Below are positions 1-64,000 of a stretch of 64,000 nucleotides of DNA, in pieces (the stretch's first letter is position 1; the number at the start of each line of letters is the position of its first letter). This DNA is from Candidatus Udaeobacter sp. GTDB taxonomy: Bacteria; Patescibacteriota; Patescibacteriia; Magasanikbacterales; GWA2-37-8. The position numbers and the translations under genes are program-made. The notes below the pieces were generated by a model that saw nothing but the letters and a program-made list of their open reading frames with translations, searched no databases and was not told the origin of the DNA. The stretch is taken from NCBI GenBank assembly GCA_035473115.1, contig DATION010000002.1, positions 9,469 to 73,468 of the forward strand, written 5' to 3'.

Positions 1-957
1 ATTGGTGAAACAATTGCTGATTTAAATAATCCAATTGCTTTACCGTTGTTAAAAGTTGAAGAACCGACTGTAAAAATGACTTTTTCCGTTAATGATTCGC
101 CATTTGCCGGTAAAGAAGGCCAGTTTACAACTTCCAGACAAATTAGAGAAAGATTAATGAAAGAATTAGAGACCGATATGGCTCTAAGAGTGGAAGATAG
201 CGACGAAGGTGGTTGGATCGTTTCCGGTCGTGGTGAGTTGCATTTGGCAATTTTAATTGAACGTTTGCGTCGTGAAGGTTATGAATTGCAAGTTTCTCGT
301 CCACAAGTTATAGTTAAAGAAATTGATGGCCAAAAAATGACTCCTTATGAACAGGTATTTATTGAAGTTCCGGAAGCTCATTCCGGATCGGTAATTCAAA
401 AATTAGGCAGCCGGCATGGTGAAATGCGAGAAATGAGAACTGAAAACGGCATTGTTTTCTTAGAATTTATTATTCCGACTCGCGGGTTGTTTGGTTACCG
501 TACTGAATTTTTAACAGATTCTAGAGGATTGGGAATTATCAATACAATTTTTCATCAATATTTACCAGACCCAGGCAATTGGCGCGAACGTGAGCAGGGT
601 TCTTTGGTCGCCCACGAAACTGGTGCCAGTAGTCTATATGGTTTGCTTAACGTGCAAGACAGAGGCGTCATGTTTATTGGTCCGGGTGTGCAGGTTTATA
701 AAGGCCAAGTAGTTGGTCAAAATGCTCGCAGCGAAGATATTAGTGTGAATGTTTGTAAAGAAAAACAGTTATCTAATATGCGTTCTAAAGGTGATGGCAG
801 CGCTGAACATTTTAATACTCCAAAAACAATGGGCTTAGAAGAAGCTTTGGAATATATTGGCGATGATGAATTAGTGGAAATAACTCCAAAAAATGTTAGA
901 ATAAGAAAAGTGGTTTTAGATGAAAATGATGCTCGCCGCAAAGCTAGAGGAATGTAA
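1..957 (+). CDS. typA: GTP-binding protein TypA/BipA, C-terminal part (5' end lies upstream of the window)
   Basis: Frame is open from nt 1; the translated sequence matches the TypA/BipA C-terminal domains (EF-G-like domain plus the TypA-specific C-terminal domain). Listed ORF 46..957 is the internal-Met version. Confidence 0.85.
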   Translation: MGETIADLNNPIALPLLKVEEPTVKMTFSVNDSPFAGKEGQFTTSRQIRERLMKELETDMALRVEDSDEGGWIVSGRGELHLAILIERLRREGYELQVSRPQVIVKEIDGQKMTPYEQVFIEVPEAHSGSVIQKLGSRHGEMREMRTENGIVFLEFIIPTRGLFGYRTEFLTDSRGLGIINTIFHQYLPDPGNWREREQGSLVAHETGASSLYGLLNVQDRGVMFIGPGVQVYKGQVVGQNARSEDISVNVCKEKQLSNMRSKGDGSAEHFNTPKTMGLEEALEYIGDDELVEITPKNVRIRKVVLDENDARRKARGM

Positions 958-1041
958 TTGGCGGCCCCATCGTCTATCAGTTAGGACGTGACCTTCTCAA
1001 GGTCGAAAGACGGGTGCGATTCCCGTTGGGGCTACAAATAA

Positions 1042-1075
1042 AAACACTTCGGTTTATCCGGAGTGTTTTTTATTT
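1042..1075 (+). terminator. Intrinsic terminator after typA
   Basis: Stem AAACACTTCGG / CCGGAGTGTTT (one G-U pair), loop TTTAT, followed by TTTTTTATTTT. Confidence 0.6.
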
Positions 1076-1080
1076 TGCGG

Positions 1081-1109
1081 TTGACAGTAAATATTGCATG
1101 TGTTATACT
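1081..1109 (+). promoter_or_regulatory. Sigma70-like promoter for mntR-mntH
   Basis: TTGACA (1081-1086), 17-nt spacer, TATACT (1104-1109). Confidence 0.55.
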
Positions 1110-1110
1110 T

Positions 1111-1130
1111 TTGTTCGTATATACGAACAA
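1111..1130. promoter_or_regulatory. 20-bp perfect palindrome, candidate MntR/DtxR operator
   Basis: TTGTTCGTAT|ATACGAACAA lies between the -10 element and the mntR ATG (1137), where it would cover the transcription start. Confidence 0.5.
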
Positions 1131-1136
1131 ATTTGT

Positions 1137-1544
1137 ATGTCTAAAATTACTCAAACGCGGGAAGATTATCTGCGAGCTATATATCGTTTTTCGGAACAAG
1201 GTGTCCATGTTCGTATTATTGATATTGCTAACAATCTTGGCTTAGCTCGTTCAACTGTTTCGGAAAGAATAAAAGATTTACAATTGGCAAAACTTGTTAA
1301 GCCAAATCAAAATGAGGGGATTGTGCTTACTCCAAAAGGCGATTTGCTAGGACGGCAGCTTACTTATAAGCATCGGCTTATTGAAGTTTTTCTTAATAAA
1401 ACTTTAGGTATTGATGCTAAAAAAGTCCATGCCGAAGCGCACAAACTGGAGCATGCTTTTTCCGATGAGGTAATTGGCAGGCTGGCAAAATTTTTGGGAA
1501 ACCCAACTCAAGATCCACATGGAGAAAAAATTATTAAAGCTTAA
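1137..1544 (+). CDS. mntR: DtxR/MntR family metal-dependent transcriptional repressor
   Basis: N-terminal winged HTH (REDYLRAIY...LARSTVSERIKDL) plus a metal-binding dimerisation region. The ATG at 1137 is preferred over the ORF-track start at 1014, which would run through the promoter. Confidence 0.8.
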   Translation: MSKITQTREDYLRAIYRFSEQGVHVRIIDIANNLGLARSTVSERIKDLQLAKLVKPNQNEGIVLTPKGDLLGRQLTYKHRLIEVFLNKTLGIDAKKVHAEAHKLEHAFSDEVIGRLAKFLGNPTQDPHGEKIIKA

Positions 1545-1547
1545 TTT

Positions 1548-2921
1548 ATGAATCAAGCAGAAGAAAAAATAGATTTAACTACTCAAGGTTGGAGATTAAA
1601 AAATAATACTCCCAGTCTTTCCGAAGTTCATCGCAGTATTTCTATTCCCAAGGGAATAAAGTTTTGGCAGAAAATGTTGGCTTTTGCCGGGCCAGGTTAT
1701 CTGGTTGCGGTTGGTTATATGGATCCGGGGAATTGGGCAACGGATTTGGCCGGCGGATCTCACTTTGGCTATACTTTGCTAAGTGTTATTCTTATTTCCA
1801 ATTTAATGGCGATTTTATTGCAATCTTTGGCAGCTAAATTAGGAATTGTGACCGGCAGAGATTTAGCGCAAGCATGCCGAGATCACTATTCTAAACCGAT
1901 TGCCTTTTGTCTTTGGGTTTTATGCGAGATTGCTATTATTGCTTGTGATTTAGCAGAAGTTATCGGTTCAGCCATCGCGCTTAATTTACTTTTTAAAATC
2001 CCTTTGATTTTGGGAGTCTGCATAACGGCGCTTGATGTTTTGCTTATTTTATTTTTGCAAAATAAAGGCTTTAGGTACATTGAAGCTTTGGTAATTGCTC
2101 TAATTGCCACGATTGCCGTCGCTTTTGGTGCGGAAATTATTTTTTCTCATGCCAATTTGGCCGGAGTCATGTCTGGATTTATACCGAGTTTTGAAATTAT
2201 CAAAAATAAAGAGATGCTGTTTATCGCCATTGGTATTTTGGGCGCAACAGTGATGCCGCATAATTTATATTTGCATTCTTCAATTGTGCAGACTCGCCAG
2301 TTTGAAACTGATTCCGAAGGTAAGAGAGAAGCAATTAAATTTGCCACTATCGATTCAACTGTAGCGCTTACTTTTGCCTTATTTGTTAATGCTGCTATTT
2401 TAATTGTTTCGGCCGCCACCTTTTTTACTACCGGACAGCATGAAGTTGCTGAAATTGGCGATGCTTATCGTTTGTTATCACCAACACTCGGTGTCGGCGT
2501 GGCCAGTATTTTATTTGCGGTAGCCTTGCTTGCTTCTGGGTTAAATTCCACATTTACCGGCACTCTTGCTGGTCAAATTGTGATGGAAGGTTTTTTACAG
2601 ATTCGCCTAAAGCCTTGGTTGCGCCGTTTGATTACTCGGTTGATGGCCATTGTCCCGGCAGTAATTGTAGTGGCGCTGTATGGTTCAAGCGGCACTGCTA
2701 AACTGCTTATCTTGAGTCAGGTTGTGCTTAGTCTGCAATTATCTTTTGCGGTTGTGCCTCTTATTTTGTTTACTAGTGATAAAAATAAAATGGGTGAGTT
2801 TGCCAATTCTTGGTGGATAAAATCTTTAGCTTGGATTGTTGGCATTGTAATAATAATTTTAAATACCAAATTACTTCTTGATTTTTTTGGCATTACCAGC
2901 TTTGTTACTAGTTTATTTTAA
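1548..2921 (+). CDS. mntH: NRAMP family divalent metal (Mn2+/Fe2+) transporter
   Basis: Nramp signature [24 protein letters not shown]; polytopic membrane protein; starts 4 nt after mntR. Confidence 0.9.
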
Positions 2922-2999
2922 CTCTTCATTTAGGATTGACTAAAATGCAATTTGGTGGTTAGATGATTGGACGAAACAAACTAACAACAGGAGAGAGCC

Positions 3000-3476
3000 A
3001 TGCCTCTGATGAGTTCAAGGAAGAAAGTAATGGAGGAGGTAGGGGTTCTTTTCGTTCTTTATGTTGCGGTTGGTTTCACTGCCGAAGCATTATCAACCGG
3101 AATTCGAGATTCCATTGGCGCTATGATCGCCGGGAAGTTTGATCCCACACTTCCTTGTCGGACAAATCTTTGGGTCGTACCGGTCTATGCTTTGTCTGCG
3201 ACAGTGGGCTTCAGTGTACTGGGCGCCTTGTTTCCAAACTTTTTCAGACTACCCTGGCGGGTTCGTGGTCTAGTTTATATGCTGGGCATATACTGTATAG
3301 AATATGTCTGGGCAGTGCTAATCAGGGCAGTTTTTGGGATTGAGGTTTGGGTATATAGCGACTCAGAGTTCAGTGTCTTACGCTATAATAACCCTAACTT
3401 CTTCGCACTTTGGTTTCTGTTTGGTTTTGTGTTAGAGAAAATAAAAACCTCGGTTTTGCCGCGCTTATTGCGCTAG
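3000..3476 (+). CDS. Small polytopic membrane protein, unknown function (GC-rich, foreign-looking)
   Basis: About 4 predicted TM segments; RBS AGGAGAG upstream; GC clearly above the local background. Confidence 0.55.
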   Translation: MPLMSSRKKVMEEVGVLFVLYVAVGFTAEALSTGIRDSIGAMIAGKFDPTLPCRTNLWVVPVYALSATVGFSVLGALFPNFFRLPWRVRGLVYMLGIYCIEYVWAVLIRAVFGIEVWVYSDSEFSVLRYNNPNFFALWFLFGFVLEKIKTSVLPRLLR

Positions 3477-3505
3477 TATATTTTGGCAAAACATTTCAAT
3501 ATCGT

Positions 3506-3546
3506 CCCCGCGTATGCTTTAGCGCTGCGCGGGTGTTGTTTTTTTA
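3506..3546 (+). terminator. Intrinsic terminator
   Basis: CCCCGCG...CGCGGG stem followed by TGTTGTTTTTTT. Confidence 0.5.
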
Positions 3547-3644
3547 AATAAAATAAAAATTTGGAAAATAATAATATTGACAGGACAGTAATTTAATGAT
3601 TAGCTAGAGCCAGGAAAAAACAACCATTAAGGGAGGAGTGTATC

Positions 3645-4409
3645 ATGATGACTTCTAGGTTGCTCGCAGCGGAAACAGTTTCTCAGGTTTTTGATGCCAT
3701 CGGTGCGTTTCCGGATCGCATCAAAGGTGTTGGTGCTGCAGAAGCAGTTCATGTCATTAAGGTTTGTGGTGGGTGGTGGGCCTTTGATGCAAAAAGCGGA
3801 GGGAACCATCCTCAAATAAACGGGATTCACTTTTCTGATTTTATCCATATGGCTCGCGCCATACAGCATCCGCATATCAATGATTTTTTTTCCATGCTGC
3901 TGGTTAGAAAGATTATTCAAAATCTGAACTCTAACCCTGATCAGTATGCTACGAGCTATGTTGTAGCTGCTCTAGATAGAGCCGGAGAGATGCTGGCGCC
4001 TCAAGTTGCGTTTCGTTTACAAAGAGAGTTGTCTGCTTCTGGTTCAGTTGTACAGAGGCCGTTTAGGAGCGATATCTCAGAGCCTATTATTGCAGGAAAA
4101 AAACAAAGAGTGATCTATGTCAGGAGCTTGATTCCTGCATGTGCGGACTTTGATCCGTTTTTGGCACCGCAGCCTGATGGAGCTTTGAAGCCGTTAGTAG
4201 CAGCAGTATTTGACAGAAGAAGGCTGGAGGATGAAGGTTTTTATACTGCCACCGATATTGTATCTTTGGTCAGAAACCAGCTCGTTACTTATAATGTTCA
4301 TGCCGGAGTAGTTTGTCCGCTATGCAAGGCCGGTTCCCTGGCTATTGGTATGAATGGTGTTTATGATAACCCGGAAGTATGGGACAGGCTTACTGGTCGT
4401 AACACCTGA
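3645..4409 (+). CDS. Hypothetical cytoplasmic protein (GC-rich island)
   Basis: 254-aa ORF with a strong RBS GGAGG 8 nt upstream; roughly 50% GC; no recognisable family. Confidence 0.55.
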   Translation: MMTSRLLAAETVSQVFDAIGAFPDRIKGVGAAEAVHVIKVCGGWWAFDAKSGGNHPQINGIHFSDFIHMARAIQHPHINDFFSMLLVRKIIQNLNSNPDQYATSYVVAALDRAGEMLAPQVAFRLQRELSASGSVVQRPFRSDISEPIIAGKKQRVIYVRSLIPACADFDPFLAPQPDGALKPLVAAVFDRRRLEDEGFYTATDIVSLVRNQLVTYNVHAGVVCPLCKAGSLAIGMNGVYDNPEVWDRLTGRNT

Positions 4410-4436
4410 GTCGGTGGTTAGGTTGGTACAAACAAA

Positions 4437-4499
4437 GACCGCCCGCTGATTCGTTAGATTTCTAAATTTAGAAGTTTGGCGAGTCGGGCGGTTTTTTTG
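4437..4499 (+). terminator. Terminator-like hairpin with a large loop
   Basis: GACCGCCCG...CGGGCGGTT followed by TTTTTT; the loop contains the palindrome TCTAAATTTAGA. Confidence 0.4.
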
Positions 4500-4507
4500 T
4501 TCTGCCA

Positions 4508-4536
4508 ATTGACCGTAAAGCTTTTTTCATATACAA
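4508..4536 (+). promoter_or_regulatory. Putative promoter for dus
   Basis: TTGACC, 17-nt spacer, TACAAT. Confidence 0.4.
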
Positions 4537-4549
4537 TGGTGTATTGATA

Positions 4550-4567
4550 ATATATATATATATATAT
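4550..4567. repeat. (AT)9 dinucleotide microsatellite
   Basis: ATATATATATATATATAT read directly from the sequence. Confidence 0.9.
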
Positions 4568-4636
4568 CTACGGATATATTCTCATTCGTTCGAAAATATT
4601 TTAGTAAACTAAATATTTTGCTCACTCATTTCGATT
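4562..4636 (+). promoter_or_regulatory. Conserved ~75-nt leader element, copy A (abuts the dus ATG)
   Basis: Hairpin ATATATC-TACG-GATATAT, then CTCATTCG box, then CACTCATTTCGATT directly before the ATG. Near-identical to 44712-44790. Confidence 0.5.
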
Positions 4637-5695
4637 ATGGTAAATGGATTTTGGAAAAAATTAAAAAAACCGATAATGGTTCTGGCGCCAATGGCTAATG
4701 TCACCGACGCCGCTTTTCGGCGTATCATTGCGAAATACTCAAAATATGGCGGGCAAGATATGGGCGACTGGTCTAAGGAAAGTTTACCCGTCCGAAGCCT
4801 TAGCGAAGGCGGGCCAGATGTAATGTGGACTGAATTTGTGTCTTGTGACGGCTTAATGTCGCCGGGTCAAAAAAAGTTATTGGTAGATTTTATGTATACC
4901 GAAGCCGAGCGTCCGATCGTGGCGCAGATTTTTGGTTCCAAGCCGGAAAATTTTTATAAAACTGCTTTGCTTATCCAAGAGTTAGGTTTTGACGGCATTG
5001 ATATAAATATGGGCTGTCCGGATAAGAATGTAGAAAAACAGGGCGCCGGAGCCTGTCTAATAAAAAATCCTCAGCTAGCTCAAGAAATTATTCGGGAAAC
5101 AAAACGTGGAGCCGGTAAACTGCCGGTTTCAGTTAAAACCAGAATTGGTTATAATAAAAATTCTCTTAGTGAATGGTTGCCGGCATTGCTGGAAACCGAA
5201 CCCGCAGCCATTACCATCCATGCACGCACACGCAAAGAGTTATCTTTAGTTCCGGCCAAATGGGAAACAGTTGCCGATGCGGTGCGTATTCGTGATAGTT
5301 ATGATAGTTCGGAAAATAAAACTTTGATTTTAGGAAATGGGGACGTAAAAGATTTGGCTGATGCGGCAGAAAAAATAAAAATTAGCGGCGCCGACGGGGT
5401 AATGATCGGACGGGGTATTTTTGGTAATCCTTGGCTGTTTAATCCTGCCGTTGATTATGCCAAAATTCCAATTGAAGAAAAATTAAAAGTGATGGTTGAG
5501 CATACTTATTTGTTTGAAAAACTTCTGGTAGAGCACAAAAGTTTTGATATCATGAAAAAACACTACAAAGCCTATGTTAATGGCTTTGACGGCGCCAAAG
5601 AACTTCGTATTCAGTTGATGGAAGGAGCTAAAACTGCAGGTGATGTAGAAAATATTGTCACAATTTTTTTAGAGAAATTAAAAATATCTCAATAA
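4637..5695 (+). CDS. dus: tRNA-dihydrouridine synthase
   Basis: LAPMANVTDAAFR N-terminus and a TIM-barrel Dus family profile with a conserved Cys (NMGCP). Confidence 0.85.
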   Translation: MVNGFWKKLKKPIMVLAPMANVTDAAFRRIIAKYSKYGGQDMGDWSKESLPVRSLSEGGPDVMWTEFVSCDGLMSPGQKKLLVDFMYTEAERPIVAQIFGSKPENFYKTALLIQELGFDGIDINMGCPDKNVEKQGAGACLIKNPQLAQEIIRETKRGAGKLPVSVKTRIGYNKNSLSEWLPALLETEPAAITIHARTRKELSLVPAKWETVADAVRIRDSYDSSENKTLILGNGDVKDLADAAEKIKISGADGVMIGRGIFGNPWLFNPAVDYAKIPIEEKLKVMVEHTYLFEKLLVEHKSFDIMKKHYKAYVNGFDGAKELRIQLMEGAKTAGDVENIVTIFLEKLKISQ

Positions 5696-5780
5696 GTTGG
5701 TATTATTTTTACAGCGACCATCCCACCCTCAAGAGGGCGGCCTGCAAGGTCGTTTGGTCGCAAGAAAATAATACCAACTT
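5694..5780. repeat. AT-rich 16-bp perfect hairpin with conserved GC-rich core (family copy 1)
   Basis: Arms AAGTTGGTATTATTTT / AAAATAATACCAACTT enclose the core ...GCGACCATCCCACC...TTTGGTCGCAAG. Confidence 0.6.
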
Positions 5781-5817
5781 ATTGTTTTTTTTACTTGTTA
5801 AGGCTAATATATAATGT

Positions 5818-6921
5818 ATGGAATTCAGTTATAAGTTTTATAATACTACAGCTTTAGCCTGGGAGGGGATGCGCCAGGCAATTTCGGTTGCCAAAGAATC
5901 AATTTATTGGGAAATTTTTACTCTGGCCGACGACATATCCGGCAAGCCCTTTATAGATTTGTTATGCGCCAAAGCTCGTGGCGGTCTGGATGTTAAACTG
6001 ATCGTCGACGCGTTTGGCAGTTTTTATTTATCCAAAGAGGCTACCAGTCGCTTAAAAAATTCCGGCGTTAAATTTTTAGTTTTTCATAACTTTCGCCCGG
6101 AGATCGCTTTGCAAAATTGGTGGCGCCGAGTTTGGCATCGTACGCACCGCAAAGTTATGATTATTGATAAAGAAATTATTTTTATCGGTGGTGTTAATGT
6201 GTCTGATCATTCTGCCAGCTGGCAAGATCTGCATTTGCGTTTGACAGGCAAAATAGCCTTGCCTATTTTGTTTAATTTTGCGAGGTCGTATATTATGGCC
6301 GGCGGAGATAAAAAAGATGTGCAAAATTTATTACGGCCAAATTTTTTACCAAGCTTTAGTGATGTGAGGGAAAAAATAAGTTTAATTATTAATTCTCCTT
6401 TGCGTACCACCAACCGCTCACCATTTAAAAATTTTTATAAAACAGCCTTAAGCACTGCCAAAGAAAAGTTTAACCTTCTCACTCCGTATTATGTACCGGA
6501 TAAACATTTTTTGGATTTGGTATCCCGCGCCAAAAATCGCGGTGTGAATATCAATATCATTATGCCTTGGAGAAGCGATGAACGCATCATGCGTTATTTT
6601 GCTTCTATGCTTTATGGAGTTTCGGCCAAAGCCGGAGCAGTTTTTTATTTTTTAAAAAAAATGAATCATGGCAAGGCGGTGAGTGTGGATAATAAATTGG
6701 GAATGGTGGGCAGTGCCAACTTAACTCCGCGCAGTTTTTATATCAATCATGAAGCCGGAGTAACTTTTGCCCAAGAACGGATGGTAGAAGATCTGAATAA
6801 TATTTTGGATGAGTGGAAAAAAGAAACTGTACCGTTGGCTGATTTTGGCTTTGGCAATAGAACCGGTTGGTATCGCAGATTTAAAGATTGGTGGATGAAC
6901 AAATTACGTGATTATGTTTAG
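5818..6921 (+). CDS. cls: Phospholipase D family protein (cardiolipin synthase-like)
   Basis: Two HKD motifs: HRKVMIID and HGKAVSVD...GSANL. Confidence 0.8.
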   Translation: MEFSYKFYNTTALAWEGMRQAISVAKESIYWEIFTLADDISGKPFIDLLCAKARGGLDVKLIVDAFGSFYLSKEATSRLKNSGVKFLVFHNFRPEIALQNWWRRVWHRTHRKVMIIDKEIIFIGGVNVSDHSASWQDLHLRLTGKIALPILFNFARSYIMAGGDKKDVQNLLRPNFLPSFSDVREKISLIINSPLRTTNRSPFKNFYKTALSTAKEKFNLLTPYYVPDKHFLDLVSRAKNRGVNINIIMPWRSDERIMRYFASMLYGVSAKAGAVFYFLKKMNHGKAVSVDNKLGMVGSANLTPRSFYINHEAGVTFAQERMVEDLNNILDEWKKETVPLADFGFGNRTGWYRRFKDWWMNKLRDYV

Positions 6922-6991
6922 TTAGTGCTGGACATTTTTGGAGCAGGTGGTAGTATTTAATAATCATCTAATTTATTTATTTAACTTACTT

Positions 6992-8227
6992 ATGATTAAT
7001 AACGACCCGTTTCTTGGCGCTTTAAAACAGCTGGAAAAATTAAAAAATCTAGTCAATTTGGAAGATAATATTTACGAACAATTAAAATCTCCGCAGAAAT
7101 TTTTGGAAGTGTCTATTCCGGTAAAAATGGATAATGGCAAAATTAAAGTTTTTAAAGGTTTTCGTTCCCAGTTTAATAACGCTCGCGGCCCATACAAAGG
7201 CGGTATTCGTTTCCACCCGCAAGTAAATGAATCAGAAGTAAAAGCTTTGAGTATGTGGATGGCACTCAAAACAGCTGTGGTTGGTATTCCGCTAGGGGGC
7301 GGCAAGGGCGGTGTAATAGTTAACCCAAAAGAATTATCTGCCGCAGAATTAGAAAAATTATCTCGCGGTTATATCGCGGCTATTTATAAATTAATCGGAC
7401 CAACAGTAGATGTGCCAGCGCCGGATGTTTATACTGATCCAAAAATAATGGGCTGGATGCTTGATGAATATGAAAAATTAACTGGTGGCGGCAATCCGGG
7501 AGTTATCACCGGCAAACCGCTGAGCATCGGCGGTTCCAAAGCCCGCGGTTATTCTACTGCTCAAGGCGGTTTTTATGCTTTGCAAGAAGCGGTGAAAAAA
7601 ATTAATTTGGCAAATTTACGAGTAGCCGTACAAGGTTTTGGCAATGCTGGTGCCACTATGGCCAAAATTGTTGCCGAAAATGGCTATAAAGTTGTAGCTG
7701 TTTCCGATTCCAAAGGTGGAATATATCAAGCCGATGGTTTAGAAATAGAAAAATTATTTGCTCATAAAGAAAGTTCAGGGTCAGTAGTGAATTTTGCTGG
7801 CTCAACAAATATTGGTGAAGATATTTTGTCTCAGGATGTTGATGTTTTGGTTTTGGCAGCTCTGGAAAATAGTATTACCGCAGATAATGCCAATAAAATA
7901 AAAGCTAAATTAATCATTGAGTTAGCTAATGGCCCTATAACTCAGGAAGGTGATGAGGTTTTAACTAAAGCCGGCGTGGTCGTGGTGCCAGATATTTTGG
8001 CCAATGCCGGAGGAGTGGCTGTTAGTTATTTTGAACAAGTGCAAAATGCGTATGGATATTATTGGGAAGAAGCAGATGTTTTGGAAAAATTAGAAAAAAT
8101 AATGATTTCGTCTTTTGCCGAAGTCTGGAATAGAAAAGAAAAATATAATAGTGATATGCGTATGGGCGCATATGCTTTGGCCATAGAACGAATCGCTCAA
8201 GCAATTAAAGACAGAGGTAGTTTTTAG
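6992..8227 (+). CDS. gdhA: Glutamate dehydrogenase (Glu/Leu/Phe/Val dehydrogenase family)
   Basis: KGGIRFHP and GGGKGG motifs with an NAD(P) Rossmann fold (GFGNAG). ATG 6992 is preferred over the TTG at 6938. Confidence 0.85.
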   Translation: MINNDPFLGALKQLEKLKNLVNLEDNIYEQLKSPQKFLEVSIPVKMDNGKIKVFKGFRSQFNNARGPYKGGIRFHPQVNESEVKALSMWMALKTAVVGIPLGGGKGGVIVNPKELSAAELEKLSRGYIAAIYKLIGPTVDVPAPDVYTDPKIMGWMLDEYEKLTGGGNPGVITGKPLSIGGSKARGYSTAQGGFYALQEAVKKINLANLRVAVQGFGNAGATMAKIVAENGYKVVAVSDSKGGIYQADGLEIEKLFAHKESSGSVVNFAGSTNIGEDILSQDVDVLVLAALENSITADNANKIKAKLIIELANGPITQEGDEVLTKAGVVVVPDILANAGGVAVSYFEQVQNAYGYYWEEADVLEKLEKIMISSFAEVWNRKEKYNSDMRMGAYALAIERIAQAIKDRGSF

Positions 8228-8255
8228 CTGCTACTTGTGGTATAATCTATCTCAT

Positions 8256-8993
8256 ATGCTAAGCTATATTTGGTCAAACTTTCTGTACCAGCCGTTATTT
8301 AACGCTCTCATTTGGATTTATCTTAATATTGCCGGCCGCAATCTGGGCTGGGCCGTAGTTTGGCTCACAATTTTATTGCGTATTTTTCTTTTGCCACTGA
8401 CTATTATCTCCGAACATGACGCCATTAAACAAAAAAAAGTGGAAGAAGAAGCTCGTTTAGCAGCCAAGGCCTATAAAAATGATACAGTTGCTCAAAAAGA
8501 AGAGATCAGAAAAATAATGCGCAAAAACAGAGTCTCTCCGTGGGCCAAAGTAATGTCTCTCGGCCTGCAATTATTAGTTTTAATACTTCTTTATCAAGTT
8601 TTTATCCGAGGCATAACCGGCGAAAGAGTGGTAAAGATTCTCTATCCGTGGATAGATTTTCCGGGCAAAATCAATACCGATTTTTATGGATTTAATATCG
8701 GTAATAGGCATGAAATTATTTGGGCCGGAGCCGCTGCTTTATATCTGTTTGTTTCTATATTCTTAAAAGAAGGCGTAAGTCGAAAAAAAGACAGCTCAAA
8801 AAATACCTTTTTATTTTTATTTCCTTTAATTACTCTTGCTCTGTTATGGTATTTGCCAATGGTCAAATCACTTTTTATTTTGACAACAATGATATTTTCT
8901 GATATAATTTCTTTTATAAAAAATCTAATTTTTGCTGATAAAGATAAAGAGAAAGAAAAACAAATCGCTGAGGCAGTTCCTGCTAAAAAATAG
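8256..8993 (+). CDS. yidC: YidC/Oxa1 family membrane protein insertase (short form)
   Basis: LLRIFLLPL helix typical of YidC; polytopic; Lys-rich tail. Confidence 0.7.
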   Translation: MLSYIWSNFLYQPLFNALIWIYLNIAGRNLGWAVVWLTILLRIFLLPLTIISEHDAIKQKKVEEEARLAAKAYKNDTVAQKEEIRKIMRKNRVSPWAKVMSLGLQLLVLILLYQVFIRGITGERVVKILYPWIDFPGKINTDFYGFNIGNRHEIIWAGAAALYLFVSIFLKEGVSRKKDSSKNTFLFLFPLITLALLWYLPMVKSLFILTTMIFSDIISFIKNLIFADKDKEKEKQIAEAVPAKK

Positions 8994-9034
8994 GCTTCAA
9001 GCGCAGAGTTTAAATTAAATTTAACTTTTAAAGT

Positions 9035-9601
9035 ATGTCGGACGATTCATTGGATAAGTTAATGTATTCCTTTGTAATGGATGACGTCTTAAAAGGGCTT
9101 TTCATTAGTGTTCCTCCGGGGTATGTGGCTTGCGTGTATGATCTGGGCAGAGGAGTGCTGAAAAAAGTTTTAACTCCCGGATTACATTTAAAAATTCCTT
9201 TTTGGCAAAAAGCCAAGTTGTTTAATACTCAAACCTTAGAATATAGCGTTTCCCGCCAGTTTAATCCGGAGCACGAAAAGGCTTTGGGTGATATACCGAT
9301 TGCTGCCGGTACCAAAGATGGCCAGCGCGTGGGGGTAGAAGGCACAATTTTATTGCGTTTAGATGTTCATCAGGTGCCATCTATCTGGCAGACAGTCGGA
9401 GAAGACTTTGTAGCCAAAATTGTGCGTCCAACTATCCGGAGCCGGGTACGCATGGTATTTAGCAAATTTGATTACCAAGACATAGTTGGCGCCAAAAGAG
9501 ATTCCGTAGAAATGGAGCTAAAAAACGAACTGGAAAGGATATTTTATGCTCGAGGAATCTATGTAGAAAATGTTCTACTTAGCGAAATAGCCAAGATTTA
9601 A
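9035..9601 (+). CDS. SPFH/band-7 (prohibitin/HflC-like) domain protein
   Basis: Band-7 core (LHLKIPFWQKAKLFNTQTLEY...) and no obvious TM segment. Confidence 0.6.
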   Translation: MSDDSLDKLMYSFVMDDVLKGLFISVPPGYVACVYDLGRGVLKKVLTPGLHLKIPFWQKAKLFNTQTLEYSVSRQFNPEHEKALGDIPIAAGTKDGQRVGVEGTILLRLDVHQVPSIWQTVGEDFVAKIVRPTIRSRVRMVFSKFDYQDIVGAKRDSVEMELKNELERIFYARGIYVENVLLSEIAKI

Positions 9602-9624
9602 GCCAAACTACTTAATAAACTAAA

Positions 9625-9668
9625 AAATCGACCCAAACCAGACAGGTAGGGTCGATTTTTGTTTTTAA
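9625..9668 (+). terminator. Intrinsic terminator
   Basis: AAATCGACCC...GGGTCGATTT followed by TTGTTTTT. Confidence 0.6.
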
Positions 9669-9676
9669 CCTTGCCT

Positions 9677-9705
9677 TGACAAATACCTCAAAACGTGGTA
9701 GTATG
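9677..9705 (+). promoter_or_regulatory. Promoter for the GC-rich lipoprotein pair
   Basis: TTGACA, 17-nt spacer, TAGTAT with an extended TG. Confidence 0.55.
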
Positions 9706-9766
9706 GCGACTTGAGGCCTAGGAGTTGTTCCAAGAGGCTTCATAACTTGTTTTCGGAGGTTTTCCA

Positions 9767-10099
9767 ATGCAAAGTATCGCGATTCTTATCGCTCTCTGGC
9801 TCATCAGCTGTGTTGGCTGTGGCGCTGCTATTCAGACGCCAAAGGTCAAGAGGGATTTTATCGAGACACCCGGCGTGGTCGCTTTCGAGATCAAGCGTCC
9901 AAACGAGAGTGGTCAGCTCGTTCATCTGATCGGTCGTCGGTTCACTGATCCGGTGACTGTGGTCAGAGGCCCGTGCCATTTTGGCCCAGATTGTTTCACT
10001 TGGCCAGATCCACAGGAAGGAATGCAGACAGTCCAGGTTCTGGACCACTGGGAAGTCATTCTTACAGAAGAAACAACAGTTACAGTCGTCAACAACTGA
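9767..10099 (+). CDS. Small lipoprotein, unknown function (GC-rich island)
   Basis: Signal peptide with lipobox LISC; RBS GGAGG; about 52% GC. Several overlapping ORFs on both strands are GC-induced artefacts. Confidence 0.55.
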   Translation: MQSIAILIALWLISCVGCGAAIQTPKVKRDFIETPGVVAFEIKRPNESGQLVHLIGRRFTDPVTVVRGPCHFGPDCFTWPDPQEGMQTVQVLDHWEVILTEETTVTVVNN

Positions 10100-10132
10100 A
10101 GCTTCGCCAATTCCAGACAAGGAGAGTTTCCA

Positions 10133-10687
10133 ATGAAGTATTACATTATTGTTGCGATCGCTTTCATTGCCTTCGGCTGTGCTTCCACAGTACAGCAACC
10201 TGCGATGAAGAACAACACAGTTCCGATGGTCATGGGTGCGAATGCTCAGGTCGTTCAGCCAGTAACCGGAGCAGCTCCCAGGGCTGGCCAAGAGGTAATG
10301 GACATGGAGTTGGAGTTTCCAAAAACTCCCAAGAATTTGACGATCAAGGAAGTCCAGGCTGAACTCGGGTCATACACGGCGACGACCAATGGTTGCTATC
10401 TCAAGTATGTTCGCGATGTTCGTCGCGCCACATATATGGATCTGGCAATCGTGGTAGGTTGGAACGGTTATCCTGTTTCAATTAATGTAGTTGCTCCCGG
10501 GCTATCAGCTACAACCGAGAAGAAGATCGAGAGCTGTGTGCGGGATGAGATAGGTTCGTTGCTCCACTTTCCCGAGCGCCGTTTCGATACGACTGCGGTA
10601 ATACGGTACGAATTCCAGCATACCTACACAGAAACGCCTGGCGGCGGCCCACAGCTGAGCTGCTACAACCCGAACGGCTGCCACTAG
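10133..10687 (+). CDS. Secreted/lipoprotein, unknown function, Cys-rich C-terminus (GC-rich island)
   Basis: Signal peptide MKYYIIVAIAFIAFGCAS; RBS AGGAGAG; same spacing (tttccaATG) as the preceding gene. Confidence 0.55.
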   Translation: MKYYIIVAIAFIAFGCASTVQQPAMKNNTVPMVMGANAQVVQPVTGAAPRAGQEVMDMELEFPKTPKNLTIKEVQAELGSYTATTNGCYLKYVRDVRRATYMDLAIVVGWNGYPVSINVVAPGLSATTEKKIESCVRDEIGSLLHFPERRFDTTAVIRYEFQHTYTETPGGGPQLSCYNPNGCH

Positions 10688-10784
10688 GCGGCCCAGCAAG
10701 ATGTCGTGGCCGACAATCGTCGGCCCGCGGCTCGAAGAGAAGTCAAGGACTCCACCCGGGGTCCTGTTGTATTTTATAAGGTTC

Positions 10785-10813
10785 TTGACTTGGTTTTTAA
10801 GACATGATATATT
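10785..10813 (+). promoter_or_regulatory. Promoter of the hrcA-grpE-dnaK operon
   Basis: TTGACT, 17-nt spacer, TATATT. Confidence 0.55.
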
Positions 10814-10838
10814 ATCACTCATAAGGTTTGAGTGATAA
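10812..10838. promoter_or_regulatory. CIRCE-like HrcA operator (variant TTATCACTC-N9-GAGTGATAA)
   Basis: 9-9-9 architecture identical to CIRCE (TTAGCACTC-N9-GAGTGCTAA) with G>T/C>A swaps. Overlaps the -10 element upstream of hrcA. Confidence 0.65.
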
Positions 10839-10853
10839 TTGCTAAGGTCGAGT

Positions 10854-10877
10854 CAGATATATGCTTGCATATATCTG
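10854..10877. promoter_or_regulatory. Second perfect palindrome in the hrcA leader
   Basis: CAGATATATGC-tt-GCATATATCTG, 11-bp arms. Confidence 0.35.
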
Positions 10878-10917
10878 TGAGGCCTGACGCAATTACAAAG
10901 CTTTGCTTCTAACTTAT

Positions 10918-11598
10918 ATGAATATTCGCGGAGAAAAAATTTTAAATTTAGTTATTGAAAACTATATAGCCAATGCCGAACCGGTAGGCTCTAAATTTTT
11001 GGTTTCCGCAGCTGGTTTGGATCTTAGCGAAGCTACAGTCCGTAATGAACTGCGTGCTTTGGAAGAGGAAGGTTATCTTACTCATCCGCATACTTCGGCA
11101 GGACGAATTCCCACCGAAAAAGGTTATAAGCACTATATTAAAAATTTAAATTTAGCCAAGAGTAATATTTCCAAAAATGACAGCAAAGTCTTGGTGAATT
11201 CTTTGGATAAAACTAGTGACCATGACTTAGATATAAAAAGCTTAGCCAAAACAATGGTGGAACTATCTAATGAAACAGTAATTATTGCTTTTTCTCCAGA
11301 AAATATATATTATACCGGTCTGACCAATCTTTTTAATAAACCAGAGTTTGATGAGCGCAGTGTGGCGGCGGAAATTTTTGAAGTTTTTGATAATTGTGAA
11401 GACTCAATGGAAGATTTTTTTGCTAAAGTAGAAGATAATCCGAAATATTTTTTTGGCAATGAACATCCGTTTGGTGAAATGGTCAGTGTCCTATCCATGC
11501 GCTTTGGCAAAGAAGGTTTGGTGGCTATTTTGGGTCCGCAGCGAATGGATTATAAATACAATTTTGGTTTAATGAAAAAATTGTTAGAATTGATTTAG
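10918..11598 (+). CDS. hrcA: Heat-inducible transcription repressor HrcA (short form)
   Basis: N-terminal winged helix (AEPVGSKFLV...ATVRNELRALEEEGYL); operon context with grpE/dnaK and a CIRCE box. Confidence 0.8.
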   Translation: MNIRGEKILNLVIENYIANAEPVGSKFLVSAAGLDLSEATVRNELRALEEEGYLTHPHTSAGRIPTEKGYKHYIKNLNLAKSNISKNDSKVLVNSLDKTSDHDLDIKSLAKTMVELSNETVIIAFSPENIYYTGLTNLFNKPEFDERSVAAEIFEVFDNCEDSMEDFFAKVEDNPKYFFGNEHPFGEMVSVLSMRFGKEGLVAILGPQRMDYKYNFGLMKKLLELI

Positions 11599-11606
11599 AA
11601 TTATTA

Positions 11607-11697
11607 GTAAATATTATTATTTTTTTGCTGCAGGTGCGCACGCCCGCAAAGGCTGCAAGCACGCAAGCGGCTTCGCTGCAAAAATAATAATATTTAC
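11607..11697. repeat. AT-rich 18-bp hairpin with GC-rich core (family copy 2, rearranged core)
   Basis: Arms GTAAATATTATTATTTTT / AAAAATAATAATATTTAC; the core carries GGTGCGC and ACGCCCGCAAA motifs. Confidence 0.45.
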
Positions 11698-11710
11698 TTA
11701 AATTATTTAT

Positions 11711-12232
11711 ATGACAGATGAAGAAAAAAATAAAGAAGATTTGCCAAATGAAGCAGGTGGCATTCCAAGTGAATTAGATTTAGCTCAAGCGCAAGCTGAA
11801 GAATATAAAACTAATTGGCAGCGAGCTTTGGCTGATTATCGTAATTTGCAAAAAGAAACCGCTGCTATGCGTTCGCAATGGGCGCAGATGAGTGAAGAAC
11901 AGATTTTGCAGAATTTTATTCCGGTTTACGAAAATTTTAAAAAAGCATTTAGCGCCAATTTGTCCGCAACCGGCGGTGATAGCGAAAAACAGTGGCAAAA
12001 CTGGAAGCAGGGAATAGAATATATCATGAAGCAATTTGGCGATGTGTTGAAGTCTTATAATGTTCAAGAAATTAAAACTACTGACGAAAAGTTTGATCCG
12101 CGGATGCATGAAGCGATTAGCGAAGAACAGGTGGATGGTAAAGAAGCCGGAATTATTTTAAGAGAAGTTGAAGGTGGATATAAAATGGGTGATAAAATAA
12201 TAAAACCAGCGCGAGTTATTATTAGTAAATAA
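11711..12232 (+). CDS. grpE: Nucleotide exchange factor GrpE
   Basis: Coiled-coil N-terminus and GrpE C-terminal beta domain (...GGYKMGDKIIKPARVII). Confidence 0.85.
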   Translation: MTDEEKNKEDLPNEAGGIPSELDLAQAQAEEYKTNWQRALADYRNLQKETAAMRSQWAQMSEEQILQNFIPVYENFKKAFSANLSATGGDSEKQWQNWKQGIEYIMKQFGDVLKSYNVQEIKTTDEKFDPRMHEAISEEQVDGKEAGIILREVEGGYKMGDKIIKPARVIISK

Positions 12233-12240
12233 GTTTATTT

Positions 12241-12894
12241 ATGAGAAGAGGAGAAACAGGAGATTTTCCTAAACCTAATGAAAAAAAACTAGATCGTGCT
12301 GCCACGGACTCTTTGCTTGATGATCGGGCTAAAACTGAGGATCATTTTGCTAATGATGCTGTTGAGCCGCCTGTTATTCTTGCTACTCAACATAACGAGG
12401 ATAGTAGTACGTTAGGTAGTGTAACAGAGGCTGCTGGCATTATTGAAGAAGCTGAAGAAGTTAATTTTCCAACTGGAAATGATACAGACGATGATCAGAA
12501 TTTTAGAGACCCAGAGGATGATGTTGAGATAAACAAATTTGGCATGGAAAATTTAAGAAAGTTAAGAACAGTAGATGAGGGCGATAGTTTTGACATGGAA
12601 AAGTTTCTTAGAACAAGAGCTTTAAAAAATAAATTAGGTTTATCACTTCCTTTGTTTGAAGTAGATAATAGAAATCCAAAATATGAAAAGGTTTTGAGAG
12701 CTGCTGAGAAGATAGTGGCTAAAAGTGATTCGAGTAAAATGCTTGTTCATATCATGCAGCGTTTGGTAGTTCATCCTACAGTTTTACGTCGTTTATTAGA
12801 AAAATATATAATAGAAAAAAAGACCGCTGAAGATAATTATATAAAAGTAAGAGACGCTTTAGCTGAATTGGATGGAACCAAACAAGGTGAATAA
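12241..12894 (+). CDS. Hypothetical protein with an acidic disordered N-terminal half, inserted between grpE and dnaK
   Basis: ORF 217 aa, AT-rich like the host genome, no family recognised; the start codon is uncertain. Confidence 0.5.
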   Translation: MRRGETGDFPKPNEKKLDRAATDSLLDDRAKTEDHFANDAVEPPVILATQHNEDSSTLGSVTEAAGIIEEAEEVNFPTGNDTDDDQNFRDPEDDVEINKFGMENLRKLRTVDEGDSFDMEKFLRTRALKNKLGLSLPLFEVDNRNPKYEKVLRAAEKIVAKSDSSKMLVHIMQRLVVHPTVLRRLLEKYIIEKKTAEDNYIKVRDALAELDGTKQGE

Positions 12895-12927
12895 TTTTAA
12901 ATATAAAATTTTAATTAAATAAATCAT

Positions 12928-14829
12928 ATGTCTAAAGTTCTTGGAATCGACTTAGGTACAACCAATTCCTGCATGGCCATCATTGAAGGCGGCCAGCCAA
13001 AAGTAATTGAAAACAAAGAAGGCGCCCGCACCACTCCTTCTATTGTGGCTGTTTCCAAAACCGGTGAACGTCTGGTCGGTCAATTAGCCAAGCGTCAATC
13101 AATCACTAATCCACAAAATACTTTATACTCGGTTAAGCGTTTAATTGGTCGCCGTTTTGAAGACGCCGAAGTTAAGCGTGATTTGTCTCTTTTACCATAC
13201 AAAATAGTTAAGAGCGGTGATGCCGTAAAAATAGAGATGCAAGGCAAAGAATATACTCCGCAAGAAATTTCGGCCATGGTATTGCAGAAAATGAAAACCG
13301 ACGCTGAAGAAAAATTAGGCGAAAAAATTACGGAAGCGGTCATTACCGTGCCGGCTTATTTTGATGACGCGCAGCGCCAAGCCACCAAAGATGCTGGAAC
13401 AATTGCTGGTTTAAATGTTTTGCGTATTATTAACGAACCAACTGCCGCTGCTTTGGCCTATGGTTTTGATAAAAAGAAGGATCAAAAAATTGCAGTTTAC
13501 GATTTGGGCGGCGGAACTTTTGATATCTCTATTTTGGAAGTCAGCGCCGATACTGTGCAAGTTTTATCCACCAACGGCGATACTCATCTTGGCGGTGATG
13601 ATTTTGATCAGGTTATAATTTCTTGGATCTTAGAAGAGTTTAAACGCGACCAAGGTTTGGATTTGAGCAAAGATCCTTTGGCTCTGCAGCGCATAAAAGA
13701 AGCGGCAGAAAAAGCCAAAATAGAATTATCTACTGCTCAAGAAACCGAAATCAATCAGCCGTTTATTACTTCCGATTCTACCGGGCCAAAACATTTGGTA
13801 ATGAAATTAACTAGAGCTAAATTGGAAGAATTAGTGGGCGATTTAGTTGATAAAAGTATGATTCCGGTACGCAAAGCCTTGGAAGACGCCAAGCTTTCGG
13901 CTAGTGACTTAAACGAAGTAGTAATGGTCGGCGGTATGACTCGTATGCCGCTGGTATTGCAGACTGTAGAAAAATTCTTTGGTAAAAAACCAAATATCAG
14001 TGTTAATCCGGATGAAGTTGTAGCTGTTGGCGCAGCCGTACAAGCTGGTGTCTTAAAAGGTGAAGTACATGATGTATTATTACTCGATGTTATCCCGCTA
14101 TCTTTTGGTTTGGAAACTATGGGGGGTGTGATGACCAAACTGATTGAACGCAACACTACTATTCCAACTTCCAAGAGTCAAGTATTTTCTACTGCCGCTG
14201 ACAATCAACCGGCTGTAGAAATTAATGTTTTGCAAGGTGAGCGTCCAATGGCTGCCGACAATAAAAATTTGGGCAGATTTATTTTGGATGGCATTCCGCC
14301 AGCTCCGCGCGGTGTGCCTCAAGTAGAAGTTACTTTTGATATTGATGCCAACGGTATTTTAAATGTTAAAGCCAAAGACAAGGCTACTAACAAAGAACAG
14401 TCGATTCGCATTGAAGCTTCAACCGGTTTATCCAAAGAAGAAGTGGAAAAAATGAAAAAAGACGCGGAGTCTCACGCTGAAGAAGATAAGAAAAAACAAG
14501 AACTGATTGAAACAAAAAATTTGGCTGATACCATGGTTTATACTACCGAAAAAATGATGAAAGAAGTTGAAGAAAAGAAAGTTGATGTTAGCGAAGATGA
14601 AAAAAATAAAGTAAATGAAGCTCTAAAAGTTTTGAAAGAAGTAAAAGATAAAGATGATGTTGAGGCGATTAAAAAAGCTTCGGAAGAATTATCTAAAGTC
14701 GCTCAAGTTGTCGGTACCAAGATGTATCAACAACAGCAGACAGCCGGTCAGCCAGGAGCAGAAAAAAAAGATGAAAAAGGAAACGAAGGTCCGATAGAGG
14801 GTGAAGTTGTTGATGAGCAAAATAAATAA
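12928..14829 (+). CDS. dnaK: Chaperone DnaK (Hsp70)
   Basis: Full-length Hsp70 with [16 protein letters not shown] and IVLVGG motifs. Confidence 0.97.
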
Positions 14830-14876
14830 TTGTCCGGATTTATTTGGATGATGATTTTATTTAATAAAAATTTACT

Positions 14877-15176
14877 ATGGAAAAATTTGCTATCGAAGCT
14901 GAAAAAATAGGCGAGTTAGAAAATTTTCGCCGAGAAATTAGGAAAATTAAAGCCAGATTGGTTGATGATAAAAGAAAAGCTGGAAATGACGAGTATGATG
15001 CTACTTTGGCTGAAGTTGACGTCGATAAGTTGGGAGAAACAGAAATGAAGATCTGGCAAGAGTATAAAGATGTTTTTGCCAAGGTGTATAGTAGTTTTGA
15101 TGATACTAGTGATGCCTGGAAAAACGTGCAAGAGCAAAATGTTAATCCCTTAGTTAAAAATATTAAAAAATTCTAG
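14877..15176 (+). CDS. Small helical hypothetical protein between dnaK and dnaJ
   Basis: 99-aa ORF with host-like composition. Confidence 0.45.
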   Translation: MEKFAIEAEKIGELENFRREIRKIKARLVDDKRKAGNDEYDATLAEVDVDKLGETEMKIWQEYKDVFAKVYSSFDDTSDAWKNVQEQNVNPLVKNIKKF

Positions 15177-15335
15177 ATGGAGCAAATAATGGTACATTGA
15201 GCAATGAAATCGCCCAGTTTTACGGTTGGTTGAATAATCATATTATGCCTTTAATGTACCAGCTAAAGGGACTATTGGATAAAGAAAAAATTGATGTGTT
15301 TGGAGAAGCTAAAGGTTAATTTCATAAATTATAAA

Positions 15336-16427
15336 ATGTCCAAAGACTATTATAAAATTCTTGGCGTAGATAAAAATGCTTCTGTCGATGATATTAAAAA
15401 GGCTTTTAAAAAAGCTGCTATGCAGCATCATCCGGATCGTCCGGGTGGAGATGAGGCTAAATTCAAAGAAGTAAATGAAGCTTACCAAGTTTTAAACGAT
15501 AAAGAAAAGCGCCAACGCTATGACCAGTTTGGCTCTGATTTTGAACAGCAAGGCGGATTCAGCGGTGGAATGAATTGGGAAGATGTTATGCGTCAAGCCA
15601 GAGGCCAAGGTGGTCAGAGCCAAGGTTTTGGTTTTGATTTTGGCGATCTGGGAGATGTTTTTGGCGATATGTTCGGCGGTGGCCGGCAGAGTCGTGGTCC
15701 GGCCAGAGGCAGAGATATTCAGGTAGATGTGGAGATTGATTTTAAGGAAGCTGCATTTGGGGTAGAGCGTGATTTGTCACTGCGTAAACAAGATCAATGC
15801 GATGTTTGTCATGGCACTGGCGGTGAACCAGGCAGTAAAATGGAAAAATGTTCAACCTGTAAAGGGCAAGGGCAGATAGTCCAAACCCAGCGGACATTTT
15901 TGGGTAATATGCAATCAGTAACAACTTGCCCGGATTGTCATGGACGCAAAGAAAAACCGAGCAAGAAATGCAAGCATTGTGGTGGTGATGGTGTTTTATC
16001 CAAAACTTCCAATATAAAAGTAAAAATCCCAGCCGGTATAGACGACGGGCAATCAATTCGCTTAGAAGGCTATGGTGAAGCTGCTGCTCATGGCGGAGGC
16101 AAAGGAGATCTGTATGTGCGGGTTCGTGTTAAAACCTTAAAAGGTTTTGAGCGCGATGGTTTTGATGTTTACTCCGAAAAAGAGATTAGTTTCCCTCAGG
16201 CAGTTTTGGGTGATCATATTGATGTAGAAACTTTGGACGGAGCAGTTAAGATTTCTGTGCCGGAAGGTACGGAATCCGGCCAGTTGATCAGAATTAAAGG
16301 CAAAGGAATTCAACATCTGGGCAGAAGCAGCCGAGGTGATCATTATTTTAAGATAAGAATAAGAGTACCTAAAAAAATAAATAAAGAAACCAGGAAAAAA
16401 TTAGAAGATTTAAAGAAAGATTTATAG
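15336..16427 (+). CDS. dnaJ: Chaperone DnaJ
   Basis: J domain with HPD, G/F region, and four CxxCxGxG zinc-finger repeats. Start set at MSKDYYKILGV. Confidence 0.9.
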   Translation: MSKDYYKILGVDKNASVDDIKKAFKKAAMQHHPDRPGGDEAKFKEVNEAYQVLNDKEKRQRYDQFGSDFEQQGGFSGGMNWEDVMRQARGQGGQSQGFGFDFGDLGDVFGDMFGGGRQSRGPARGRDIQVDVEIDFKEAAFGVERDLSLRKQDQCDVCHGTGGEPGSKMEKCSTCKGQGQIVQTQRTFLGNMQSVTTCPDCHGRKEKPSKKCKHCGGDGVLSKTSNIKVKIPAGIDDGQSIRLEGYGEAAAHGGGKGDLYVRVRVKTLKGFERDGFDVYSEKEISFPQAVLGDHIDVETLDGAVKISVPEGTESGQLIRIKGKGIQHLGRSSRGDHYFKIRIRVPKKINKETRKKLEDLKKDL

Positions 16428-16434
16428 TTTATAA

Positions 16435-16529
16435 AAAATAAATAACATAAATTTTTTACGCCCAAACTCTCCTTGCAGTCGGCCTCTGCGGAGGTGCGAT
16501 GGTCGTAATAAATTTATGTTATTTATTTT
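16435..16529. repeat. AT-rich 20-bp perfect hairpin with conserved GC-rich core (family copy 3, inverted orientation)
   Basis: Arms AAAATAAATAACATAAATTT / AAATTTATGTTATTTATTTT. The reverse complement of the core shares ACGACCATCGCACC and TTTGGGCGTAAAA with copy 4. Confidence 0.6.
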
Positions 16530-16534
16530 AGCGT

Positions 16535-16936
16535 TTATCTTCTATTGTCAAGTATTTTATTTACCCAATGATCCGCTTCTTGATTTTTGGCGCGCAGCAC
16601 ATGGCGGAAAGAAACTTTTTTAAAAGCACTGGTTAAATTAAAAGCTTGGATGAAAAGTTTTTGCAGAGTTGGTTCTTTTACCTTGTACTGTCTGTTCATC
16701 TGTTTGGTTACCAGTTCGCTGTCTAAGATACATTCGACTTCGGTAGCTCCTAATTCTTTGGCTTTTTTTAACGCAGAAATCAAAGCTGAATATTCAGCAT
16801 AATTATTAGTTTGTTCGCCAAGATATTCTCCGTAGCCGGCTATTGTTTTACCGGTTGCGTCTTTTATAATTATGCCCGCGGCCGCTGGGCCTGGGTTGCC
16901 GCGCGCGCCACCATCAGTATAAGTAGTGAGTTTCAT
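16535..16936 (-). CDS. rnhA: Ribonuclease HI
   Basis: TDGGARGNPGPAA, NNxAEY, DS.LV and RxxNxxAD motifs of the RNase H fold. Confidence 0.85.
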   Translation of the reverse strand: MKLTTYTDGGARGNPGPAAAGIIIKDATGKTIAGYGEYLGEQTNNYAEYSALISALKKAKELGATEVECILDSELVTKQMNRQYKVKEPTLQKLFIQAFNLTSAFKKVSFRHVLRAKNQEADHWVNKILDNRR

Positions 16937-16945
16937 GATAAATAA

Positions 16946-18316
16946 TTAATAATTTAGCTTCCAGATCCCGTCTTTATTTTTATCAGTAAAGTATAGTATT
17001 TTATTTATCGTGTCAGCCGCCACATTAGTAATTTTTTCAGTCAGCAAATCATGCGTTACCAGATAATAAGGGAAAAGCACATTGGTTTTTTCCGCCCAAA
17101 CTAAAGCCAGAGTGTTGTATTGGTCTAAAGGCAAAACTTCCTGTAAATGTTCACCGGAGCGATTGAGCAGGTTTGGTTCCGAGCCTTCACTGTAAGTCCA
17201 TATTTCTAGGGGCGACCAAATTAGCCACCAGTTATTATAACGGGAAATCAAAAATTTATCAGCCGCTATTTTATATTTAGCAGAATTTGTCAGTAAAATT
17301 ATTTGCGAATTTTTACTGTTTTGTAAAAGCAGAGTGTTTTGACGCGCCGCTACAATGCGCAGATTTTCTTTTTCGGTTTGGCCGGTTGCTAAGTTTATAT
17401 CGGTGGAATCTAGCTGGTTAAATACCGAACTAAAACCAAGAGTATTTCTGATCACAGAATATTGTTTGGTAGAACTGTCCATCTGCATAGTCCATAGCTG
17501 TCCGTTTTCCATATACCAATCAAGGTAGGTATTTTTACTTACCGATGAGTCGTTATTAGTAATAGGGGAGTATAGGTTGATATTTTCTTTGTCGCTATAA
17601 TACAGTTGCGGTTCGGTAGAATTTTCCCACTCAAATTTATTTATAAATGGATTATTTTTGGCAATGTTTATCTGTTCTGTACTAGCGGGGTTAATAATTA
17701 TTAAGTTAGAGTATGGCGGGGTTAAATCAGAAACTATCGCGTAATCATTTTTTTCAGCCCAAAGTATTTTTACTGGTTCTGTTTTATTCAAGTTGTAAAC
17801 CTTTTTAGTTTGTTGAGTAGTATTATCCCAAAGCCAGATTTCAGTGGATTGTCCTTTGTTTTGAACGCTATAAATTATAAAACGGCCGTCGTAAGATATA
17901 GCCAAGTTATCTATTTTTGCATTGATCAAATTTTCCGGTTTATTTTTTTGTATTAGACTGATTTCTTTTATGTAATTAGTCTGATTTTCTTTTACGTCAA
18001 TCTCTTTTGACCAATCAAAATAATTTGGAGCGGTAATGCGTAAACTGTATTTGTTCTGTGCGATATTATTTAAACGGATAGGCATCTTGTCTTTTAGCTT
18101 TATGCCATTTAAAAAAACGGTAGCATTTTTTGGCTGGACATCAATACTGATAGCTCCGGTTTTTTTTAAAGGTCCGTTTTTTAAATTTTTCCAGTCCAAA
18201 TGGTAGCCGGCAGTGTACATTATTACCAGCGGCGCAATTATAAAAAAAGCGACAATAAATGTAGTTAGTATTATCAGGCGAACTTTGTGAGTCAGCTTGG
18301 TGTTTGGGTATTCCAT
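16946..18316 (-). CDS. Membrane-anchored PEGA domain protein with beta-propeller-like C-terminal region
   Basis: N-terminal TM followed by a PEGA-like beta-sandwich (VQPKNATVFLNGI...), then a long W/Y-rich repeat region. Confidence 0.55.
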   Translation of the reverse strand: MEYPNTKLTHKVRLIILTTFIVAFFIIAPLVIMYTAGYHLDWKNLKNGPLKKTGAISIDVQPKNATVFLNGIKLKDKMPIRLNNIAQNKYSLRITAPNYFDWSKEIDVKENQTNYIKEISLIQKNKPENLINAKIDNLAISYDGRFIIYSVQNKGQSTEIWLWDNTTQQTKKVYNLNKTEPVKILWAEKNDYAIVSDLTPPYSNLIIINPASTEQINIAKNNPFINKFEWENSTEPQLYYSDKENINLYSPITNNDSSVSKNTYLDWYMENGQLWTMQMDSSTKQYSVIRNTLGFSSVFNQLDSTDINLATGQTEKENLRIVAARQNTLLLQNSKNSQIILLTNSAKYKIAADKFLISRYNNWWLIWSPLEIWTYSEGSEPNLLNRSGEHLQEVLPLDQYNTLALVWAEKTNVLFPYYLVTHDLLTEKITNVAADTINKILYFTDKNKDGIWKLNY

Positions 18317-18353
18317 GTTAAGTTTACGAGGAATTAGAGCAAAGTACCGGCCT

Positions 18354-18382
18354 TTGACTTAGAGTTAATTTTGTAATATACT
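18354..18382 (+). promoter_or_regulatory. Promoter for murA
   Basis: TTGACT, 17-nt spacer, TATACT. Confidence 0.5.
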
Positions 18383-18448
18383 TATTGTAATTATATCCTA
18401 ATATACTAGCTAAAAAATTGGCTTTAGTCAAAGCATGAAGACCGATTT

Positions 18449-19747
18449 ATGTCATATCTAATAATCAATGGAGGCAAAAAATTACACGGCGAAATAACTA
18501 ATCAGTCAGCCAAGAATTCGGCTGTCTCAATTTTGTGCGCTTCTTTGATGATCAAAGGCAAAACAATTTTATCCGATGTGCCGCAAATTGAAGAAGTGAG
18601 TCGTATTTTGGAGTTGCTAACGAGCTTGGGAGTAAAAATAGAAAAATTAGGTCCTGGAAAAATAAGCTTGGATAGTTCTGCTGGTTTAAAATTTGATAAT
18701 ATCGACAAACACGCTTCCGAAGTGACCAGATCATCTTTGCTTTTACTAGGAGCTCTGGCTTCTCACAAGACTACTTATAAACTTTATAAATCCGGCGGCT
18801 GCCGTTTGGGAGAAAGAACTGTCCGGCCTCATTTATACGCTTTGGAAAGTTTTGGTGTTAGCGTAGTTTCCAAACAGCATTTTTATGAAGTTAAAAATAG
18901 TCAGCTCCGTTCCTCAGAAATAGTAATGTATGAATCCGGAGATACTCCAACTGAAAATGCAATTATGGCGGCAGTACTTGCTCCGGGCAAAAGTATTATC
19001 AGAATGGCCTCGGCAAATTATATGGTGCAAGATCTATGTTATTTTTTATGCCAAGCTGGCGCTAAAATTGAAGGCATTGGCACCACTACACTTGTTATAG
19101 AAGGAGTAAAAGAGTTGAAGCCAGTAAAAAATTATTCCATAATGCCAGACCCAATCGCCGCCATGACTTTTGTATCAGCCGCTATAGTTACCGGTTCTCA
19201 CTTAACTGTTAAAAATTGTCCATTGGATTTTTTGGATTTGGAATTGTGCAAGCTAGAAAAAATGGGGCAAAAATTACAGGTAAAAAACAAACATTTGCGC
19301 GGTAATTTTCGCATGGCTGATATAGAAATCTGGCCGTCTGCTTTAAAAGCTTTGCCTGATAAAATTTACGGACGGCCTTTCCCCGGTTTAAATATAGACA
19401 ATCTGCCATTGTTTGTCCCTATTTTGGCCAAAGCCAAAGGCAGAACTTTGGTCCATGACTGGGCTTATGAAAACAGAGCGGTATATAATTTGGAATTACA
19501 AAAATTGGGAGCAAATATTACTTTAGTTGATTTGCATAGAACTTGGGTAGAAGGCCCGACTAAATTTAAAGCCAATGAAGTAGTCGCGCCGCCAGCTTTG
19601 CGTCCGGCCGTAAATATTTTGCTGGTAATGCTGGCTGCCAAAGGCAAATCAATTTTACGTAATACTTATGTAATTGATCGCGGCTACGAAAAATTGTATG
19701 ATATATTTAATAAAGCCGGTGCGGATATTAAAATAATTAGCGAATAA
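18449..19747 (+). CDS. murA: UDP-N-acetylglucosamine 1-carboxyvinyltransferase
   Basis: EPSP-synthase fold with the catalytic Cys loop (SGGCRLGERTVRPH). Confidence 0.9.
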   Translation: MSYLIINGGKKLHGEITNQSAKNSAVSILCASLMIKGKTILSDVPQIEEVSRILELLTSLGVKIEKLGPGKISLDSSAGLKFDNIDKHASEVTRSSLLLLGALASHKTTYKLYKSGGCRLGERTVRPHLYALESFGVSVVSKQHFYEVKNSQLRSSEIVMYESGDTPTENAIMAAVLAPGKSIIRMASANYMVQDLCYFLCQAGAKIEGIGTTTLVIEGVKELKPVKNYSIMPDPIAAMTFVSAAIVTGSHLTVKNCPLDFLDLELCKLEKMGQKLQVKNKHLRGNFRMADIEIWPSALKALPDKIYGRPFPGLNIDNLPLFVPILAKAKGRTLVHDWAYENRAVYNLELQKLGANITLVDLHRTWVEGPTKFKANEVVAPPALRPAVNILLVMLAAKGKSILRNTYVIDRGYEKLYDIFNKAGADIKIISE

Positions 19748-19752
19748 ATTTT

Positions 19753-21012
19753 ATGTCAGACATATCGCCTGTAAAAATTAGAGCCAAAAAATATGCCGGA
19801 GTTTATTTGGCAATAATCTTATTTATCATATCTTTTGGCGGCGGTGTTATCGTTGGCAAAACCTGGTATGTAAAAAAACAGATTACCGATGAGAACGGTA
19901 ATGTGCAGATAGAAAAAGTTTTAAATTTAAATCGTTCTATTAATCATTCCAATTTGGACTTTAGCCAGTTTTGGGATGTTTGGGATAAGATACAGGCTAA
20001 ATATGTAAAAAAGCCATCCAAAGATACAGACATGTTTTATGGAGCGATCCAGGGTTTGGTCGCATCTTTGGGAGATCCATATTCTTTGTATTTCCCTCCT
20101 AAAGCCGCTGAAGAATTTGCCAAAGATCTGTCCGGAGAATTAGAAGGTATTGGCGCGGAAATCGGTGTTAAAAATAATCAATTGGTAGTGGTATCACCAT
20201 TGCCGGATTCTCCGGCCGAAAAAGTTGGCTTAAAACCTGGAGATAAAATTTTAGAAATAGATAAAGAAAGCACTTTTGGCATGGATGTAAATACCGCTGT
20301 GACCAAAATTCGCGGTAAAGCAAGCACAAAAGTAGTTTTAACCATTACCAGAGACGGTCTGACTAAATCCTCCGAAGTTACTATTGTACGATCAAAGATA
20401 AATGTGCCATCTGTGTTATTTTCCGTTAAACCGGGCAATATCGCTTATCTGAGAATAATGCAATTTAGTGGCGATACGACGAATCAGCTTAATAAGTATA
20501 TAAAGCAGATAAAAGCCAAAGGTAATAAAGCGATAATTCTTGATCTGCGCAACAACCCCGGCGGTTATTTAGATGCGGCCATTGAAATGGCTAGTGATTG
20601 GGTGACTAGCGGCGTGGTTGTAAGTGAAAAAGGCAGAGATGGTCAGAGCAATGAACATGAAACCCAAGGTTCTCATCCTTTATCAGGAATTAAAACTATA
20701 GTTTTAGTCAATAAAGGTTCGGCTTCCGCCTCCGAAATTGTGGCCGGAGCTTTACAAGATACTAAAAATGCAATTTTGATAGGTGAGCAGACTTTTGGCA
20801 AAGGTTCGGTGCAGGACTTTGAAACTTTCCCAGATGGCTCGGCGCTTAAATTAACTGTGGCCGAATGGTTTACTCCAAATGGCAAAAATATTAATAAAGA
20901 GGGGATTAAGCCAGATATAGAAGTAAAAGAAGATTGGGATAAAGAAAAAATTGGCGAAGATGTAGTTTTGAGTAAAGCCTTGGAATTAATTGCTTCCTCG
21001 ACTGTAAAATAA
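19753..21012 (+). CDS. ctpA: S41 family C-terminal processing peptidase
   Basis: N-terminal TM, PDZ domain, and S41 core (DLRNNPGGYL...GSASASEI). Confidence 0.85.
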   Translation: MSDISPVKIRAKKYAGVYLAIILFIISFGGGVIVGKTWYVKKQITDENGNVQIEKVLNLNRSINHSNLDFSQFWDVWDKIQAKYVKKPSKDTDMFYGAIQGLVASLGDPYSLYFPPKAAEEFAKDLSGELEGIGAEIGVKNNQLVVVSPLPDSPAEKVGLKPGDKILEIDKESTFGMDVNTAVTKIRGKASTKVVLTITRDGLTKSSEVTIVRSKINVPSVLFSVKPGNIAYLRIMQFSGDTTNQLNKYIKQIKAKGNKAIILDLRNNPGGYLDAAIEMASDWVTSGVVVSEKGRDGQSNEHETQGSHPLSGIKTIVLVNKGSASASEIVAGALQDTKNAILIGEQTFGKGSVQDFETFPDGSALKLTVAEWFTPNGKNINKEGIKPDIEVKEDWDKEKIGEDVVLSKALELIASSTVK

Positions 21013-21042
21013 ATTATTTATAAATCTTTTTCGTCGGCTATA

Positions 21043-21075
21043 AAATACCTGCTAAATTAGCAGGTATTTTATTTA
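21043..21075 (+). terminator. Intrinsic terminator after ctpA
   Basis: AAATACCTGCTAA-t-TTAGCAGGTATTT followed by TATTTAT. Confidence 0.6.
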
Positions 21076-21135
21076 TCCACTTGTGCATAAATTGGTAGTA
21101 TGATAATATTTAAGTAATCACTTAAATATATTTTT

Positions 21136-21597
21136 ATGAAAATTAAAAATAGTACTAAAAAATTTAGACCATTTAAAAATGAAAAAATAAAAGGCATTTT
21201 TGATTCATATCCAGAAAATATCCGTACAAAACTCATGCAGTTACGAGAATTAGTTTTTGATGTTGCTTCAAAGACTAAAGTAGTAGGTAAAATTAAAGAA
21301 ACTCTAAAATGGGGTCAGCCCAGTTATATTACCGCGCAATCTAAAAGCGGAACAACTATTAGGTTGGATCGAGTAAAATCTGAGCGTGGAGTATATGCTT
21401 TGTATGTGCATTGCCAGACACCGCTGATAGCTAAACTTAGAAGTATGTATGGCAGCGCTTTTACTTATGAAAAGAATCGAGCGATTCATTTTAACTATTA
21501 TGAAGATGTTCCTTTGGTAAAATTACGTAATTTTATTGCAATGGCTTTAACTTACCATCTTAATGCAAGAAACAAATATTATGGGAAGAAGCAATAA
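21136..21597 (+). CDS. DUF1801 (YdhG-like) domain protein
   Basis: ETLKWGQPSY motif and domain length typical of DUF1801. Confidence 0.5.
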   Translation: MKIKNSTKKFRPFKNEKIKGIFDSYPENIRTKLMQLRELVFDVASKTKVVGKIKETLKWGQPSYITAQSKSGTTIRLDRVKSERGVYALYVHCQTPLIAKLRSMYGSAFTYEKNRAIHFNYYEDVPLVKLRNFIAMALTYHLNARNKYYGKKQ

Positions 21598-22171
21598 AAA
21601 AGATATCAAAGAAATTTTACATAATTCTTGCATGCTTTTTTGGAATAAAGGTTATGCTCAAACTTCAATTAAAGATATAGAAAAAGCAACCGGACTTAAT
21701 CCAGGCAGTCTTTATTATTATTTTAAAAATAAGGAAGTTATATTTGAAAAAGTTCTTGAACACTATGTATCAACGGTTGTTGAACCTCGCTTAAAAGAGT
21801 TTTTATTCACTACTAAAGGGAATGGTTTAAATAATATACAAAGAGTGTTTGATTCTGTAGTTGAGATACCAAGTGAGTATCGATGGATAGGTTGTTTAAT
21901 GACTAATACGTCAGTTGAAGTACAAGAAATACCAAAGATAAAGAAAAAGATTCAAACGATTTTTGATTTATTTGAAAGTGGTTTTTTAAAGCAGATAAAT
22001 CGTGTCTCGGTTTTAAAAACCAAAACTTTGTTAGAACGCAGGAAGCTAGCGGGGTATTTATTAGTAGCCATGGAAGGATTTTTTGTTTTGGTGCGATTGC
22101 AAAATGATACTGCCCAATTAAAAAAATATGTTAGTAACGCCTTATACCCATTAAAAAGTGCATTAAAATAG
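21581..22171 (+). CDS. TetR/AcrR family transcriptional regulator
   Basis: N-terminal TetR HTH (GYAQTSIKDIEKATGLNPGSLYYYFKNKE); overlaps the preceding gene by 17 nt. Confidence 0.8.
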   Translation: MGRSNKKDIKEILHNSCMLFWNKGYAQTSIKDIEKATGLNPGSLYYYFKNKEVIFEKVLEHYVSTVVEPRLKEFLFTTKGNGLNNIQRVFDSVVEIPSEYRWIGCLMTNTSVEVQEIPKIKKKIQTIFDLFESGFLKQINRVSVLKTKTLLERRKLAGYLLVAMEGFFVLVRLQNDTAQLKKYVSNALYPLKSALK

Positions 22172-22198
22172 TTTATTTATTTTTTTAATAATGTATTT

Positions 22199-22561
22199 AT
22201 GGAAAAATACCAAAATAATTGGCAGCAGTATATGCAAGTATGGTCAGAAACTAGTAATGAAAAAAGACTAATGATACTCAAAAAAGTTTTAAGTGAAAAA
22301 GCGACTTACATTGATCCGGTGACAGAAGAAACCCTGATTGGATATGATGCAATTAACAGCTACATAGAACAAACACAGAAAATTGTGCCAGGTGTTAGTC
22401 TTAATCTTGTTGCCTATCAAGAGCATCATAGTATCAGTTTAGCACAGTGGAATATGTGTGTTGGCGAGATGGTTATTGCGCCAGGTCATAGTTTTGCTAG
22501 GTATGGCAATAACGGAGAAATAATCGAAACAATTGCTTTTTTCTCTTTGCCTAAAAAATAA
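22199..22561 (+). CDS. NTF2-like (SnoaL-like) family protein
   Basis: Size and secondary-structure pattern fit the NTF2-like fold; weak call. Confidence 0.45.
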   Translation: MEKYQNNWQQYMQVWSETSNEKRLMILKKVLSEKATYIDPVTEETLIGYDAINSYIEQTQKIVPGVSLNLVAYQEHHSISLAQWNMCVGEMVIAPGHSFARYGNNGEIIETIAFFSLPKK

Positions 22562-22572
22562 AATATAAGACT

Positions 22573-22600
22573 AAAAAACACCGATTGCGGTGTTTTTTTA
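22573..22600. terminator. Bidirectional terminator (NTF2-like gene / era)
   Basis: AACACCG-attg-CGGTGTT flanked by an A-run and a T-run. Confidence 0.65.
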
Positions 22601-22621
22601 GTTTTGTGTAAAAATTTTAAA

Positions 22622-23503
22622 TTAAATCCGTTCTTCCCAGCGCCGATCAGTCTCAACTTCCAGTTGCAAAAATATTTTTTTATTTAAAGCTGCTTCTAAT
22701 TCTTTGCGGGCGGCAATGCCGATTTCTTTTATGGATCGGCCATTTTTGCCGATAATCATTTTTTTGTAGCGGCTATCGTAGGTATAAACAGTAGCATCAA
22801 TTACAAAGACATCTGGTTTTTCTTCGATACCGGTTACCTCTACATGAGTGGTATAAGGGACTTCTTGTCTGAGGGCTTTAAAAATTTTTTCTCTGATCAG
22901 TTCCGCTATCCAAAACTTCTCATCCATGTTCGTTAGCTGGGTTGGCGGGTACGTTGGCTCGCCGACCGGCAATAGTTCAAAAACTTTATCGCGCAGCGGT
23001 TGGACATCTCTATTTTCTTGAGCGGATAATTCAAACACTTGGGTAAACTGATCAGCCAAGGCTTTGTAGTCATCCAAAAAAACTTTTTCTTTAGTCGGCA
23101 AATCAGATTTATTTATAACTAGCAATTTTGGTGTTTCTAAGTTTCGGATCATCGCCAGAGTGGCTCGTTCTTCTACCCCCAAAGATTTGCTTGGATCAAC
23201 CACGTATAAAATTATATCAATGCCTTGCAGAGCTTCTTGGGCACGCTGAGTCAGTTTGCCGGATAGTGGATTGCCTTTGTCTTTAAAAATTCCCGGAGTA
23301 TCAATAAAAACAGCCTGCCCTTGCGTGGTGTTTAGCACTCCGTGTATAATGTTCCTGGTGGTTTGCGGTTTATCGGTGACAGCGGCAATTTTAGTGCCAA
23401 TGAGTGTGTTTAACAAAGCAGACTTGCCGGCGTTAGAGCGTCCGATCAAAGTCACAAAACCGGCTTTAAATTGTTCTGCGGCTGGCTGTTTGGCCTTAGG
23501 CAT
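22622..23503 (-). CDS. era: GTPase Era
   Basis: G1 GRSNAGKS, DTPG and NKSD motifs plus a C-terminal KH domain. Confidence 0.9.
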   Translation of the reverse strand: MPKAKQPAAEQFKAGFVTLIGRSNAGKSALLNTLIGTKIAAVTDKPQTTRNIIHGVLNTTQGQAVFIDTPGIFKDKGNPLSGKLTQRAQEALQGIDIILYVVDPSKSLGVEERATLAMIRNLETPKLLVINKSDLPTKEKVFLDDYKALADQFTQVFELSAQENRDVQPLRDKVFELLPVGEPTYPPTQLTNMDEKFWIAELIREKIFKALRQEVPYTTHVEVTGIEEKPDVFVIDATVYTYDSRYKKMIIGKNGRSIKEIGIAARKELEAALNKKIFLQLEVETDRRWEERI

Positions 23504-23573
23504 ATTTTATTTGCATTTAGCGGTTAAACGATAGTATAATATATCAAAATACAAACTAAAGCAAGATGCGGGT

Positions 23574-24014
23574 ATGCAAGTTGTTTTTATACAAAATGTG
23601 GCCGGAATCGGCAGAATAGATGATGTAAAAGAAGTTAGTGAAGGCTATGCGCGTAATTTTTTGTTTGCCAAAAATTTGGCTGTGCCGGCTACCACAAAAG
23701 TTTTGTCCGATCTAAAATCACGTAAAAATAAAAAAACCAAAGACCATGAAATGGAGCTGCGAGAACAGCAAAGCTTGGCCGACAAATTGGAAGGCTATGA
23801 GCTGTCTTTAAAAGAAAGAGCTGGTACGGCTGGAAATTTATATGCTGCTGTTGGGCAGCAAAAAGTTGCCGAAGCCTTGGTAAAATCCGGGTTTAAAATA
23901 AGCAAAGATCAAATTTTATTAAAACCGATCAAAGAAATCGGTCAGTTTTCGGCAAAAATCAAGTTTTCCCATGGACTAGAATCCGCAATATCAATAATCG
24001 TTTCTAAAATTTAA
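23574..24014 (+). CDS. rplI: 50S ribosomal protein L9
   Basis: MQVVFIQNVAGIGRIDDVKEVSEGYARNFL N-terminal domain. Confidence 0.85.
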   Translation: MQVVFIQNVAGIGRIDDVKEVSEGYARNFLFAKNLAVPATTKVLSDLKSRKNKKTKDHEMELREQQSLADKLEGYELSLKERAGTAGNLYAAVGQQKVAEALVKSGFKISKDQILLKPIKEIGQFSAKIKFSHGLESAISIIVSKI

Positions 24015-24024
24015 ATAAGCTAGC

Positions 24025-25659
24025 ATGAAAAAAACCAAATATATTTTCGTAATCGGCGGCGTACTTAGCGGGGTAGGAAAGGGAGTAACCACGGCATCCA
24101 TTGGCCGTATTTTTAAAAATAGAGGTTTTAAAGTTTCAGCCATCAAAATTGATCCATATATAAATGTGGATGCTGGCACAATGAATCCGATTGAACACGG
24201 CGAAGTGTTTGTAACCGAAGATGGAGATGAAACTGATCAGGATCTGGGTAATTATGAAAGATTTTTGGAAACAGATATATTTTCTTTTAATTACATGACC
24301 ACTGGCCGGGTTTATCTGAGTGTGATTGAAAAAGAACGCAGTATGTATTACAAAGGAAAATGTGTTGAAGTGGTGCCCCATATCCCAATGGAAATTATTG
24401 GCCGAATAAAAAATGCCGCCGCTAAAACTCAAGCCGAAGTGATGGTGGTAGAAATTGGCGGCACAGCCGGAGAGTATCAAAATATTCTGTTTTTGGAAGC
24501 TGCGCGCATGATGAAGTTAGAAACTCCGGAAGACGTCGCTTTTATTTTGGTAAGTTATTTGCCGGTACCGGGCCATTTGGGAGAAATGAAAACCAAACCG
24601 ACTCAGTACGCTTCGCGCACCTTAAATGCTAGCGGCATTCAGGCAGACTTTATTGTGGCGCGCGGACCGGACGAACTAGATAAACCAAGACGAGAAAAAT
24701 TGGCGCTTTTGTGCGGTTTGCGCAACGAAGAAGATGTGATTGCGGCTCCGGATGTAAATAGTATCTACGAAATTCCTTTGATTTTGGAAAGACAAAAATT
24801 TGCCGAATTATTAATGAAAAGGTTAAAAATTAAATCCAGAAAACCGGCTGATAAAGAATGGGATAATTTTGTCGATAAAATAAATAAAATTAATAAAGTA
24901 TTAAAGATCGCGGTGGTTGGAAAATATTTCTCCACCGGTGATTATACTCTGGCTGATTCATACATTTCTGTGATTAATGCGGTCAAGCATGCAGCTTGGC
25001 ATAGCGGGGTTAATGCCGAAATGACTTGGATCGATGCTGAGGACTATGAAAAAAATCCGGAAAAAGTAAAAGAACTCGGCAATTACAACGCTTTGATTGT
25101 TCCGGGCGGATTTGGCACCAGAGGTATCGAAGGTATTTTAAAAACTATTAAATACGCCAGAGAAAATAATTTGCCATATTTTGGTTTGTGTTATGGCATG
25201 CAACTTGCAACGATAGAATTTGCACGCAATGTTTTGGGATATAAAGATGCGCATACGGTAGAATGCGACGCAAAAAGCAAGAATTTAATAATAAATATCA
25301 ACACCACTCAAGCCGAGAATATTAAAAAAGAACGTTATGGCGGCACAATGCGTTTGGGGGCATATGATTGTGTTTTAACTGCTGGCAGTTTGGCTCGTAA
25401 ATGCTATGGCGCTGATAAAATTAGTGAACGCCACCGGCATCGCTATGAATTTGCTAATAAATATAGAGAAGAGATAGAAAAGCATGGTATGCTGGTAACG
25501 GGAGTAAATCCGCAATCGGATTTGGTAGAAATTATTGAATTAAAAAATCATCCATTTTTTGTCGGTGTCCAATTTCATCCGGAATTTAAATCCAGGTTTT
25601 TGCAGCCGCACCCATTGTTTGTGGGGCTGATAAAAGCGGCGCTTGGAAAAACTAAATAA
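24025..25659 (+). CDS. pyrG: CTP synthase
   Basis: Synthase domain (GVLSGVGKG) and glutamine amidotransferase domain (GLCYGMQ, HPEF). Confidence 0.95.
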   Translation: MKKTKYIFVIGGVLSGVGKGVTTASIGRIFKNRGFKVSAIKIDPYINVDAGTMNPIEHGEVFVTEDGDETDQDLGNYERFLETDIFSFNYMTTGRVYLSVIEKERSMYYKGKCVEVVPHIPMEIIGRIKNAAAKTQAEVMVVEIGGTAGEYQNILFLEAARMMKLETPEDVAFILVSYLPVPGHLGEMKTKPTQYASRTLNASGIQADFIVARGPDELDKPRREKLALLCGLRNEEDVIAAPDVNSIYEIPLILERQKFAELLMKRLKIKSRKPADKEWDNFVDKINKINKVLKIAVVGKYFSTGDYTLADSYISVINAVKHAAWHSGVNAEMTWIDAEDYEKNPEKVKELGNYNALIVPGGFGTRGIEGILKTIKYARENNLPYFGLCYGMQLATIEFARNVLGYKDAHTVECDAKSKNLIININTTQAENIKKERYGGTMRLGAYDCVLTAGSLARKCYGADKISERHRHRYEFANKYREEIEKHGMLVTGVNPQSDLVEIIELKNHPFFVGVQFHPEFKSRFLQPHPLFVGLIKAALGKTK

Positions 25660-25713
25660 GTTTGACTATTTTTTCTGATAGTATAAGATACACTCTAAGG
25701 AGGACTCTTAAGT

Positions 25714-25923
25714 ATGATTGCCGATAATGATTCCGACGATGCTTCCAATGCTACAGGTCAAGTGCCGGAAAACACTTTGGCGGGTACGGGGTTTGTCGGA
25801 GGTCATGGTTTCCCAGCGCAAGATGCTGAAAAGCCAAGAGGTTGTCCAATATGCCGGACTCCTGTTTGTCAGCTTCCGCCAGATGGAACAGGTAAACCAA
25901 GAAGTCATGTTGTAGTAGTCTAG
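25714..25923 (+). CDS. Small GC-rich acidic peptide with CxxC...C motif (69 aa)
   Basis: Strong RBS AAGGAGG 10 nt upstream; about 55% GC; followed by an 11-bp-stem hairpin. Confidence 0.45.
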   Translation: MIADNDSDDASNATGQVPENTLAGTGFVGGHGFPAQDAEKPRGCPICRTPVCQLPPDGTGKPRSHVVVV

Positions 25924-25969
25924 AGGTTCAAGCTCGGTAGAGCTGTGTTATTGTATTGGAGGAGTAGGG

Positions 25970-26009
25970 ACAGGTAAGGAGTACGGATTTTATTCGTTTC
26001 CTTACCTGT
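25970..26009. terminator. Hairpin between convergent genes
   Basis: ACAGGTAAGGA...TCCTTACCTGT with 11-bp perfect arms and weak U-tracts. Confidence 0.4.
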
Positions 26010-26022
26010 AAAAGTTAAATTT

Positions 26023-27393
26023 TTATCTTCCAGCCAATCGCAAAATGGTATTGATGGTCCGCAGTATTATCGAAATATCCAAAGTTAAACCCCGGTTTTT
26101 TATATAATATAAATCATATTCCAGTTTCTGCAGATTTTCTTCTATGGTGCCGTAATAAGCTTTATTAATTTGCGCCCAACCGGTTAATCCTGGTTTGATT
26201 AAATGACGCAGAGAATAGTAAGGCATTTTTTCCGTTAGTTGCTGTACAAATTCCGGACGTTCGGGGCGCGGACCAATAACTGACATTTCGCCTTTTAAAA
26301 TATTTATAAACTGTGGCACTTCGTCCAGACGGGTTAATCGTAAAATTTTTCCCACGGAAGTAATACGGCTATCTTGAGTAGCGGCAAACTGCGGACCGCT
26401 AGTTTCGGCGCTGCCGTCAGCTGCCAGTGATTGCATGGTACGGTATTTATAAACTTTAAAAATTTGGCCTTGTCTGCCAACTCGGTTTTGAGTAAAAAAT
26501 ATTTTGCCTTTGGAGTTTATTTTAATGGCTAAAGCTAAGAACGGAAAAGTAATTCCAAAAAATAGGCCGATTAAAACTGCTAAAACATAATCCGTTAAGA
26601 TGCGAAAGCGGTCATAAATTTTTTTCTGCTGTTCATGCAGATTGGCGATAAACCAGCCTTCCGAAAAGGTAAACGGGGGAATGCGGCGCATGACTGATTC
26701 ATAAAAATCAGCTAGGTTAATAATGCTTACTTGTTGAAACAAGCTAAGATAAAGCTCTTTGAGCAAGGTTTTTTCAGCTGTCATCTGCGGTGAGAGTACG
26801 ATGATAGTGGCCGGATTTTTATTTTTATTGTTTATTTCAGTAATAGTTTTGCCAAAAACTATATTAGCAAACTGATTTTCTAAATTTTTATTTTCCTCAA
26901 TTATGCCACTAATAAAATAGCCTAGACGAGGCTCTTTTTGAATATTAATTATCAGTTCTTTAACCTCGTCGGTTATTCCGGCAAAAATCACGTTATATTT
27001 TAAAGTAGTAGAGATAAATTTATTATAAAAAAAACGCCATAAAGAGATTAATCCAAAACCGATCAGGGCGGTAAGCAGCAGAATCGTTTTAGGGGTAATG
27101 GCCGTTTTGGGGTTGATATAAAAATAAATGATGCCGAAAACCGTCCAGGTTAGAGTGCTGATGATAATTTTTTGGTAAAAAGACCAGGAGTTTTTGGTTT
27201 TACTGACATCATAAAGACCGGCGATAAAAAGAACGATTATTGCCAAGAAAAATAGTTGAGTCATCGGAGAAAGCAGATCTTGCCAATTTTGCGCGGGAAT
27301 TTTTAAATATCTAAAATAAAGGGCAAAATATAAGCCCAAATATAGCATAATCAGGTCGCCAAGAAGCAAGGTAAGCTGTTTTAAACGCAGCAT
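26023..27393 (-). CDS. Undecaprenyl-phosphate sugar phosphotransferase (bacterial sugar transferase, WbaP/EpsB-like)
   Basis: N-terminal TM helices and the C-terminal catalytic domain (KFRTM, GPRPE.PEF, KPGLTGWAQ). Confidence 0.85.
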   Translation of the reverse strand: MLRLKQLTLLLGDLIMLYLGLYFALYFRYLKIPAQNWQDLLSPMTQLFFLAIIVLFIAGLYDVSKTKNSWSFYQKIIISTLTWTVFGIIYFYINPKTAITPKTILLLTALIGFGLISLWRFFYNKFISTTLKYNVIFAGITDEVKELIINIQKEPRLGYFISGIIEENKNLENQFANIVFGKTITEINNKNKNPATIIVLSPQMTAEKTLLKELYLSLFQQVSIINLADFYESVMRRIPPFTFSEGWFIANLHEQQKKIYDRFRILTDYVLAVLIGLFFGITFPFLALAIKINSKGKIFFTQNRVGRQGQIFKVYKYRTMQSLAADGSAETSGPQFAATQDSRITSVGKILRLTRLDEVPQFINILKGEMSVIGPRPERPEFVQQLTEKMPYYSLRHLIKPGLTGWAQINKAYYGTIEENLQKLEYDLYYIKNRGLTLDISIILRTINTILRLAGR

Positions 27394-27429
27394 AAGTCGG
27401 TATATAACTTATTATGGTATAATATTACA

Positions 27430-28959
27430 ATGTTTCGATTATATCTCAAATTTAAGCGAAAAGCAAGCTTAATCATCCTTTTTTTAGCAGGAGTAATTTT
27501 GTTTTTGGCAAACATTCCTGCCTGGTCCAAAGAGCCAAATGATCCGGAATACAATCTGCAACAAACTTTTTATAATCAAATTAGCGCTCCAACTGCCTGG
27601 GATTTCACTAATGGCACAAGCAGCGCGGTGGTAGCAATAATTGATGTGGGTGTAGATATTTCTAATGAAGATTTAAAAGCCAATATTTGGCAAAATCAAA
27701 AAGAATTGCCAGGCAATGGTATTGACGATGACAAAAATGGCTATATAGATGATATTCATGGTTGGAATTTTGTGGAAAAAAATAATGATATAACTGTTTC
27801 TAATCTGAATAATAACTTAGATGATCGCGGAGCTGTCAGTCATGGAACTATTTTAGCCGGACTTATCGGAGCGGTAGGGGATAATAATTTTTTAGGAGCC
27901 GGATTAAATTGGCATATAAAAATTATGCCGCTGCGCGCTGTGCGCAACGATGGCAATGGCTCTTTGGAAGACGTGGCTAAAGCTGTAAATTATGCCGTAA
28001 ATAATGGAGCTGATATTATCAGTCTAAGCTTTGTGGGTGGAGCTACTAATTTTAGTTTAGAAGGAAGTTTGTTTAATGCCAGAAAGCACGGGGTGCTAGT
28101 GGTAGCAGCAGCCGGTAATAACAGAAATGACGGCATTGGCGATGAGGATTCGGCAAAAGTAAAACAGTACCCAATTTGTGTAGATTTTGAAAATTCAGAA
28201 AATTGGATTTTGGGCGTAACTTCGGTTGATAAAAATAATAAGTTAAGCGAGTTCGCCAATTATGGCGCTTGTGTGGATATTACGGCTCCGGGCGAATACA
28301 TTTACAGCACTCAAAAATATTCTCCGCAGTACGGGTATGATAAAAATTTTGCTGGCCCTTGGTTTGGGTCTTCTTTTTCTGTTCCTTTAGTTACCGGCGC
28401 TGCTGCTTTGGTAAAATCAGTCCGCCCAGACTGGGGAGCAAAAGAAATAGTGTCTGATCTGCTGGCTACTACCGATGATATCGATAGTTTAAATCCGGGT
28501 TATGCAGGACAAATTGGCTATGGCCGTTTGAATGTCGGTCGAGCTGTGGCTAGAGCCGTGGAATCAAAATCAAAAATTATTCCTACATTTATTTTTGATG
28601 CAAAATTAATTAAAAAACAGAAAAAATATTTTGTCCGCATTATTTCTGATGAAAAGATTTTGCATGAATTGTCTTTGCCGGGTTATACAGAAAAATCTAG
28701 TAAATGGGCCGTAACTGAGAATTTATTGGTATCTGTCAATCTGAGCCGGAAAAAAATAACTGTAAATGCTTGGGATTGGGAAGGTAAGCAAAAATTAACA
28801 AATTTTGTTTTGGGCGGAGTAGATAGCTTATCTGATTTAAAGATTGATAAAGTGTGGGGTGATAATCCTAATCCAATTTTATTTATTAAACGTACTGGAG
28901 AAAACCAGAAAGTTATTATCGATTTACCAAGTCAGAGCTGGAAGATTGAGCAATTGTAA
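27430..28959 (+). CDS. Secreted subtilisin-like S8 peptidase
   Basis: Signal peptide and the catalytic triad in context: D (AIIDVGVD), H (SHGT), S (GSSFSVP). Confidence 0.85.
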   Translation: MFRLYLKFKRKASLIILFLAGVILFLANIPAWSKEPNDPEYNLQQTFYNQISAPTAWDFTNGTSSAVVAIIDVGVDISNEDLKANIWQNQKELPGNGIDDDKNGYIDDIHGWNFVEKNNDITVSNLNNNLDDRGAVSHGTILAGLIGAVGDNNFLGAGLNWHIKIMPLRAVRNDGNGSLEDVAKAVNYAVNNGADIISLSFVGGATNFSLEGSLFNARKHGVLVVAAAGNNRNDGIGDEDSAKVKQYPICVDFENSENWILGVTSVDKNNKLSEFANYGACVDITAPGEYIYSTQKYSPQYGYDKNFAGPWFGSSFSVPLVTGAAALVKSVRPDWGAKEIVSDLLATTDDIDSLNPGYAGQIGYGRLNVGRAVARAVESKSKIIPTFIFDAKLIKKQKKYFVRIISDEKILHELSLPGYTEKSSKWAVTENLLVSVNLSRKKITVNAWDWEGKQKLTNFVLGGVDSLSDLKIDKVWGDNPNPILFIKRTGENQKVIIDLPSQSWKIEQL

Positions 28960-29012
28960 ATTAGCATGGCAAGTGGTATAATTTAAGCATAATTTAGGAC
29001 TTAAAAAGACCT

Positions 29013-30035
29013 ATGGATACGCCTATTTTTGAGAAAAAAAACGTCTTGGTTACAGGTGGAGCCGGTTTTATCGGTTCCCATCTCTGTGAGCGTTTATTAA
29101 AAGAAGCCAAGGTAATCTGTTTGGATGATTTTTCCAATTCTTCTCCGGCTAATATAAAACATTTATTGCAATATCCGGATTTTGAATTTATAAAATACGA
29201 CGTCAATCAGCCAATTGATCTGGATAAATTTGAAGAGTTAGACAAATTTAGAATAAAATTTCAAGGTATCCAAGAAATTTACCACCTGGCTTGCCCGACC
29301 AGCCCGCATGATTTTGAGAAGTTAAAAATGAAATCTTTGTGGGCTAATTCTTCATCAATGATTAACACATTAGATTTAGCAGTAAAATACAAAGCTAAAT
29401 ATGTTTTTACTTCCAGTTCAGTTGTCTATGGAAATGCTACTGAAGAAAAATCTATTTTTAAAGAAACCGATCAAGGTGCGGTAGATCATCTGTCTCCGCG
29501 CGCTTGCTACGACGAAGGCAAGCGTTTTGCCGAAACTTGCGTGGCCACTTATCGCCAAGTTTATGGTATTGATGCTAAAATTGCCCGAATATTCACCACT
29601 TACGGCCCAAACATGAAATTATTTGAAGGTCAAATGATACCGGATTTTATAATTAACGCTTTGGAAGGAAAAAATTTAACTATCAATGGTGATGAATCTT
29701 TTTCTACTTCACTTTGTTATGTTACTGATCTGGTTGACGGCTTAACACGCCTAATGGCCAGCGCCCCGGAAGTAGAAATTGTTAATTTTGGTGATGATAA
29801 AATTGTAAAAATGTCTGATGTTGCCGAAACGATAATTAAATTGACAAATTCTTCATCAAAAATTGTTTTTGAAAAACCGCTGTTGTTTTTAACCCGCAAA
29901 GGAGCGCCAGATTTGGCTTATGTAAAAGAAGCTTTGGGTTGGCTGCCGCTGGTAAGATTACAAGACGGCTTAGAAAAAACTATAGACTACACTATTGCTA
30001 ACAAAGAAGCTTTGCTGTTTGATCATGGGTATTAA
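29013..30035 (+). CDS. NAD-dependent epimerase/dehydratase (UDP-glucuronate decarboxylase/UXS-like SDR)
   Basis: VLVTGGAGFIGSHL Rossmann motif and YDEGKR active-site motif. Confidence 0.8.
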   Translation: MDTPIFEKKNVLVTGGAGFIGSHLCERLLKEAKVICLDDFSNSSPANIKHLLQYPDFEFIKYDVNQPIDLDKFEELDKFRIKFQGIQEIYHLACPTSPHDFEKLKMKSLWANSSSMINTLDLAVKYKAKYVFTSSSVVYGNATEEKSIFKETDQGAVDHLSPRACYDEGKRFAETCVATYRQVYGIDAKIARIFTTYGPNMKLFEGQMIPDFIINALEGKNLTINGDESFSTSLCYVTDLVDGLTRLMASAPEVEIVNFGDDKIVKMSDVAETIIKLTNSSSKIVFEKPLLFLTRKGAPDLAYVKEALGWLPLVRLQDGLEKTIDYTIANKEALLFDHGY

Positions 30036-30045
30036 GATAGAGTAT

Positions 30046-30708
30046 ATGCTGTTTGTGATTGTTCCCGCTTATAATGAATCAAAAAATATCGGTCGCGTTA
30101 TTAGCGGCCTTTTTAGTCAGGGGTTTAAAAATATTGTGGTGATTGACGACGCTTCAGCTGATAATACATACGAAGAGGCAAAAAAAGCTGGCGCAGCTGT
30201 TTTAAAGCACGAAGTAAATAGAGGCCAAGGTGCCGCTCTGCAAACAGGCAATGAGTATGCTATGGCCAGCGGAGCTAGTTTTGTAGTTCATTTTGACGCC
30301 GATGGCCAATTTAACCCGGCTGACATAAACAAGGCTTTAGCTGTGATGCAAGAAAAAAATATAGACGTACTGCTCGGGTCACGTTTTTTAGATAATCGTT
30401 CGCAAATTCCTTGGACAAAAAAACATCTGGTGTTGCCGATGGCTAGGCTAATCAATAATTTTTTGACAGGGATAGAATTAACAGATGTTCATAACGGCTT
30501 TAGAATTTTATCGCGCCGAGCGCTCGAAAATATAAATATATCTCAAGACAGAATGGCTCATAACTCTGAAATTGTTAGGCAGATAAAGCAAAAAAACCTT
30601 TCCTATCTTGAATATCCGGTTGAGGTTACTTATAATGAATATGGCCAGGGAGTAGGCGGGGGGCTAAAGATAATTTGGGAGATTTTACATGGACGTTTAA
30701 CTAGATAG
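30046..30708 (+). CDS. Family 2 glycosyltransferase (DPM/GtrB-like)
   Basis: VIVPAYNES...VVIDDASAD and the DAD motif. Confidence 0.8.
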   Translation: MLFVIVPAYNESKNIGRVISGLFSQGFKNIVVIDDASADNTYEEAKKAGAAVLKHEVNRGQGAALQTGNEYAMASGASFVVHFDADGQFNPADINKALAVMQEKNIDVLLGSRFLDNRSQIPWTKKHLVLPMARLINNFLTGIELTDVHNGFRILSRRALENINISQDRMAHNSEIVRQIKQKNLSYLEYPVEVTYNEYGQGVGGGLKIIWEILHGRLTR

Positions 30709-30713
30709 TTTAT

Positions 30714-31055
30714 ATGATTGTAACTCAAATTTTACTAGTAGTTTTTTTCTTGTTTGCACTGATAAAAGTCATCAGCCGCTTTCGAGACGGTGATTTAAGT
30801 AAGCTCGGTTTAATTTTGTGGTCATTATTTTGGCTGGCAGCTGCTGGAGTAGTTTTATTGCCAAATTCTACTGCTTATCTGGCAAAGCTGGCTGGTATTG
30901 GTCGCGGCGCGGATCTGGTGGTATATGTATCTTTGGCTGCGATATTCTTTATTATATTTCGTTTGCTGATAAAAATTGAATTATTAAATAAAGATATCAC
31001 TAAGCTTACCAGAAAAATTGCTTTGCAGGATAAAAATAAAAATTTAGATAAGTAA
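30714..31055 (+). CDS. Small membrane protein, DUF2304-like (GT2-associated)
   Basis: Three TM helices with a Lys-rich tail; immediately follows the GT2 gene. Confidence 0.5.
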   Translation: MIVTQILLVVFFLFALIKVISRFRDGDLSKLGLILWSLFWLAAAGVVLLPNSTAYLAKLAGIGRGADLVVYVSLAAIFFIIFRLLIKIELLNKDITKLTRKIALQDKNKNLDK

Positions 31056-31060
31056 ATTAT

Positions 31061-32173
31061 ATGCGGGTAGCCCATGTTGTTTCTACTTTTTATCCTCATG
31101 TGGGCGGAATGGGTTCGGTTTGCTACAACGAAGCTAAAAGTTTGGCAGAGAGCGGACATGATGTAACAGTTTTTACTTTAAAATACCCAAACGAAGTTTA
31201 TAATGATGTTAAATTTCCTTTTAAAATTGTTCGTTTAAAACCGATAATTAAATTGGGAGATGCCGGGCTGGTGCCGCAAATATTAAATCAGCTCAAAGGC
31301 TTTGATCTAGTTCATCTGCACTATCCTTTTTATGGTGGAGCCGAATGGTTAAGTTTTTTTAATATTCCACTAGTAATTACTTACCACATGGATGCTCAAT
31401 CGGGTGGGTTAAAAGAAATTATCGCCAAAGCATATGATCTATTTTGGTCTAAAATTTTATTCTCTAAAGCTAAAAAAATAATTACAGTTGATACAAATCA
31501 TTTTCAAAATACAAAATTCGGTCAGTATTTTATTAATAAAACAGTTGAAATTCAAAATGGAGTTGATACAGAAATTTTTCGGCCACATTCTGTTAGTTTA
31601 GAGAGTGTTGGTTTATCTCATTTAAAAGATAAAAAAATTATTCTTTTTGTCGGCAACCCGATGCCAGTAAAGCGATTGGATATTCTTTTAAATTCATTAA
31701 AGTTATTAAATGACAATAGTTTGGCTTTAATGGTCATTGGCGGAGGTTATCAACTAGAAAAATATAAACAGATGGCCAAAGATTTACATATTGAGAAAAA
31801 CGTATCTTTTGTTGGGCAATGCGATGATCGACAAAAGTTATCTGATTATTACAATATGGCTAGTTGCGTGGTTGTGCCGTCAGATTATGAATCTTTCTCT
31901 TTGGTAACAATTGAAGCTATGGCTTGTGGGATCCCGGTAATTGCCAGTAATATTGCCGGATTAGCAAGTAGAGTTAAACCTGGAGAAAACGGGTTTTTAT
32001 TTGCAAAAGGTTCAGTAGAAAGTTTGGTAAAAGAGCTTAAAAAAGTTTTGGCAATGAGTAAAGAAGAAAAACAGATCATGGGCGAAAAAGAAGTGTCGGA
32101 AATAAAAAACAATTATTCTTGGAAAAATCATATGGAAAAGTTGTTGAACTTATATAATAATATTTTGTCTTAA
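31061..32173 (+). CDS. Family 4 glycosyltransferase (GT-B)
   Basis: EAMACGIPVIAS C-terminal motif. Confidence 0.8.
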   Translation: MRVAHVVSTFYPHVGGMGSVCYNEAKSLAESGHDVTVFTLKYPNEVYNDVKFPFKIVRLKPIIKLGDAGLVPQILNQLKGFDLVHLHYPFYGGAEWLSFFNIPLVITYHMDAQSGGLKEIIAKAYDLFWSKILFSKAKKIITVDTNHFQNTKFGQYFINKTVEIQNGVDTEIFRPHSVSLESVGLSHLKDKKIILFVGNPMPVKRLDILLNSLKLLNDNSLALMVIGGGYQLEKYKQMAKDLHIEKNVSFVGQCDDRQKLSDYYNMASCVVVPSDYESFSLVTIEAMACGIPVIASNIAGLASRVKPGENGFLFAKGSVESLVKELKKVLAMSKEEKQIMGEKEVSEIKNNYSWKNHMEKLLNLYNNILS

Positions 32174-32174
32174 T

Positions 32175-33077
32175 ATGAATTTGATTTCTAACTTTGACTA
32201 TATCCCAGATATAAACTCAACCGCTCGGAAACCTTCTGACAAGTCAGAGGTTTCGCTCGCTAGTTTCGATTATGAAAAATCTATTTGGGGGTATGGTAAT
32301 GCCAGTTTGAGTTTGAAATCGCCAACGAGCTTTCGTTTGCGCCAAAGTTTAAAGTCAATTGCCGAATTAAAAAGTGGAGCAAAGGTTTTGGAATTAGGCT
32401 GCGGAGCTGGCCAGTTTATTCGTGAAATCAAGAAAATCAGACCGGATCTGGATTGTTATGGCTGTGATATTAGTCAACATGCAATTGCTTTGGCCAAACA
32501 AGCTGATGATGGTGTTAGTTATGATTTAAGTACAGAAAACAACTCTACCTATGCCGATAATTTTTTTGATGCGGTTCTGATTTTTGATGTTTTAGAGCAT
32601 GTGGAAAATCCAAGCTTAATTTTATCTGAAGTAAATCGAGTATTAAAAAGCGGGGGAGTATTTTATTCTTTTGTGCCCTGCGAAGCTGACTCGCTATCTT
32701 TTTGGAATTTATTGTACAAACTTGGTTTAAAAAAAGAACTTACTAGAATGTATGCCGGTCACATAAATAAATTTTCTCGCAAGAGTTTGGTAGATATAGT
32801 TCAATCTCATGGTTTCGCTGTAAAATCAGTTAGATATAGCGAGCAGATCCTAGGGCAGTTATTGGGGCTATTTGCATTTTTTTCTATGGATCATTTTGCA
32901 AAGAAAAATCATTTAAGCCAAGTTAATAATGAGCAGTATTTTTATGGCTTAGATCAAAAAGGCGGAGGAGTTTTAAAAGTAATAAAAAATATTGTAAATA
33001 GTTTGGTTGCCTTGGAGTCAATTATTTTTTCTAAAGTTCCATCTCCGAATGTGCATTTAACAGTGGTTAAAAAATAA
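32175..33077 (+). CDS. Class I SAM-dependent methyltransferase
   Basis: VLELGCGAG motif I. Confidence 0.75.
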   Translation: MNLISNFDYIPDINSTARKPSDKSEVSLASFDYEKSIWGYGNASLSLKSPTSFRLRQSLKSIAELKSGAKVLELGCGAGQFIREIKKIRPDLDCYGCDISQHAIALAKQADDGVSYDLSTENNSTYADNFFDAVLIFDVLEHVENPSLILSEVNRVLKSGGVFYSFVPCEADSLSFWNLLYKLGLKKELTRMYAGHINKFSRKSLVDIVQSHGFAVKSVRYSEQILGQLLGLFAFFSMDHFAKKNHLSQVNNEQYFYGLDQKGGGVLKVIKNIVNSLVALESIIFSKVPSPNVHLTVVKK

Positions 33078-33083
33078 TAAAAT

Positions 33084-33178
33084 AACCTCAGTTATAATAA
33101 TTTTTGCAACGACCATCGCACCCCCAGGTGGGAGACCGTAGGGAATTTGGGCGTAAAAAAATTATTATAACTGAGGTT
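33084..33178. repeat. AT-rich 22-bp perfect hairpin with conserved GC-rich core (family copy 4)
   Basis: Arms AACCTCAGTTATAATAATTTTT / AAAAATTATTATAACTGAGGTT; core GCAACGACCATCGCACC...TTTGGGCGTAAA. Confidence 0.6.
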
Positions 33179-33185
33179 TAGACTT

Positions 33186-33698
33186 ATGCGCGTCATCCAT
33201 GTAATTCCATCCGCTTTTGAATATTTTGACGATATTAGATCGCAAGCTTTTAAGTTACTAGAAGAATTAAATAAGTTAGGAGTAGAAACTGAAGCTTTTA
33301 CTCTGCAGTACGGGTCGCCAAATAGAGAGGAAAAAGCAAGTATTAAAGAAGCTGCACCATCGGTTCATAGTCACATAGGGGATTTTAATGCTAAGAACGT
33401 TATCGAAAGTTTTTCTGATTTTGATATAGTGCATCTGCATTGTCCATTTTTTGGCGCAGCTGGCAAAATTTTGCGCTGGAAAAAACTTAATCCAAACTCT
33501 CCATTAGTTATTACTTATTACCGCGAAATAAAATTAGAAGATACTTTCAGTCTTATTATCAGGCTCTATAACGCTTATTTTTTACCAAAGATCTTTAACT
33601 TAGCAGACGCCTCCTATCGTTTTAATAGAGAACAATCAACAGAGTCTATTGCGGCGGAAACATTATCAGTGTATAATAGCTTTTATACAGCTAACTAG
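33186..33698 (+). pseudogene. Truncated GT4 glycosyltransferase (N-terminal domain only)
   Basis: 170 aa, paralogous to the N-terminal half of the 31061..32173 product (MRV.HV...HLH.PF.G....ITYH); the C-terminal catalytic domain is missing. Confidence 0.45.
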
Positions 33699-33742
33699 CT
33701 AATTTAATACTATAAGCAAAGCTTGTCATTTTCGTCAGGCTT

Positions 33743-33770
33743 CACCCCGCTAAGCGGGGATTTATTTATT
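33743..33770 (+). terminator. Intrinsic terminator
   Basis: CCCCGC-taa-GCGGGG followed by ATTTATTTATTT. Confidence 0.6.
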
Positions 33771-33784
33771 TGAATTTAGAAAAT

Positions 33785-34096
33785 ATGGGAATGTTTAAAA
33801 AAGGACTTTTTTTAGGAGGATTGTTAGGGGCTGCGGCAATGTGGTTAAATACCACTCCTAAAGGCAAGGAGATGCGAGCCAAGCTAATGGGCCAAGCCAA
33901 TGACCTGTATGGCCAGCTTAAAGAAAGCATGAAGCAGTTAGAAGGCCCAACCAAAGAAATGTATGATGCCTTGGTAGAAAGAGCGGTAGAAGAATATGCC
34001 GCCAGAGTAGAAATGGCTATGGAAATGAAGAACCAATTAATCAAAGAATTAAAAAAGAGATGGAAAGATTTGGAAGAAGAGATCAAAAATAAATAA
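33785..34096 (+). CDS. YtxH-like protein
   Basis: Gly-rich hydrophobic N-terminus followed by a charged helical region. Confidence 0.5.
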   Translation: MGMFKKGLFLGGLLGAAAMWLNTTPKGKEMRAKLMGQANDLYGQLKESMKQLEGPTKEMYDALVERAVEEYAARVEMAMEMKNQLIKELKKRWKDLEEEIKNK

Positions 34097-34110
34097 AAAT
34101 CATCATTGTT

Positions 34111-34146
34111 AAAAAGCAGTTTTTTCAGGGCTGCTTTTTATTTTAT
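34111..34146. terminator. Bidirectional terminator (ytxH-like / recJ)
   Basis: AAAAAGCAG...CTGCTTTTT. Confidence 0.65.
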
Positions 34147-35913
34147 TTTTTTGATATCATCAATTGTCAGTTGTAATTCTCGATTACCGTTCCATTCGTT
34201 TACGCTGAGAGAAAAAACTATATCTATCTTGTCTCCTGGTTTAAGATTTTCTTTCCAGTTTTCAGTGCAACGGTTCACATCGCCCAAGCCAAAGCCGATG
34301 GTTTTTTTAATTACCTGAGATTTATGTTTGACCATTAAGCGTAAATGTTTGCCATCTTGACCGACCGGTTCGATGGCTGTAACTGTCAGATCTCGGGAAA
34401 CGTATTTTGGTTCTTCGTTGGCTTGGCCAAAAGGTTCAAACTTTTCCAACAAATCATAAAGCTTCCAGTTAACTTGGTCCAACTCAACTTCGGCATCAAT
34501 AGTGATTTGCGGCGTTAAATCCACGGCCGCAGTTTGCAAAGCGGTTTTTTCGATAAGTGTTCTTTTGAATTCTTCCAATTTATCTTTTTCTTTTAAAGTA
34601 AAACCGCAAGCTTGAGGATGTCCGCCAAATTTAAGAAACATTTCCGGCATGCTTTGGAGAGCGGCGATTAAATTAAATTCTTTTATACTTCTGCCCGAGC
34701 CGTTTATTTCTGTCTCAGTTTCTCCCATTACGATCGCCGGCTTGTAATGATCATCTTTTATTTTTCCGGAAATTAAACCTAAAATTCCGGTCGGCCAACT
34801 TTTTCCTAAGACAAATAAAATCGGGTTATCTTGCTGCTTAGTTTCTTTTATCTGTTTGCGGGCTTCACTGACGTATTGTTCGGTAAGTTTTTGGCGGTCA
34901 ATATTATTTTTATTCAACTGCAAAGCCAAACTTTCCGCTTCTTTCTCATCTTGCGCCATAAGTAGTGCAAAGGCAGTATTGGCATGATCCATACGTCCGG
35001 CAGCGTTAAGTCTGGGCACAACTTGAAAACTCATCGTGTAGGAATCATAAGTACCGCGTTTGGATTGGCCATTTTCATCAGCCATGCCCGCTACTATAAA
35101 AAGTTTTTTTAAACCAATATTTCTGGTTTTATTAATCACAGTTAGTCCATATTTGGTTATCGTTCTCGATTCGCCCAAGAGCGGCACCATATCGCCAATA
35201 GAAGCAATCGCTGCCAAATCTAAGAGCCACTTTTCAAACCCTTCAAACGTTTGTCCGTCCGGTAAAACGGTATGTGACTGAGAATATTTTTTTAATAATC
35301 CCTGAACCAATTTAAAAGCTACGCCGCCGCCGCAAAGGCCTTTGTCCGGGTATGGTTCGCCAGCTACTAGCGGGTGAATGATAGCATCAGCCTTAGGAAG
35401 TTTGGGCGGCACAGTGTGATGATCGGTAACAATTACTTTTATTTTATATTTTTTTGCCAGATCAATTTCAGCCACATTGCTGACGCCGCAATCGCAAGTA
35501 ATTATTAAATCTGTTTTTTGACTGTGTAAAAGTTCAATCGTACGCAAATTAATCCCATAGCCATCAGTTTCCCGGTGAGGGATAAATACATTTACATTTT
35601 TTGCGCCTAATTTTCGTAGTCCAGTAATAATAATGGCCGAAGAGCAGACACCGTCGGCGTCATAATCTCCGTGGACAACGATGTTTTCCTGTTTGGCTAT
35701 GGCTTTAAAAATAATATCAGTGGCTTTTTCCATGTCTTGAAAAAGAAACGGATCATGGATATCTTGAGAATAATCAGGGTTCAAAAATTCATCAATTTGA
35801 GTTTGGGTGCGCAGATTTCTGTTCCAAAGCAATTGAGCCACGGCAGTTGGTAATTCCGGGTGAGAATTGATAAATTCTATTGGCGGCGCTGGCAGAACAT
35901 TCCATTTTTTCAT
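34138..35913 (-). CDS. recJ: Single-stranded-DNA-specific exonuclease RecJ-like (DHH/DHHA1)
   Basis: DHH motifs (VHGDYDADGV, DHH) plus DHHA1 and an OB-like C-terminus. Start set at MKKWNVLP, not the upstream-extended ORF. Confidence 0.85.
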   Translation of the reverse strand: MKKWNVLPAPPIEFINSHPELPTAVAQLLWNRNLRTQTQIDEFLNPDYSQDIHDPFLFQDMEKATDIIFKAIAKQENIVVHGDYDADGVCSSAIIITGLRKLGAKNVNVFIPHRETDGYGINLRTIELLHSQKTDLIITCDCGVSNVAEIDLAKKYKIKVIVTDHHTVPPKLPKADAIIHPLVAGEPYPDKGLCGGGVAFKLVQGLLKKYSQSHTVLPDGQTFEGFEKWLLDLAAIASIGDMVPLLGESRTITKYGLTVINKTRNIGLKKLFIVAGMADENGQSKRGTYDSYTMSFQVVPRLNAAGRMDHANTAFALLMAQDEKEAESLALQLNKNNIDRQKLTEQYVSEARKQIKETKQQDNPILFVLGKSWPTGILGLISGKIKDDHYKPAIVMGETETEINGSGRSIKEFNLIAALQSMPEMFLKFGGHPQACGFTLKEKDKLEEFKRTLIEKTALQTAAVDLTPQITIDAEVELDQVNWKLYDLLEKFEPFGQANEEPKYVSRDLTVTAIEPVGQDGKHLRLMVKHKSQVIKKTIGFGLGDVNRCTENWKENLKPGDKIDIVFSLSVNEWNGNRELQLTIDDIKKIK

Positions 35914-35974
35914 ACTTAGTAAGATGAGTGAGATCCCGCTAAGCGGGACGAGTGAATGAGTATATATGGATTTT

Positions 35975-36385
35975 TTAATCCATATATATTTCTTTTTTAT
36001 CTCTAAAACTAGTGATAGTAATTTTTTTGAAATCCCAATATGAATCGGCCAAGAGCAGGGTAAAAACAATGAACATTATTTTAATTGTTAAATACTGGTT
36101 TAAAGAAATAGGGGAGTTAAATCTATTAAATAGAATTATGCCCAGAGCAATCCAGTAGATTAAAGTTTTGCTGGTCAGCCTTCTTCTTTCGGAGATATTT
36201 ATTTTGCTTCGTATATTCCAAAGATAGGCAAAATACAAAAGTATTAAAGGGGCCGCTGTATACCATTCAAAATCATGCGGATCTTTGCCAAAATGAGATA
36301 ACGTATAAAAAATTAAAGCCAGTATCAGGATCAAAGCAAAGAAAAGAAAAATAATATCCAGTTGGTATTTGCGTAAGACAAGCAT
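35975..36385 (-). CDS. Hypothetical membrane protein
   Basis: Four predicted TM helices. Confidence 0.45.
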   Translation of the reverse strand: MLVLRKYQLDIIFLFFALILILALIFYTLSHFGKDPHDFEWYTAAPLILLYFAYLWNIRSKINISERRRLTSKTLIYWIALGIILFNRFNSPISLNQYLTIKIMFIVFTLLLADSYWDFKKITITSFRDKKEIYMD

Positions 36386-36512
36386 AATTTACGCTAATAA
36401 TTTATTGCAAAGCCGGCAAAAAAGTAAACGCCAGCATGGCAATAATGCCAATAAAAGAAATTACTATCCAAAGTTTTTTTATGGTCTTCTGTTTCACAGA
36501 ATTTATTAATTA

Positions 36513-38333
36513 TTATCGCTTTAATACTGCCAAATAAGTTTCCGAAGGAATATCTATTTTTCCGTGTGATAACATGCGTTTCTTACCTTTTTTCTGCTTT
36601 TCCAGTAGTTTTCGTTTACGAGTATAGTCACCGCCGCTCATAGTTTCAATGACGTCTTTGCGTAGAGCAGACAACCTGTCTGAAGCAATTATTTTTCCGC
36701 CTACGGCCGCTTGAATCTTTAAGACAAATTGCTGTCTGGGCAAGGATTCTTTTAATGATTCAACTATTTTTTTGCCGGTTTTGTAAGCATGATCTTCCCA
36801 AACTAGAGTTGATAAAGCCTCCACTTTTTCTTCGGCCACTATAATATCCAAACGCACAACTTGGGTTGGCTGGTAGTCCATAAATTCATAGTTCATGGAT
36901 GCGTAGCCGGAAGTAACGGTTTTTAGTTTATCATAGAAATCGGTAACAAGCGAGGCAAGCGGAATTTCGTAGTGCAGCATGGCTCTCTGGTCTGTATCAG
37001 TGCTTAAATATTCAGTATTTATATATTTTCCTTTGCGTTCGGAAACGAGTCCCATCACATTGCCGACAAAACTTTTGGGAGCAATGACGTCCATTTTCAT
37101 CCATGGCTCAAGAATCTGTTCCAAATGATTTGGATCAGGCATTTCTTGCGGGCTATGAATGGTTTTTTCTTGATGAGCGGTGTTTATAACTCTATAGGCC
37201 ACGCTTGGTACGGTAATAATAATTTCCAGATTATATTCTCGCTGTAATCTTTCTTGAAAAATATCCAGATGCAATAATCCCAAAAATCCGCAGCGAAAAC
37301 CAAAACCAAGAGCCAAAGAATGTTCTGGCTCATAAAACAGAGAAGCATCATTTAGTTTTAGTTTATCAATAGCGTCACGCAGAACTTGATAATCGTCGCC
37401 TTCTTTAGGGAATATGCCGGCATAAACCATTGGTTTTACTTCTTTATAACCAGGCAGGGGAAGAGTGTGAATATCTTTTTCTTCCTCATCTTTGGTAAAA
37501 GTAGTAATAGTATCACCAACTCGACAATCCTTAAGATCTTTTAAACCGGTAATACAGTAACCAATCTCGCCATTATACAATTTTTCGGTTGGTTGAAATT
37601 TTGGTTTGTAGTAACCAACTTCCAGAATTTCGGCCGGGGTTCTTGTTCCCAAAAGAAATATTTTATCGCCTTTTTTTAGTTCGCCATCCACAACTCTTAC
37701 CGAAGCAATTACGCCTTTGTAGTCATTATAAACAGAATCAAAAATCAGGGCGCGAGTCGGTTGGTTAGTGGTATCTGGCGGAGGAGACAGGCGTTCAATT
37801 AGAGCTTTGACAATTTCTTCCACGCCCTGGCCAGTTTTGCCGGAAGCCAGAATTATTTCTTCCGGTTTGCAGCCGAGCAGATGCAAGATTTCTGCCTTTG
37901 TTTTTTCCACATTGGCATTTGGCATGTCTATTTTGTTTATAACCGGAATAATCGTTAGGTTTTGTTCAATGGCTAAATATAAATTGCCAATAGTTTGCGC
38001 TTGTACGCCTTGGCTGGCATCTACCAGCAAAATGGCGCCTTCGACAGCTGCCAAAGAGCGGGAAACTTCATAATTAAAATCTACATGACCGGGAGTATCA
38101 ATTAAATTCAAAATATATTCTTTATAATTCATGCGTACCGGCGTCAGCTTGATGGTAATACCTCGCTCCCGTTCCAAATCCATAGAATCCAAAAGCTGGG
38201 CTTTCATATCTCGGCGAGCCACTGTGCCCGTAAATTCTAAAAGACGATCGGCCATGGTTGATTTACCATGGTCGATATGAGCGATAATACAGAAATTACG
38301 GATGTTTTTATTCATTGTTACTAATAGATTCAA
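36513..38333 (-). CDS. lepA: Elongation factor 4 (LepA)
   Basis: G domain (AHIDHGKST) plus the LepA-specific C-terminal domain. Confidence 0.95.
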   Translation of the reverse strand: MNLLVTMNKNIRNFCIIAHIDHGKSTMADRLLEFTGTVARRDMKAQLLDSMDLERERGITIKLTPVRMNYKEYILNLIDTPGHVDFNYEVSRSLAAVEGAILLVDASQGVQAQTIGNLYLAIEQNLTIIPVINKIDMPNANVEKTKAEILHLLGCKPEEIILASGKTGQGVEEIVKALIERLSPPPDTTNQPTRALIFDSVYNDYKGVIASVRVVDGELKKGDKIFLLGTRTPAEILEVGYYKPKFQPTEKLYNGEIGYCITGLKDLKDCRVGDTITTFTKDEEEKDIHTLPLPGYKEVKPMVYAGIFPKEGDDYQVLRDAIDKLKLNDASLFYEPEHSLALGFGFRCGFLGLLHLDIFQERLQREYNLEIIITVPSVAYRVINTAHQEKTIHSPQEMPDPNHLEQILEPWMKMDVIAPKSFVGNVMGLVSERKGKYINTEYLSTDTDQRAMLHYEIPLASLVTDFYDKLKTVTSGYASMNYEFMDYQPTQVVRLDIIVAEEKVEALSTLVWEDHAYKTGKKIVESLKESLPRQQFVLKIQAAVGGKIIASDRLSALRKDVIETMSGGDYTRKRKLLEKQKKGKKRMLSHGKIDIPSETYLAVLKR

Positions 38334-39924
38334 TAGTTGGCAGGTTTTTGGTTTTTAGCCAGCGCCGAGCCAAGCTGTCTTTTAACTGCATCATTTCCGG
38401 CACCCTCAAAAAGTAACATATTAGCAGATAAATTACCAGACCAGCCATACCGGCTACCAACCCTTGTCCAAAAATGCCGGCATAATGAGTTTGGTCAAAT
38501 ATTTTAGCCAAAGGATATTTGAAAAATTGGATAACTAAAGCCATCGGTATAGCTGCGGCAATAATGCGAAAAAAAGACGAAAGTATTTTTTGGCCATCGA
38601 TTTTTTTAAGAGTCTGTCTAAGCACTACAGACAAAATTATAAAATTTAAAATAGATCCAACTGAAAAGGCTAGTGCTAATCCGGCTACACCCAACGGCTT
38701 CATTAAAAATAAAGCGGCAATAATGCTGCCAACCTCAGAAATAACGCCGATAATAAATGGAGTTTTGGTATCTGCTAAAGCATAAAAAGCGCGGGCAATT
38801 ACCGGAATTAAAGCTTGGGCAAATAGGCTTAAAGCAAATAGAGCTAAAGCATCAGCGGTATTTATTGTTGCTGTCCAAGTGAATTCTCCTCGACCTAATA
38901 TTACGCGTACAATTTGCGCCCGCAGCAGCATTAAAATTGCCGATAGAGGAATAATTAAAAATAAAATTTGTCTGATAGTTGAAGATAAATTTTTTATAAA
39001 TTCTTCGGTATCATTTTTGGCTGCAGCCATAGATAGTATTGGAAAAACTGCTAGCGCAAAGGGGATGCCGATTATACCAACCGGTACGGCCTGTAAGTTA
39101 TTAGCAAAATTTAAAACAGCTACGCTGCCAACAGGCAATAACGAAGCAAAAATTGTGAAAATTATTAAATTTAATTGGCTGATAGCTAAACCAAGAGTCC
39201 GTGGAATCATTAGTTTGCCAATCAATCTGGTTTCTTTGTCTTTAAAGTTTAACTGCCAGCGCCAGCGGTAGCCATTGGCATAAGCGCTGTATGTTTGCAA
39301 GCTAAAATGCAAAAATGCTCCCAGAACTACACCCCAAGCCAAGCCGTTTACGCCCCAAAGCGGAACTAAGACAACGGCTCCGATAATAATCCCAACATTA
39401 TAAAATATTGGCGCCAGGGAATAGAGAAAAAAAGCGCGCAAAGATTGCAATATGCCGCCAATTACCATTGATATACCCAGTAAAATAGTTGAACCAAACA
39501 TTATTCTAGTAAAATTAATTACCATCTGTTTAGAAGCTAGGCTAAATCCGGGGGCGATAATCGGAGCCAGAACTGGAGTAAAAATTATTCCTAAAACACT
39601 TAAAAAAGCTAACAAAATAGCAATTATATTTAAAACATTATTGGCTAGTTTCCAGGCAGGGGATTTGTCTTCGCCGGAGTTGAATAATTTTGTAAAAGTT
39701 GGAATAAAGGCTGTGCTTAGAGCGCCGACAATGAGCAAGTTATAAATCAAGTCAGGAATTTTAAAGGCGGCGTAATAGGCATCGGTAATTGGACCGGCGC
39801 CAAAGTAGTTGGCAAAAATCTGATCGCGTAGTAATCCGACTAAACGGCTAACTAATGTGGCTGCCGAAATTATAATGGCAGCTCCGGTTATGGATTTAGA
39901 TTGGCCGTTAAGAATTTTTAACAT
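38308..39924 (-). CDS. murJ: Lipid II flippase MurJ (MviN)
   Basis: 14-TM MOP superfamily protein of MurJ size. Confidence 0.85.
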   Translation of the reverse strand: MLKILNGQSKSITGAAIIISAATLVSRLVGLLRDQIFANYFGAGPITDAYYAAFKIPDLIYNLLIVGALSTAFIPTFTKLFNSGEDKSPAWKLANNVLNIIAILLAFLSVLGIIFTPVLAPIIAPGFSLASKQMVINFTRIMFGSTILLGISMVIGGILQSLRAFFLYSLAPIFYNVGIIIGAVVLVPLWGVNGLAWGVVLGAFLHFSLQTYSAYANGYRWRWQLNFKDKETRLIGKLMIPRTLGLAISQLNLIIFTIFASLLPVGSVAVLNFANNLQAVPVGIIGIPFALAVFPILSMAAAKNDTEEFIKNLSSTIRQILFLIIPLSAILMLLRAQIVRVILGRGEFTWTATINTADALALFALSLFAQALIPVIARAFYALADTKTPFIIGVISEVGSIIAALFLMKPLGVAGLALAFSVGSILNFIILSVVLRQTLKKIDGQKILSSFFRIIAAAIPMALVIQFFKYPLAKIFDQTHYAGIFGQGLVAGMAGLVIYLLICYFLRVPEMMQLKDSLARRWLKTKNLPTIESISNNE

Positions 39925-39926
39925 AG

Positions 39927-40610
39927 TTACTCGGTTGTTGAAGTTGCGTTTAAATTTATCGTTAAAACCAAATAGTCTGTTCCGGATTTTACTTCTTCAT
40001 TGCCTTCGGCATAAATAGAACCGGTCATTGAATCTTGGCTGAAAGAAAATTGTTTGACTCCATTGCCTTCGCTTTCCACATCAATTTTGTAATTATTTTT
40101 GCTTAATTCAGTTTTGTAATAATTTATTATAAATGACGGCGAGGCGCTGAGATTTTTCCATTCTATCTGCACAGTATCTCGGTGGTCGCTGACTGGTTCA
40201 CTGATTATTTTCCATAGATTTTTTACGGAAGTAAGCCGGTCGGTATCATTGGCGCTTTGCGCGTTTTTATTCATGGTCAGAAGAAGAGGCGAGAGGATTA
40301 TTTTTGGAAAAAAAGCGGCGATTTCTATGCCTCGGTTTTTGTATTTTCCGGATACAAAAGTTATTTTATCAATATTGTCATTATCGTATATAGGGATTGC
40401 GGACGGAAAATTATCAGGCAGCTGTTTTAATGTTTGCGGACCATTGCCTAAGGCTACTCGCAAGAAAATTATTATGCCAATTATAACTACGATTAAACAG
40501 CCGCACCCAGCAAAACAGGTGCGTTTAATATTGGAAAAAGTGGAATATTTTCGGGTCATTTCACCCAGTGGCGGCTCAACTATCTCAACATCATTTATAT
40601 TGCGTCGCAT
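39927..40610 (-). CDS. Hypothetical membrane-anchored protein
   Basis: Single TM with an extracytoplasmic domain of unknown family. Confidence 0.45.
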   Translation of the reverse strand: MRRNINDVEIVEPPLGEMTRKYSTFSNIKRTCFAGCGCLIVVIIGIIIFLRVALGNGPQTLKQLPDNFPSAIPIYDNDNIDKITFVSGKYKNRGIEIAAFFPKIILSPLLLTMNKNAQSANDTDRLTSVKNLWKIISEPVSDHRDTVQIEWKNLSASPSFIINYYKTELSKNNYKIDVESEGNGVKQFSFSQDSMTGSIYAEGNEEVKSGTDYLVLTINLNATSTTE

Positions 40611-40659
40611 AGTGGGATTATTGTATCAGGAAAAGTTAAATTTGGGTAGGGATAAGTCG

Positions 40660-40688
40660 TTGACCTTTTTGAAAAATTATAGTATAGA
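40660..40688 (+). promoter_or_regulatory. Putative promoter
   Basis: TTGACC, 17-nt spacer, TATAGA. Confidence 0.4.
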
Positions 40689-40750
40689 TATAGTTATCTT
40701 ATTGCCTAGCCATGACGGTTGGGAATAACGATAAAATGGAGGAATACAAA

Positions 40751-41080
40751 ATGGGAAACGAGCAGATCAGTTCTAATTTTGCAGTAAAGGCTAGGCCTGC
40801 AGTGGAGCAAAGGATAGATCAAAAGAAATACACAAAAACTGAAGGCGGGTTAGCCAGGGCTGGCCATATATTAGTTTTTTTAGGCGTTCTTGCCCTAGTG
40901 GGTGGTTTCCTCTATGGAAGCTTTATCTTTGATCCGTTTGTTTCTCGATTTTCCCGAGAAAAACTTGAATGGATAGGTCACGTAGTTATACCTGCCATTA
41001 CAATTGGTCTAATATGTGTAGGTGGAGTGCTGATATGGCTAGCTGGCTGTAAGCGCAATAGGCGTCTTAATAGCCTATGA
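40751..41080 (+). CDS. Small membrane protein
   Basis: RBS GGAGG upstream of MGNEQ and two TM helices. Confidence 0.5.
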   Translation: MGNEQISSNFAVKARPAVEQRIDQKKYTKTEGGLARAGHILVFLGVLALVGGFLYGSFIFDPFVSRFSREKLEWIGHVVIPAITIGLICVGGVLIWLAGCKRNRRLNSL

Positions 41081-41330
41081 TGGCTAGTTTGTTTATTAGA
41101 TTTTTCAATCTGTTGCGTATACTGGTAGCTAAACGCAACAGCCAAACCAACAGGCAGCTACCTGTTATAAAGCAGCTTTTTCCAAAGGCTGTTTTATTTT
41201 TCTATAATTATTGTTATACTTATTTGCAAGTAGAATGAGAGAAAAGGACGTTTTTATGTTCTTTTTCGAGCGAGCGAAGCAAATATACAACAAAGCCTAT
41301 ATTCAATATTAAACCGGTGTTAAAAATTTT

Positions 41331-42686
41331 ATGCAGATTATTTTTTATGGAGCAGCGGGAGAGGTGACTGGTTCATGCAATATGTTTATTACCGGCGGTA
41401 AGAAATTTTTGGTTGACTGCGGTATGTTTCAAGGCAATCAGTTTAATGAAGATAAAAACCGAGATCCATTGCTTTTTAACCCGGCCGAACTTTCCGGAGT
41501 AATTGTTACTCATGCTCATTTAGACCACATTGGTCGGTTGCCATTACTGGTAAAAAACGGTTATGAAGGGCATTTTTATGCTACGCCGCCTACGGTAGAA
41601 CTGGCTGAATTAATTTTGGACGATGCTTTGCATATCATGCTTTATAATCAGCGTCATTTTGGCCGCGAACCTTTATATGATAGTACAGATATCGCCAAAG
41701 TGATGGAGCGGTTTAAGCCGGTAGATTATTACGAAAAATTTAAGCTGTCTTCGGACGTTAATTTTACTTTCCACGATGCTGGCCATATTTTTGGTTCAGC
41801 TTTTGTGGAAGTACAAGCCGAAGGAAAGAAAGTAGTTTTTTCCGGAGATATTGGAAATATAAATGTACCAATTCTGCGCGATACGGATACTTTGCCCGGC
41901 GAAGTAGATCTTTTGGTATGTGAATCAACTTATGGCGATCGTTTGCATGAAACAACTTTTCGCCGGCAGGAAATTTTGGAAAATTTAATTGCCAGTGCCA
42001 TTAGTCGTGGCGGTACTTTAATGATCCCATCCTTTTCTTTAGAGAGAACACAGGAATTAATTTACGATTTAAACGATTTGGTGGATCGCAAACATTTGTT
42101 GCCGCGCGTGCCAATTTTTTTAGACAGTCCTTTGGCCATCAGAGCCATAAGAGTTTATTTAAAATATCCTCAGTATTACGATAATGAAGCCGAGCGTTTA
42201 TTTAAAAGCGGTGATAAATTATTTGATTTTCCCGGATTAGTTTTGACCGAAACAAAAGAAGAATCAAAAAGAATAAATCAGATACCAACAGCCAAAATAA
42301 TTATTGCCGGCGCCGGCATGATGAATGGCGGACGCATTATCCATCATGCTTTGCGTTATTTATCAGATGAAAGAAATACTTTATTGATAGTCGGTTATCA
42401 AGCCGAAAATACTTTGGGCAGAAAAATTTTAAACGGCCAGTCACCGGTTGAAATAATGGGAGAAAAAATTCCCGTGCGCTGTCATGTCAAAGCCATTGGT
42501 GCGCTTTCGGCTCATGGTGATCAAAATAAATTATTAGATTGGGTTGGCGGTGGAACTTCTATTCCTAAAAAAGTTTTATTAACTCATGGTGAATTACCGG
42601 CTGCCGAAGCTTTGGCCAAAAGATTGGCAGGGGATTTGGGGGTAGAAGCATTACCAACTAGTTTTGGAATGAAAGTTGAAATATAA
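41331..42686 (+). CDS. MBL-fold beta-CASP family hydrolase (RNase J/CPSF-like nuclease)
   Basis: HxHxDH motif (THAHLDHIG) and beta-CASP motifs. Confidence 0.75.
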   Translation: MQIIFYGAAGEVTGSCNMFITGGKKFLVDCGMFQGNQFNEDKNRDPLLFNPAELSGVIVTHAHLDHIGRLPLLVKNGYEGHFYATPPTVELAELILDDALHIMLYNQRHFGREPLYDSTDIAKVMERFKPVDYYEKFKLSSDVNFTFHDAGHIFGSAFVEVQAEGKKVVFSGDIGNINVPILRDTDTLPGEVDLLVCESTYGDRLHETTFRRQEILENLIASAISRGGTLMIPSFSLERTQELIYDLNDLVDRKHLLPRVPIFLDSPLAIRAIRVYLKYPQYYDNEAERLFKSGDKLFDFPGLVLTETKEESKRINQIPTAKIIIAGAGMMNGGRIIHHALRYLSDERNTLLIVGYQAENTLGRKILNGQSPVEIMGEKIPVRCHVKAIGALSAHGDQNKLLDWVGGGTSIPKKVLLTHGELPAAEALAKRLAGDLGVEALPTSFGMKVEI

Positions 42687-42744
42687 ATTAAAAAAACAAC
42701 AGACCTCCTTTGGGGGAGGCCATACTTCTTCCGAGCTTTCTAGA

Positions 42745-43464
42745 TTAAAGGCACACATGGTGCACAGTGCAGAAAGCTTTGATATCGGGCGGACCGATGT
42801 ATAATCCGTTTTCGTCCGTGGTGTACCACATCTTTTTGTCGTTCATGATACTCATTCCGTCTTCATATATATGAGGTAGTCCTGTGACGTGTCCCATCTC
42901 ATGAATTACGGTTTGTAGCAGGAGGTGATACATCTTGTTCTGAGCATCATCTGGCATCATCTTTACCGGATGATTTTTGATATAAGATGGAAATATGTCA
43001 ACATGCATTAGCACGTCCCCACCCGGTATGGCGAATCCTGTATTGTTACCATCTCCGGTACTATTGTCTCTTTCGAATTCTATCATCTCACGAGTTGTTT
43101 GCGGTATCTTGTAGACTACCACTCGTCCGTCAGTGAAGGAATTAGTTTTGGACGGGTCAAAGTCTTCGATGTTGATGAAGCCTTCGAAGATAAATACTTT
43201 CTTCCCGTTCCTAATATACGGAGCCATAGCAGTGTTCCACTGCTCGACAGCTCTCTGAATAAGCTCACGAGGGTTTTCTACCCGCATACCGTTGCTATCG
43301 TAAGCTGGATCTCCATTCCAGCTATCCTGAGCATACACATGGATCGGTAAAGATGGTGGCGGGTCTGCTGCGTCAAACATCTCTGTGAGACATCCAGTGG
43401 TGCCAGTAATAGCACCAAAGAATATCACCAGACGAATTACCAACGTCGACATAGCCCTAGCCAT
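42745..43464 (-). CDS. Metzincin-type zinc metalloprotease lipoprotein (GC-rich island)
   Basis: Signal peptide with lipobox TTGC; HEMGHVTGLPH (HExxHxxGxxH) followed by the Met-turn SIM. Confidence 0.65.
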   Translation of the reverse strand: MARAMSTLVIRLVIFFGAITGTTGCLTEMFDAADPPPSLPIHVYAQDSWNGDPAYDSNGMRVENPRELIQRAVEQWNTAMAPYIRNGKKVFIFEGFINIEDFDPSKTNSFTDGRVVVYKIPQTTREMIEFERDNSTGDGNNTGFAIPGGDVLMHVDIFPSYIKNHPVKMMPDDAQNKMYHLLLQTVIHEMGHVTGLPHIYEDGMSIMNDKKMWYTTDENGLYIGPPDIKAFCTVHHVCL

Positions 43465-43982
43465 AGCTGACCTTGTTTTTCTGCTCCCTCAATAAGGGGG
43501 CGGTAAAGGTATCCGAGTTGTTTGATCATTTCTGGGTTAGGAAGGAAAACCTTCCAGCTCGCCATCCCAGTCCATTTGCCAACTGCGACTTCTGCCCCTA
43601 TTCCCAGAGCAAGATCCCAGGAACGAGGCGTGTCTTGGTTGCTCAGATACTTAGAACCGAAATATCTGAAGTACCCGAGACTAACTGGCACTCGCCACCG
43701 TGCACCATGAGCAATGTCAATTGTTAGCTCTCCCAGCCAGCCGTGGTGGTTTAGAGAGGTACTCAATCCGAAGGGCGTATGTTCATTGCGGATCTTAGCA
43801 ACCAGATTCGTGGTTATTGTACGCCACTCTGGCTGTAGGATTGATGTGCCAACACTTGCACCAGCCTGAATCTCAAACCTTCCGGGAAGGTTGAAATCGA
43901 ACCCATCAGCCTTTGCGGTTTGGTTGAAGGTTGAGAGGCCAAGAAATAGCACCCCGACCACTAGAGTAAGTAGTACTTTCAT
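43437..43982 (-). CDS. Secreted beta-rich protein, possibly a small beta-barrel (OmpX/OmpW-like) (GC-rich island)
   Basis: Signal peptide; alternating hydrophobic pattern with an aromatic C-terminus; RBS GGAGG; 28-nt overlap with the downstream metzincin gene. Confidence 0.45.
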   Translation of the reverse strand: MKVLLTLVVGVLFLGLSTFNQTAKADGFDFNLPGRFEIQAGASVGTSILQPEWRTITTNLVAKIRNEHTPFGLSTSLNHHGWLGELTIDIAHGARWRVPVSLGYFRYFGSKYLSNQDTPRSWDLALGIGAEVAVGKWTGMASWKVFLPNPEMIKQLGYLYRPLIEGAEKQGQLWLGLCRRW

Positions 43983-44110
43983 CTGAGCCTCCTATAACCG
44001 TGATTGGTGATAATTTACTTATACCACAAAATAAGCAAAATGTCAATCGTATTAAATACAGATTAGATAGATTATTTTTTACCTTTTATTTTTACAATTT
44101 TTATCCACAC

Positions 44111-44140
44111 CCTCCGCTTGTAAGCGGTTTTTTATTTTAT
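44111..44140 (+). terminator. Orphan intrinsic terminator-like hairpin
   Basis: CCGCTTGTAAGCGG followed by TTTTTTATTTT; there is no plus-strand gene upstream. Confidence 0.4.
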
Positions 44141-44179
44141 ATTAGCCAAAAAAATTAGTATAAAAAATGGATGAAAATG

Positions 44180-44208
44180 TTGACTTATGTTTTAAAGTGG
44201 TATAAAAT
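44180..44208 (+). promoter_or_regulatory. Putative mraZ promoter
   Basis: TTGACT, 17-nt spacer, TAAAAT. Confidence 0.4.
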
Positions 44209-44276
44209 GGATTGTAGTGGAATTAAGTGGGGAATATGCTTGTCTCTCTAACTTAAATAAATTTTCCCATTTTATT

Positions 44277-44708
44277 ATGTTCATTGGTGAATACAGCCAC
44301 AGCATAGATGAAAAAGGCAGAATGGCTATACCGGCCAAATTTCGTCAGGAATTAAATAAAGGTGCGGTGGTAACCAGAGGTTTAGATAACTGTCTTTTTA
44401 TTTACACCAAAAGCGAATGGGCAAAGGTGGCAGAAAAATATGCTAATTTGCCAATTGCTCAAGCCAATAGCCGAGCTTTTTCCCGTTTAATGCTGGCTGG
44501 CGCTATGGATGTTGAGCTTGATAAGCAAGGCAGAATTATTTTGCCGGAGTATTTGCGCCAATTTGCCAATGTGAAAAAAAATGTAGTTATCGCTGGTCTA
44601 TATAGCCGGTTAGAAATTTGGGATGAAGAAGTTTGGAATAAATATAAAGGCCAAACTGAAGCCGAGAGCGGCGCGATTGCCGAAAAAATGTCAGAATTAG
44701 GAGTTTAA
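44277..44708 (+). CDS. mraZ: Transcriptional regulator MraZ
   Basis: Duplicated MraZ/SpoVT-AbrB-like domains (MFIGEYSHSIDEKGRMAIPAKFR and DKQGRIILPEYLR). Confidence 0.85.
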   Translation: MFIGEYSHSIDEKGRMAIPAKFRQELNKGAVVTRGLDNCLFIYTKSEWAKVAEKYANLPIAQANSRAFSRLMLAGAMDVELDKQGRIILPEYLRQFANVKKNVVIAGLYSRLEIWDEEVWNKYKGQTEAESGAIAEKMSELGV

Positions 44709-44711
44709 TAA

Positions 44712-44790
44712 AATTATATCTGCGGATATAAACTCATTCGCTCAGAAATAAATTAAAAATATTAATTTATTTCTTTCACTCATTTCGATT
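44712..44790 (+). promoter_or_regulatory. Conserved ~75-nt leader element, copy B (abuts the rsmH ATG)
   Basis: Hairpin TTATATC-TGCG-GATATAA, CTCATTCG box, and CACTCATTTCGATT directly before the ATG. Confidence 0.5.
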
Positions 44791-45693
44791 ATGAAACATA
44801 TACCTGTTTTACTTTCCGAAGCGATAGATTCTTTACAACTTAAGCCAAATCAAAATGTCGTTGATTGCACTTTGGGCGATGCCGGGCATAGTGAAATTAT
44901 TTTGCAAAAAATCGCGCCCAAAGGAAAATTGTTAGGCATAGATCTGGATGCGGAAGCAGTTTTGCGTTCAAAAAGATTTTTATATAATTTTGAATCCAGA
45001 ACTGTAATCGCACGAGATAATTTTGCCAATTTAAAAGCGATTGCTGAGAAAAATAATTTTAAACCGGTTAACGCCATTTTAATGGATTTGGGCTGGTCCA
45101 CGCCGCAATTTGAAGAACGAGGCAGGGGATTCAGTTTTTTAAAAGATGAACCCCTAGACATGCGTTATTCAACCATCGAACTACAAACCGCCGCAGACAT
45201 TATAAATAGTTATAGCGAAAGCGAGTTGGCAGGTATATTCAAAAATTTTGGTGAAGAAAGTTTAAGCAAAGAAATAGCCAAAGCCGTTGCAAGTTATAGG
45301 AAGAACAAAAAAATAGCCAAAACAGGAGAGTTAGCAGAAATAATTTTGCAAGTGTATAGAGAAAAACTGCGTACAAATAAAGAAATTCCCTGGATCGGCG
45401 GTTTACATCCGGCCACAAAAGTTTTTCAAGCACTGCGCATGGAAGTAAATCATGAGTTGGATAATTTAAAAAAAGTTTTGCCGCAAGCCGTAGAAATTTT
45501 GGCCGGCGGCGGCAGATTGGCGGTAATCTCGTTTCATTCTTTGGAAGATAGAATCGTAAAACAATATTTTAAATCAATTGCGGGTAAAACAATAAAATTA
45601 ATTAATAAAAAACCGTTAATAGCTAGTGAGGAAGAAATAAAAAATAACCCCCGCGCTCGGAGCGCTAAGCTGAGGGTAATAGAAAAAATTTAA
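44791..45693 (+). CDS. rsmH: 16S rRNA (cytosine1402-N4)-methyltransferase RsmH (MraW)
   Basis: MraW family signature; dcw cluster context. Confidence 0.9.
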   Translation: MKHIPVLLSEAIDSLQLKPNQNVVDCTLGDAGHSEIILQKIAPKGKLLGIDLDAEAVLRSKRFLYNFESRTVIARDNFANLKAIAEKNNFKPVNAILMDLGWSTPQFEERGRGFSFLKDEPLDMRYSTIELQTAADIINSYSESELAGIFKNFGEESLSKEIAKAVASYRKNKKIAKTGELAEIILQVYREKLRTNKEIPWIGGLHPATKVFQALRMEVNHELDNLKKVLPQAVEILAGGGRLAVISFHSLEDRIVKQYFKSIAGKTIKLINKKPLIASEEEIKNNPRARSAKLRVIEKI

Positions 45694-45697
45694 TCGT

Positions 45698-46057
45698 ATG
45701 TCAATCAAACGTCAAATTAAATTCAAATATTTAGGACTGATCGATTCTTTACAAACACTCAGTTTGCCTCGCTGGTTAAATTCCGGCACTACCAGATTTG
45801 GCCTGTTGGTAATTATCTTTTTCTTCGGCATTGCCTATGTTGTCAAAACAACCGCTTCCGCTACCAGCGGCTATCAGGTGCATGAATTAGAAAAACAGAC
45901 TGCGTCACTGGAAACCGAAGTGCAAAAAATACAAGTAGAGATTGCCGACAATAGTTCAATAAATAATATTTCTTCTCGAGTGGCAAAATTAAATATGGTT
46001 GAGGTAAGCGGTGTGAAGTATTTAGCGATTAAAAATATGGCAGTGGCCAAAAATTAA
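45698..46057 (+). CDS. ftsL: FtsL-like cell division protein
   Basis: Single TM plus a coiled coil, in the canonical position after rsmH. Confidence 0.45.
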   Translation: MSIKRQIKFKYLGLIDSLQTLSLPRWLNSGTTRFGLLVIIFFFGIAYVVKTTASATSGYQVHELEKQTASLETEVQKIQVEIADNSSINNISSRVAKLNMVEVSGVKYLAIKNMAVAKN

Positions 46058-46071
46058 GGCTGATTCGGGAA

Positions 46072-46096
46072 AGTCCCCTCAAAGGGGATTTTTTGT
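46072..46096 (+). terminator. Intrinsic terminator
   Basis: TCCCCT-caa-AGGGGA followed by TTTTTTGT. Confidence 0.55.
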
Positions 46097-46110
46097 GCTA
46101 TAATTAATAT

Positions 46111-46452
46111 ATGAATATTTTAGTTTTACAACGTTTGCTAATAGAGACCGTCTTAGATGTTATCTACTTTCCGATTTGGTGGTACACCAAAGGCGCGGCG
46201 CATGCCCTGCGCTGGTGTTTTAATTTATTAAAAACCGGCAATGAAAATTTGGCGCCCGGTCTCTGGTTAGCCAATCTGTTTGTGCCGATGTTTGGGCAAT
46301 TTGATATCCAAGGCCGAATCGTTAGTTTTTTTATGCGTCTGGTACAAATTTTGGCGCGCACTGTGGCTTTAGCTGTCTGGCTTACTTTATGCCTGGTTTT
46401 ATTTTTGGTTTGGTTGGCATTGCCGGTTTTAGTAGCTAAATCTATTATCTAA
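46111..46452 (+). CDS. Hypothetical membrane protein
   Basis: 113 aa with three TM segments. Confidence 0.45.
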   Translation: MNILVLQRLLIETVLDVIYFPIWWYTKGAAHALRWCFNLLKTGNENLAPGLWLANLFVPMFGQFDIQGRIVSFFMRLVQILARTVALAVWLTLCLVLFLVWLALPVLVAKSII

Positions 46453-46462
46453 GTTTGTTCAC

Positions 46463-49228
46463 ATGGAATTTGAAAAAAACACGCCTTTAAACATCCTTTC
46501 TTGCGACCGTTGTCAAGCAACCGGTTTTATTGGCTTTAGAAAATGCCCGCAATGCAAAGGTATGGCTATGGGAACGATGCAGCGAGACAGGTGGATGTAT
46601 TGGGATTATCCGCTGACTCGTTACCATTTAAACTTGCAGTCCGGTCGTCGTATTTTAAACCGTATTCGTTTAATCACAGCGCTAGTTTTTTGGCTCAATT
46701 GTTGGATCTGGGTTGGATTTCTGGTTTATAAACAAGGAGTTTATAAAATTTTAATAGATCCAAAACATTGGCAAACATTTTTGACTGCTCTCAATCATAG
46801 AACTTTAGTTTTATTTTGGCTGGGCGCGATCGGTTTTTTGTATTTGTGGTATAGAATTATTAAACAAAAAGAATTAGTTGGCGCTGTGGAATCATTTAAC
46901 TATCAAGAAGTTGCAGCAAAGAAAAATAATAATGCGGTGGTTGACTCTTGGATAGCCGTGAAAAAAATATCTAGAAGAAAAAAACATAATATTGCTCATG
47001 CTTTTGTAGAGGAAGCTTTGTCCGCACTTGCTAAAACTTATCATTTTGCCGACAAAAATAAATCCAAAGAAGTCCGGCCAGAGCATCTGTTTTATACCTT
47101 GCTATCATTTAACAGAATCGGCAATATTTTTATCAGACTTGGTATCCCAGCTACTGCTTTGCAAAAAGAATTATTGCCAATGTTTACTAGCGGTATTAAA
47201 GAAAATAAAAATTTACCGCCACTAATAGCAAAAGATCTGCAGCAGATAATCTTTCAAGCTTATGAAGAAGCCTATAAAGCTCACCAAGATTATGTCAGCG
47301 TTACCGATTTGTTAGTAGCTACTCTGCGGGAAACGCCGGCTATTGCCGAAGTTTTATTTAATTTTAATGTTAGCCAGCGCCAGTTGGAAAATGTGGTTGA
47401 GTGGGCCAGGATGCGTGAGAAATTGCATCGCCAGTATGTTAAATTCAGACGCGCAGCCAGTCACCATTCCAAATATGGTATGGATAAAGCCATGACAGCG
47501 CTAGCCACTCCTTATTTAAACAGCTTTAGTTCTGACCTAACTATGTTGGCGCATTATGGCCAGTTAACGCAGTGCGTAGCTAGAAATCAAGAACTAGAAG
47601 AAATTTACCAAATAATTAATGGTGGTGAACATAATGTGTTGCTGGTCGGAGAGCCTGGAGTAGGCAAGCGAACTATTGTTGAAGGCATTGCCCAGAGTAT
47701 GGTTGAAGATGATGTGCCGGAAAGATTAAAAGATAAGCGTTTGGTGCGGTTAAGTGTATCAGCGCTACTGGCTGGCACCAGTCCAACCGGAGCGGTAGAA
47801 AGATTGCGCGGCATAATGCAAGAAATGTCCCGAGCGCGTAATGTTATTTTATTTATTAATAATCTGCATGAACTGGTCGGTGTTTCGGCCGGAGAAAATG
47901 GTAGTCTAGATATAGCCGGTACTTTGGCGGAGTTTCTTAGTAGTGATCGGTTTTTAACCATTGCCACCACTACCCCCGAAGATTATTCTCAGCATATATT
48001 AAATTCTTCTGTTAAAGATGTATTTACCAAAGTAGCTATCGCGGAGATGAATGAAGACCAGGCCATTCAAGTTTTGGAATCTAAAGTGGGTATGTTGGAG
48101 TACAAGCAAAAAATATTTTTTTCTTATGATGCTTTAGAAAAATCTGTTGAGTTCGCGCAAAAGTTTATCCACGAATCATATCTGCCGGTAAATGCTATAG
48201 AAATAATGACTGAAGCGGCCGCGTTTACCCGTAATAAAAAAGGAATCAATTCTATCGTAAGCAAAGAAGAAGTGGCGGCAGTGGTGACCGAAAAAACTAA
48301 AATTCCTTTAGCCACAATTTCTAGCGATGAATCAAGTAAGCTATTGCTCCTAGAAGAAGAGATGCATAAGCGCGTTGTTGGCCAAGATGAAGCCGTAACT
48401 GCCGTGGCTAATGCTTTGCGCCGGGCTCGCGCGCAAATGCGTTCCGCCAAACGGCCGATTGCCAATTTTTTATTTCTTGGGCCTACCGGTGTTGGTAAAA
48501 CCGAACTAACTAAAACAATCGCCGAAGTTTATTTTGGCGGTGAAAATAGGATGATTCGATTGGATATGAGTGAATATCAAGATAAAAATAGTATTTATCG
48601 CTTGATCGGTATGCCCGGAGAAAAAGGTACTGGTATCTTAACCGAAGCAGTGCGGCAAAATCCGTTTTCATTGGTACTTTTGGATGAAATCGAAAAAGCT
48701 GATCAAGATATTCTTAATTTATTCTTACAAGTTATGGATGACGGCCGTTTAACGGATTCTTCTGGCCGGGTATATGACTTTACTAATGTTATTTTGATAG
48801 CTACTTCCAATGCTGGCACGGCTTATGTACAGGAACAAAACAAAAATGGCATTTCTCACGAAGCTTTGCTAAATCAGCTTTTGCATGGCGAACTTAAACA
48901 GTATTTCCATCCGGAATTTTTAAATCGTTTTGATGGCGTTATTTTGTTTAATCCTTTAACCCATGCCGATATCAAAAAAATTGCTGGTATTATGTGTCAG
49001 CAAATTGTTAAAGACATTGAACAAAAAGGGGTAGAATTGCAAGTAACTGATGAAGCTTTGGAATTTTTGGCTGATGTTGGTTTTGATCCGGAGTTCGGAG
49101 CGCGGCCAATGCGCCGGGTTTTACAGGACAAAGTAGAAAACAAATTAGCCGAATTATTCTTGCAGGGCAAATTAAAGAGAGGTAGTGTTATTACTATCGG
49201 AGCCGGTGGAGAGATAAGCGTGGAGTAA
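46463..49228 (+). CDS. Membrane-anchored Clp/Hsp100-family double AAA+ ATPase with N-terminal CxxC zinc ribbon
   Basis: N-terminal CDRCQ...CPQC motif, two TM helices, Clp_N-like repeats, NBD1 GEPGVGKRTIVEGIA, and NBD2 GPTGVGKTELTK with a Walker B motif. Confidence 0.8.
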   Translation: MEFEKNTPLNILSCDRCQATGFIGFRKCPQCKGMAMGTMQRDRWMYWDYPLTRYHLNLQSGRRILNRIRLITALVFWLNCWIWVGFLVYKQGVYKILIDPKHWQTFLTALNHRTLVLFWLGAIGFLYLWYRIIKQKELVGAVESFNYQEVAAKKNNNAVVDSWIAVKKISRRKKHNIAHAFVEEALSALAKTYHFADKNKSKEVRPEHLFYTLLSFNRIGNIFIRLGIPATALQKELLPMFTSGIKENKNLPPLIAKDLQQIIFQAYEEAYKAHQDYVSVTDLLVATLRETPAIAEVLFNFNVSQRQLENVVEWARMREKLHRQYVKFRRAASHHSKYGMDKAMTALATPYLNSFSSDLTMLAHYGQLTQCVARNQELEEIYQIINGGEHNVLLVGEPGVGKRTIVEGIAQSMVEDDVPERLKDKRLVRLSVSALLAGTSPTGAVERLRGIMQEMSRARNVILFINNLHELVGVSAGENGSLDIAGTLAEFLSSDRFLTIATTTPEDYSQHILNSSVKDVFTKVAIAEMNEDQAIQVLESKVGMLEYKQKIFFSYDALEKSVEFAQKFIHESYLPVNAIEIMTEAAAFTRNKKGINSIVSKEEVAAVVTEKTKIPLATISSDESSKLLLLEEEMHKRVVGQDEAVTAVANALRRARAQMRSAKRPIANFLFLGPTGVGKTELTKTIAEVYFGGENRMIRLDMSEYQDKNSIYRLIGMPGEKGTGILTEAVRQNPFSLVLLDEIEKADQDILNLFLQVMDDGRLTDSSGRVYDFTNVILIATSNAGTAYVQEQNKNGISHEALLNQLLHGELKQYFHPEFLNRFDGVILFNPLTHADIKKIAGIMCQQIVKDIEQKGVELQVTDEALEFLADVGFDPEFGARPMRRVLQDKVENKLAELFLQGKLKRGSVITIGAGGEISVE

Positions 49229-49230
49229 TT

Positions 49231-50298
49231 ATGCCGATTATTTTTTTAAAAATATTCATTATAACTTTGGCTCTGGCTGTAGTTTTTACTTTGATTATCA
49301 AAAGTATAGCCATATATTTTCAGGTTTTTGATTTCCCGGATGGAAACAGAAAAACTCATTCCAGACCAATGCCTCTTTTGGGAGGAGTAGCAATTTTTGT
49401 TACCTTTTGGTTGGTAGCTGGGTATCTTTTATTTTCTTACCAAATATATGGCTTGGAATTATTAGCCAAAAAAATGATCGGCGTTTTTCTGGCCAGTTTA
49501 ATTTTGGTGGTAATGGGAGTGATTGACGATAAAAAACAGTTATCTCCAAAATTACGCTTGGTGGTTACTATTTTGGCAGCTTTAGTGGCTATGGGCTGGG
49601 GGTTAGGTTTAGAAAAAATTACCAATCCTTTGGGTGGAATTTTAAATTTAAGTTTTTGGCCGATAAAAGTCGGTGGCGGAACCTTTTATTTACTGGCGGA
49701 AATTTTGGTTTTTATTTGGCTAATGGGCATGATGTATACCACCAAAGTTTTAGATGGGTTAGACGGATTATCTGTTGGCACTGCTTTTATCGGCGGAGTT
49801 ATAATATTTTTTTTATCTACTTCCGCCAAATATTTCCAGCCTAACGTAGCTATTTTAGCGCTTATTTTCGCCGCCAGCTGTTTGGGTTTTCTGTTATTTA
49901 ATTTTTATCCTGCCAAAATTTTTTTGGGCGAAGGTGGCAGCCTGTTTATTGGTTTGATATTAGGGGTTTTGGCTATAATTTCTGGTGGGAAAGTGGCCAC
50001 AGCTCTACTGGTCATGGCCATTCCGATTTTGGACTTAGCACGAGTGGTCTATATTAGAATCAAAAATAATCAGTCCGTGTTTAAAGGTGATAGAGAACAT
50101 CTTCATTTTCGTTTGCTAGATTCAGGGTTAAGCCATAGGCGCACAGTTTTATTTCTATATTTTTTGGCTTTTTTATTTGGTATTACCACTTTATTTTTAC
50201 AAAGCACGCAAAAATTATATGCGCTTTTAGTCTTGGTAATTTTGTTAGCTTTTATTAATTATCGTTTGGGAAAAAAAGGTAGCAATTTTCGCATATGA
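49231..50298 (+). CDS. MraY/WecA family polyprenyl-phosphate N-acetylhexosamine-1-phosphate transferase
   Basis: GT4 (MraY/WecA) membrane topology with DDxxD-like and VLDGLDGL motifs. Confidence 0.8.
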   Translation: MPIIFLKIFIITLALAVVFTLIIKSIAIYFQVFDFPDGNRKTHSRPMPLLGGVAIFVTFWLVAGYLLFSYQIYGLELLAKKMIGVFLASLILVVMGVIDDKKQLSPKLRLVVTILAALVAMGWGLGLEKITNPLGGILNLSFWPIKVGGGTFYLLAEILVFIWLMGMMYTTKVLDGLDGLSVGTAFIGGVIIFFLSTSAKYFQPNVAILALIFAASCLGFLLFNFYPAKIFLGEGGSLFIGLILGVLAIISGGKVATALLVMAIPILDLARVVYIRIKNNQSVFKGDREHLHFRLLDSGLSHRRTVLFLYFLAFLFGITTLFLQSTQKLYALLVLVILLAFINYRLGKKGSNFRI

Positions 50299-50762
50299 CA
50301 CAACCAAAACCATTTAAATTTTGGCATTTAATTTTTTTATTAGTAGTCTTTATATTTTTTATTGGCAACGCCATTTATAGTTCTTGGTGGAAAAAAGCAG
50401 TTGTAAAAATTGGCGGTCAGGAAGTGCGTGTTTTGGTAGCTGATAATTATAAACATCAAGTAAAAGGCTGGAGCGGCCGAAAAGATATGGGCCAGTATGG
50501 CGGCATGTTATTTATTTTTGCCGATCACGGTCAGCATGCTATGGTTATGCGCGATATGCAATTTCCCTTAGATATTGTTTGGCTAGATGGCAATAAAATT
50601 ATCGATTTTGCGCCAAACTTGCCTGCAGAAGCGGGGATTGCCGAAGACAAATTAACTATATATCGGAGCCGAGCGGCTTCTACTATGGTTCTAGAACTGC
50701 CAGCTGGGTTTATGGAGAAAAATGGCTTAAAAATAGGGGATACAATCCAGGTGCAAGGATAA
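50295..50762 (+). CDS. DUF192 domain protein
   Basis: N-terminal TM and a DUF192 core (MQFPLDIVWLD). Confidence 0.6.
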   Translation: MTQPKPFKFWHLIFLLVVFIFFIGNAIYSSWWKKAVVKIGGQEVRVLVADNYKHQVKGWSGRKDMGQYGGMLFIFADHGQHAMVMRDMQFPLDIVWLDGNKIIDFAPNLPAEAGIAEDKLTIYRSRAASTMVLELPAGFMEKNGLKIGDTIQVQG

Positions 50763-50775
50763 AATATAGCGGCCA

Positions 50776-50804
50776 TTGACATATTTTAAGCCTTAGTATA
50801 TACT
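50776..50804 (+). promoter_or_regulatory. Promoter for rplU
   Basis: TTGACA, 17-nt spacer, TATACT. Confidence 0.55.
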
Positions 50805-50843
50805 AATCGCACCCCGTACAAATTATTTAATTTTAAGTTTTTT

Positions 50844-51149
50844 ATGTATTCAGTCATAGCTACCGGCGGAAAACAGTATCTAGTTAAGAGCGGCGATGTT
50901 TTAAAAATAGAAAAATTACCTGTAGCCGAAGGCGGTAAAGTTGTTTTTGATAAAGTATTACTCACTGCTAACGAAGATGGTACTGATGTAAAAATTGGTA
51001 AACCTTATTTGGCTGGCGCTACTGTCGAAGCCACTCTGGAAAAGCAAGGAAAAGAACGCACTTTACGTGTAGAAAAGTTCAAAAATAAAGTTCGTTACCA
51101 CAAAGTTCATGGTCAAAGACAGAGATTCAGCCAAGTAAAGATTAAATAA
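50844..51149 (+). CDS. rplU: 50S ribosomal protein L21
   Basis: MYSVIATGGKQYLV... L21 family. Confidence 0.9.
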   Translation: MYSVIATGGKQYLVKSGDVLKIEKLPVAEGGKVVFDKVLLTANEDGTDVKIGKPYLAGATVEATLEKQGKERTLRVEKFKNKVRYHKVHGQRQRFSQVKIK

Positions 51150-51167
51150 AATTAAAACTTCAAAACT

Positions 51168-51203
51168 AACCCCGCCTTTCACGAAAGGCGGGGTTTTGGT
51201 TTA
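51168..51203 (+). terminator. Intrinsic terminator after rplU
   Basis: CCCCGCCTTTC-acg-GAAAGGCGGGG followed by TTTTGGTTT. Confidence 0.75.
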
Positions 51204-51214
51204 TTGTAAGGGGA

Positions 51215-51243
51215 TTGACAAATGGTGATTTTTGTGGTATATT
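51215..51243 (+). promoter_or_regulatory. Promoter for the GC-rich gene 51406..52275
   Basis: TTGACA, 17-nt spacer, TATATT with an extended TG. Confidence 0.55.
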
Positions 51244-51405
51244 ATTCTGTTACTTAATTAGAGTAACAATTTCTTTACAATTCAATTACAGGCGGTTTCT
51301 CTCTGTTTTAGAGGTCTTTAATTTGGGTCTCAAAAACAGGGAGAAATCCCGCTTCTTATCGGCAGTCCTGTTTCAGGACTGCTAACCACCGTTTCAAGAG
51401 GAGAG

Positions 51406-52275
51406 TTGAACATGATGAACTATCGGAATTCCTTGCAGTCGACCAGTGCCAATGGCCCGTTTATTGTCCTGGATCATTTCAGGATGACCAAGAAGCAAGT
51501 TGCCGAATTCCATCGGCGACTCCCCGGAGTGACCGAGGAGACGGTCCGCCAGGCGATCGAGCAGTACAACTTCTTCCTCGCCGAGGGTGGTAACGTCAGG
51601 CGCCCCTGGTTGCATGATGGTCAGAGCCGGATTGTCGCACCAATGTGCAGCGAAGCGGTGGACTTGCTCCAGCGTAAGTTCCCCAGGACCGTTGCGTCGT
51701 CCAATTGGTGTGGAGGATGGCCACGACAGCAGCAGCGCCAGGACCGTAAGGAGTACGGCCGGTACTACGAGCCGGGAGTCCGTGTGCTCATTGCTGCCAA
51801 GCGATCTCGTGTCGCGGTGGAGAAAGCACCAGTGACGACCTCGTCCCTGTCGATGGATTACGATGATGACTTTCCCGATCAGCGTGCATATGATAGAGCC
51901 TTCCGTGATCCTGATGACGATGACTATGGCCATGATGGAGACGGTGGCTTCTACGGAGATGGAGATGGTGATGGTTCGGACAACGAACCAAACCATGACA
52001 CCGACTCGGAGAATGCGACCAAGAAGATGTATGCCGCGACCCCTGTTGTGTTCAAACGATTCGGCGATCAGAAAACGATCGTTCTCGTCATCTCCAATGG
52101 TGATCGGAAGCGTGCCGAGATCTTCGAGATCAACGGGAGTGTTGTCACCACCCACAAGACCTCGCGTGCTCAGAAGTACACCGACGCTGAGCTCAAGGCC
52201 AAGGGATGGCAGCACGGCAATCTCGGTGACGAACGTTTCAAGCCGATTTTGGCGGTCATCCTGACCGCCAACTAG
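51406..52275 (+). CDS. Hypothetical bipartite protein with D/G-rich acidic linker (about 58% GC, foreign)
   Basis: RBS GAGGAG; N-terminal domain of about 130 aa, a DGDG/DDDD low-complexity linker, and a C-terminal domain of about 90 aa. The antisense 297-aa ORF is a GC artefact. Confidence 0.6.
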   Translation: MNMMNYRNSLQSTSANGPFIVLDHFRMTKKQVAEFHRRLPGVTEETVRQAIEQYNFFLAEGGNVRRPWLHDGQSRIVAPMCSEAVDLLQRKFPRTVASSNWCGGWPRQQQRQDRKEYGRYYEPGVRVLIAAKRSRVAVEKAPVTTSSLSMDYDDDFPDQRAYDRAFRDPDDDDYGHDGDGGFYGDGDGDGSDNEPNHDTDSENATKKMYAATPVVFKRFGDQKTIVLVISNGDRKRAEIFEINGSVVTTHKTSRAQKYTDAELKAKGWQHGNLGDERFKPILAVILTAN

Positions 52276-52404
52276 AAGGAGTCTCACTACCGTGAACTGA
52301 GCGTCAGTTCGCGGTACAGGCGCCCTCAGGAATATTTCTCCAGAGTCTGCGCTTCTTGCGCCAAATCATTTGGCCCCAGAAGCGCTCTGGAGAAATCCAA
52401 AACT

Positions 52405-52438
52405 AAAAACACCTTGTACATTTGTACGAGGTGTTTTT
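52405..52438. terminator. Bidirectional terminator (recR / GC-rich gene)
   Basis: ACACCTTGTAC-attt-GTACGAGGTGT flanked by A-runs and T-runs. Confidence 0.7.
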
Positions 52439-52439
52439 G

Positions 52440-53042
52440 TTATCTCTCAGTTCTATTCTTTAAAGCGCTGCCCAAAGTTATTTCATCAGCGTATTGCAAG
52501 TCACTGCCCATAGGCAAGCCGCGAGCCAGACGAGTAATTTTTAAATCCGGTTTTTCTTGTTTAATTTTTCTTTCCAAAAATAACATAGTAGTTTCGCCGG
52601 CCAAGTCGGGGTTGAGAGCCAAAACTATCTCTTTTATTTTTGTTTCTTTTTTTATTTTAAGAAATAATTCTTTAAGTTTTATTTTTTCCAGATCTTCTTC
52701 CGCACCTGGTTCAATTGTACCGCGCAACACGTGGTATAAGCCATTATATATACCGGTTCGTTCCAAAACCGGTATATCTTGCGGTTCACTGATTATGCAT
52801 AATAAAGATTGATCTCTGCTTTTATTACCGCAAATAGTGCAAGGGTTTTGGTCGCTAAAATCCCAGCAGTTTTCACAGCTTTTGACATTATCAATCAGTT
52901 CTTTTAAAGCCAAAGTAATCTCTCCAACTTCTTTTTTTCCTGATTTTAGCAGATAAAAAACAAACCGTTCAGCTGTTCTTTGACCGACAGTTGGCAGTTT
53001 ACGAAAAGCTTGAATGAGATTTTGAATTGATTTGGAGTACAT
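52440..53042 (-). CDS. recR: Recombination protein RecR
   Basis: HhH motif, C4 zinc finger (CENCWDF...CTIC), and Toprim domain. Confidence 0.9.
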   Translation of the reverse strand: MYSKSIQNLIQAFRKLPTVGQRTAERFVFYLLKSGKKEVGEITLALKELIDNVKSCENCWDFSDQNPCTICGNKSRDQSLLCIISEPQDIPVLERTGIYNGLYHVLRGTIEPGAEEDLEKIKLKELFLKIKKETKIKEIVLALNPDLAGETTMLFLERKIKQEKPDLKITRLARGLPMGSDLQYADEITLGSALKNRTER

Positions 53043-53049
53043 TTTTAAA

Positions 53050-53343
53050 TTAATTCATTCCCGGGAATCCGCCCATCTCCTGCATTTTGCTGGCCATTAT
53101 TTTTTGCATTTTTTTGGTAGCGTCGCTGTGGGCGTCTTTAATAGCATTTTGTAACTTTTCTTTTTTTGTCGGGCTTAGCATTTCTTCATCAATGGCTACA
53201 CCAGTTAATTGCAAATTTCCATCCATAGTCAAAGCCACACCATTGTTGTGACTAGTAACAGATTCTCCGGCCAAAGCCCCCTGTAGTTTTTTCCCCTGAT
53301 CTCTTAAATCTTTAAATTGTTTTAGCTTTGAAAATACGGACAT
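53050..53343 (-). CDS. ybaB: Nucleoid-associated protein YbaB/EbfC
   Basis: YbaB family size and motif, with the conserved recR neighbourhood. Confidence 0.85.
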   Translation of the reverse strand: MSVFSKLKQFKDLRDQGKKLQGALAGESVTSHNNGVALTMDGNLQLTGVAIDEEMLSPTKKEKLQNAIKDAHSDATKKMQKIMASKMQEMGGFPGMN

Positions 53344-53369
53344 ATAGTTTATTAATTAATAATTTATAA

Positions 53370-54809
53370 TTACATTGGTGGTAAGTTTGAGTTATTTTTT
53401 TGCATAAACGCTGATTTTGGTTTAAGAGCCGGAGCAGCTGCAGAACGTTCTATGTACTGAGTCGTTAAATTCCGGAAAGATGCTCGTTCGGCATCAAAAA
53501 TCATGCGAGCCATGCCGGTTGGACCGTTACGATGTTTAGCGATATGGATTTCAGCAATATTTTTTTCATCGGGAGAAATATCTTCGGGGCGATAATTACG
53601 GTCGGCTGATTTTCTGTAAATAAATAATACCACATCCGCATCTTGCTCAATAGATCCGGATTCACGCAAGTGAGAAAGTTTAGGTATGGCTGGCGTGCTT
53701 GCTTCCACGGTACGAGAAAGCTGAGAAAGAGCCAAAACCGGGATATTTAATTCGCGAGCGATACTTTTTAGGCCACGAGTTATTTCGGCAACTTCTTGCA
53801 CACGGTTTTCTATGCTGCCACGTGATTCCATCAGCTGCAAGTAGTCTATAACTATCAGCCCCAAGCCATGTTCCATTTGCAAACGCCGCGCTTTGGTGCG
53901 GATCTGCATTATATTATTATTCGAGGCGTCATCAATAAAAATTGGCGCTTCCGAAAGTACCCCTAAAGCATGTCCAATTTTAGGAAAATCTTCTTCACCC
54001 AGATTACCCGTGCGCATTTTCCATAAATCCACATTGGCTTCAGAACAAAGTAAACGATCAACGAGTTGTTCTTTACTCATTTCCAGAGAAAACATACCCA
54101 CTGGTATTTTTTGTTTACCGCCGATATGACGCACGATATCTAAAGCTAAAGAAGTTTTTCCTACACTGGGGCGGGCAGCTAAAATTATTAAATCAGATCT
54201 TTGTAAGCCAGCTAGTGATTTATCTAGATCTGGATAACCGGTAGGAACTCCGCGTAATTGTCCTTTGTTATTATGCAGTTCGTCAATTCTATCAAAAGCT
54301 TCGTTTAATACTCCACGAATAGGAGTAAAAGTTTGGCGCATGAAGTTTTGAGATACACCAAATAGTTGTCTTTGCGCGTTATCAAGTAAAGAATCAAGCT
54401 CTTCGGTTTCTTCATAGCCCATTTTAGAAATTTCATGAGCTGCCGAAAGTAGTCGGCGCCGAGTCGCTTTTTTATGGACAATGTTGGCATAATTAACTAC
54501 ATGCGAAGCGGTTGGAACGGTGTTGGTAAGAGAAACTAGATAGCTATAACCGCCAGCTTGGTCTAAGTGTCCTTTTTCTGTTAGGCGGTTGCTGAGAGTG
54601 AGTAAGTCGATCGGTTCATTTTTTTGGTAAAGTTCCAAAATTACTTCAAAAATTTGGGCATGCGCGTTTTTATAAAAATCTTCCGGCTGCACAATATCGG
54701 CAATTTTTAACATCGCGTCTTTATCCAGCAAAATAGAGCCCAAAAGTGACATCTCAGCTTCTATGCTTTGCGGTGGAATTTTTTCTAGTTCTTTTATATC
54801 TTGAGGCAC
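53370..54809 (-). CDS. dnaB: Replicative DNA helicase DnaB
   Basis: N-terminal domain plus a RecA-like domain (Walker A GKTS, LIVIDYLQLM). Confidence 0.95.
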   Translation of the reverse strand: MPQDIKELEKIPPQSIEAEMSLLGSILLDKDAMLKIADIVQPEDFYKNAHAQIFEVILELYQKNEPIDLLTLSNRLTEKGHLDQAGGYSYLVSLTNTVPTASHVVNYANIVHKKATRRRLLSAAHEISKMGYEETEELDSLLDNAQRQLFGVSQNFMRQTFTPIRGVLNEAFDRIDELHNNKGQLRGVPTGYPDLDKSLAGLQRSDLIILAARPSVGKTSLALDIVRHIGGKQKIPVGMFSLEMSKEQLVDRLLCSEANVDLWKMRTGNLGEEDFPKIGHALGVLSEAPIFIDDASNNNIMQIRTKARRLQMEHGLGLIVIDYLQLMESRGSIENRVQEVAEITRGLKSIARELNIPVLALSQLSRTVEASTPAIPKLSHLRESGSIEQDADVVLFIYRKSADRNYRPEDISPDEKNIAEIHIAKHRNGPTGMARMIFDAERASFRNLTTQYIERSAAAPALKPKSAFMQKNNSNLPPM

Positions 54810-54919
54810 AAATTAAGCAAAAATTTGAATATTTTCTAAGTTCACAGATAGTTCGTATATCTTAATCTAAGGGTTTATTTTTGGCAAGAAAAGTAAGGGG
54901 ACGAAATGTGGGCAAAGAG

Positions 54920-54948
54920 TTGATATTTAAAAGAAGTAAAGTTATAAT
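54920..54948 (+). promoter_or_regulatory. Near-consensus promoter directing an apparently leaderless mRNA
   Basis: TTGATA, 17-nt spacer, TATAAT; the ATG at 54959 lies 10 nt after the -10 element. Confidence 0.55.
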
Positions 54949-54958
54949 TATAAACGTT

Positions 54959-57106
54959 ATGTTTTATCAGTTTTTTTACAGTAAAATAGCACCAACTGTA
55001 GCTCTATCAGCTTTAGGGTATTTATTTTTTAGTGTTTGGCATAGCTGGATTTTTGGATCAATAGTTTTAGTTTTATATTTCTTGTTTGTTTCTGCCGGAA
55101 CTCAAAAAGTACTTATAAATTATTTTGATTTTGTAAAATCTTTCCAAACCAGAGTTTTAGCTATTTTTTTTAGTTTAGTTACCTTTGGTTGGTTTTTGGG
55201 ATTCTTTATTTTTTTAAATTATTTTAATGGCTTATCCGTATTTTTAGCCTTTTTTCTTAACGCTTTAGTTTGGTCTTTGGTTAAAGCCAATAATATTACC
55301 AGCTTGGAAAATAAAATAGAGGATAAAGATGAAATTTCGCCCCTATCTTGGTATGAAAAAGTTGGTGTTTTGTTTTATTTTTTGTTAATTATTTACGGAT
55401 TTTATCTTTTAATAAAATCCAAAACCGGCGGCGCTATTTATTCTCCCTGGCAAGCGATTGACTCAAGTTATGTTTGGGTTTTTTTGTTAGTTATTTTTTT
55501 ATCTGGAATGCTGATTTTGTTTTCTAAATTTTCGTTAAAAATTTTATTGTTTTTTGTCATAGCTAATTCATTTTTGCTGCATAGCTATCTGCCTTTGACT
55601 CATGAATTATTTTATGGCGCCGATGGTTGGCGGCACATGGCCACGGAACAAAGATTAATGGATGGCAAACAATTTTTACAAGTCGAGCTTGCAGGTTCAA
55701 ATAATCGGGCCAGTCGTCAGTCATTGATTTCTAATTTACAAGCAAAGGTCGGTGTTTTGTCTTATGCCAATTTTTGGGGTACAAATGTAATTATAGGAAA
55801 AATATTGCAAGTTAATTTGATTTCCTTAACCAAATGGTTTTTACCAATACTCTGGTCTATAATTTTTACAATTTTGCTGTACGAAATTGGCTTGGCTCTA
55901 GGTTGGTCTGCAAAAAATTCTTTGCTTTTAGCTTGGGGCGGTATGTGGCCGTTTGCGTTGCAAGCAGGCGGATCTTTTTCTCTGCCCGTTAATTTTGGTT
56001 TTTTGATTTTTATTTTATTTGTCCTTTTATTTTTAAAAAAGTTTCGCCAGCCTAACATTAAACAGAAAAATATTTTATTAGCATTAGGTTTTGGTTCAGC
56101 ATTTGGTTATCTATTATTTTTTATTCTCTATTGGTTAGGCTGGGGGATAACAGCTATATTAAAGAACGGTAAAAAAATAATTATTATTCCCGGTTTAATT
56201 TTTGCGTCCGCAGCCCTGCCAATTTTAGAATTAGCAGGAAAATTTAGTTTTATTGATCGTAAAATAAATATTTTAACGCAAATAAAACAGTTTGTCGGTA
56301 ATATTTTTGCTGTTTATTTAGCCAGCGGACCTAGGCCGCACGATATTGCTGGCGGTAATATTTTATTTAATCAAGTAACTTTATCAATTTTTACGCCAAA
56401 TTTTCTGACGCAATTTAGATGGTGGCTGCCAGTTTTGGTTTTAGCAACTTTTATTATTGTTATCTTAGGAGTAAAGAAAAATTTAAAAGATTTAAACTAT
56501 CAATTTATTTTGGCTTTTGCGACAGTTTTGTTTGTCGGTTATTTTTTATCTTTTTATTTACTAACCGGAGAGCATCTGTTTTCTCGCCGGCTTGATACGG
56601 TTTTGGCTTGTCTGTTTTTAATTTTACTTTTTTACGGATTAAGTAATTTTTTTGATAAAAAATATATTGCTGGCTTGACTGTAATAGTTTTATCACTGGC
56701 TATTACCGCTTCCTATACTCTTGGTCCAGATACTTTTACTGTAAAATCAAATGAGTTGGAGGCTATGAATTATGTTTGGTCCAAAGAGGAGATTTATAAT
56801 ACCCACTGTGTTTTAGCTGATGTATATCCATTACTGGCTTTAGAAGCTGTTTCTAAAAAAGAAATTGTCGGCGGCGGGTTTCCCATAGACGCTAATTTTG
56901 CTCAACCCGAAAGAGTAAAGTTGTATGAACAGATGAAATTGACTATCAATGATAATTTATTAAGAACCACAGCGACTTTAACAAAAACTGATCATTGCTG
57001 GTTGGTCGGAGAAACCGGAAATTTTTACCGACAAGGCGTTTTAAATTATGGAGATTATAAAATATTTGGTGATGTCGCTGCGGTACGATATAATACAAAA
57101 TATTAA
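54959..57106 (+). CDS. Large polytopic membrane protein (possible GT-C-like glycosyltransferase/polymerase), function unknown
   Basis: More than 12 TM helices. Start moved to the ATG after the promoter; the ORF-track start 54881 would include the promoter. Confidence 0.55.
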   Translation: MFYQFFYSKIAPTVALSALGYLFFSVWHSWIFGSIVLVLYFLFVSAGTQKVLINYFDFVKSFQTRVLAIFFSLVTFGWFLGFFIFLNYFNGLSVFLAFFLNALVWSLVKANNITSLENKIEDKDEISPLSWYEKVGVLFYFLLIIYGFYLLIKSKTGGAIYSPWQAIDSSYVWVFLLVIFLSGMLILFSKFSLKILLFFVIANSFLLHSYLPLTHELFYGADGWRHMATEQRLMDGKQFLQVELAGSNNRASRQSLISNLQAKVGVLSYANFWGTNVIIGKILQVNLISLTKWFLPILWSIIFTILLYEIGLALGWSAKNSLLLAWGGMWPFALQAGGSFSLPVNFGFLIFILFVLLFLKKFRQPNIKQKNILLALGFGSAFGYLLFFILYWLGWGITAILKNGKKIIIIPGLIFASAALPILELAGKFSFIDRKINILTQIKQFVGNIFAVYLASGPRPHDIAGGNILFNQVTLSIFTPNFLTQFRWWLPVLVLATFIIVILGVKKNLKDLNYQFILAFATVLFVGYFLSFYLLTGEHLFSRRLDTVLACLFLILLFYGLSNFFDKKYIAGLTVIVLSLAITASYTLGPDTFTVKSNELEAMNYVWSKEEIYNTHCVLADVYPLLALEAVSKKEIVGGGFPIDANFAQPERVKLYEQMKLTINDNLLRTTATLTKTDHCWLVGETGNFYRQGVLNYGDYKIFGDVAAVRYNTKY

Positions 57107-57112
57107 TTTTAA

Positions 57113-57202
57113 CTGTCATTCCGAATCCATTTGTGGGATGAGGAATCTATTCATTAAAGTATAGATCCCTCGTCGCTATGGCTCGCTCGGGATGACAATC
57201 GA
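57113..57202. repeat. Imperfect ~90-bp inverted-repeat element
   Basis: ACTGTCATTCCGA...TCGGGATGACAAT outer arms with an inner GAGGAATCTAT...ATAGATCCCTC pair. Confidence 0.4.
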
Positions 57203-57216
57203 AAATATTAAATTAT

Positions 57217-57618
57217 ATGGATTGTTTGTTCTGTAAAATAATCAACAAAGAAATTCCTAATTACACTGTATGGGAAGATGAAAACGTTTTAGCATTTTTA
57301 GATATTCATCCTTGCGCCAAAGGTCATACGGTGGTGGTGCCAAAAAAACATGCGGCCACACTTTGGGACATGCGCACCGAAGAGTTTGATTTAATGGCGC
57401 ATAGCCTGCGCGCTGCAGCCGGACGAGTGCAAGCTCGTTTAAAACCAGATGGCATGAATATTGGGATAAATAATGATAAAGCTGCCGGTCAAGCTGTTGG
57501 TCATGTTCATTGGCATATTATTCCGCGCTGGCAAGGCGATGGCGGCGGCAGTATGCACTCCATAATCCGTAAAACCGATCTGGAAGACGTAAAAGAAGTG
57601 GCTAAATTATTTATTTAA
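57217..57618 (+). CDS. HIT family hydrolase
   Basis: Histidine triad HVHWHIIPR. Confidence 0.85.
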   Translation: MDCLFCKIINKEIPNYTVWEDENVLAFLDIHPCAKGHTVVVPKKHAATLWDMRTEEFDLMAHSLRAAAGRVQARLKPDGMNIGINNDKAAGQAVGHVHWHIIPRWQGDGGGSMHSIIRKTDLEDVKEVAKLFI

Positions 57619-57620
57619 TT

Positions 57621-58175
57621 ATGTCTATCAAAAAAATTTCTTCGCAAGTTGTTCATAAAAATCCGTGGTGGGAATATAAATGCGATAAAATAGTTCGTTT
57701 AGATGGCACAGAAGGTGAGTATTGCTATACCGAAACGCTTGGCAATGTAATTATTGTGCCAGTTTTGCCTGATGGCCGTTTGGTTTTGGTTAGGCAGTAT
57801 AGATATTTGGCGGACAAAAACAGCGTTGAATTCCCGGGCGGAGGAATTGCTAAAAATGAATCTGCCGAAGATGCGGCACAGAGAGAATTGTTAGAAGAAA
57901 CCGGTTACAGCGCCGATACTTTAACTAACATCGGTATTTTTGAACCTTCGGTAGGCGTAATAAAAGATCTGTCTCATGTTTTTATTACCAATGATTTATT
58001 TTTAGCTCAAGAAGCAAAATCGGATAAATTTGAGAAAACGGAAGTAATTGTCCGGCGAGTGGATGAATTTGAAAATATGATTAAACATGGTGAGATTTGG
58101 GATGGCCAAGTTTTGGCTGCTTGGGCTTTGGTGCGAGATCTGGTGAAAAATAAATTTTCTCAGTCGGCGGAGTAA
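57621..58175 (+). CDS. NUDIX hydrolase
   Basis: Nudix box GGG...AAQRELLEETGY; starts 3 nt after the HIT stop. Confidence 0.8.
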   Translation: MSIKKISSQVVHKNPWWEYKCDKIVRLDGTEGEYCYTETLGNVIIVPVLPDGRLVLVRQYRYLADKNSVEFPGGGIAKNESAEDAAQRELLEETGYSADTLTNIGIFEPSVGVIKDLSHVFITNDLFLAQEAKSDKFEKTEVIVRRVDEFENMIKHGEIWDGQVLAAWALVRDLVKNKFSQSAE

Positions 58176-58229
58176 AAATTAAATTTTCTTCTTTGCTCAT
58201 TCTTCTAAATTGTGTTATTATTTTAGTAT

Positions 58230-60278
58230 ATGGCTTCAGAAGAAAAAGAAAAAAATATTGCTGGCAATCCGGAAATAAACTACTTTGCCATGACTAATTT
58301 TCGCAATAAAAATGCGAAATTTGGCATAAAGTTGGATGACCGTCGCCGGCATTTGTATGTGGTAGGCAAAACCGGAATGGGTAAAACAACCATGTTGGAA
58401 AACATGGTTCTTAATGATATCTATGCCGGTCATGGTGTCGGCGTAGTGGATCCGCACGGGGATTTTGCCGAAAAAATAATTGACTACATTCCGCCAAATC
58501 GTATCAACGACGTTGTCTATTTTAATCCGGCTGACATCGATTATCCGATCGGTTTTAATATTTTAGAAAGTATTGATCCGCGCTATCGCCATTTGGTAGC
58601 CTCGGGCCTGATGGGTGTTTTCAAAAAAATCTGGCCTGATGTTTGGAGTGCGCGCATGGAATACATTTTGAATAATACTCTTTTGGCTTTGCTGGAATTT
58701 CCTAATACAACTCTTTTGGGTATCAATCGTTTGCTCGCCGATGACGCTTATCGCAAACGAGTCATTAAAAATCTTAAAGATCCGGTCATCAGGTCTTTTT
58801 GGGAATCGGAATTTGCGGGCTATAACGATCGGTATAAGCAAGAAGCGGTAGCGCCGGTGCAAAATAAAATCGGTCAGTTTTTGTCCGCTTCGGTTATTCG
58901 CAATATTGTGGCGCAAGTAAAATCACGTATCAATATCCGCGAAATCATGGATACACGTAAAATTTTCATCATGAACTTATCCAAAGGTAGAATCGGTGAA
59001 GACAACTCCCGTTTGCTTGGTGGTATGTTAATTACCAAAATTCAGCTGGCAGCTATGGAAAGAGTAGACACTCCGGAAAAAGAACGCAAAGACTTTTTTC
59101 TTTATGTAGATGAGTTTCAAAACTTTGCCACTGAAAGCTTTTCTAACATTTTGTCCGAAGCCCGTAAATATCGCTTAGACCTGACCATGGCTCATCAATA
59201 TATGGAGCAGCTAGACGAAACAGTTTTGTCGGCGGTAATTGGTAACGTCGGTACGCTAGTAACTTTTAGAGTTGGCTCAACTGATGCCGAAATTTTAGCC
59301 AAAGAATTTGCCCCGACTTTTGTGGAAACTGATTTAGTAAACTTAACTAAATTTCAAATCTATTTAAAATTAATGATCGATGGCGTCGCCTCGCAGCCAT
59401 TTTCCGCCAACACTTTATCGCCGATAAATTTATCAACCAATAGCGCTGAAAAAGTTATTAAAGTTTCCCGCGAGCGTTATGCCACTAGCCGAGATAATAT
59501 TGAAGATAAAATTATGCGCTGGACCGGTATGGAAAGCGGCGGAACCGGTGAAACTGATGAAGATGATGAAGATTTGGATCCAGATGAAAACTACACTGAA
59601 GATGAAGAAGGTATGCCTGTTAAAATTTCTGATACTCCTAAAGTAACAGAAAAGAAACCGGTTGCACCCGCGCCCATAGCTCCAAAACCAGCTCCGGCGC
59701 CCGTTAAAAATAAAATGCCGGTGACAAATAATAACCGTTCATCTTCACCGGCTATTAATTCAACTGCCAAAAGGCCGCCAGCAGATATTAAAGGAGGCAA
59801 GCCGGTTTTATTAGTTGATACTAACCAAAAAGGCATAAGTTTATCACAGGCTGTGCATGCAAATAAAAATCAACAAAAACCGCCTCAGATTACCAAACAG
59901 TCTCCACCGGTTATAGAAAAAAAACAGGAACTTAAACCGGCAGCTTCTAATTTTAACCAAGCAAAACCAACTCCATCTCCATCTCCATCTCCATCTCCAT
60001 CTCCATCGTCAATATCAGCGCAGTCTGCGGTAGCTTCAGTTCAACCAAAAAATATTCCGCAACCAGCCCTTTCTGATAAAAAAGAACTAAATAGTGATAC
60101 TACGCCAATTCCAGTTTCAACTGCTTCTAATCAGCCAGCTGCTCCGCAGGATTCATTACCGCCAGCTGTTAAAGAATTAGAAAAACCAGTAGTGGCAGCT
60201 AGTTTGCCAAATCAGCAGGGTGCCATAGTTGGCGGAAAGATTATGCCAAATAGAATTGTAAAATTAGACGATAAATAA
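58230..60278 (+). CDS. TraD/VirD4/HerA-like (DUF87-type) P-loop ATPase with Pro/Ser-rich C-terminal tail
   Basis: Walker A VVGKTGMGKTTM and Walker B FLYVDEFQNF; no N-terminal TM; the final ~270 aa are low-complexity PAPxP/PSPS. Confidence 0.65.
   Translation: MASEEKEKNIAGNPEINYFAMTNFRNKNAKFGIKLDDRRRHLYVVGKTGMGKTTMLENMVLNDIYAGHGVGVVDPHGDFAEKIIDYIPPNRINDVVYFNPADIDYPIGFNILESIDPRYRHLVASGLMGVFKKIWPDVWSARMEYILNNTLLALLEFPNTTLLGINRLLADDAYRKRVIKNLKDPVIRSFWESEFAGYNDRYKQEAVAPVQNKIGQFLSASVIRNIVAQVKSRINIREIMDTRKIFIMNLSKGRIGEDNSRLLGGMLITKIQLAAMERVDTPEKERKDFFLYVDEFQNFATESFSNILSEARKYRLDLTMAHQYMEQLDETVLSAVIGNVGTLVTFRVGSTDAEILAKEFAPTFVETDLVNLTKFQIYLKLMIDGVASQPFSANTLSPINLSTNSAEKVIKVSRERYATSRDNIEDKIMRWTGMESGGTGETDEDDEDLDPDENYTEDEEGMPVKISDTPKVTEKKPVAPAPIAPKPAPAPVKNKMPVTNNNRSSSPAINSTAKRPPADIKGGKPVLLVDTNQKGISLSQAVHANKNQQKPPQITKQSPPVIEKKQELKPAASNFNQAKPTPSPSPSPSPSPSSISAQSAVASVQPKNIPQPALSDKKELNSDTTPIPVSTASNQPAAPQDSLPPAVKELEKPVVAASLPNQQGAIVGGKIMPNRIVKLDDK
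59973..60008 (+). repeat. (CCATCT)5-CCATCG hexanucleotide tandem repeat encoding (PS)n
   Basis: Perfect tandem copies inside the ATPase tail ORF, in frame. Confidence 0.9.
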
Positions 60279-60311
60279 AACAGGTTGATACATGATTGTT
60301 CCTCGGTAGAG

Positions 60312-60340
60312 TTGACAAAAACATAAATTTGTGATATCAT
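60312..60340 (+). promoter_or_regulatory. Promoter for the zinc-ribbon gene
   Basis: TTGACA, 17-nt spacer, TATCAT. Confidence 0.55.
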
Positions 60341-60482
60341 CTTAACTAATAATTTGGGGTACAGAAGTACCAACTAAGTTCCCAAAATTTTACCCGACCT
60401 TCGTCCAAAACGGCGAAGACAGGGGGTCGAATTTAATAAATTCTCAAAAACCATTTTGGGAACTAGCAGAAGTACAAATTCT

Positions 60483-60794
60483 ATGGCATTCGCAGGAACA
60501 CGGCAAATGTACAATGTGGATCTTACTTGCGCTAAATGCGGTAACCACATTTCTCAATTGCCTTTCGAACCAAAGGGTGATCGTCCAGTTTATTGCTTTG
60601 ATTGCAATAAAGCCTATCGTCAAGACCGACCAGGTAACGATAGAGGAGCTCGCGCCCCAAGACAGATGTATAGCGTAAACGTAACTTGCGCTCAGTGTGG
60701 AACTCAGATTACAGAATTACCTTTCCAACCATCTGGAGACAAGCCGGTTTATTGCCGAGCATGTATGCAGGATCGCAGAAATTCTCAAAATTAA
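60483..60794 (+). CDS. Tandem-duplicated CxxC...CxxC zinc-ribbon protein
   Basis: Two ~43-aa repeats (RQMY.V..TCA.CG..I..LPF.P.GD.PVYC..C); ATG 60483 preferred over the TTG at 60456. Confidence 0.6.
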   Translation: MAFAGTRQMYNVDLTCAKCGNHISQLPFEPKGDRPVYCFDCNKAYRQDRPGNDRGARAPRQMYSVNVTCAQCGTQITELPFQPSGDKPVYCRACMQDRRNSQN

Positions 60795-60805
60795 TTTTCA
60801 AAAAC

Positions 60806-60842
60806 AAAACACCTTCCTTAATCGGAAGGTGTTTTGTTTTTT
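60806..60842 (+). terminator. Intrinsic terminator
   Basis: AAAACACCTTCC-ttaatc-GGAAGGTGTTTT followed by GTTTTTT. Confidence 0.8.
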
Positions 60843-61391
60843 AAAGAATTTTTTTAAAATAAAATAATTTTAATTTCTATTTACGCTTTTTGACCGAGCA
60901 AAAAGCGTAAGAAAAACTCGCCGAGCCAGTGCTCTCCACCGGTACTTCCATCGGCTCATGTCGCTTTGGCTGGCAAAGAGCATAGTCGCATGCCAGCCAA
61001 TAGCCTGACATTTCACCGTGGCAAGTACACGGTGAATCGCAAAGCTCGGATCGACCGTCCATTGTCCGTCGTTGTCAGTTCGGGCGAGCATTGGAAATCT
61101 TGAGGTTTAATTTATAGGTGAATTGGAATGGTCGCTATTATTCCATCTGTAGATGGAATAATAGGACTGGTTGTGCTGTTTGAGCCGACCGTTAGAAACG
61201 GTCGAGCGAGTTCACAACCAGAATGACAATGAATCCTAAATTATCCGAAAGTTTCCACCGCGAGCGATTCTTGGTTACTTCTTTGAAGAAGTAACGGGGG
61301 ATGGTTACAAAAGGTGGATGTTAGGTTTGGGTTAGGAAAAGTTAGTAGTACTTTACTTGAAAAAATCTAAAAAATAGAGTAGTTTAGGTTT

Positions 61392-62471
61392 ATGAAAAAT
61401 AGTCTTAAGAAAAATTCCAAGGAAAAAATTTTAGTTGCCATGAGCGGCGGAGTAGATTCTTCAGTTGCTGCTGCTCTTTTAGTTGCTCAAGGCCACGATG
61501 TTACCGGCGCTTTTATGGTAAATTATGACGAAATTGGCCCAAGCGGAGAATCTTGCTGGGCCGGAGATTACCAAGACGCGCTACGTGTAGCTGCTAAATT
61601 AAACATACCGCTATTGCGTTGGGATTTTGTTAAAGAGTACAAAAAAACCGTTTTGGATTACATGTATGCCGAATATGAAAAAGGCAGAACGCCCAATCCG
61701 GATGTTTTGTGCAATAAGTTTGTGAAGTTTGGCTCTTGGTTAGACAAAGCCAGAGAGTTAGGTTTTACCAAACTGGCTACGGGCCATTATGCGCAAACTA
61801 AAAAAATAAAAAATTCCACAAAATTAATAAAAGCTAAAGATGATAATAAAGACCAAACATATTTTTTGCATCAGCTTAGTCAAGACCAGCTAAAAGATAT
61901 TTTATTTCCCATTGGCGGTTATACAAAGCCGGAAGTGAGAAAACTGGCTAAAAAGTTTGGTTTGCCAAACGCGGACAAAGAAGAAAGTATGGGTATCTGT
62001 TTTATCGGTGAAGTGCCGATGAAAGATTTTTTGTTAAAAAAAATTAAATCCCAAAAAGGAAAAATAGTTCTAAGTACCGGCCAAATCATTGGCGAGCATG
62101 ATGGTTTATCTTTTTATACTATTGGTCAAAGAAATTTGGGTGTAAAAACAGATCAAAATAAACCTCTATATGTGCTTGATAAGAGTTTTGTCAAAAATGA
62201 ATTAGTTGTTGGTTATGAAGATGATCCTTTGTTATATAAAAAAGAGACAGAAATTACAGATGTAAATTGGATAAACGGACAAAAGCCAAAGCTGCCTTTA
62301 ACTTGTGAAGTTCGTTTACGCCATAGACAGCCGTTGCAGAAAGTAAAAGTGGAAGAAAAAAATGGTAAAGTATTTTTAAAATTTTCTAAAGCACAGCGTG
62401 CTGTAACCCCTGGGCAATTTGCAGTACTCTATGCAAAAAATGAATGCTTAGGTGGGGGAATCGTTAAATAA
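61392..62471 (+). CDS. mnmA: tRNA-specific 2-thiouridylase MnmA
   Basis: PP-loop SGGVDSSV with the catalytic Cys region. Confidence 0.9.
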   Translation: MKNSLKKNSKEKILVAMSGGVDSSVAAALLVAQGHDVTGAFMVNYDEIGPSGESCWAGDYQDALRVAAKLNIPLLRWDFVKEYKKTVLDYMYAEYEKGRTPNPDVLCNKFVKFGSWLDKARELGFTKLATGHYAQTKKIKNSTKLIKAKDDNKDQTYFLHQLSQDQLKDILFPIGGYTKPEVRKLAKKFGLPNADKEESMGICFIGEVPMKDFLLKKIKSQKGKIVLSTGQIIGEHDGLSFYTIGQRNLGVKTDQNKPLYVLDKSFVKNELVVGYEDDPLLYKKETEITDVNWINGQKPKLPLTCEVRLRHRQPLQKVKVEEKNGKVFLKFSKAQRAVTPGQFAVLYAKNECLGGGIVK

Positions 62472-62977
62472 AATTAAAAAGACCCGCCTAACAGCTCTAC
62501 CGCTCTTGTACGCCTCACATAAGCGCGAACGGTCTGTCTGTTGGCAGGTCGTAGGTCGGGTGGGCGGCTCTGCGCCCCGGTTTTGTTTTCTTGTGCTTGG
62601 TAGGCTCTTTGTGCTGCACAGCACATTGAGCTTTCTAGCCTAGAGGACAGCTAGATGGGGTTCACTAACCCCATGTGTCTGGAATGACTCGCTCCTTCTT
62701 GCCAATTGCCATCATTTTTCCAGCCACCTTGCACTAGTTTTTTCTCCTTATTATTTTTTGTTTAGCTGGTTTTCGGGCCCATGTTTCCGGTGCGCTCTCT
62801 GGCGCCTTTTTCCGCTTTGGACCCTTTGTGATTGTCGGCTTCCATTCGGTGCCGACCTCAACCGGCGTATGGGGCTTTACTTAGGCCACCGATTACGCAT
62901 TCAGATAGTAGTACTTCTCTTGAATTTTGTCAAGAATAATGTTAAATTATTCACAGTTTAAATTATTAAATATCGTT

Positions 62978-64000
62978 ATGCTTAGCTCACAGCAACTCCG
63001 TCAAAAATACCTGGAATTTTTCGCTTCCAAAGAACACTCACTTATTTCTTCGGCTTCTTTAATTCCCGAAAATGATCCGACTGTTTTGTTTACCACAGCC
63101 GGCATGCATCCGCTGGTGCCATATTTATTAGGAGAAAAACATCCGGGCGGCAAGCGAGTATCAAATGTGCAAAAATGCGTGCGCACGGGTGATATAGACG
63201 AAGTCGGCGATAATCGCCACTTAACTTTTTTTGAAATGATGGGTAACTGGTCTTTTGGGGATTATTTTAAAAAAGAAGCTATTGCCTGGAGTTGGGAATT
63301 TTTAACTTCCAGCAGTTATTTAGGCTTAGACCCGCGCTTGTTGGCGGTATCTGTTTTTGCCGGCGATGCTGATGCTCCAAAAGACGAAGAATCTGCCGGG
63401 TTTTGGAAATCTTTAGGCGTGCCGGAAAATAGAATCGGTTATCTGCCAAAGAAAAATAATTGGTGGGGTCCAGCCGGACAGACTGGTCCGTGTGGTCCAG
63501 ACACGGAAATGTTTTTTTGGCGTGGAAACACAGAATTTCCTCCGGAAAATAGCAATCCAGCAACAGATGAAGATAATTGGCTGGAAATTTGGAATGATGT
63601 TTTCATGCAATATAACAAAAAAATAGATGGAACTTTTGAACCCTTAAAACAGCAAAATGTTGATACTGGCATGGGGCTGGAAAGAACCTTGGTAGTTTTA
63701 AATGGCAATGCCGATGTTTTTCAGATTGATACGCTTTGGCCACTTATTCAAAAAATCCAAGAAATTTCCGGCCGTGAATATATAGAAAATCAAGAAGTTA
63801 CTAAATCAATGAGAATCATTGCCGACCACCTGCGTACGGCCACCATGATTATGGGTGATGATAGGGGAATTGCGCCAAGCAATGTGGATCAAGGTTATAT
63901 TGTCCGCCGTTTAATTCGCCGTGCCGTGCGTCAAGGGCGACAACTTGGTATTAAAGAAAATTTCTGCAGTTTAATTTCCGAAGAAGTAATTAAAATTTTT
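62978..64000 (+). CDS. alaS: Alanine--tRNA ligase, N-terminal part (continues past the window end)
   Basis: MLSSQQLRQKYLEFFASKEH...FTTAGMHP class II AlaRS N-terminus; frame stays open to the window end, and the ORF track has no entry here. Confidence 0.85.
   Translation, partial: MLSSQQLRQKYLEFFASKEHSLISSASLIPENDPTVLFTTAGMHPLVPYLLGEKHPGGKRVSNVQKCVRTGDIDEVGDNRHLTFFEMMGNWSFGDYFKKEAIAWSWEFLTSSSYLGLDPRLLAVSVFAGDADAPKDEESAGFWKSLGVPENRIGYLPKKNNWWGPAGQTGPCGPDTEMFFWRGNTEFPPENSNPATDEDNWLEIWNDVFMQYNKKIDGTFEPLKQQNVDTGMGLERTLVVLNGNADVFQIDTLWPLIQKIQEISGREYIENQEVTKSMRIIADHLRTATMIMGDDRGIAPSNVDQGYIVRRLIRRAVRQGRQLGIKENFCSLISEEVIKIF

Follow-up and report, generated by a model that had tools for sequence, protein, structure and literature searches.

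A hairpin element fills the spacer between dnaJ and rnhA

In the 64,000-nucleotide stretch of DNA analyzed here (hereafter the window), dnaJ and rnhA converge on a 107-bp spacer that holds a single hairpin, copy 3 (element B), and nothing else (Table 1). Pfam matches to both genes bear out the convergent arrangement on which the original prediction was built. Copy 3 begins and ends exactly with a perfect 20-bp inverted repeat, whose AT-rich arms enclose a strand-asymmetric core of 56% GC, as compared to 39% GC for the window overall. By symmetry, the U-rich tract that forms the outer part of the right arm (GTTATTTATTTT) also ends the hairpin on the opposite strand. The predicted fold of the core itself comprises a 7-bp inner helix (ACGACCA/UGGGCGU) with an A·G mismatch at its center, an internal loop that is conserved, and an apical hairpin that varies.

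Table 1 Features of the copy 3 locus, of the other hairpin elements, and of the corresponding sites in relatives (positions refer to the window unless another sequence is named)
Feature	Position	Strand	Description
dnaJ	15291–16427	+	Pfam DnaJ; stop codon 7 nt before the copy 3 hairpin
Copy 3 (element B)	16435–16529	−	95-nt hairpin in the 16428–16534 spacer
Copy 3 left arm, AAAATAAATAACATAAATTT	16435–16454		Perfect complement of 16510–16529; outer part A-rich
Conserved block TTTGGGCGTAAAA	16454–16466	−	3′ basal part of copy 3 core plus arm start
Copy 3 core	16455–16509	−	55 nt; sense on minus strand; 56% GC
Conserved block ACGACCATCGCACC	16493–16506	−	5′ basal part of copy 3 core
Copy 3 right arm, AAATTTATGTTATTTATTTT	16510–16529		Outer 12 nt are the U-rich tract GTTATTTATTTT
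rnhA (RNase H)	16535–16936	−	Pfam; stop codon 5 nt from the copy 3 hairpin
Copy A	5690–5784	+	20-bp perfect arms; 55-nt core homologous to copy 3
Look-alike element	11606–11698		19-bp perfect arms; 55-nt GC-rich core; between hrcA and grpE
Copy C (copy 4 of the original prediction)	33084–33178	+	22-bp perfect arms; 51-nt core homologous to copy 3
L016 copy	L016 584–678		Other Magasanikbacteria-like genome
L040 copy	L040 1711–1807		Other genome; identical to the L119 element
Canonical terminator	52405–52438		In the window
Canonical terminator	60798–60843		In the window
Terminator at rnhA junction	L131 13205–13255		Relative
Terminator at rnhA junction	L134 12384–12418		Relative
Terminator at rnhA junction	L139 13661–13694		Relative
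Terminator at rnhA junction	L144 13441–13473		Relative
Sigma-factor cassette	L131 11106–13202		Relative; example of the cassette between dnaJ and rnhA
Dus/PLD spacer (copy A)			31 bp in relatives, 122 bp with element
HrcA/GrpE spacer (11606 element)			4 bp in three relatives, 112 bp with element
PALP/GHL15 spacer, convergent (L040/L119 copy)			4 bp in two relatives (85–86% protein identity), 116 bp with element
CarB/UvrD spacer (L016 copy)			12 bp in the closest relative (88%), ~114 bp with element

Two blocks of the copy 3 core had been said to recur, in reverse orientation, in a second element of the window (copy C). Both do so exactly, ACGACCATCGCACC at 16493–16506 (−) and 33109–33122 (+), and TTTGGGCGTAAAA at 16454–16466 (−) and 33146–33158 (+). 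With ≤2 mismatches, ACGACCATCGCACC has a third site at 5714–5727 (+), i.e., three sites compared to 0.15 expected, a number reached in none of 100 shuffles. The inverted orientation of copy 3 was confirmed with a covariance model of the family (see below): the minus strand of the element scores 73.8 bits and its plus strand 39.3 bits. Given this difference, and with plus-strand placements for the other two window copies, the assigned orientation is robust. With respect to rnhA, copy 3 is in sense orientation just 3′ of the stop codon, the same relation that the copies at 5690 and 33084 have to their own upstream genes.

A family of hairpins with homologous cores

A search of the window for perfect arms of ≥15 bp, 25–75 nt apart, returned exactly four elements: copies A, 3, and C, and a look-alike starting at position 11606. 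Together with the copies in L016 and L040, six elements were thus available, all with perfect arms of 19–22 bp, spacers of 51–55 nt, a total length of 93–97 nt, and a core GC content of 56–68%. Five of the six have homologous cores, 67–89% identical overall (67–73% within the window, 75–79% between the window and L016 or L040, and 89% between L016 and L040). The 11606 element has the inner-arm motif of the family, but no homology of its core to the other five could be detected (z < 2 in either orientation), and it was rejected as a homolog of these cores; it suggests a wider class of elements with a common frame and different cores. A covariance model built from the five homologous copies (R1) recovered the plus-strand copies at 5686–5788 (91.7 bits) and 33081–33181 (106.7 bits), and, run with filters off, found no additional copy within the 64-kb window.

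All six elements are extragenic and start or end 0–19 nt from a stop codon. Four of the five homologous copies lie in sense orientation directly 3′ of a gene, the L016 copy being the only one antisense to both of its neighbors. The Dus stop codon lies inside the left arm of copy A, whose right arm is followed by a T8 run, and the right arm of copy C contains the GAGG Shine–Dalgarno-like motif of the next open reading frame (ATG at 33186). This frame (33186–33698; 170 aa) covers no more than the N-terminal half of a GT4 glycosyltransferase and is probably a truncated gene in a polysaccharide cluster. In L016, the database version of UvrD (646–2802; P0241, 718 aa) includes an extension of ~15 codons read from the element's antisense strand (MVAAKINTHCP...), while UvrD in relatives measures 674–682 aa; the extension is a gene-calling artefact caused by the element.

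Separately from this family, the window holds a second, unrelated repeat of ~78 nt in three plus-strand copies (~4562–4639, ~32197–32274, and ~44716–44793), each consisting of TATATCYRCGGATATAAACTCATTCGCTCRGAAA, a hairpin whose arms covary between copies, and TTTCGCTCACTCATTTCGATT-ATG. The copies end exactly on an ATG, namely the Dus start, an internal ATG of a methyltransferase frame (32175–33077), and the MraW/RsmH start. This repeat has no Rfam match and looks like a common promoter or 5′-leader module.

Conserved core base and copy-specific, perfectly paired arm tips

Conservation is confined to the inner ~10 bp of the arms (WATTATTTTT/AAAAATWAW) and the base of the core. The latter forms a 7-bp helix (RCGACCA/UGGKCGY) whose central A·G is once replaced by A-U and whose closing pair has changed from G-C to A-U in a compensatory manner; the unpaired bases that flank the helix (AUCSCAC ... 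RGUUU) are also conserved. The apical ~25 nt of the cores are variable, with short helices preserved in different ways. Overall, changes relative to the consensus affect 6 of 69 cells at the base and 20 of 69 at the apex (p = 0.004). Since the base is unevenly conserved and strand-asymmetric, some factor appears to recognize it, at the DNA or the RNA level, and it is most likely the recognition site of a mobilizing or binding protein.

In the outer ~10 bp of the arms, the sequence is particular to each copy, yet pairing is perfect: the arms of all six elements comprise 124 base pairs, with neither a mismatch nor a G·U pair among them. Even the L016 and L040 copies share only ~4 of 11 outer-arm positions despite their 89% core identity. 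No match to the outer arms was found in empty-site sequence, nearby, or in the other DNA examined, and copying of the arms from target or donor flanks was rejected on this basis. The outer arms may either turn over very rapidly and be kept symmetrical, by selection for pairing or by template switching from arm to arm, or be formed afresh with every insertion. The predicted folds are rod-like and highly stable (−36 to −50 kcal/mol, z −6.7 to −10), with approximately equal energies on both strands; the 11606 look-alike folds less strongly (z about −4).

Distribution across genomes and databases

DnaJ, PALP, and UvrD homologs place the window, L040/L119, and L016 among Magasanikbacteria-like Patescibacteria. 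The taxonomic labels of two of the source genomes, "Candidatus Udaeobacter sp." for the one holding the window DnaJ and "uncultured Gammaproteobacteria" for L016, look wrong because the best protein relatives are Magasanikbacteria/Patescibacteria. The carriers represent three separate Magasanikbacteria lineages, with elements at non-orthologous sites. A pattern scan of genomes gave at least 117 matches; among the matches listed, 115 were chance occurrences in GC-rich genomes and the only real elements were those of L016 and L040, i.e., the same core at unrelated sites in two other Magasanikbacteria genomes. In metagenomes, 12 matches were obtained, and only L119 was real, corresponding to the same element as L040. 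The pattern scan of viral contigs gave no real match, and a BLAST search of phage and plasmid collections with the L040 element returned nothing similar.

Rfam 15 offers no family for the element: at gathering score, only a tRNA-Glu passes in the whole window, and at E-values up to 10 two of the copies match only generic long-hairpin miRNA models, far below threshold. Several specific candidates were considered and set aside. Comparison of the core with consensus sequences was unconvincing for the twister, pistol, and hammerhead motifs as well as for HDV-like, SRP, and 5S helix I/loop E motifs, none of which had an Rfam match, and twister, pistol, hatchet, hammerhead, SRP, 5S, and riboswitch families showed no Rfam 15 match near gathering score. 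A role of the arms as guides against phages was dismissed as well, the arm sequences of two copies being absent from viral contigs. In the literature, we found no description of a repeat like this for CPR or Magasanikbacteria.

Empty sites in close relatives

We looked for orthologous sites without the element. The synteny of the dnaK region is conserved in seven relatives with DnaJ proteins 74–82% identical, and the ~215 kb from these seven contain no R1 match and no comparable hairpin. Across the DNA of all relatives (~290 kb), the R1 model likewise found no copy. For four of the six loci, precise empty sites were present in close relatives, with spacers of 4–31 bp where carriers have ~110–120 bp (Table 1), and at CarB/UvrD the flanks of the empty and filled alleles are identical right up to the insertion. 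We conclude from these precise empty sites that the elements are lineage-specific insertions, and on grounds of parsimony alone, gain by insertion in three lineages is far preferable to repeated precise loss. Both arms are missing from the clean empty alleles, which indicates that they are brought in by the element and were not already there as terminator stems. An insertion into the loop of an existing terminator hairpin was ruled out at the three clean sites, where the 4–12 bp spacers contain no hairpin and no arms.

No consistent direct repeat that would represent a target-site duplication could be identified at the four filled-versus-empty junctions, which show just weak and inconsistent AT-rich resemblances (AATTATT at 11606; TATTTATG versus TAATTTGTATG in L016). 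Neither the ~60 window genes nor the fetched flanks were found to include a transposase or recombinase gene. The original prediction had proposed behavior like a mobile miniature element, with empty sites in relatives as the evidence to look for. Such sites exist at four family loci and sustain the insertion part of this idea; the lack of target duplication and the unconserved arm tips do not agree with a textbook MITE (miniature inverted-repeat transposable element). Palindromic insertions of ~95 bp entered tiny intergenic spacers, 0–19 nt from stop codons, in a few Magasanikbacteria genomes.

At the copy 3 site, a sigma-factor cassette of two to three genes, i.e., an ECF-like sigma-70 factor, a putative anti-sigma factor, and a DUF5666 protein, follows dnaJ in seven of seven relatives, with a canonical bidirectional terminator after it. 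From the window, the cassette has been lost, and copy 3 sits exactly at the deletion junction. Because two to three extra genes separate dnaJ and rnhA in all relatives, the copy 3 site has no strictly orthologous empty spacer.

A candidate two-way terminator for dnaJ and rnhA

All relatives examined carry a canonical bidirectional terminator at the junction before rnhA, composed of an A-tract, a perfect stem of 12–20 bp, a loop of 3–7 nt, and a U-tract. The window has canonical terminators elsewhere (Table 1), and only copy 3 at dnaJ/rnhA. One of these other terminators, a strong hairpin at 60798–60843, lies downstream of a frame (58230–60278) with weak matches to type IV secretion coupling-protein/HerA-like ATPases (TrwB_AAD_bind, T4SS-DNA_transf). 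The canonical terminators of the clade are unusually long, perfectly paired A-tract/U-tract palindromes whose sequence at the same junction differs in every genome, which implies that these hairpins turn over rapidly while staying perfect.

Copy 3 resembles bidirectional intrinsic terminators in its position at the 3′ ends of convergent genes, its pairing A-rich and U-rich flanks, its perfect palindromy, and its folding on both strands. Whichever strand is read, its outer arms are A-rich at the 5′ end and U-rich at the 3′ end (GUUAUUUAUUUU), as are those of the L040 copy (GUAUUUUUAUUUU), likewise situated at a convergent junction; copies flanked by co-directional genes (33084, L016, and 11606) are without such tails. 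Unlike in these terminators, the loop is replaced by a 55-nt conserved core common to unrelated loci and genomes, and the inner arm separates the U-rich tract from the GC-rich helix, so that an A-run, and not a U-run, directly follows the GC-rich inner helix of copy 3. A simple consensus terminator scan does not call copy 3, because the structured core takes the place of a 3–8 nt loop. The family as a whole cannot consist of strong terminators, since the 11606 look-alike sits within the heat-shock operon hrcA-grpE-dnaK and an arm of copy C holds the ribosome-binding site of the next gene.

If copy 3 is transcribed from either side, it is predicted to form a long and very stable hairpin. The core and inner arms would then serve as the terminator hairpin and the outer 3′ arm (GUUAUUUAUUUU) as the U-tract, in both directions, and copy 3 would stand in for the canonical bidirectional terminator of the relatives. 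Since the fold is nearly the same on both strands, core orientation would be irrelevant to this role, and a need for both strands to fold, if there is one, would explain the absence of G·U pairs in the arms. An orientation-independent, bidirectional terminator had been among the explanations originally put forward for the inverted copy, and it gains support from the relatives' terminator at this junction and from the A- and U-rich arms on both strands, which at the level of sequence suggest termination. On balance, we lean toward copy 3 being a member of a lineage-restricted family of palindromic insertions that would act as a two-way terminator or a 3′-end protective hairpin for dnaJ and rnhA. 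An insertion origin and a terminator role are not exclusive, and both are supported.

Alternative explanations

The terminator role could in principle be explained without any insertion, i.e., by an ordinary terminator that evolved in place, the similarity between copies reflecting convergence or chance. The setting would suit it: this is a convergent junction where relatives have terminators, in a clade whose terminators are also long perfect palindromes that differ in sequence between genomes. However, exact blocks of 14 and 13 nt and 67–89% identity over ~50 nt in three genomes are far beyond chance, the canonical terminators of the window have loops of 2–14 nt and no 55-nt conserved core like that of copy 3, and copies also occur inside operons, so that core homology and empty sites effectively refute this explanation. 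Alternatively, the core may be a structured RNA, i.e., a small RNA or a protein-binding domain, with the 20–22 bp duplex as a processing stem whose cleavage by RNase III would set free or expose the core of ~55 nt. Processing stems of this kind are found in rRNA and at the intercistronic sites of phage T7, and arms of 19–22 bp, or about two helical turns, have the size of an RNase III substrate. The 75–89% conservation of the core across genomes with unrelated flanks, the concentration of this conservation in the core base with its compensatory change at the closing pair, and the prevalence of sense copies directly 3′ of a gene (4/5) are all in line with such an RNA. Set against these are the antisense position of the L016 copy relative to both flanking genes, the lack of an evident promoter or terminator of its own, the unrelated core that the 11606 look-alike holds in the same frame, the absence of an Rfam match, and the absence from close relatives, which would be odd for an essential RNA. 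Nothing points to strand-specific selection either, given 0 G·U pairs among 124 and equal energies on both strands, and we consider a structured RNA unlikely.

Rather unlikely, too, is a selfish hairpin acting at the DNA level, in which the core base, presented in an extrudable palindrome, would be the site of an HUH/Y1-type transposase or a site-specific recombinase, any effects on RNA being incidental. Perfect Watson–Crick arms without G·U pairs, the lack of target duplication, the occurrence of both orientations, and a patchy presence among relatives would all fit, as would the imperfect inner helix, with its conserved mismatch beside conserved unpaired bases, an arrangement that we take to resemble the hairpins recognized by IS200/IS605 and RAYT enzymes. 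On the other hand, neither the 64-kb window nor the fetched flanks encode a transposase or recombinase, and the elements have no conserved cleavage tetranucleotide and no GTAG/CGTC tag. In addition, outer arms that differ completely between cores 89% identical are not what simple copy-and-paste predicts. A further proposal is that the family is a previously undescribed CPR hairpin element with a mobile or recognized asymmetric core of ~50 nt, each insertion gaining perfect arm extensions of ~10 bp via some enzyme (by hairpin-templated synthesis or rapid arm-to-arm conversion), or with a core that is a new RNase III-released small RNA; we offer it as speculation and would not expect it to hold in this form.

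Comparison with known repeat families

Like bacterial MITEs, the elements are short (93–97 bp), non-coding, and dispersed; the window contains 3 + 1 of them, and four loci have an empty counterpart in relatives. Unlike those of MITEs, their terminal inverted repeats are not conserved, only the inner ~10 bp (WATTATTTTT) being common to the copies, and they are not flanked by a target-site duplication. In the attC sites of integrons, conserved outer core sites (RYYYAAC...GTTRRRY) surround a variable center, close to cassettes and an integrase; here, the center is conserved while the outer ends vary, the neighbors are housekeeping genes, and there is no integrase.

The closest parallels are found among intergenic palindromic repeats. 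Correia elements of Neisseria (CREE/NEMIS) form mRNA hairpins that are RNase III substrates and influence neighboring genes (PMC2649163). As in the present family, they are non-coding intergenic insertions, of ~100–150 bp, with inverted-repeat ends, a directional core, presence/absence variation between strains, and an mRNA hairpin. Correia ends, however, are conserved 26-bp repeats associated with a TA target duplication, whereas the present elements have tips that differ from copy to copy, arms that pair perfectly in every copy, and no duplication; the hosts are also different (Neisseria versus CPR/Patescibacteria), and there is no sequence similarity. REPs are imperfect palindromes of 20–40 bp with an unpaired GTAG or CGTC tag (PMC3733652). 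REPs and BIMEs share with our elements an extragenic location, mostly downstream of coding regions and between unidirectional or convergent ORFs, a plausible transcription into RNA hairpins, and a proposed nature as miniature mobile elements (PMC3733652). In contrast to the high copy number of REPs, the elements described here number ~3–4 per 64 kb, are ~95 bp long with a long non-palindromic conserved core, show no GTAG/CGTC tag in the alignment, and are not accompanied by a RAYT gene in the window or fetched flanks. The GC clusters of organelles (yeast mitochondria; palindromes of Volvox and other green algae) are similar in being short GC-rich hairpins that occur in both orientations in AT-rich intergenic DNA and are regarded as selfish (PMC2670323, PMC7235400). 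They differ in their organelle hosts and in having no long perfect AT-rich arms, and no homology to them was found. Taken together, the family resembles Correia/REP/ERIC-type intergenic palindromic repeats in its working, and is without the features that define them, i.e., conserved termini, target duplication, and a GTAG/CGTC tag.

Implications for compact CPR genomes

Compared to classical MITEs, the architecture of this family is reversed: the asymmetric core and the inner arm are conserved, and the outer arms are copy-specific and always perfect, which raises the question of how such palindromes are generated and kept perfect. For genome analysis, the element misleads gene callers, and it could be used to mark recent changes in the genomes of Magasanikbacteria. 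CPR/Patescibacteria genomes are small, compact, and thought to be repeat-poor, and to our knowledge almost nothing is known of their non-coding elements. Even intergenic spacers of 4 bp in these genomes can take up hairpin insertions of ~100 bp, and such an insertion can replace a canonical terminator and supply stop codons and ribosome-binding sites to the neighboring genes.

Follow-up and report, generated by a model that had tools for sequence, protein, structure and literature searches.

What use could a bacterium that is thought to have no outer membrane make of a predicted outer-membrane-type β-barrel protein, and why should the gene for it run into that of a putative lipid-anchored protease? 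The question is raised by a pair of overlapping genes in a 64,000-nucleotide stretch of metagenome-derived DNA (contig DATION010000002.1, assembly GCA_035473115.1; hereafter the window). The NCBI label of this contig, 'Candidatus Udaeobacter', cannot be retained. The LepA protein encoded in the window is 88% identical to that of Ca. Magasanikbacteria, a lineage of the CPR, and the synteny of the window fits that of two further Magasanikbacteria contigs (L007 and L009). The CPR are treated as monoderm, with the outer membrane proposed to be absent (PMC12102498; bioRxiv 10.1101/2021.05.31.446380), and have been proposed to live as epibionts (PMC12102498). An earlier note on this DNA had remarked that such a barrel would be anomalous if the organism were monoderm.

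The two open reading frames and the stretch that they share were found exactly where the earlier note had placed them (Table 1). Together with their control elements they make up a cassette of simple anatomy, that is, a single promoter-like site and a strong ribosome binding site, followed by the overlapping reading frames and a single terminator. The promoter-like site has a TG one base upstream of its -10 hexamer and is conserved in L001, a diverged relative that comes from a different sample. An automatic promoter scan made no call at this position because it accepts only -10 hexamers with T as their sixth base. The intrinsic-terminator-like hairpin at the distal end of the cassette is also conserved in L001.

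Table 1. Features of the cassette and of its insertion site, in window coordinates.
Feature	Position	Strand	Evidence or remark
Inserted segment, about 1.4 kb, containing the whole cassette	42687..44100	-	Comparison with L007, L009 and L001
Promoter-like site, TTGACA-17 nt-TATAAG	44018..44046	-	5' of the barrel gene; read from the sequence
Shine-Dalgarno sequence, AGGAGG	43988..43993	-	5 nt before the barrel ATG; read from the sequence
Barrel gene, 181 aa, predicted exported eight-stranded β-barrel protein	43437..43982	-	ORF, AlphaFold, Foldseek
Gene overlap, 28 nt	43437..43464	-	Protease ATG lies within conserved Leu-Trp codons (CTA TGG) of the last strand of the barrel
Protease gene, 239-aa lipoprotein with a predicted minimal matrixin-like metzincin catalytic domain	42745..43464	-	ORF, Pfam, profile matches
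Lipobox cysteine codon (C25)	43390..43392	-	Invariant in the alignment of eight orthologues
Zinc-binding motif HEMGHVTGLPH (H188, E189, H192, H198)	42871..42903	-	Sequence, orthologue alignment
Met-turn methionine M207	42844..42846	-	Invariant; aligned with the MMP Met-turn in profile matches
Terminator-like hairpin GGCCTCC-CCCAAA-GGAGGTC, then TGTTGTTTTTTT	42692..42721	-	End of the cassette; hairpin scan
Ancestral β-CASP terminator hairpin	44114..44127	+	Moved 1.4 kb from the β-CASP gene by the insertion

Comparison with relatives indicates how the cassette came to lie where it does. In L007 and L009 the stop codon of a β-CASP gene is followed directly by a TATCCACA...hairpin...TTTTTTGTTTTATATTAGCC element and the leader of mraZ, only about 250 bp separate the two genes, and the cassette is absent. 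The TATCCACA...hairpin...TTTTTTGTTTTATATTAGCC element is also found in the window (at about 44103-44150) and in L001, with the cassette in between. The compositional island proposed in the earlier note is thus a precise insertion, missing from the β-CASP/mraZ site of two relatives, and the genes do not show the vertical inheritance across the lineage that the note had named as part of a refutation. Its claim of an elevated GC content also stands, although the figures it gave (about 50% against about 35%) call for slight adjustment: the cassette has a GC content of 47.3% (49.8% for the barrel gene and 45.4% for the protease gene), as against 38.7% elsewhere in the window. GC3 is 0.467 and 0.487 for the two cassette genes, or about three standard deviations above the other 48 genes of the window (z about 3; mean 0.327, sd 0.048, maximum 0.472). 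The cassette is best explained as a self-contained two-gene operon that was acquired horizontally and inserted in the β-CASP/mraZ spacer. That it should instead be foreign to this CPR genome through an error of assembly or binning has next to no probability; the mislabelling at NCBI does show that this MAG has binning problems, but the junctions are identical in a 233.9-kb NCBI contig and a 48-kb Logan contig, and an orthologous cassette (56-63% amino acid identity) occurs in L001 between the same flanking genes.

The divergence between the window and L001 is also informative about whether the cassette is still in use. Its dS is about 1.2, which is about equal to that of a flanking gene, and dN/dS is 0.18 for the barrel gene and 0.24 for the protease gene, values which indicate that both genes are under purifying selection and appear to be actively maintained. 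It is accordingly very improbable that the cassette is an undecayed, non-functional relic of transfer from a diderm organism. The still elevated GC3, the missing destination membrane and the loss of a family-conserved glutamate from the barrel lumen would all fit such a relic, but both reading frames are intact in two lineages at this distance and with these dN/dS values, and the catalytic residues, signal peptides, ribosome binding site, promoter and terminator have all been kept.

The product of the upstream gene starts with a signal peptide (residues 1-25, ending in AKA before DG), after which the sequence runs in alternating amphipathic strands. Its AlphaFold model (pLDDT 90.4, pTM 0.78) predicts a closed barrel of eight antiparallel transmembrane strands, each of 8-13 residues, with an 18-residue helix (152-169) in the loop that joins strands 7 and 8 (loop 4). 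The top Foldseek matches to this model are OmpA, OmpW, OmpX, OprF, Ail, PagL and NspA. Ranks 1-9 among PDB structures are eight-stranded membrane barrels, comprising eight outer-membrane proteins (OmpA, OmpW, OmpX and OprF-N) and one de novo designed protein, with TM-scores against the target of up to 0.67. The rest of the best 50 are larger outer-membrane barrels almost throughout; TbpB at rank 47 is the one partial exception, and no soluble barrel is ranked above it. The chemistry of the strands across 46 family members points in the same direction, with one face having a mean hydropathy of +2.18 and about 3% charged residues (0-11% per strand), whereas the opposite, glycine-rich face has a mean hydropathy of -1.02 and about 26% charged residues (5-41% per strand). 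The small OmpX/OmpW-like barrel that the earlier note had suggested is supported on all of these counts, and a soluble β-sandwich or inhibitor runs against both the strand chemistry and the structural matches.

Other features of the family are compatible with a membrane barrel of this kind, while some are its own. The C-terminal residue is tryptophan in the window protein (W181) and tryptophan or phenylalanine in 33 of the 46 members (26 and 7, respectively). Loop 4 with its helix is conserved to the level of the strands (0.53, compared with 0.24-0.44 for the turns), the 'external' loop 3 is unusually conserved, and a lumen glutamate that is near-invariant in the family (window position 74) is missing from the CPR copies. 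Weak, sub-threshold matches to PF13505 (OMP_b-brl) were obtained for 14 of the 46 members, and the window protein has no significant match among Pfam, NCBIfam or PDB sequences. The window protein resembles the OmpA transmembrane domain, OmpX/Ail, OmpW, OprF-N, PagL and NspA in its signal peptide, its eight amphipathic strands in antiparallel order, the short turns at one end of the barrel and the longer loops at the opposite end, its hydrophobic exterior and its aromatic C-terminus; it differs from them in the loop-4 helix, in the conservation of loops 3 and 4, in a gene that comes obligatorily with a protease gene, and in its presence in a CPR genome. On the strength of the model, the protein is best explained as a Sec-exported eight-stranded membrane β-barrel, processed by signal peptidase I, that would belong to the OmpA/OmpX/OmpW class and represent a previously unnamed family.

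The downstream gene encodes a lipoprotein, the signal peptide of which (MARAMSTLVIRLVIFFGAITGTTG) immediately precedes a lipobox cysteine, Cys25, that is invariant in eight orthologues (in the contexts AGC, LGC, FGC and LAC). Its zinc motif, residues 188-198, fits the pattern HExxHxxGxxH/D; H188, E189, H192 and the Met-turn methionine M207 are invariant in the eight orthologues, and the third ligand is either histidine or aspartate. When compared with the PDB, a profile of these eight sequences matched MMP catalytic domains only (E 1.6e-6 to 1e-3), mostly across the active-site helix and the Met-turn, and Peptidase_M10 (PF00413) is the best Pfam family for 8/8 orthologues (best E 1.1e-6). These matches and the invariant lipobox cysteine uphold the earlier assignment of a lipoprotein of metzincin/matrixin type. 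The window protein itself scores 20.5 bits against PF00413 (E 4.6e-4), under the gathering threshold of 24, and the family, judged by its sequences, is M10-like yet not captured as a PF00413 member. Because the Pfam match (residues 64-209) leaves only a short tether after Cys25, of about 18 residues up to the start of the catalytic domain, the protein appears to have no room for a prodomain; the PRCG (cysteine-switch) motif is absent from it, and the residue that follows H198 is isoleucine. There are two conserved cysteines towards the C-terminus, C232 and C238. An AlphaFold model built from a four-sequence alignment reached a pLDDT of only 39 and was set aside, so the putative metzincin fold (a five-stranded sheet and three helices) is predicted from the motifs and profile matches.

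Among known metzincins the closest likeness is to the matrixins (MEROPS M10A, which include bacterial karilysin), with which the cassette protease shares HExxHxxGxxH, a Met-turn about nine residues past the third ligand, and a small catalytic domain. The Met-turn sequence of MMPs is ALMYP, and that of the L006 relative is VIMYP. Unlike matrixins, the cassette protease is predicted to be lipid-anchored through its lipobox cysteine, is without a cysteine-switch prodomain or hemopexin domain, has the conserved C-terminal cysteine pair and, in the window, scores below the Pfam threshold; unlike MMPs it has no serine after the third histidine, and in some orthologues the third ligand is aspartate. 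Snapalysin (M7), a small metzincin of Streptomyces, has the HExxHxxGxxD form that is also found in the L001 and L010 orthologues, and the 'WN' motif of its N-terminal helix is shared with the cassette proteases. However, matches to snapalysin in the PDB and NCBIfam are weak and not significant (E 1.3 and 0.047), and the cassette proteases exceed snapalysin in size, are lipoproteins and in most cases use histidine as the third ligand. The protease is best explained as a divergent, lipid-anchored, prodomain-less, matrixin-like zinc endopeptidase, a prediction drawn from its sequence. Both cassette proteins are new sequence families of known structural classes.

Members of the barrel family, which is rare, were revealed only by an exhaustive HMMER scan, which gave about 46 relatives. 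Word-indexed homologue searches returned the protein itself and one relative, no relatives were found in genome and metagenome contig collections by back-translated pattern scans or among the viral contigs scanned, and the alignment of the 46 barrels is too diverse for pattern design. P0019, a 619-residue NHL-repeat protein, was rejected as a spurious relative that aligned with profile positions 16-46 only, six times. Nine other cassettes, at eight loci, could be inspected, and in 9/9 a lipoprotein gene overlaps the 3' end of the barrel gene and encodes a metzincin wherever enough sequence is present. The overlap is 28 nucleotides in eight of them (L001, L002, L003, L004 twice, L006, L010 and L011) and 34 nucleotides in one further contig, and the start codon of the protease always falls within Leu-Trp codons of the barrel gene. 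L010 is the 52.6-kb contig Ga0376279_0000337, and L011 is k141_4342549. The recurrence of the same two-gene arrangement and overlap in unrelated contigs is more than chance would produce, and the position of the protease start inside the last strand of the barrel suggests that the two genes may be translationally coupled. We have found no earlier description in the literature of this obligatory pairing of a barrel and a metzincin with a nucleotide-precise overlap.

The carriers of the ten cassettes, counting that of the window, range from 35% to 64% GC. In those of high GC the cassette is compositionally native, and the housekeeping genes of the other carriers had no counterparts in the Magasanikbacteria DNA with which they were compared. 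L004 has a tandem pair of cassettes, the contig ending within the protease gene of the second, and a fragment of an additional metzincin gene directly precedes the cassette of L003; no third conserved gene lies beside the cassettes examined. We give little credence to the notion that the two genes are functionally independent, a commonplace small outer-membrane protein gene and a commonplace lipoprotein protease gene that happen to travel side by side. Proteins of either class are common, but the pairing is seen in 10/10 cassettes and the 28-nucleotide overlap in 9/10, across carriers of such different base composition, the unit is duplicated as a whole in L004, and none of the ten barrel genes seen is without a downstream partner. 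Readings of the pair as a phage, defence, plasmid or spanin element were also rejected: PHROGs and PADLOC searches gave no meaningful match for the gene pair, and plasmid, phage-genome and IMG/VR collections held no relatives.

Collectively, we favour a reading in which the cassette is a horizontally acquired, translationally coupled barrel/protease operon whose products act as a surface pair, and we would put its chances of being right and of being wrong at about the same. Translational coupling would supply barrel and protease in a fixed ratio, the barrel, embedded in the membrane, would dock or regulate the tethered protease, probably by way of loop 3 and the loop-4 helix, and the protease would then degrade extracellular or envelope proteins. 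What we infer here concerns the formation of a complex, the docking or regulating role of the barrel, the substrate, and the membrane that would hold the barrel in an organism without an outer membrane. The last of these points counts against the surface pair, since it is not obvious where an eight-stranded barrel would go in a CPR cell, thought to be devoid of both an outer membrane and BAM. The loss of the lumen glutamate from the CPR copies also counts against it.

Two sets of known systems provide precedents for parts of this scheme. In the potempin/KLIKK system of Tannerella forsythia and in serralysin-Inh systems, a small β-barrel gene directly precedes a metzincin gene in the same transcript, and the two products work as a pair at the cell surface (PMC9890683). 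There the barrel is an inhibitory lipoprotein of soluble fold and the peptidase is secreted, whereas in the cassette it is the peptidase that is the lipoprotein, and the barrel appears to be non-lipidated and integral to the membrane. The second precedent, shared as a concept, is the complex of a lipoprotein with an outer-membrane barrel, as in RcsF-OmpA/C/F, LptD-LptE and MlaA-OmpC (PMC4942254); the barrels of these complexes either consist of 16-26 strands or belong to the general porins, their genes do not overlap those of the lipoproteins, and none of the lipoproteins is a protease.

The first precedent also offers a competing account, in which the cassette is an inhibitor or chaperone operon of potempin/KLIKK or serralysin-Inh type and a soluble or peripheral barrel keeps the prodomain-less metzincin latent. 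The gene order is the expected one, a small β-barrel gene that directly precedes a metzincin gene and is transcribed together with it, and some potempins are themselves eight-stranded up-and-down barrels (PMC9890683); moreover, the protease is without a prodomain and the conserved loops 3 and 4 could serve as a wedge. Even so, we think it distinctly unlikely, because the cassette barrel is without a lipobox, the outward-facing side of its strands is almost entirely hydrophobic across 46 members and the other side is charged, its strands of 8-13 residues and its structural matches favour membrane barrels, and neither a potempin nor Inh occurs among the best 50 Foldseek matches. Regulation of the protease by a barrel that is embedded in the membrane is part of the surface-pair reading.

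How could a barrel of this class be accommodated without the machinery of an outer membrane? In vitro, BAM is dispensable for the folding of OmpA, OmpX, PagP and similar small eight-stranded barrels into lipid bilayers. This makes it conceivable, if unlikely, that the barrel is directed at other cells and, once secreted, inserts without BAM into the outer membrane of a bacterial host or into another foreign membrane, where it would be a receptor, an anchor or a lesion for the protease tethered at the CPR surface. Purifying selection on both genes in the Magasanikbacteria lineage and the conservation of the surface loops of the barrel would fit such a role, as would a carrier that belongs to the CPR, proposed to be epibionts without an outer membrane (PMC12102498). 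On the other side, the family is compositionally native in organisms of high GC, for which, if diderm, a conventional place in the outer membrane would be enough. The host-derived or host-targeting module of the earlier note is likewise speculation. It is improbable that a CPR organism devoid of an outer membrane retains under selection a captured, BAM-independent OmpA/OmpX-class barrel that docks a lipid-anchored, collagenase-like protease, as a minimal device of two proteins for attachment to, or attack on, another cell. The barrel of such a device could sit in the single membrane of the symbiont itself or, once secreted, in the membrane of the host cell.

Should the surface pair form a complex, it would offer a highly compact model of how a membrane barrel can position or control a surface protease that has no prodomain, and it would be unusual for a transmembrane β-barrel to work with neither an outer membrane nor BAM. 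The import of the cassette into a CPR genome and its selection there bear on the nature of the CPR envelope and on how epibionts engage other cells. In a stronger variant, the whole barrel/protease family would be native to monoderm lineages. The context of the high-GC carriers, which includes a sugar-binding protein with a transmembrane-helix anchor, large multi-transmembrane/TPR proteins, and contigs dense in housekeeping genes, would be compatible with the CPR or with Chloroflexota. As a practical matter, the public MAG contig is flagged here as mislabelled, and one gene is apparently missing from its annotation.

The GC-rich stretch that the earlier note read as two overlapping minus-strand genes has the anatomy of a complete small operon: a promoter-like site, a ribosome-binding site, two open reading frames overlapping by 28 nt, and a hairpin followed by a T-run (see the table of features). 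This cassette, comprising a barrel gene and a protease gene, is organised as one transcription unit. Its GC content is 47.3% (barrel gene 49.8%, protease gene 45.4%) against 38.7% in the remaining window, so the enrichment holds while the figure of about 35% first quoted for the genome was slightly low; GC3 is 0.467 for the barrel gene and 0.487 for the protease gene, compared with 0.327 ± 0.048 for the 48 other window genes. The NCBI annotation apparently lacks the barrel reading frame, and this exact protein is known solely from the Logan assembly; nearby accessions are HSR88890 (beta-CASP), HSR88891 (protease) and HSR88893 (RsmH), leaving a single slot, presumably MraZ.

Features of the cassette and of the surrounding window (window coordinates)
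Feature	Position	Strand	Basis
Barrel ORF, 181 aa	43982..43437	-	ORF read from sequence
Protease ORF, 239 aa	43464..42745	-	ORF read from sequence
Promoter-like TTGACA-17-TATAAG, TG one base upstream	44046..44018	-	sequence
AGGAGG ribosome-binding site, 5 nt ahead of barrel ATG		-	sequence
GC-rich hairpin, then T-run	42721..42692	-	sequence
Small putative lipoprotein, 110 aa (…LISCVGC…)	9767..10099	+	
Small putative lipoprotein, 184 aa (…IAFGC…), adjacent to the 110-aa gene	10133..10687	+	
Third GC-rich patch	51394..52287		
289-aa ORF in third patch	51406..52275	+	
ClpA/ClpB-like AAA+ protein, 921 aa	46463..49228	+	
mraZ leader	44150..44290	+	

The 233,864-bp contig record is labelled Candidatus Udaeobacter sp. 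(Verrucomicrobiota) at NCBI. The window LepA, however, shares 84-96% identity with many proteins, of which all the named ones are from Ca. Magasanikbacteria or Patescibacteria, and the order LepA-MurJ-…-beta-CASP-MraZ-RsmH-FtsL is common to the window and two relatives, L007 (Magasanikbacteria MAG GCA_016182085.1) and L009 (GCA_964641245.1). LepA identity (88% to Ca. Magasanikbacteria), this synteny and a GC content of 39% identify a contig of the CPR (Patescibacteria) and rule out Candidatus Udaeobacter as carrier; the record is probably mis-binned or mislabelled. The window also encodes a short YidC of 252 aa. Since the CPR fall within a monoderm clade and, as has been proposed, have no outer membrane (bioRxiv 10.1101/2021.05.31.446380; PMC12102498; see also PMC8871954), the monoderm carrier that the earlier note had entertained as a condition is borne out by LepA and synteny.

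The barrel protein starts with a classical signal peptide, with the junction between MKVLLTLVVGVLFLGLSTFNQTAKA and DG, and is predicted to be exported by Sec and cleaved by signal peptidase I. It has no match in Pfam, NCBIfam or PDB sequences. A word-indexed search of 5.8 billion proteins returned only itself and one relative, and HMMER, run exhaustively over 1.84 billion cluster representatives (E ≤ 1e-3), gave 47 proteins including the query, all of 135-254 aa bar one repeat protein, which was rejected as spurious. The family signature (alignment A3) reads …RxWDxTxGxGxE…DWRxFLPDPxxxxxxYGxFARPxYxEAxKGGQLWLGxxxxW. An AlphaFold model built with this alignment (pLDDT 90.4, pTM 0.78) predicts eight strands of 8-13 residues, with an 18-residue helix joining strands 7 and 8. 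When compared with the PDB by Foldseek, the model matched the OmpA transmembrane domain, OmpW, OmpX, OprF-N, a designed transmembrane barrel, Ail, PagL and NspA (E 2e-4 to 1e-2, target-normalised TM <= 0.67); all further hits in the top 50 were other outer-membrane barrels with the sole exception of TbpB at rank 47, and no potempin, lipocalin or Inh-type barrel was among them. Across the 46 members one strand face is hydrophobic on every strand (mean Kyte-Doolittle +2.18, 0-11% charged) and the other is polar (-1.02, 5-41% charged) and Gly-rich, as expected of a barrel that sits in lipid and has a polar lumen; a soluble barrel would show the reverse. The chain ends in W or F in 33 of the 46, and 14 match PF13505 (OMP_b-brl) weakly. 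Assuming the canonical topology, with both termini on the inner side, turns have 2-4 residues and loops are longer; unusually, loop 4 and its helix are as conserved as the strands. The resemblance to small outer-membrane barrels noticed at first reading thus survives structural comparison, and the protein is confidently predicted to be a barrel of outer-membrane type, belonging to a family that has no name.

The second protein carries a lipoprotein signal (…ITGTTG before the Cys) and is predicted to be Sec-exported and lipidated. Its HEMGHVTGLPH motif is followed nine residues further on by the Met of the Met-turn, and it matches Peptidase_M10 with E 4.6e-4, under the gathering score. Eight orthologues from related loci have an invariant lipobox Cys and also have in common H188/E189/H192, Met207, two cysteines near the C-terminus and a WN motif, the third zinc ligand being His or Asp. 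The only PDB entries matched by a profile of these eight are catalytic domains of MMPs (MMP-16 at 1.6e-6, then MMP-14, -7, -8, -3, -12…), and PF00413 is the best family for all eight (best E 1.1e-6). The M10 match begins about 18 residues past the lipid-anchor Cys, leaving no room for a cysteine-switch prodomain. Because an AlphaFold model from four sequences reached a pLDDT of only 39, the fold is taken from motifs and profiles. These agree with the metzincin/matrixin-type lipoprotein first suspected, and the predicted product is a minimal matrixin-like lipoprotein with an intact metzincin active site and no prodomain.

Pairing of the two genes is obligatory and their overlap conserved. Every barrel relative with readable context is followed by an overlapping gene for a lipoprotein of 188-268 aa, a metzincin wherever enough sequence is present (this gene is incomplete or unread in L002, in the second L004 cassette and in one contig known without DNA). 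Among the nine other cassettes (one each in L001, L002, L003, L006, L010 and L011, two in L004/L005 and one in a further contig) eight have an overlap of 28 nt and the ninth has one of 34 nt; the protease start codon always lies within the conserved Leu-Trp codons of the last barrel strand (CTATGG; in L004 TTGTGG, with a GTG start). In L004 the two cassettes stand in tandem (52..1996), the second protease gene being cut by the contig end. Neighbouring genes differ at every locus, so that only these two genes make up the unit. Phage, plasmid and viral-contig collections yielded no relatives, nor did the PHROGs and PADLOC libraries. Directly upstream of the L003 cassette is a metzincin gene fragment (1..375, ending …HELGHAFGRDH…CTVRDCR). 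Near the high-GC cassette of L010, a 203-aa putative lipoprotein (2825..3436, +; …LLAAFGC…) with an FtsH-like HEAGHAV zinc motif is a further candidate for a small lipid-anchored metalloprotease.

In L007 and L009, where beta-CASP and mraZ are only ~230-250 bp apart, a terminator hairpin and a conserved mraZ leader directly follow the beta-CASP stop. The same hairpin is present in the window (~44103-44135) and in L001, a diverged relative, with the cassette, bringing its own promoter and terminator, lying between hairpin and stop. The sample from which L001 derives (SRR22808056) contains a LepA (L008) 96% identical to that of the window. The cassette accordingly entered a narrow sublineage once, and it is missing at this site in relatives with 88-89% LepA identity. 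Between window and L001, amino-acid identity is 63% for the barrel and 56% for the protease, against 88% for the neighbouring stretch of beta-CASP. The three differ little in dS (1.0-1.3) and have dN/dS values of 0.18 (barrel), 0.24 (protease) and 0.08 (beta-CASP). The pair has therefore co-diverged after one acquisition under purifying selection more relaxed than that on beta-CASP. In the high-GC carriers L003, L010 and L011 (61-64% GC) cassette composition equals that of the flanks (GC3 0.79-0.84), whereas in those of low GC (window, L001, L002) the cassette is GC-enriched, a difference that would fit import from a GC-rich donor followed by partial amelioration. The compositional island of the earlier note is accordingly upheld by GC3, by the self-contained insertion and by the empty site.

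Translational coupling would supply barrel and protease in matched amounts, and the two may form a surface complex. In it the barrel, embedded in the membrane, would dock the tethered protease, regulate it or do both, probably by way of its conserved loop 3 and loop-4 helix; the protease would cleave proteins of the envelope or outside the cell. Genetically, the potempin/KLIKK system comes closest: there the gene just before that of the peptidase, and transcribed together with it, encodes a small beta-barrel lipoprotein that inhibits the peptidase on the outer membrane (PMC9890683). The cassette, by contrast, swaps the anchor and lipidation roles, and its barrel looks membrane-integral. RcsF-OMP lipoprotein/barrel complexes are a looser analogue (PMC4942254). 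Barrel and protease each represent a new family inside a known structural class, and the coupled pair is undescribed as far as the searched literature goes. If, as proposed, CPR cells have no outer membrane, a selected OmpA-class barrel has no obvious home: it could insert into the symbiont's own membrane, enter the membrane of a host cell independently of BAM, or be housed in a hitherto unrecognised envelope feature of this lineage. The suggestion in the earlier note of a host-derived or host-targeting module goes further than this and is speculative.

Two further GC-rich patches lie in the window. The one holding the two small putative lipoprotein genes has a GC content of ~0.51 and GC3 of 0.53 and 0.57, where the genome mean is 0.33. 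Like the cassette, it may represent an imported envelope module, and Pfam gave no match for its 184-aa protein. The third and strongest patch (GC 0.56, GC3 0.67, z ~7), likewise without a Pfam match, has long reading frames on both strands, the plus-strand one having an acidic Asp/Gly-rich middle. The AAA+ protein is unusual in its N-terminal extension, which contains hydrophobic segments and a zinc-ribbon-like CxxC…CxxC; L007 encodes at the same place a protein of equal length with the same Clp/AAA+ Pfam domains. The mraZ leader, highly conserved among Magasanikbacteria including L007 and L009, combines a TTGACT-17-TAAAAT promoter with repeated GTGG(A/G) motifs resembling MraZ operator repeats.

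Follow-up and report, generated by a model that had tools for sequence, protein, structure and literature searches.

A patchily distributed single-gene unit of Magasanikbacteria-type CPR bacteria with conserved RNA hairpins and a fast-evolving, GC-rich coding segment

Between rplU and recR in the window, i.e., the whole stretch of 64,000 nucleotides analyzed here, lies a unit composed of a promoter, a structured leader, a single gene (ORF X), a bulged 3' hairpin, and a terminator (Table 1). The RNA structures of this unit are conserved, with covariation and on the transcribed strand, in homologous loci; its ORF is protein-coding and evolves rapidly and as a mosaic; and its genomic setting is shared with related genomes. 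We tentatively interpret it as a self-contained single-gene transcription unit in which the RNA hairpins protect the message and the segment framed by them evolves fast, an account that we favor with somewhat less than even confidence. The unit is a rare, patchily distributed single-gene accessory locus of Magasanikbacteria-type bacteria of the Candidate Phyla Radiation (CPR), and its protein family was found here only in Magasanikbacteria-like genomes, a lineage without cultured representatives.

Table 1. Features of the unit and of its neighbors, in window positions.
Feature	Position	Strand	Evidence or description
rplU (ribosomal protein L21), upstream neighbor	50844..51149	+	Pfam Ribosomal_L21p, E 4.8e-30
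rplU intrinsic terminator, separating rplU from the cassette	51168..51205	+	12-bp stem with 7 GC pairs, then T-rich tail
Sigma-70-type promoter	51215..51243	+	TTGACA (51215-51220), 17-nt spacer, TATATT (51238-51243), T-run, TG (extended -10)
HP1, 7-bp hairpin where the transcript is predicted to begin	51249..51267	+	MFE folds of all leaders
Conserved single-stranded A/U-rich linker (UU..UU.ACAA...AA)	51268..51293	+	Invariant columns in alignments A3 and A6; unpaired in folds
HP2, long hairpin (~22 bp) that ends in GGAGAAATCC and has a conserved A-A mismatch inside	51294..51349	+	Inverted repeat I1
HP3, 10-bp hairpin	51361..51383	+	Hairpin at the same position in 9/9 leaders folded
Shine-Dalgarno (SD) site GAGGAG	51398..51403	+	Direct reading; 8 nt ahead of the ATG
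ORF X, 287 aa, two-domain protein	51412..52275	+	Coding-type GC, homologues, alignments A1 and A2, AF2
ORF X N-domain	aa 21-137, nt 51472-51822	+	AF2
ORF X acidic linker	aa 138-197, nt 51823-52002	+	Predicted disordered (AF2)
ORF X C-domain	aa 198-287, nt 52003-52272	+	AF2
Small hairpin just past the stop codon	52288..52316	+	Inverted repeat I7; not conserved in homologues
3' hairpin, ~25 bp, with a 4-nt bulge (GUCU)	52331..52399	+	Inverted repeats I2 and I8
Bidirectional intrinsic terminator (A-run, 16-bp stem, T-run)	52404..52439	.	Terminator scan; conserved in alignment A4
recR, convergent downstream neighbor	52440..53042	-	Pfam RecR_HhH, RecR_ZnF, Toprim_4, RecR_C; stop codon at 52440

Genomic setting and distribution

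The initial annotation of this region placed the gene downstream of rplU and its terminator, at a position where rpmA is expected. Both rplU and the terminator were found, and rpmA is indeed missing beside rplU: no bL27/rpmA gene was detected by tblastn in the whole 64-kb window when the L27 proteins of Escherichia coli and Bacillus subtilis were used as queries, and ORF X had no match to Ribosomal_L27 in Pfam. However, the idea that the gene occupies an rpmA site was wrong. When the region downstream of rplU was compared among related Magasanikbacteria, rplU was followed by a convergent recR and not by rpmA in all 10 loci, and this convergent order is the arrangement of the clade. The L21 protein of the window is 83% identical to that of the closest Magasanikbacteria-like genome found, and the taxonomic label of the public record appears to be wrong. 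The spacer between rplU and recR is a variable spot among relatives: it measures only 40–190 bp in L002–L004 and L008–L010, and it holds different cargo in L001 and L006.

Eight homologues of ORF X were detected with phmmer (E values of 3e-42 to 7e-4) and two more with a profile, giving 10 proteins, and 10 homologous loci from independent assemblies were read (L081, L086–L092, L099, and L100). The gene occupies the rplU/recR site in five genomes (the window, L087, L090, L091, and L099). The unit has at least one further genomic context, DUF6938/tRNA, and homology spans the region from the -35 element to the T-run of the terminator. No homologue outside the cassette context was found among 1.84 billion representative proteins, and there was no match in the phage, plasmid (tblastn), or IMG/VR collections. 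The window contains one copy of the unit, and no further copy was found in the other loci examined. A chimeric assembly was considered and rejected, because the same mosaic of AT-rich and GC-rich parts recurs in 11 independent assemblies. A full-text search of the literature returned nothing on this locus.

RNA hairpins on both sides of the gene

The strong promoter that had been proposed (TTGACA-17-TATATT) is present and matches the consensus at 11 of 12 positions, with an additional TG preceding the -10 element. The same layout (TTGACA-17-TATAnT), including the T-run and the TG, was observed in each of the 10 homologous loci for which upstream sequence was available. The transcription start was predicted from the position of the -10 element. 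The structured leader of about 162 nt, with its three hairpins and the GAGGAG ribosome-binding site behind them, also stood up to comparison, in that HP1, HP2, and HP3 were all found and the leaders of the homologues follow a common plan of up to three hairpins. The seven pairs of HP1 are 100% paired among seven sequences and include one GC/CG swap. The 22 pairs of HP2 are 95.5% paired, seven of them changed on both sides, vs. 47–59% paired in slid controls, and the HP2 covariance model (R2) scored 89 bits on the plus strand vs. 23 on the minus strand. The structure of HP3 was kept in the nine folded leaders, with sequences that are unrelated between lineages. Over the whole leader, 96.5% of pairs are formed and eight carry double changes (slid controls, 47–59%), and the covariation score was reached by none of 500 shuffles. 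The MFE of the window leader is -59.8 kcal/mol (z = -6.3 vs. shuffles), and the folding z-scores of the seven long leaders range from -3.7 to -6.3. Compensatory changes in the homologues, together with the conservation of the ORF, thus uphold the structured leader and the coding gene of the initial annotation. A leader mini-ORF was rejected as a conserved feature: the L081 group has MRFLLL* and L087 has MISLCF*, but the window and L099 have none.

On the 3' side, the initial annotation had missed the bulged 3' hairpin and the bidirectional terminator, the latter being common to the cassette and the convergent recR. Most homologous loci carry the 3' hairpin with the terminator. The hairpin is nearly invariant across the family (mean column identity of 86% in alignment A5), all pairs of its three helices are formed (100%), some of them as G·U on the plus strand, and its covariance model (R1) scored 83.5 bits on the plus strand vs. 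47.9 on the minus strand. The stretch of the small hairpin between it and the stop codon is only 40–52% identical to L087. The stems of HP2 and of the 3' hairpin have the same base, UCUCC...GGAGA. We considered whether the two form one motif, and rejected this: the R1 model does not match HP2, and therefore only the short stem base is common to both. A pattern for the 3' hairpin had no match in IMG/VR, and in the JGI metagenomes its only true match was the L081 contig, the five others being chance matches inside GC-rich coding DNA. Because of the covariation of the pairs, the G·U pairs, and the strand-specific model scores, the hairpins act as RNA; they constitute a conserved structured RNA element whose pairs are maintained by compensatory changes on the transcribed strand. 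In L090 and L091, the promoter, the gene, HP1, and HP3 are kept, and both HP2 and the 3' hairpin are lacking; the 3' hairpin is also missing in L099. Judging from these loci, the gene can do without HP2 and the 3' hairpin.

The leader had been thought to act in riboregulation, as a riboswitch, a thermosensor, or a processing site. A sensor that gates translation or transcription would be in keeping with a long, conserved, and strongly structured leader with covariation, a conserved single-stranded segment, and an internal loop that is likewise conserved. However, cmscan with Rfam detected only tRNAs in the window and six related loci, so that no cis-regulatory family reached the gathering score in the leader, and the best matches of a permissive scan were sub-threshold, miRNA-like hairpins. 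The three hairpins are independent of one another and build no multi-helix junction, and the leader has no alternative pairing of terminator and anti-terminator. The SD site is unpaired with a probability of 0.53 in the window and of 0.23–0.73 across the homologues, with no conserved helix that sequesters it, and L090 and L091 hold the gene with only HP1 and HP3. A riboswitch, RNA thermometer, or other sensor is thus very unlikely, whereas the suggestion of a processing site is plausible, as is a role of the leader in stability.

The hairpin ends might also be recombination sites of a mobile DNA cassette, in the manner of IS200/IS605-type elements, PATE-like elements, or integron attC sites. 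The presence of the unit in two or more genomic contexts (rplU/recR and DUF6938/tRNA), the UCUCC...GGAGA base of both long hairpins, and the variable rplU/recR spacer of the relatives all agree with this possibility, which we nevertheless regard as a slim one. IS200/IS605 and PATE elements do not fit a unit that is present once in 64 kb, has no further copy in the other loci examined, and contains no transposase gene; neither a transposase nor an integrase lies beside it in the window or the other loci read. Integron cassettes do not fit either: inspection by eye revealed no attC-type core sites (GTTRRRY) and no GTTRRRY/RYYYAAC at the ends of the 3' hairpin, the unit has its own promoter, and no integrase is adjacent. 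There is no target-site duplication, since the one candidate, the CAAAACTAA repeat in the window (D1), was not reproduced in L087. The G·U pairs and the strand asymmetry favor RNA hairpins over DNA hairpins, and the limits of the unit coincide with the promoter and the terminator. A diversity-generating retroelement likewise seems at odds with the data: the 64-kb window holds no second copy of parts of the island, and the variation spans the whole ORF vs. about 130 bp in such elements.

Returning to the protected, self-contained unit that we favor, the mechanism would be as follows. The near-consensus, extended -10 promoter would start an mRNA that opens with HP1 as a terminal hairpin and continues with the A/U-rich single strand, the 22-bp HP2, HP3, and a largely exposed SD site. 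This mRNA would encode a basic, cytoplasmic two-domain protein and would close with the 25-bp bulged hairpin and the terminator common with recR. The hairpins most likely protect the message against decay, and they are probably also recognition or processing sites for a protein. The candidates are the ORF X product itself, which would give autoregulation, or a double-strand-specific RNase, e.g., RNase III. The predicted outcome is autonomous, high, and buffered expression, and the hairpins appear not to sense a metabolite or temperature. The role of the hairpins in stability, processing, or binding is a prediction.

The ORF X protein and the GC-rich, fast-evolving segment

ORF X almost certainly starts at the ATG at 51412, as in the NCBI record, 8 nt past the SD site; an alternative TTG at 51406 lies only 2 nt past it. 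The product had been given as 289 aa with about 58% GC, which we correct to 287 aa and 56% GC. The two globular parts joined by an acidic, D/G/Y-rich linker were recovered by AF2, with a pLDDT of 85–95 in both domains and of <50 in the linker, and in the alignment of the homologues the linker insertion is found only in the window allele. Three motifs (GGKRPxLHD, RIIAPVCPE, and GWKxGKLGD) are conserved across the 11 homologues of alignments A1 and A2 at 23% identity. Searches of Pfam, NCBIfam, PHROGs, PADLOC, the PDB sequences, and the BFVD folds gave no match above threshold; no family was matched by more than one of the 11 members, and all E values were >0.005. The initial statement that the product matches no recognized family therefore stands, but its reading as an orphan does not, because 10 homologues exist. 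ORF X is a member of a new two-domain protein family that matches no known family or fold. Foldseek returned weak, Sm/Lsm-like matches for the C-domain (probability ≤0.3, E ≥0.5), and no similarity between the protein and families that bind RNA or DNA was detectable. The family has a pI of 9.4–10.5 and an Arg-rich helix, and we predict that the protein may bind nucleic acids. It lacks a signal peptide and probably resides in the cytoplasm.

The functional product could be something other than this protein, either a GC-rich structured non-coding RNA or the full-length antisense ORF at 51394–52287 (297 aa). In an AT-rich genome, a GC-rich island is often the sign of a structured RNA, and the in-phase antisense frame is stop-free in eight of nine loci; given the third-position composition of each ORF, such openness has a chance probability of 0.045 in the window and 0.012 in L087. 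The sense frame, however, has the pattern of coding sequence (GC of 0.59, 0.42, and 0.67 at codon positions 1, 2, and 3), an SD site and an ATG, motifs that are conserved at 23% identity, and a confident fold, and there are no Rfam matches inside it. The antisense frame is open because third positions are A-poor, and L091 has two antisense stops, so we rejected this ORF as a by-product of composition. Overall, a product other than the protein is scarcely credible.

The GC-rich composition that had been reported was confirmed: the window averages 0.389 GC, and the island reaches 0.51–0.61 in 300-nt windows. The GC-rich zone begins where HP2 ends and continues up to the 3' hairpin, and HP3 and the beginning of the 3' UTR belong to it; because these two parts are non-coding, codon selection alone is no explanation. 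Across lineages, the GC3 of the ORF is 0.51–0.98 in hosts of 35–47% GC, and in the high-GC3 homologues a GC3 of 0.95–0.98 stands beside UTRs of about 30% GC. The GC3 of about 97% persists while the alleles diverge to 41–65% identity, and the synonymous differences are mostly between G and C, which indicates that the high GC3 is a maintained equilibrium.

The gene had been called a clear horizontal acquisition, and a recent gain from a high-GC donor would agree with the 56% GC of the ORF inside a window of 39% GC, with the actinobacterium-like GC3 of the homologues, and with the patchy distribution among relatives, which have short spacers or different cargo. This claim is not supported by the comparison. 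The promoter and UTRs around each GC-rich allele are the same ones and are AT-rich, so a donor of high GC would not have provided them, and the gene occurs at the same site in five genomes. Furthermore, the collections searched above contain no homologue outside the cassette, and the alleles keep their GC3 despite their divergence, beside conserved UTRs. We consider a recent foreign origin improbable.

Conservation at this locus is unevenly distributed. Across the family, the proteins are 23–65% identical and the UTRs 75–95% identical. Between the window and L087, DNA identity is 80–90% in the neighboring genes, 72–80% in the leader, 92–98% in the 3' hairpin, and 47% in the ORF, a valley of divergence that reaches from the start codon to the 3' hairpin. 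The dN/dS ratio (NG86) is 0.75–1.4 in the high-GC3 group vs. 0.03–0.07 in the neighbors L21, RecR, and YbaB; since NG86 ratios are inflated when synonymous sites are pinned to G or C, these values do not prove positive selection. DNA identity along ORF X is blocky and mosaic. Identity between L086 and L081 is 0.59 for the N-domain and 0.29 for the C-domain, and the corresponding values for L086 and L100 are 0.42 and 0.48. In L099, the N-domain is unrelated, and the C-domain is 64% identical to its L090 counterpart. Because the groupings of the two domains conflict, recombination is indicated. In the account that we favor, the segment from HP2 to the 3' hairpin recombines, evolves fast, and stays GC-rich in every lineage, which would fit a product under diversifying or arms-race pressure. 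Message stability does not account for a GC3 of 95–98% beside UTRs of about 30% GC.

The cause of this enrichment may lie in recombination itself. In such a scheme, homology arms or boundary elements would be provided upstream by the conserved promoter with its leader and downstream by the 3' hairpin with the terminator. Divergent alleles would be swapped between them by gene conversion or allelic replacement, and GC-biased repair of heteroduplexes would raise GC and speed protein change. The divergence valley, the inclusion of non-coding parts in the GC-rich zone, the mosaic identity with its conflicting domain groupings, the synonymous exchanges between G and C at a maintained high GC3, and a dN close to dS all favor it. 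GC-biased gene conversion mimics positive selection and lifts GC3 locally, e.g., in mouse Fxy, and the Borrelia vls locus is far more GC-rich than its genome. Against it, no silent cassettes, paralogues, or template repeats were found in the 64-kb window or the other loci examined, and strong GC-biased conversion is not established in bacteria. We regard it as possible although unlikely; it can coexist with the protected-message account because it addresses composition and evolution, not molecular function. A wider version is doubtful in our view, namely a hypervariable expression locus of CPR bacteria in which the two conserved long RNA/DNA hairpins, with their UCUCC...GGAGA base, bracket a cassette that is reshuffled by recombination. 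Its extreme GC (a GC3 of up to 98% in genomes of 35–47% GC) would arise through biased conversion or through selection for a nuclease-resistant message, and its product would be a new nucleic-acid-binding protein in an arms race, e.g., against phages or against the cell that hosts the episymbiont. If true, this locus would be the first of its kind in CPR bacteria and an unusually clean bacterial case of localized GC drive.

Comparison with known systems

The 5'-terminal stem-loop stabilizers, such as the E. coli ompA 5' UTR and the B. subtilis aprE and ermC leaders, resemble the unit in having a hairpin at or near the 5' end, an exposed SD site, and a stable 3' hairpin with a terminator. The unit differs in its two additional conserved hairpins, its single-stranded linker, and its invariant, bulged 3' hairpin; there is no sequence relation, and its stabilizing effect is predicted. 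The RNase III-processed flanking hairpins of the phage T7 early mRNAs, the lambda N leader, sib, and the rRNA precursor stems likewise compare with the unit's stems of 22–25 bp, which carry mismatches or bulges, stand on both sides of a coding region, and have the length needed for RNase III substrates. In contrast to them, the invariant 3' sequence of the unit exceeds what RNase III normally needs, some homologues have no such stems, and cleavage is a prediction. Rfam leaders and riboswitches share with the unit a conserved, structured 5' UTR ahead of a single gene; the unit, however, reaches no Rfam gathering score and has neither a junction nor an SD-sequestering switch.

Like phage morons, the unit is an autonomous module of promoter, gene, and terminator that has a distinct composition, lies between two convergent housekeeping genes, and is patchily distributed. 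Unlike morons, it is chromosomal, has no phage genes nearby and no phage, IMG/VR, or plasmid match, and keeps its UTRs conserved across lineages. The expression sites of Borrelia vlsE and Neisseria pilE also combine conserved flanks with a hypervariable, mosaic coding segment, the GC content of vls is likewise far above the genome average, and vlsE has a long inverted repeat near its promoter. The differences are that the 64-kb window and the loci examined contain no silent cassettes, that the product is probably cytoplasmic, and that the variation is between genomes.

If localized recombination or biased gene conversion is the cause of the high GC, the locus would be a compact natural test for a debated bacterial process; if selection on the message or an arms race is responsible instead, it would hint at an interaction of CPR bacteria not yet described. 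Horizontal transfer of the usual kind with later drift toward the host composition does not explain the sharp, maintained boundary between UTRs of about 30% GC and a GC3 of up to 98%. The analysis defines two RNA motifs that are absent from Rfam, the three-hairpin leader and the bulged 3' hairpin, together with a new protein family, at a locus where conservation is inverted, the non-coding flanks being kept better than the protein.

The rplU/recR site

The rplU-recR gap in the window is ~1.29 kb long and reaches a GC content of 0.51-0.61 in 300-nt windows; the mean GC of the window is 38.9%. It holds a cassette consisting of a promoter, a leader with three hairpins (HP1-HP3), a Shine-Dalgarno (SD) site, ORF X (encoding protein X), a 3' hairpin and a terminator. 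The promoter, three leader hairpins and GAGGAG of the initial annotation are all present in the sequence; the 3' end, with its bulged hairpin and bidirectional terminator, had been missed. The TTG start proposed at 51406 lies only 2 nt past the SD site. The likely start is the ATG at 51412, 8 nt past it, which gives a 287-aa product matching the public record.

Features of the rplU/recR interval in the window and of the corresponding spacers in related loci
Feature	Position	Strand	Remarks
rplU	50844-51149	+	Pfam Ribosomal_L21p, E 5e-30
rplU terminator	51168-51195	+
Promoter TTGACA-17-TATATT	51215-51243	+	TG preceding -10
HP1 hairpin	51249-51267	+
HP2 hairpin	~51294-51349	+
HP3 hairpin	51361-51383	+
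SD GAGGAG	51398-51403	+
ORF X	51412-52275	+	ATG start, 287 aa
Long bulged 3' hairpin	52331-52399	+
Bidirectional terminator	52404-52439		adjoins recR stop codon
recR	52440-53042	-	convergent with rplU
L001 spacer cargo	4427-5239		270-aa signal-peptide (secreted) protein, own TTGACA-17-TATAGT promoter, host-like composition
L006 spacer cargo, part 1	4380-4620	+	GC-rich, strongly hairpinned ~200 nt with promoter-like site and terminator
L006 spacer cargo, part 2	4702-5310	-	GC-rich 202-aa membrane-like ORF
L005 spacer cargo			~400 bp

The gene had been thought to occupy the place of rpmA (L27), which was not found anywhere in the 64-kb window. To compare the region downstream of rplU among relatives, one genome per species was scanned with the window's L21, and the ten closest loci (L21 60-83% identical, labels mostly Magasanikbacteria or Patescibacteria) were taken. 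All ten shared the order ClpB, MraY-like, DUF192, rplU, then opposite-strand recR, ybaB and dnaB, and none had rpmA after rplU. The rplU/recR spacer varied: it was 40-190 bp in six of the ten and carried other cargo in three (L001, L005 and L006). These differences in cargo and size identify the spacer as a variable spot between convergent genes and not a vacated rpmA slot; its behaviour is that of an accessory-gene hot spot. The sole Pfam signal in the 270-aa protein of L001, the closest relative found, was a weak Calx-beta hint. The hairpinned stretch of L006 may be a small RNA, with no match in Rfam, and the 202-aa ORF beside it had no match in Pfam. Very long near-perfect hairpins, exceeding the needs of a terminator, were seen in the gene-less spacers of L008 (4340-4450) and L009 (4385-4475).

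Conservation of the cassette and its RNA hairpins

Protein X was its own only match among 5.8 billion proteins in a word-indexed search, and it matched no family in Pfam, NCBIfam, PHROGs, PADLOC or PDB-sequence searches. It is nevertheless not an orphan, as its lack of a family had been taken to mean: a phmmer scan of 1.84 billion representatives gave eight homologues (E 3e-42 to 7e-4, each with two matching stretches), and a profile search two more. We read the DNA surrounding these ten homologues (L081, L086-L092, L099 and L100) for the cassette layout. The promoter, TTGACA-17 nt (T-run, TG)-TATAnT, was identical in plan at every locus with upstream sequence. The long leader (HP1, conserved A/U-rich linker, HP2, HP3, SD) was found in eight loci and the window, and a short leader without HP2 in L090 and L091. 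The bulged 3' hairpin occurred in six loci and the window, with the terminator after it in every contig long enough to include that stretch; L090, L091 and L099 ended in a plain terminator without it. Homology between cassettes runs from the -35 to the terminator T-run. The same GC mosaic was present in 11 independent assemblies, which excludes an assembly chimera, and the observation is real and beyond chance.

Five cassettes (window, L087, L090, L091 and L099) lie between rplU and recR. Those of L081, L086 and L100 come after a DUF6938 gene; tRNA genes lie downstream of the first two, and the L089 cassette precedes a tRNA gene. In L081, the region just past the terminator (8880-9200) has a promoter-like site and a tRNA gene (9028-9099), plus a sequence at ~9130-9190 that partially and imperfectly repeats the 3' half of the tRNA.

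The hairpins are RNA structures. In an alignment of seven leaders, 96.5% of cells were paired and eight pairs were altered on both sides; 0 of 500 shuffles matched the observed covariation score, and sliding the partners by 1-3 columns reduced pairing to 47-59%. HP3 was present in 9/9 folded leaders despite unrelated sequences, and folding z-scores of the seven long leaders were -3.7 to -6.3. The three helices of the 3' hairpin were 100% paired and almost invariant (86% mean column identity), and contain G·U pairs, which on the opposite strand would appear as C·A mismatches. Covariance models derived from the two alignments scored 89 bits on the plus strand versus 23 on the other for the leader, and 83.5 versus 47.9 for the 3' hairpin; both matched cassettes only, once in the window, with no match in loci without the gene.

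Riboregulation by a riboswitch or thermosensor, as originally proposed for the leader, is unlikely: no Rfam family reached threshold in the window or six related loci, the leader consists of three independent hairpins with no junction, the SD site (unpaired probability 0.23-0.73) has no conserved partner helix, and two homologues lack HP2 altogether. The hairpin at the predicted 5' end, exposed SD site and long 3' hairpin with terminator would fit a stabilised, autonomously expressed message, by analogy with leaders of the ompA and aprE type. That the 3' hairpin and its GUCU bulge are nearly invariant in sequence suggests recognition by a protein or RNA. A six-codon mini-ORF occurs in the leader of L081 (7846-7866) and at the same place in L086, L088, L089 and L100 (MRFLLL-stop or MCFLLL-stop), and in L087 (4414-4434; MISLCF-stop). 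It overlaps the HP2 5' arm and terminates at a UAG conserved in the internal loop. Since neither the window nor L099 has this mini-ORF, and no clear SD site accompanies it, it is probably incidental.

A basic two-domain protein in a GC-rich framed segment

An AF2 model from an 11-sequence alignment agreed with the two globular parts and low-complexity linker first noted for protein X. It gave two confident domains (pLDDT 85-95), residues 21-137 (helices, a small beta-hairpin and two basic helices) and 198-287 (helix, five strands, helix), separated by a disordered linker. The N-domain (motifs GGKRPxLHD and RIIAPVCPE and an Arg-rich helix) and C-domain (GWKxGKLGD) are conserved. Only the window allele carries the acidic D/G/Y linker, an insertion to which its pI of 6.7 is solely due; pI across the family is 9.4-10.5. 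No signal peptide or membrane segment was apparent in the sequence. Foldseek found nothing significant in PDB or BFVD; weak Sm/Lsm-like matches of the C-domain (probability ≤0.3) are a lead only. A basic, Arg-rich two-domain protein would be compatible with nucleic-acid binding.

ORF X has 56% GC, and its GC1/2/3 of 0.59/0.42/0.67 is a plus-strand coding pattern. GC3 was 0.51 in L087, 0.76-0.80 in L091 and L090, and 0.95-0.98 in L081, L086, L088, L089 and L092. Even the less GC-rich alleles strongly avoid codons ending in A, a strand asymmetry (third-position A 0.10-0.12 versus T 0.24-0.37 in the window and L087). That the true product is a 297-aa antisense ORF or a non-coding RNA is scarcely credible, because the A-poor third positions are what leave the antisense frame open, and stops interrupt it in L091.

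The initial annotation called the gene a clear horizontal acquisition. We consider recent arrival from a high-GC donor improbable: the AT-rich UTRs are always co-inherited with the GC-rich ORF, the site is identical in five genomes, and no homologue outside the cassette context appeared in protein, phage, plasmid or IMG/VR searches. The GC-rich zone extends from the end of HP2 through to the 3' hairpin, non-coding parts included; the promoter-to-HP2 block has 29-39% GC and the DNA around cassettes 35-47% (loci with enough flank for measurement). Synonymous differences in the high-GC3 group were chiefly G<->C, so that the high GC3 is maintained rather than left over. The rpmA, orphan-gene and foreign-gene readings are wrong or too simple. 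A mobile cassette with hairpin ends is more doubtful still, given the single copy, the RNA-type structure and the lack of a recombinase or target duplication.

The framed ORF diverges rapidly. Between the window and L087, DNA identity was 80-90% in neighbouring genes, 72-80% in the leader, 92-98% in the 3' hairpin, 47% over the ORF and 40-55% in its N-domain and linker; neighbouring proteins were 84-93% identical except DUF192 (71%). In the high-GC3 group, UTR blocks were 82-98% identical versus 41-65% for the proteins. NG86 dN/dS was 0.75-1.4 for the ORF in this group, versus 0.03-0.07 for L21, RecR and YbaB; with its synonymous sites pinned to G or C, the ORF value is probably too high. L086 and L081 shared 0.59 identity in the N-domain versus 0.29 in the C-domain, L086 and L100 0.42 and 0.48, and in L099 an unrelated N-domain is fused to a C-domain that shares 64% identity with the L090 one. 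In these alignments, the conflicting domain relationships and blocky DNA identity along the ORF indicate recombination within it. In L099, a frame of 36 codons begins at the ATG nearest the SD site (285) and ends at ~393 (region 285-395). The called gene (361-960) starts at TTG 361 in another frame, and its N-terminal region shows no relation to the family; a frameshift, an error in the assembly or a genuine replacement of the domain could explain this.

We tentatively favour, short of even odds, a self-contained accessory transcription unit in which the UTR hairpins would act in stability, processing or recognition of the RNA and the product would be a fast-evolving basic protein. A recombination-driven hypervariable locus, its framed segment held GC-rich either through GC-biased conversion or by message-level selection, is a less probable account; it addresses the evolution of the locus and is compatible with an accessory unit. 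Silent cassettes or template repeats were not found within the window or the loci read. The locus is a rare and conserved cassette framed by hairpins, whose two RNA motifs and protein family are unclassified.

Other GC-rich patches and the taxonomic label

A second GC-rich island (9678-10760; up to 0.60 GC in 200-nt windows) carries a TTGACA promoter-like site of its own, together with two successive small ORFs whose signal sequences are of lipoprotein type (9767-10099, 110 aa; 10133-10687, 184 aa), with no Pfam match and no hairpin frame like that of the rplU/recR cassette. GC also exceeds 50% at 43201-43851, a patch overlapping two ORFs on the minus strand, of which one gave a weak Peptidase_M10 hint, and at 62401-62901, directly after a tRNA methyltransferase (MnmA-like) gene. 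The 233,864-nt contig is publicly labelled 'Candidatus Udaeobacter sp.' (Verrucomicrobiota; public proteins HSR88899-HSR88901), a label that concerns the whole window (e.g., 46463-57106). Judged by its 39% GC, gene order and nearest relatives, mostly labelled Magasanikbacteria or Patescibacteria, the contig looks mislabelled or misbinned.
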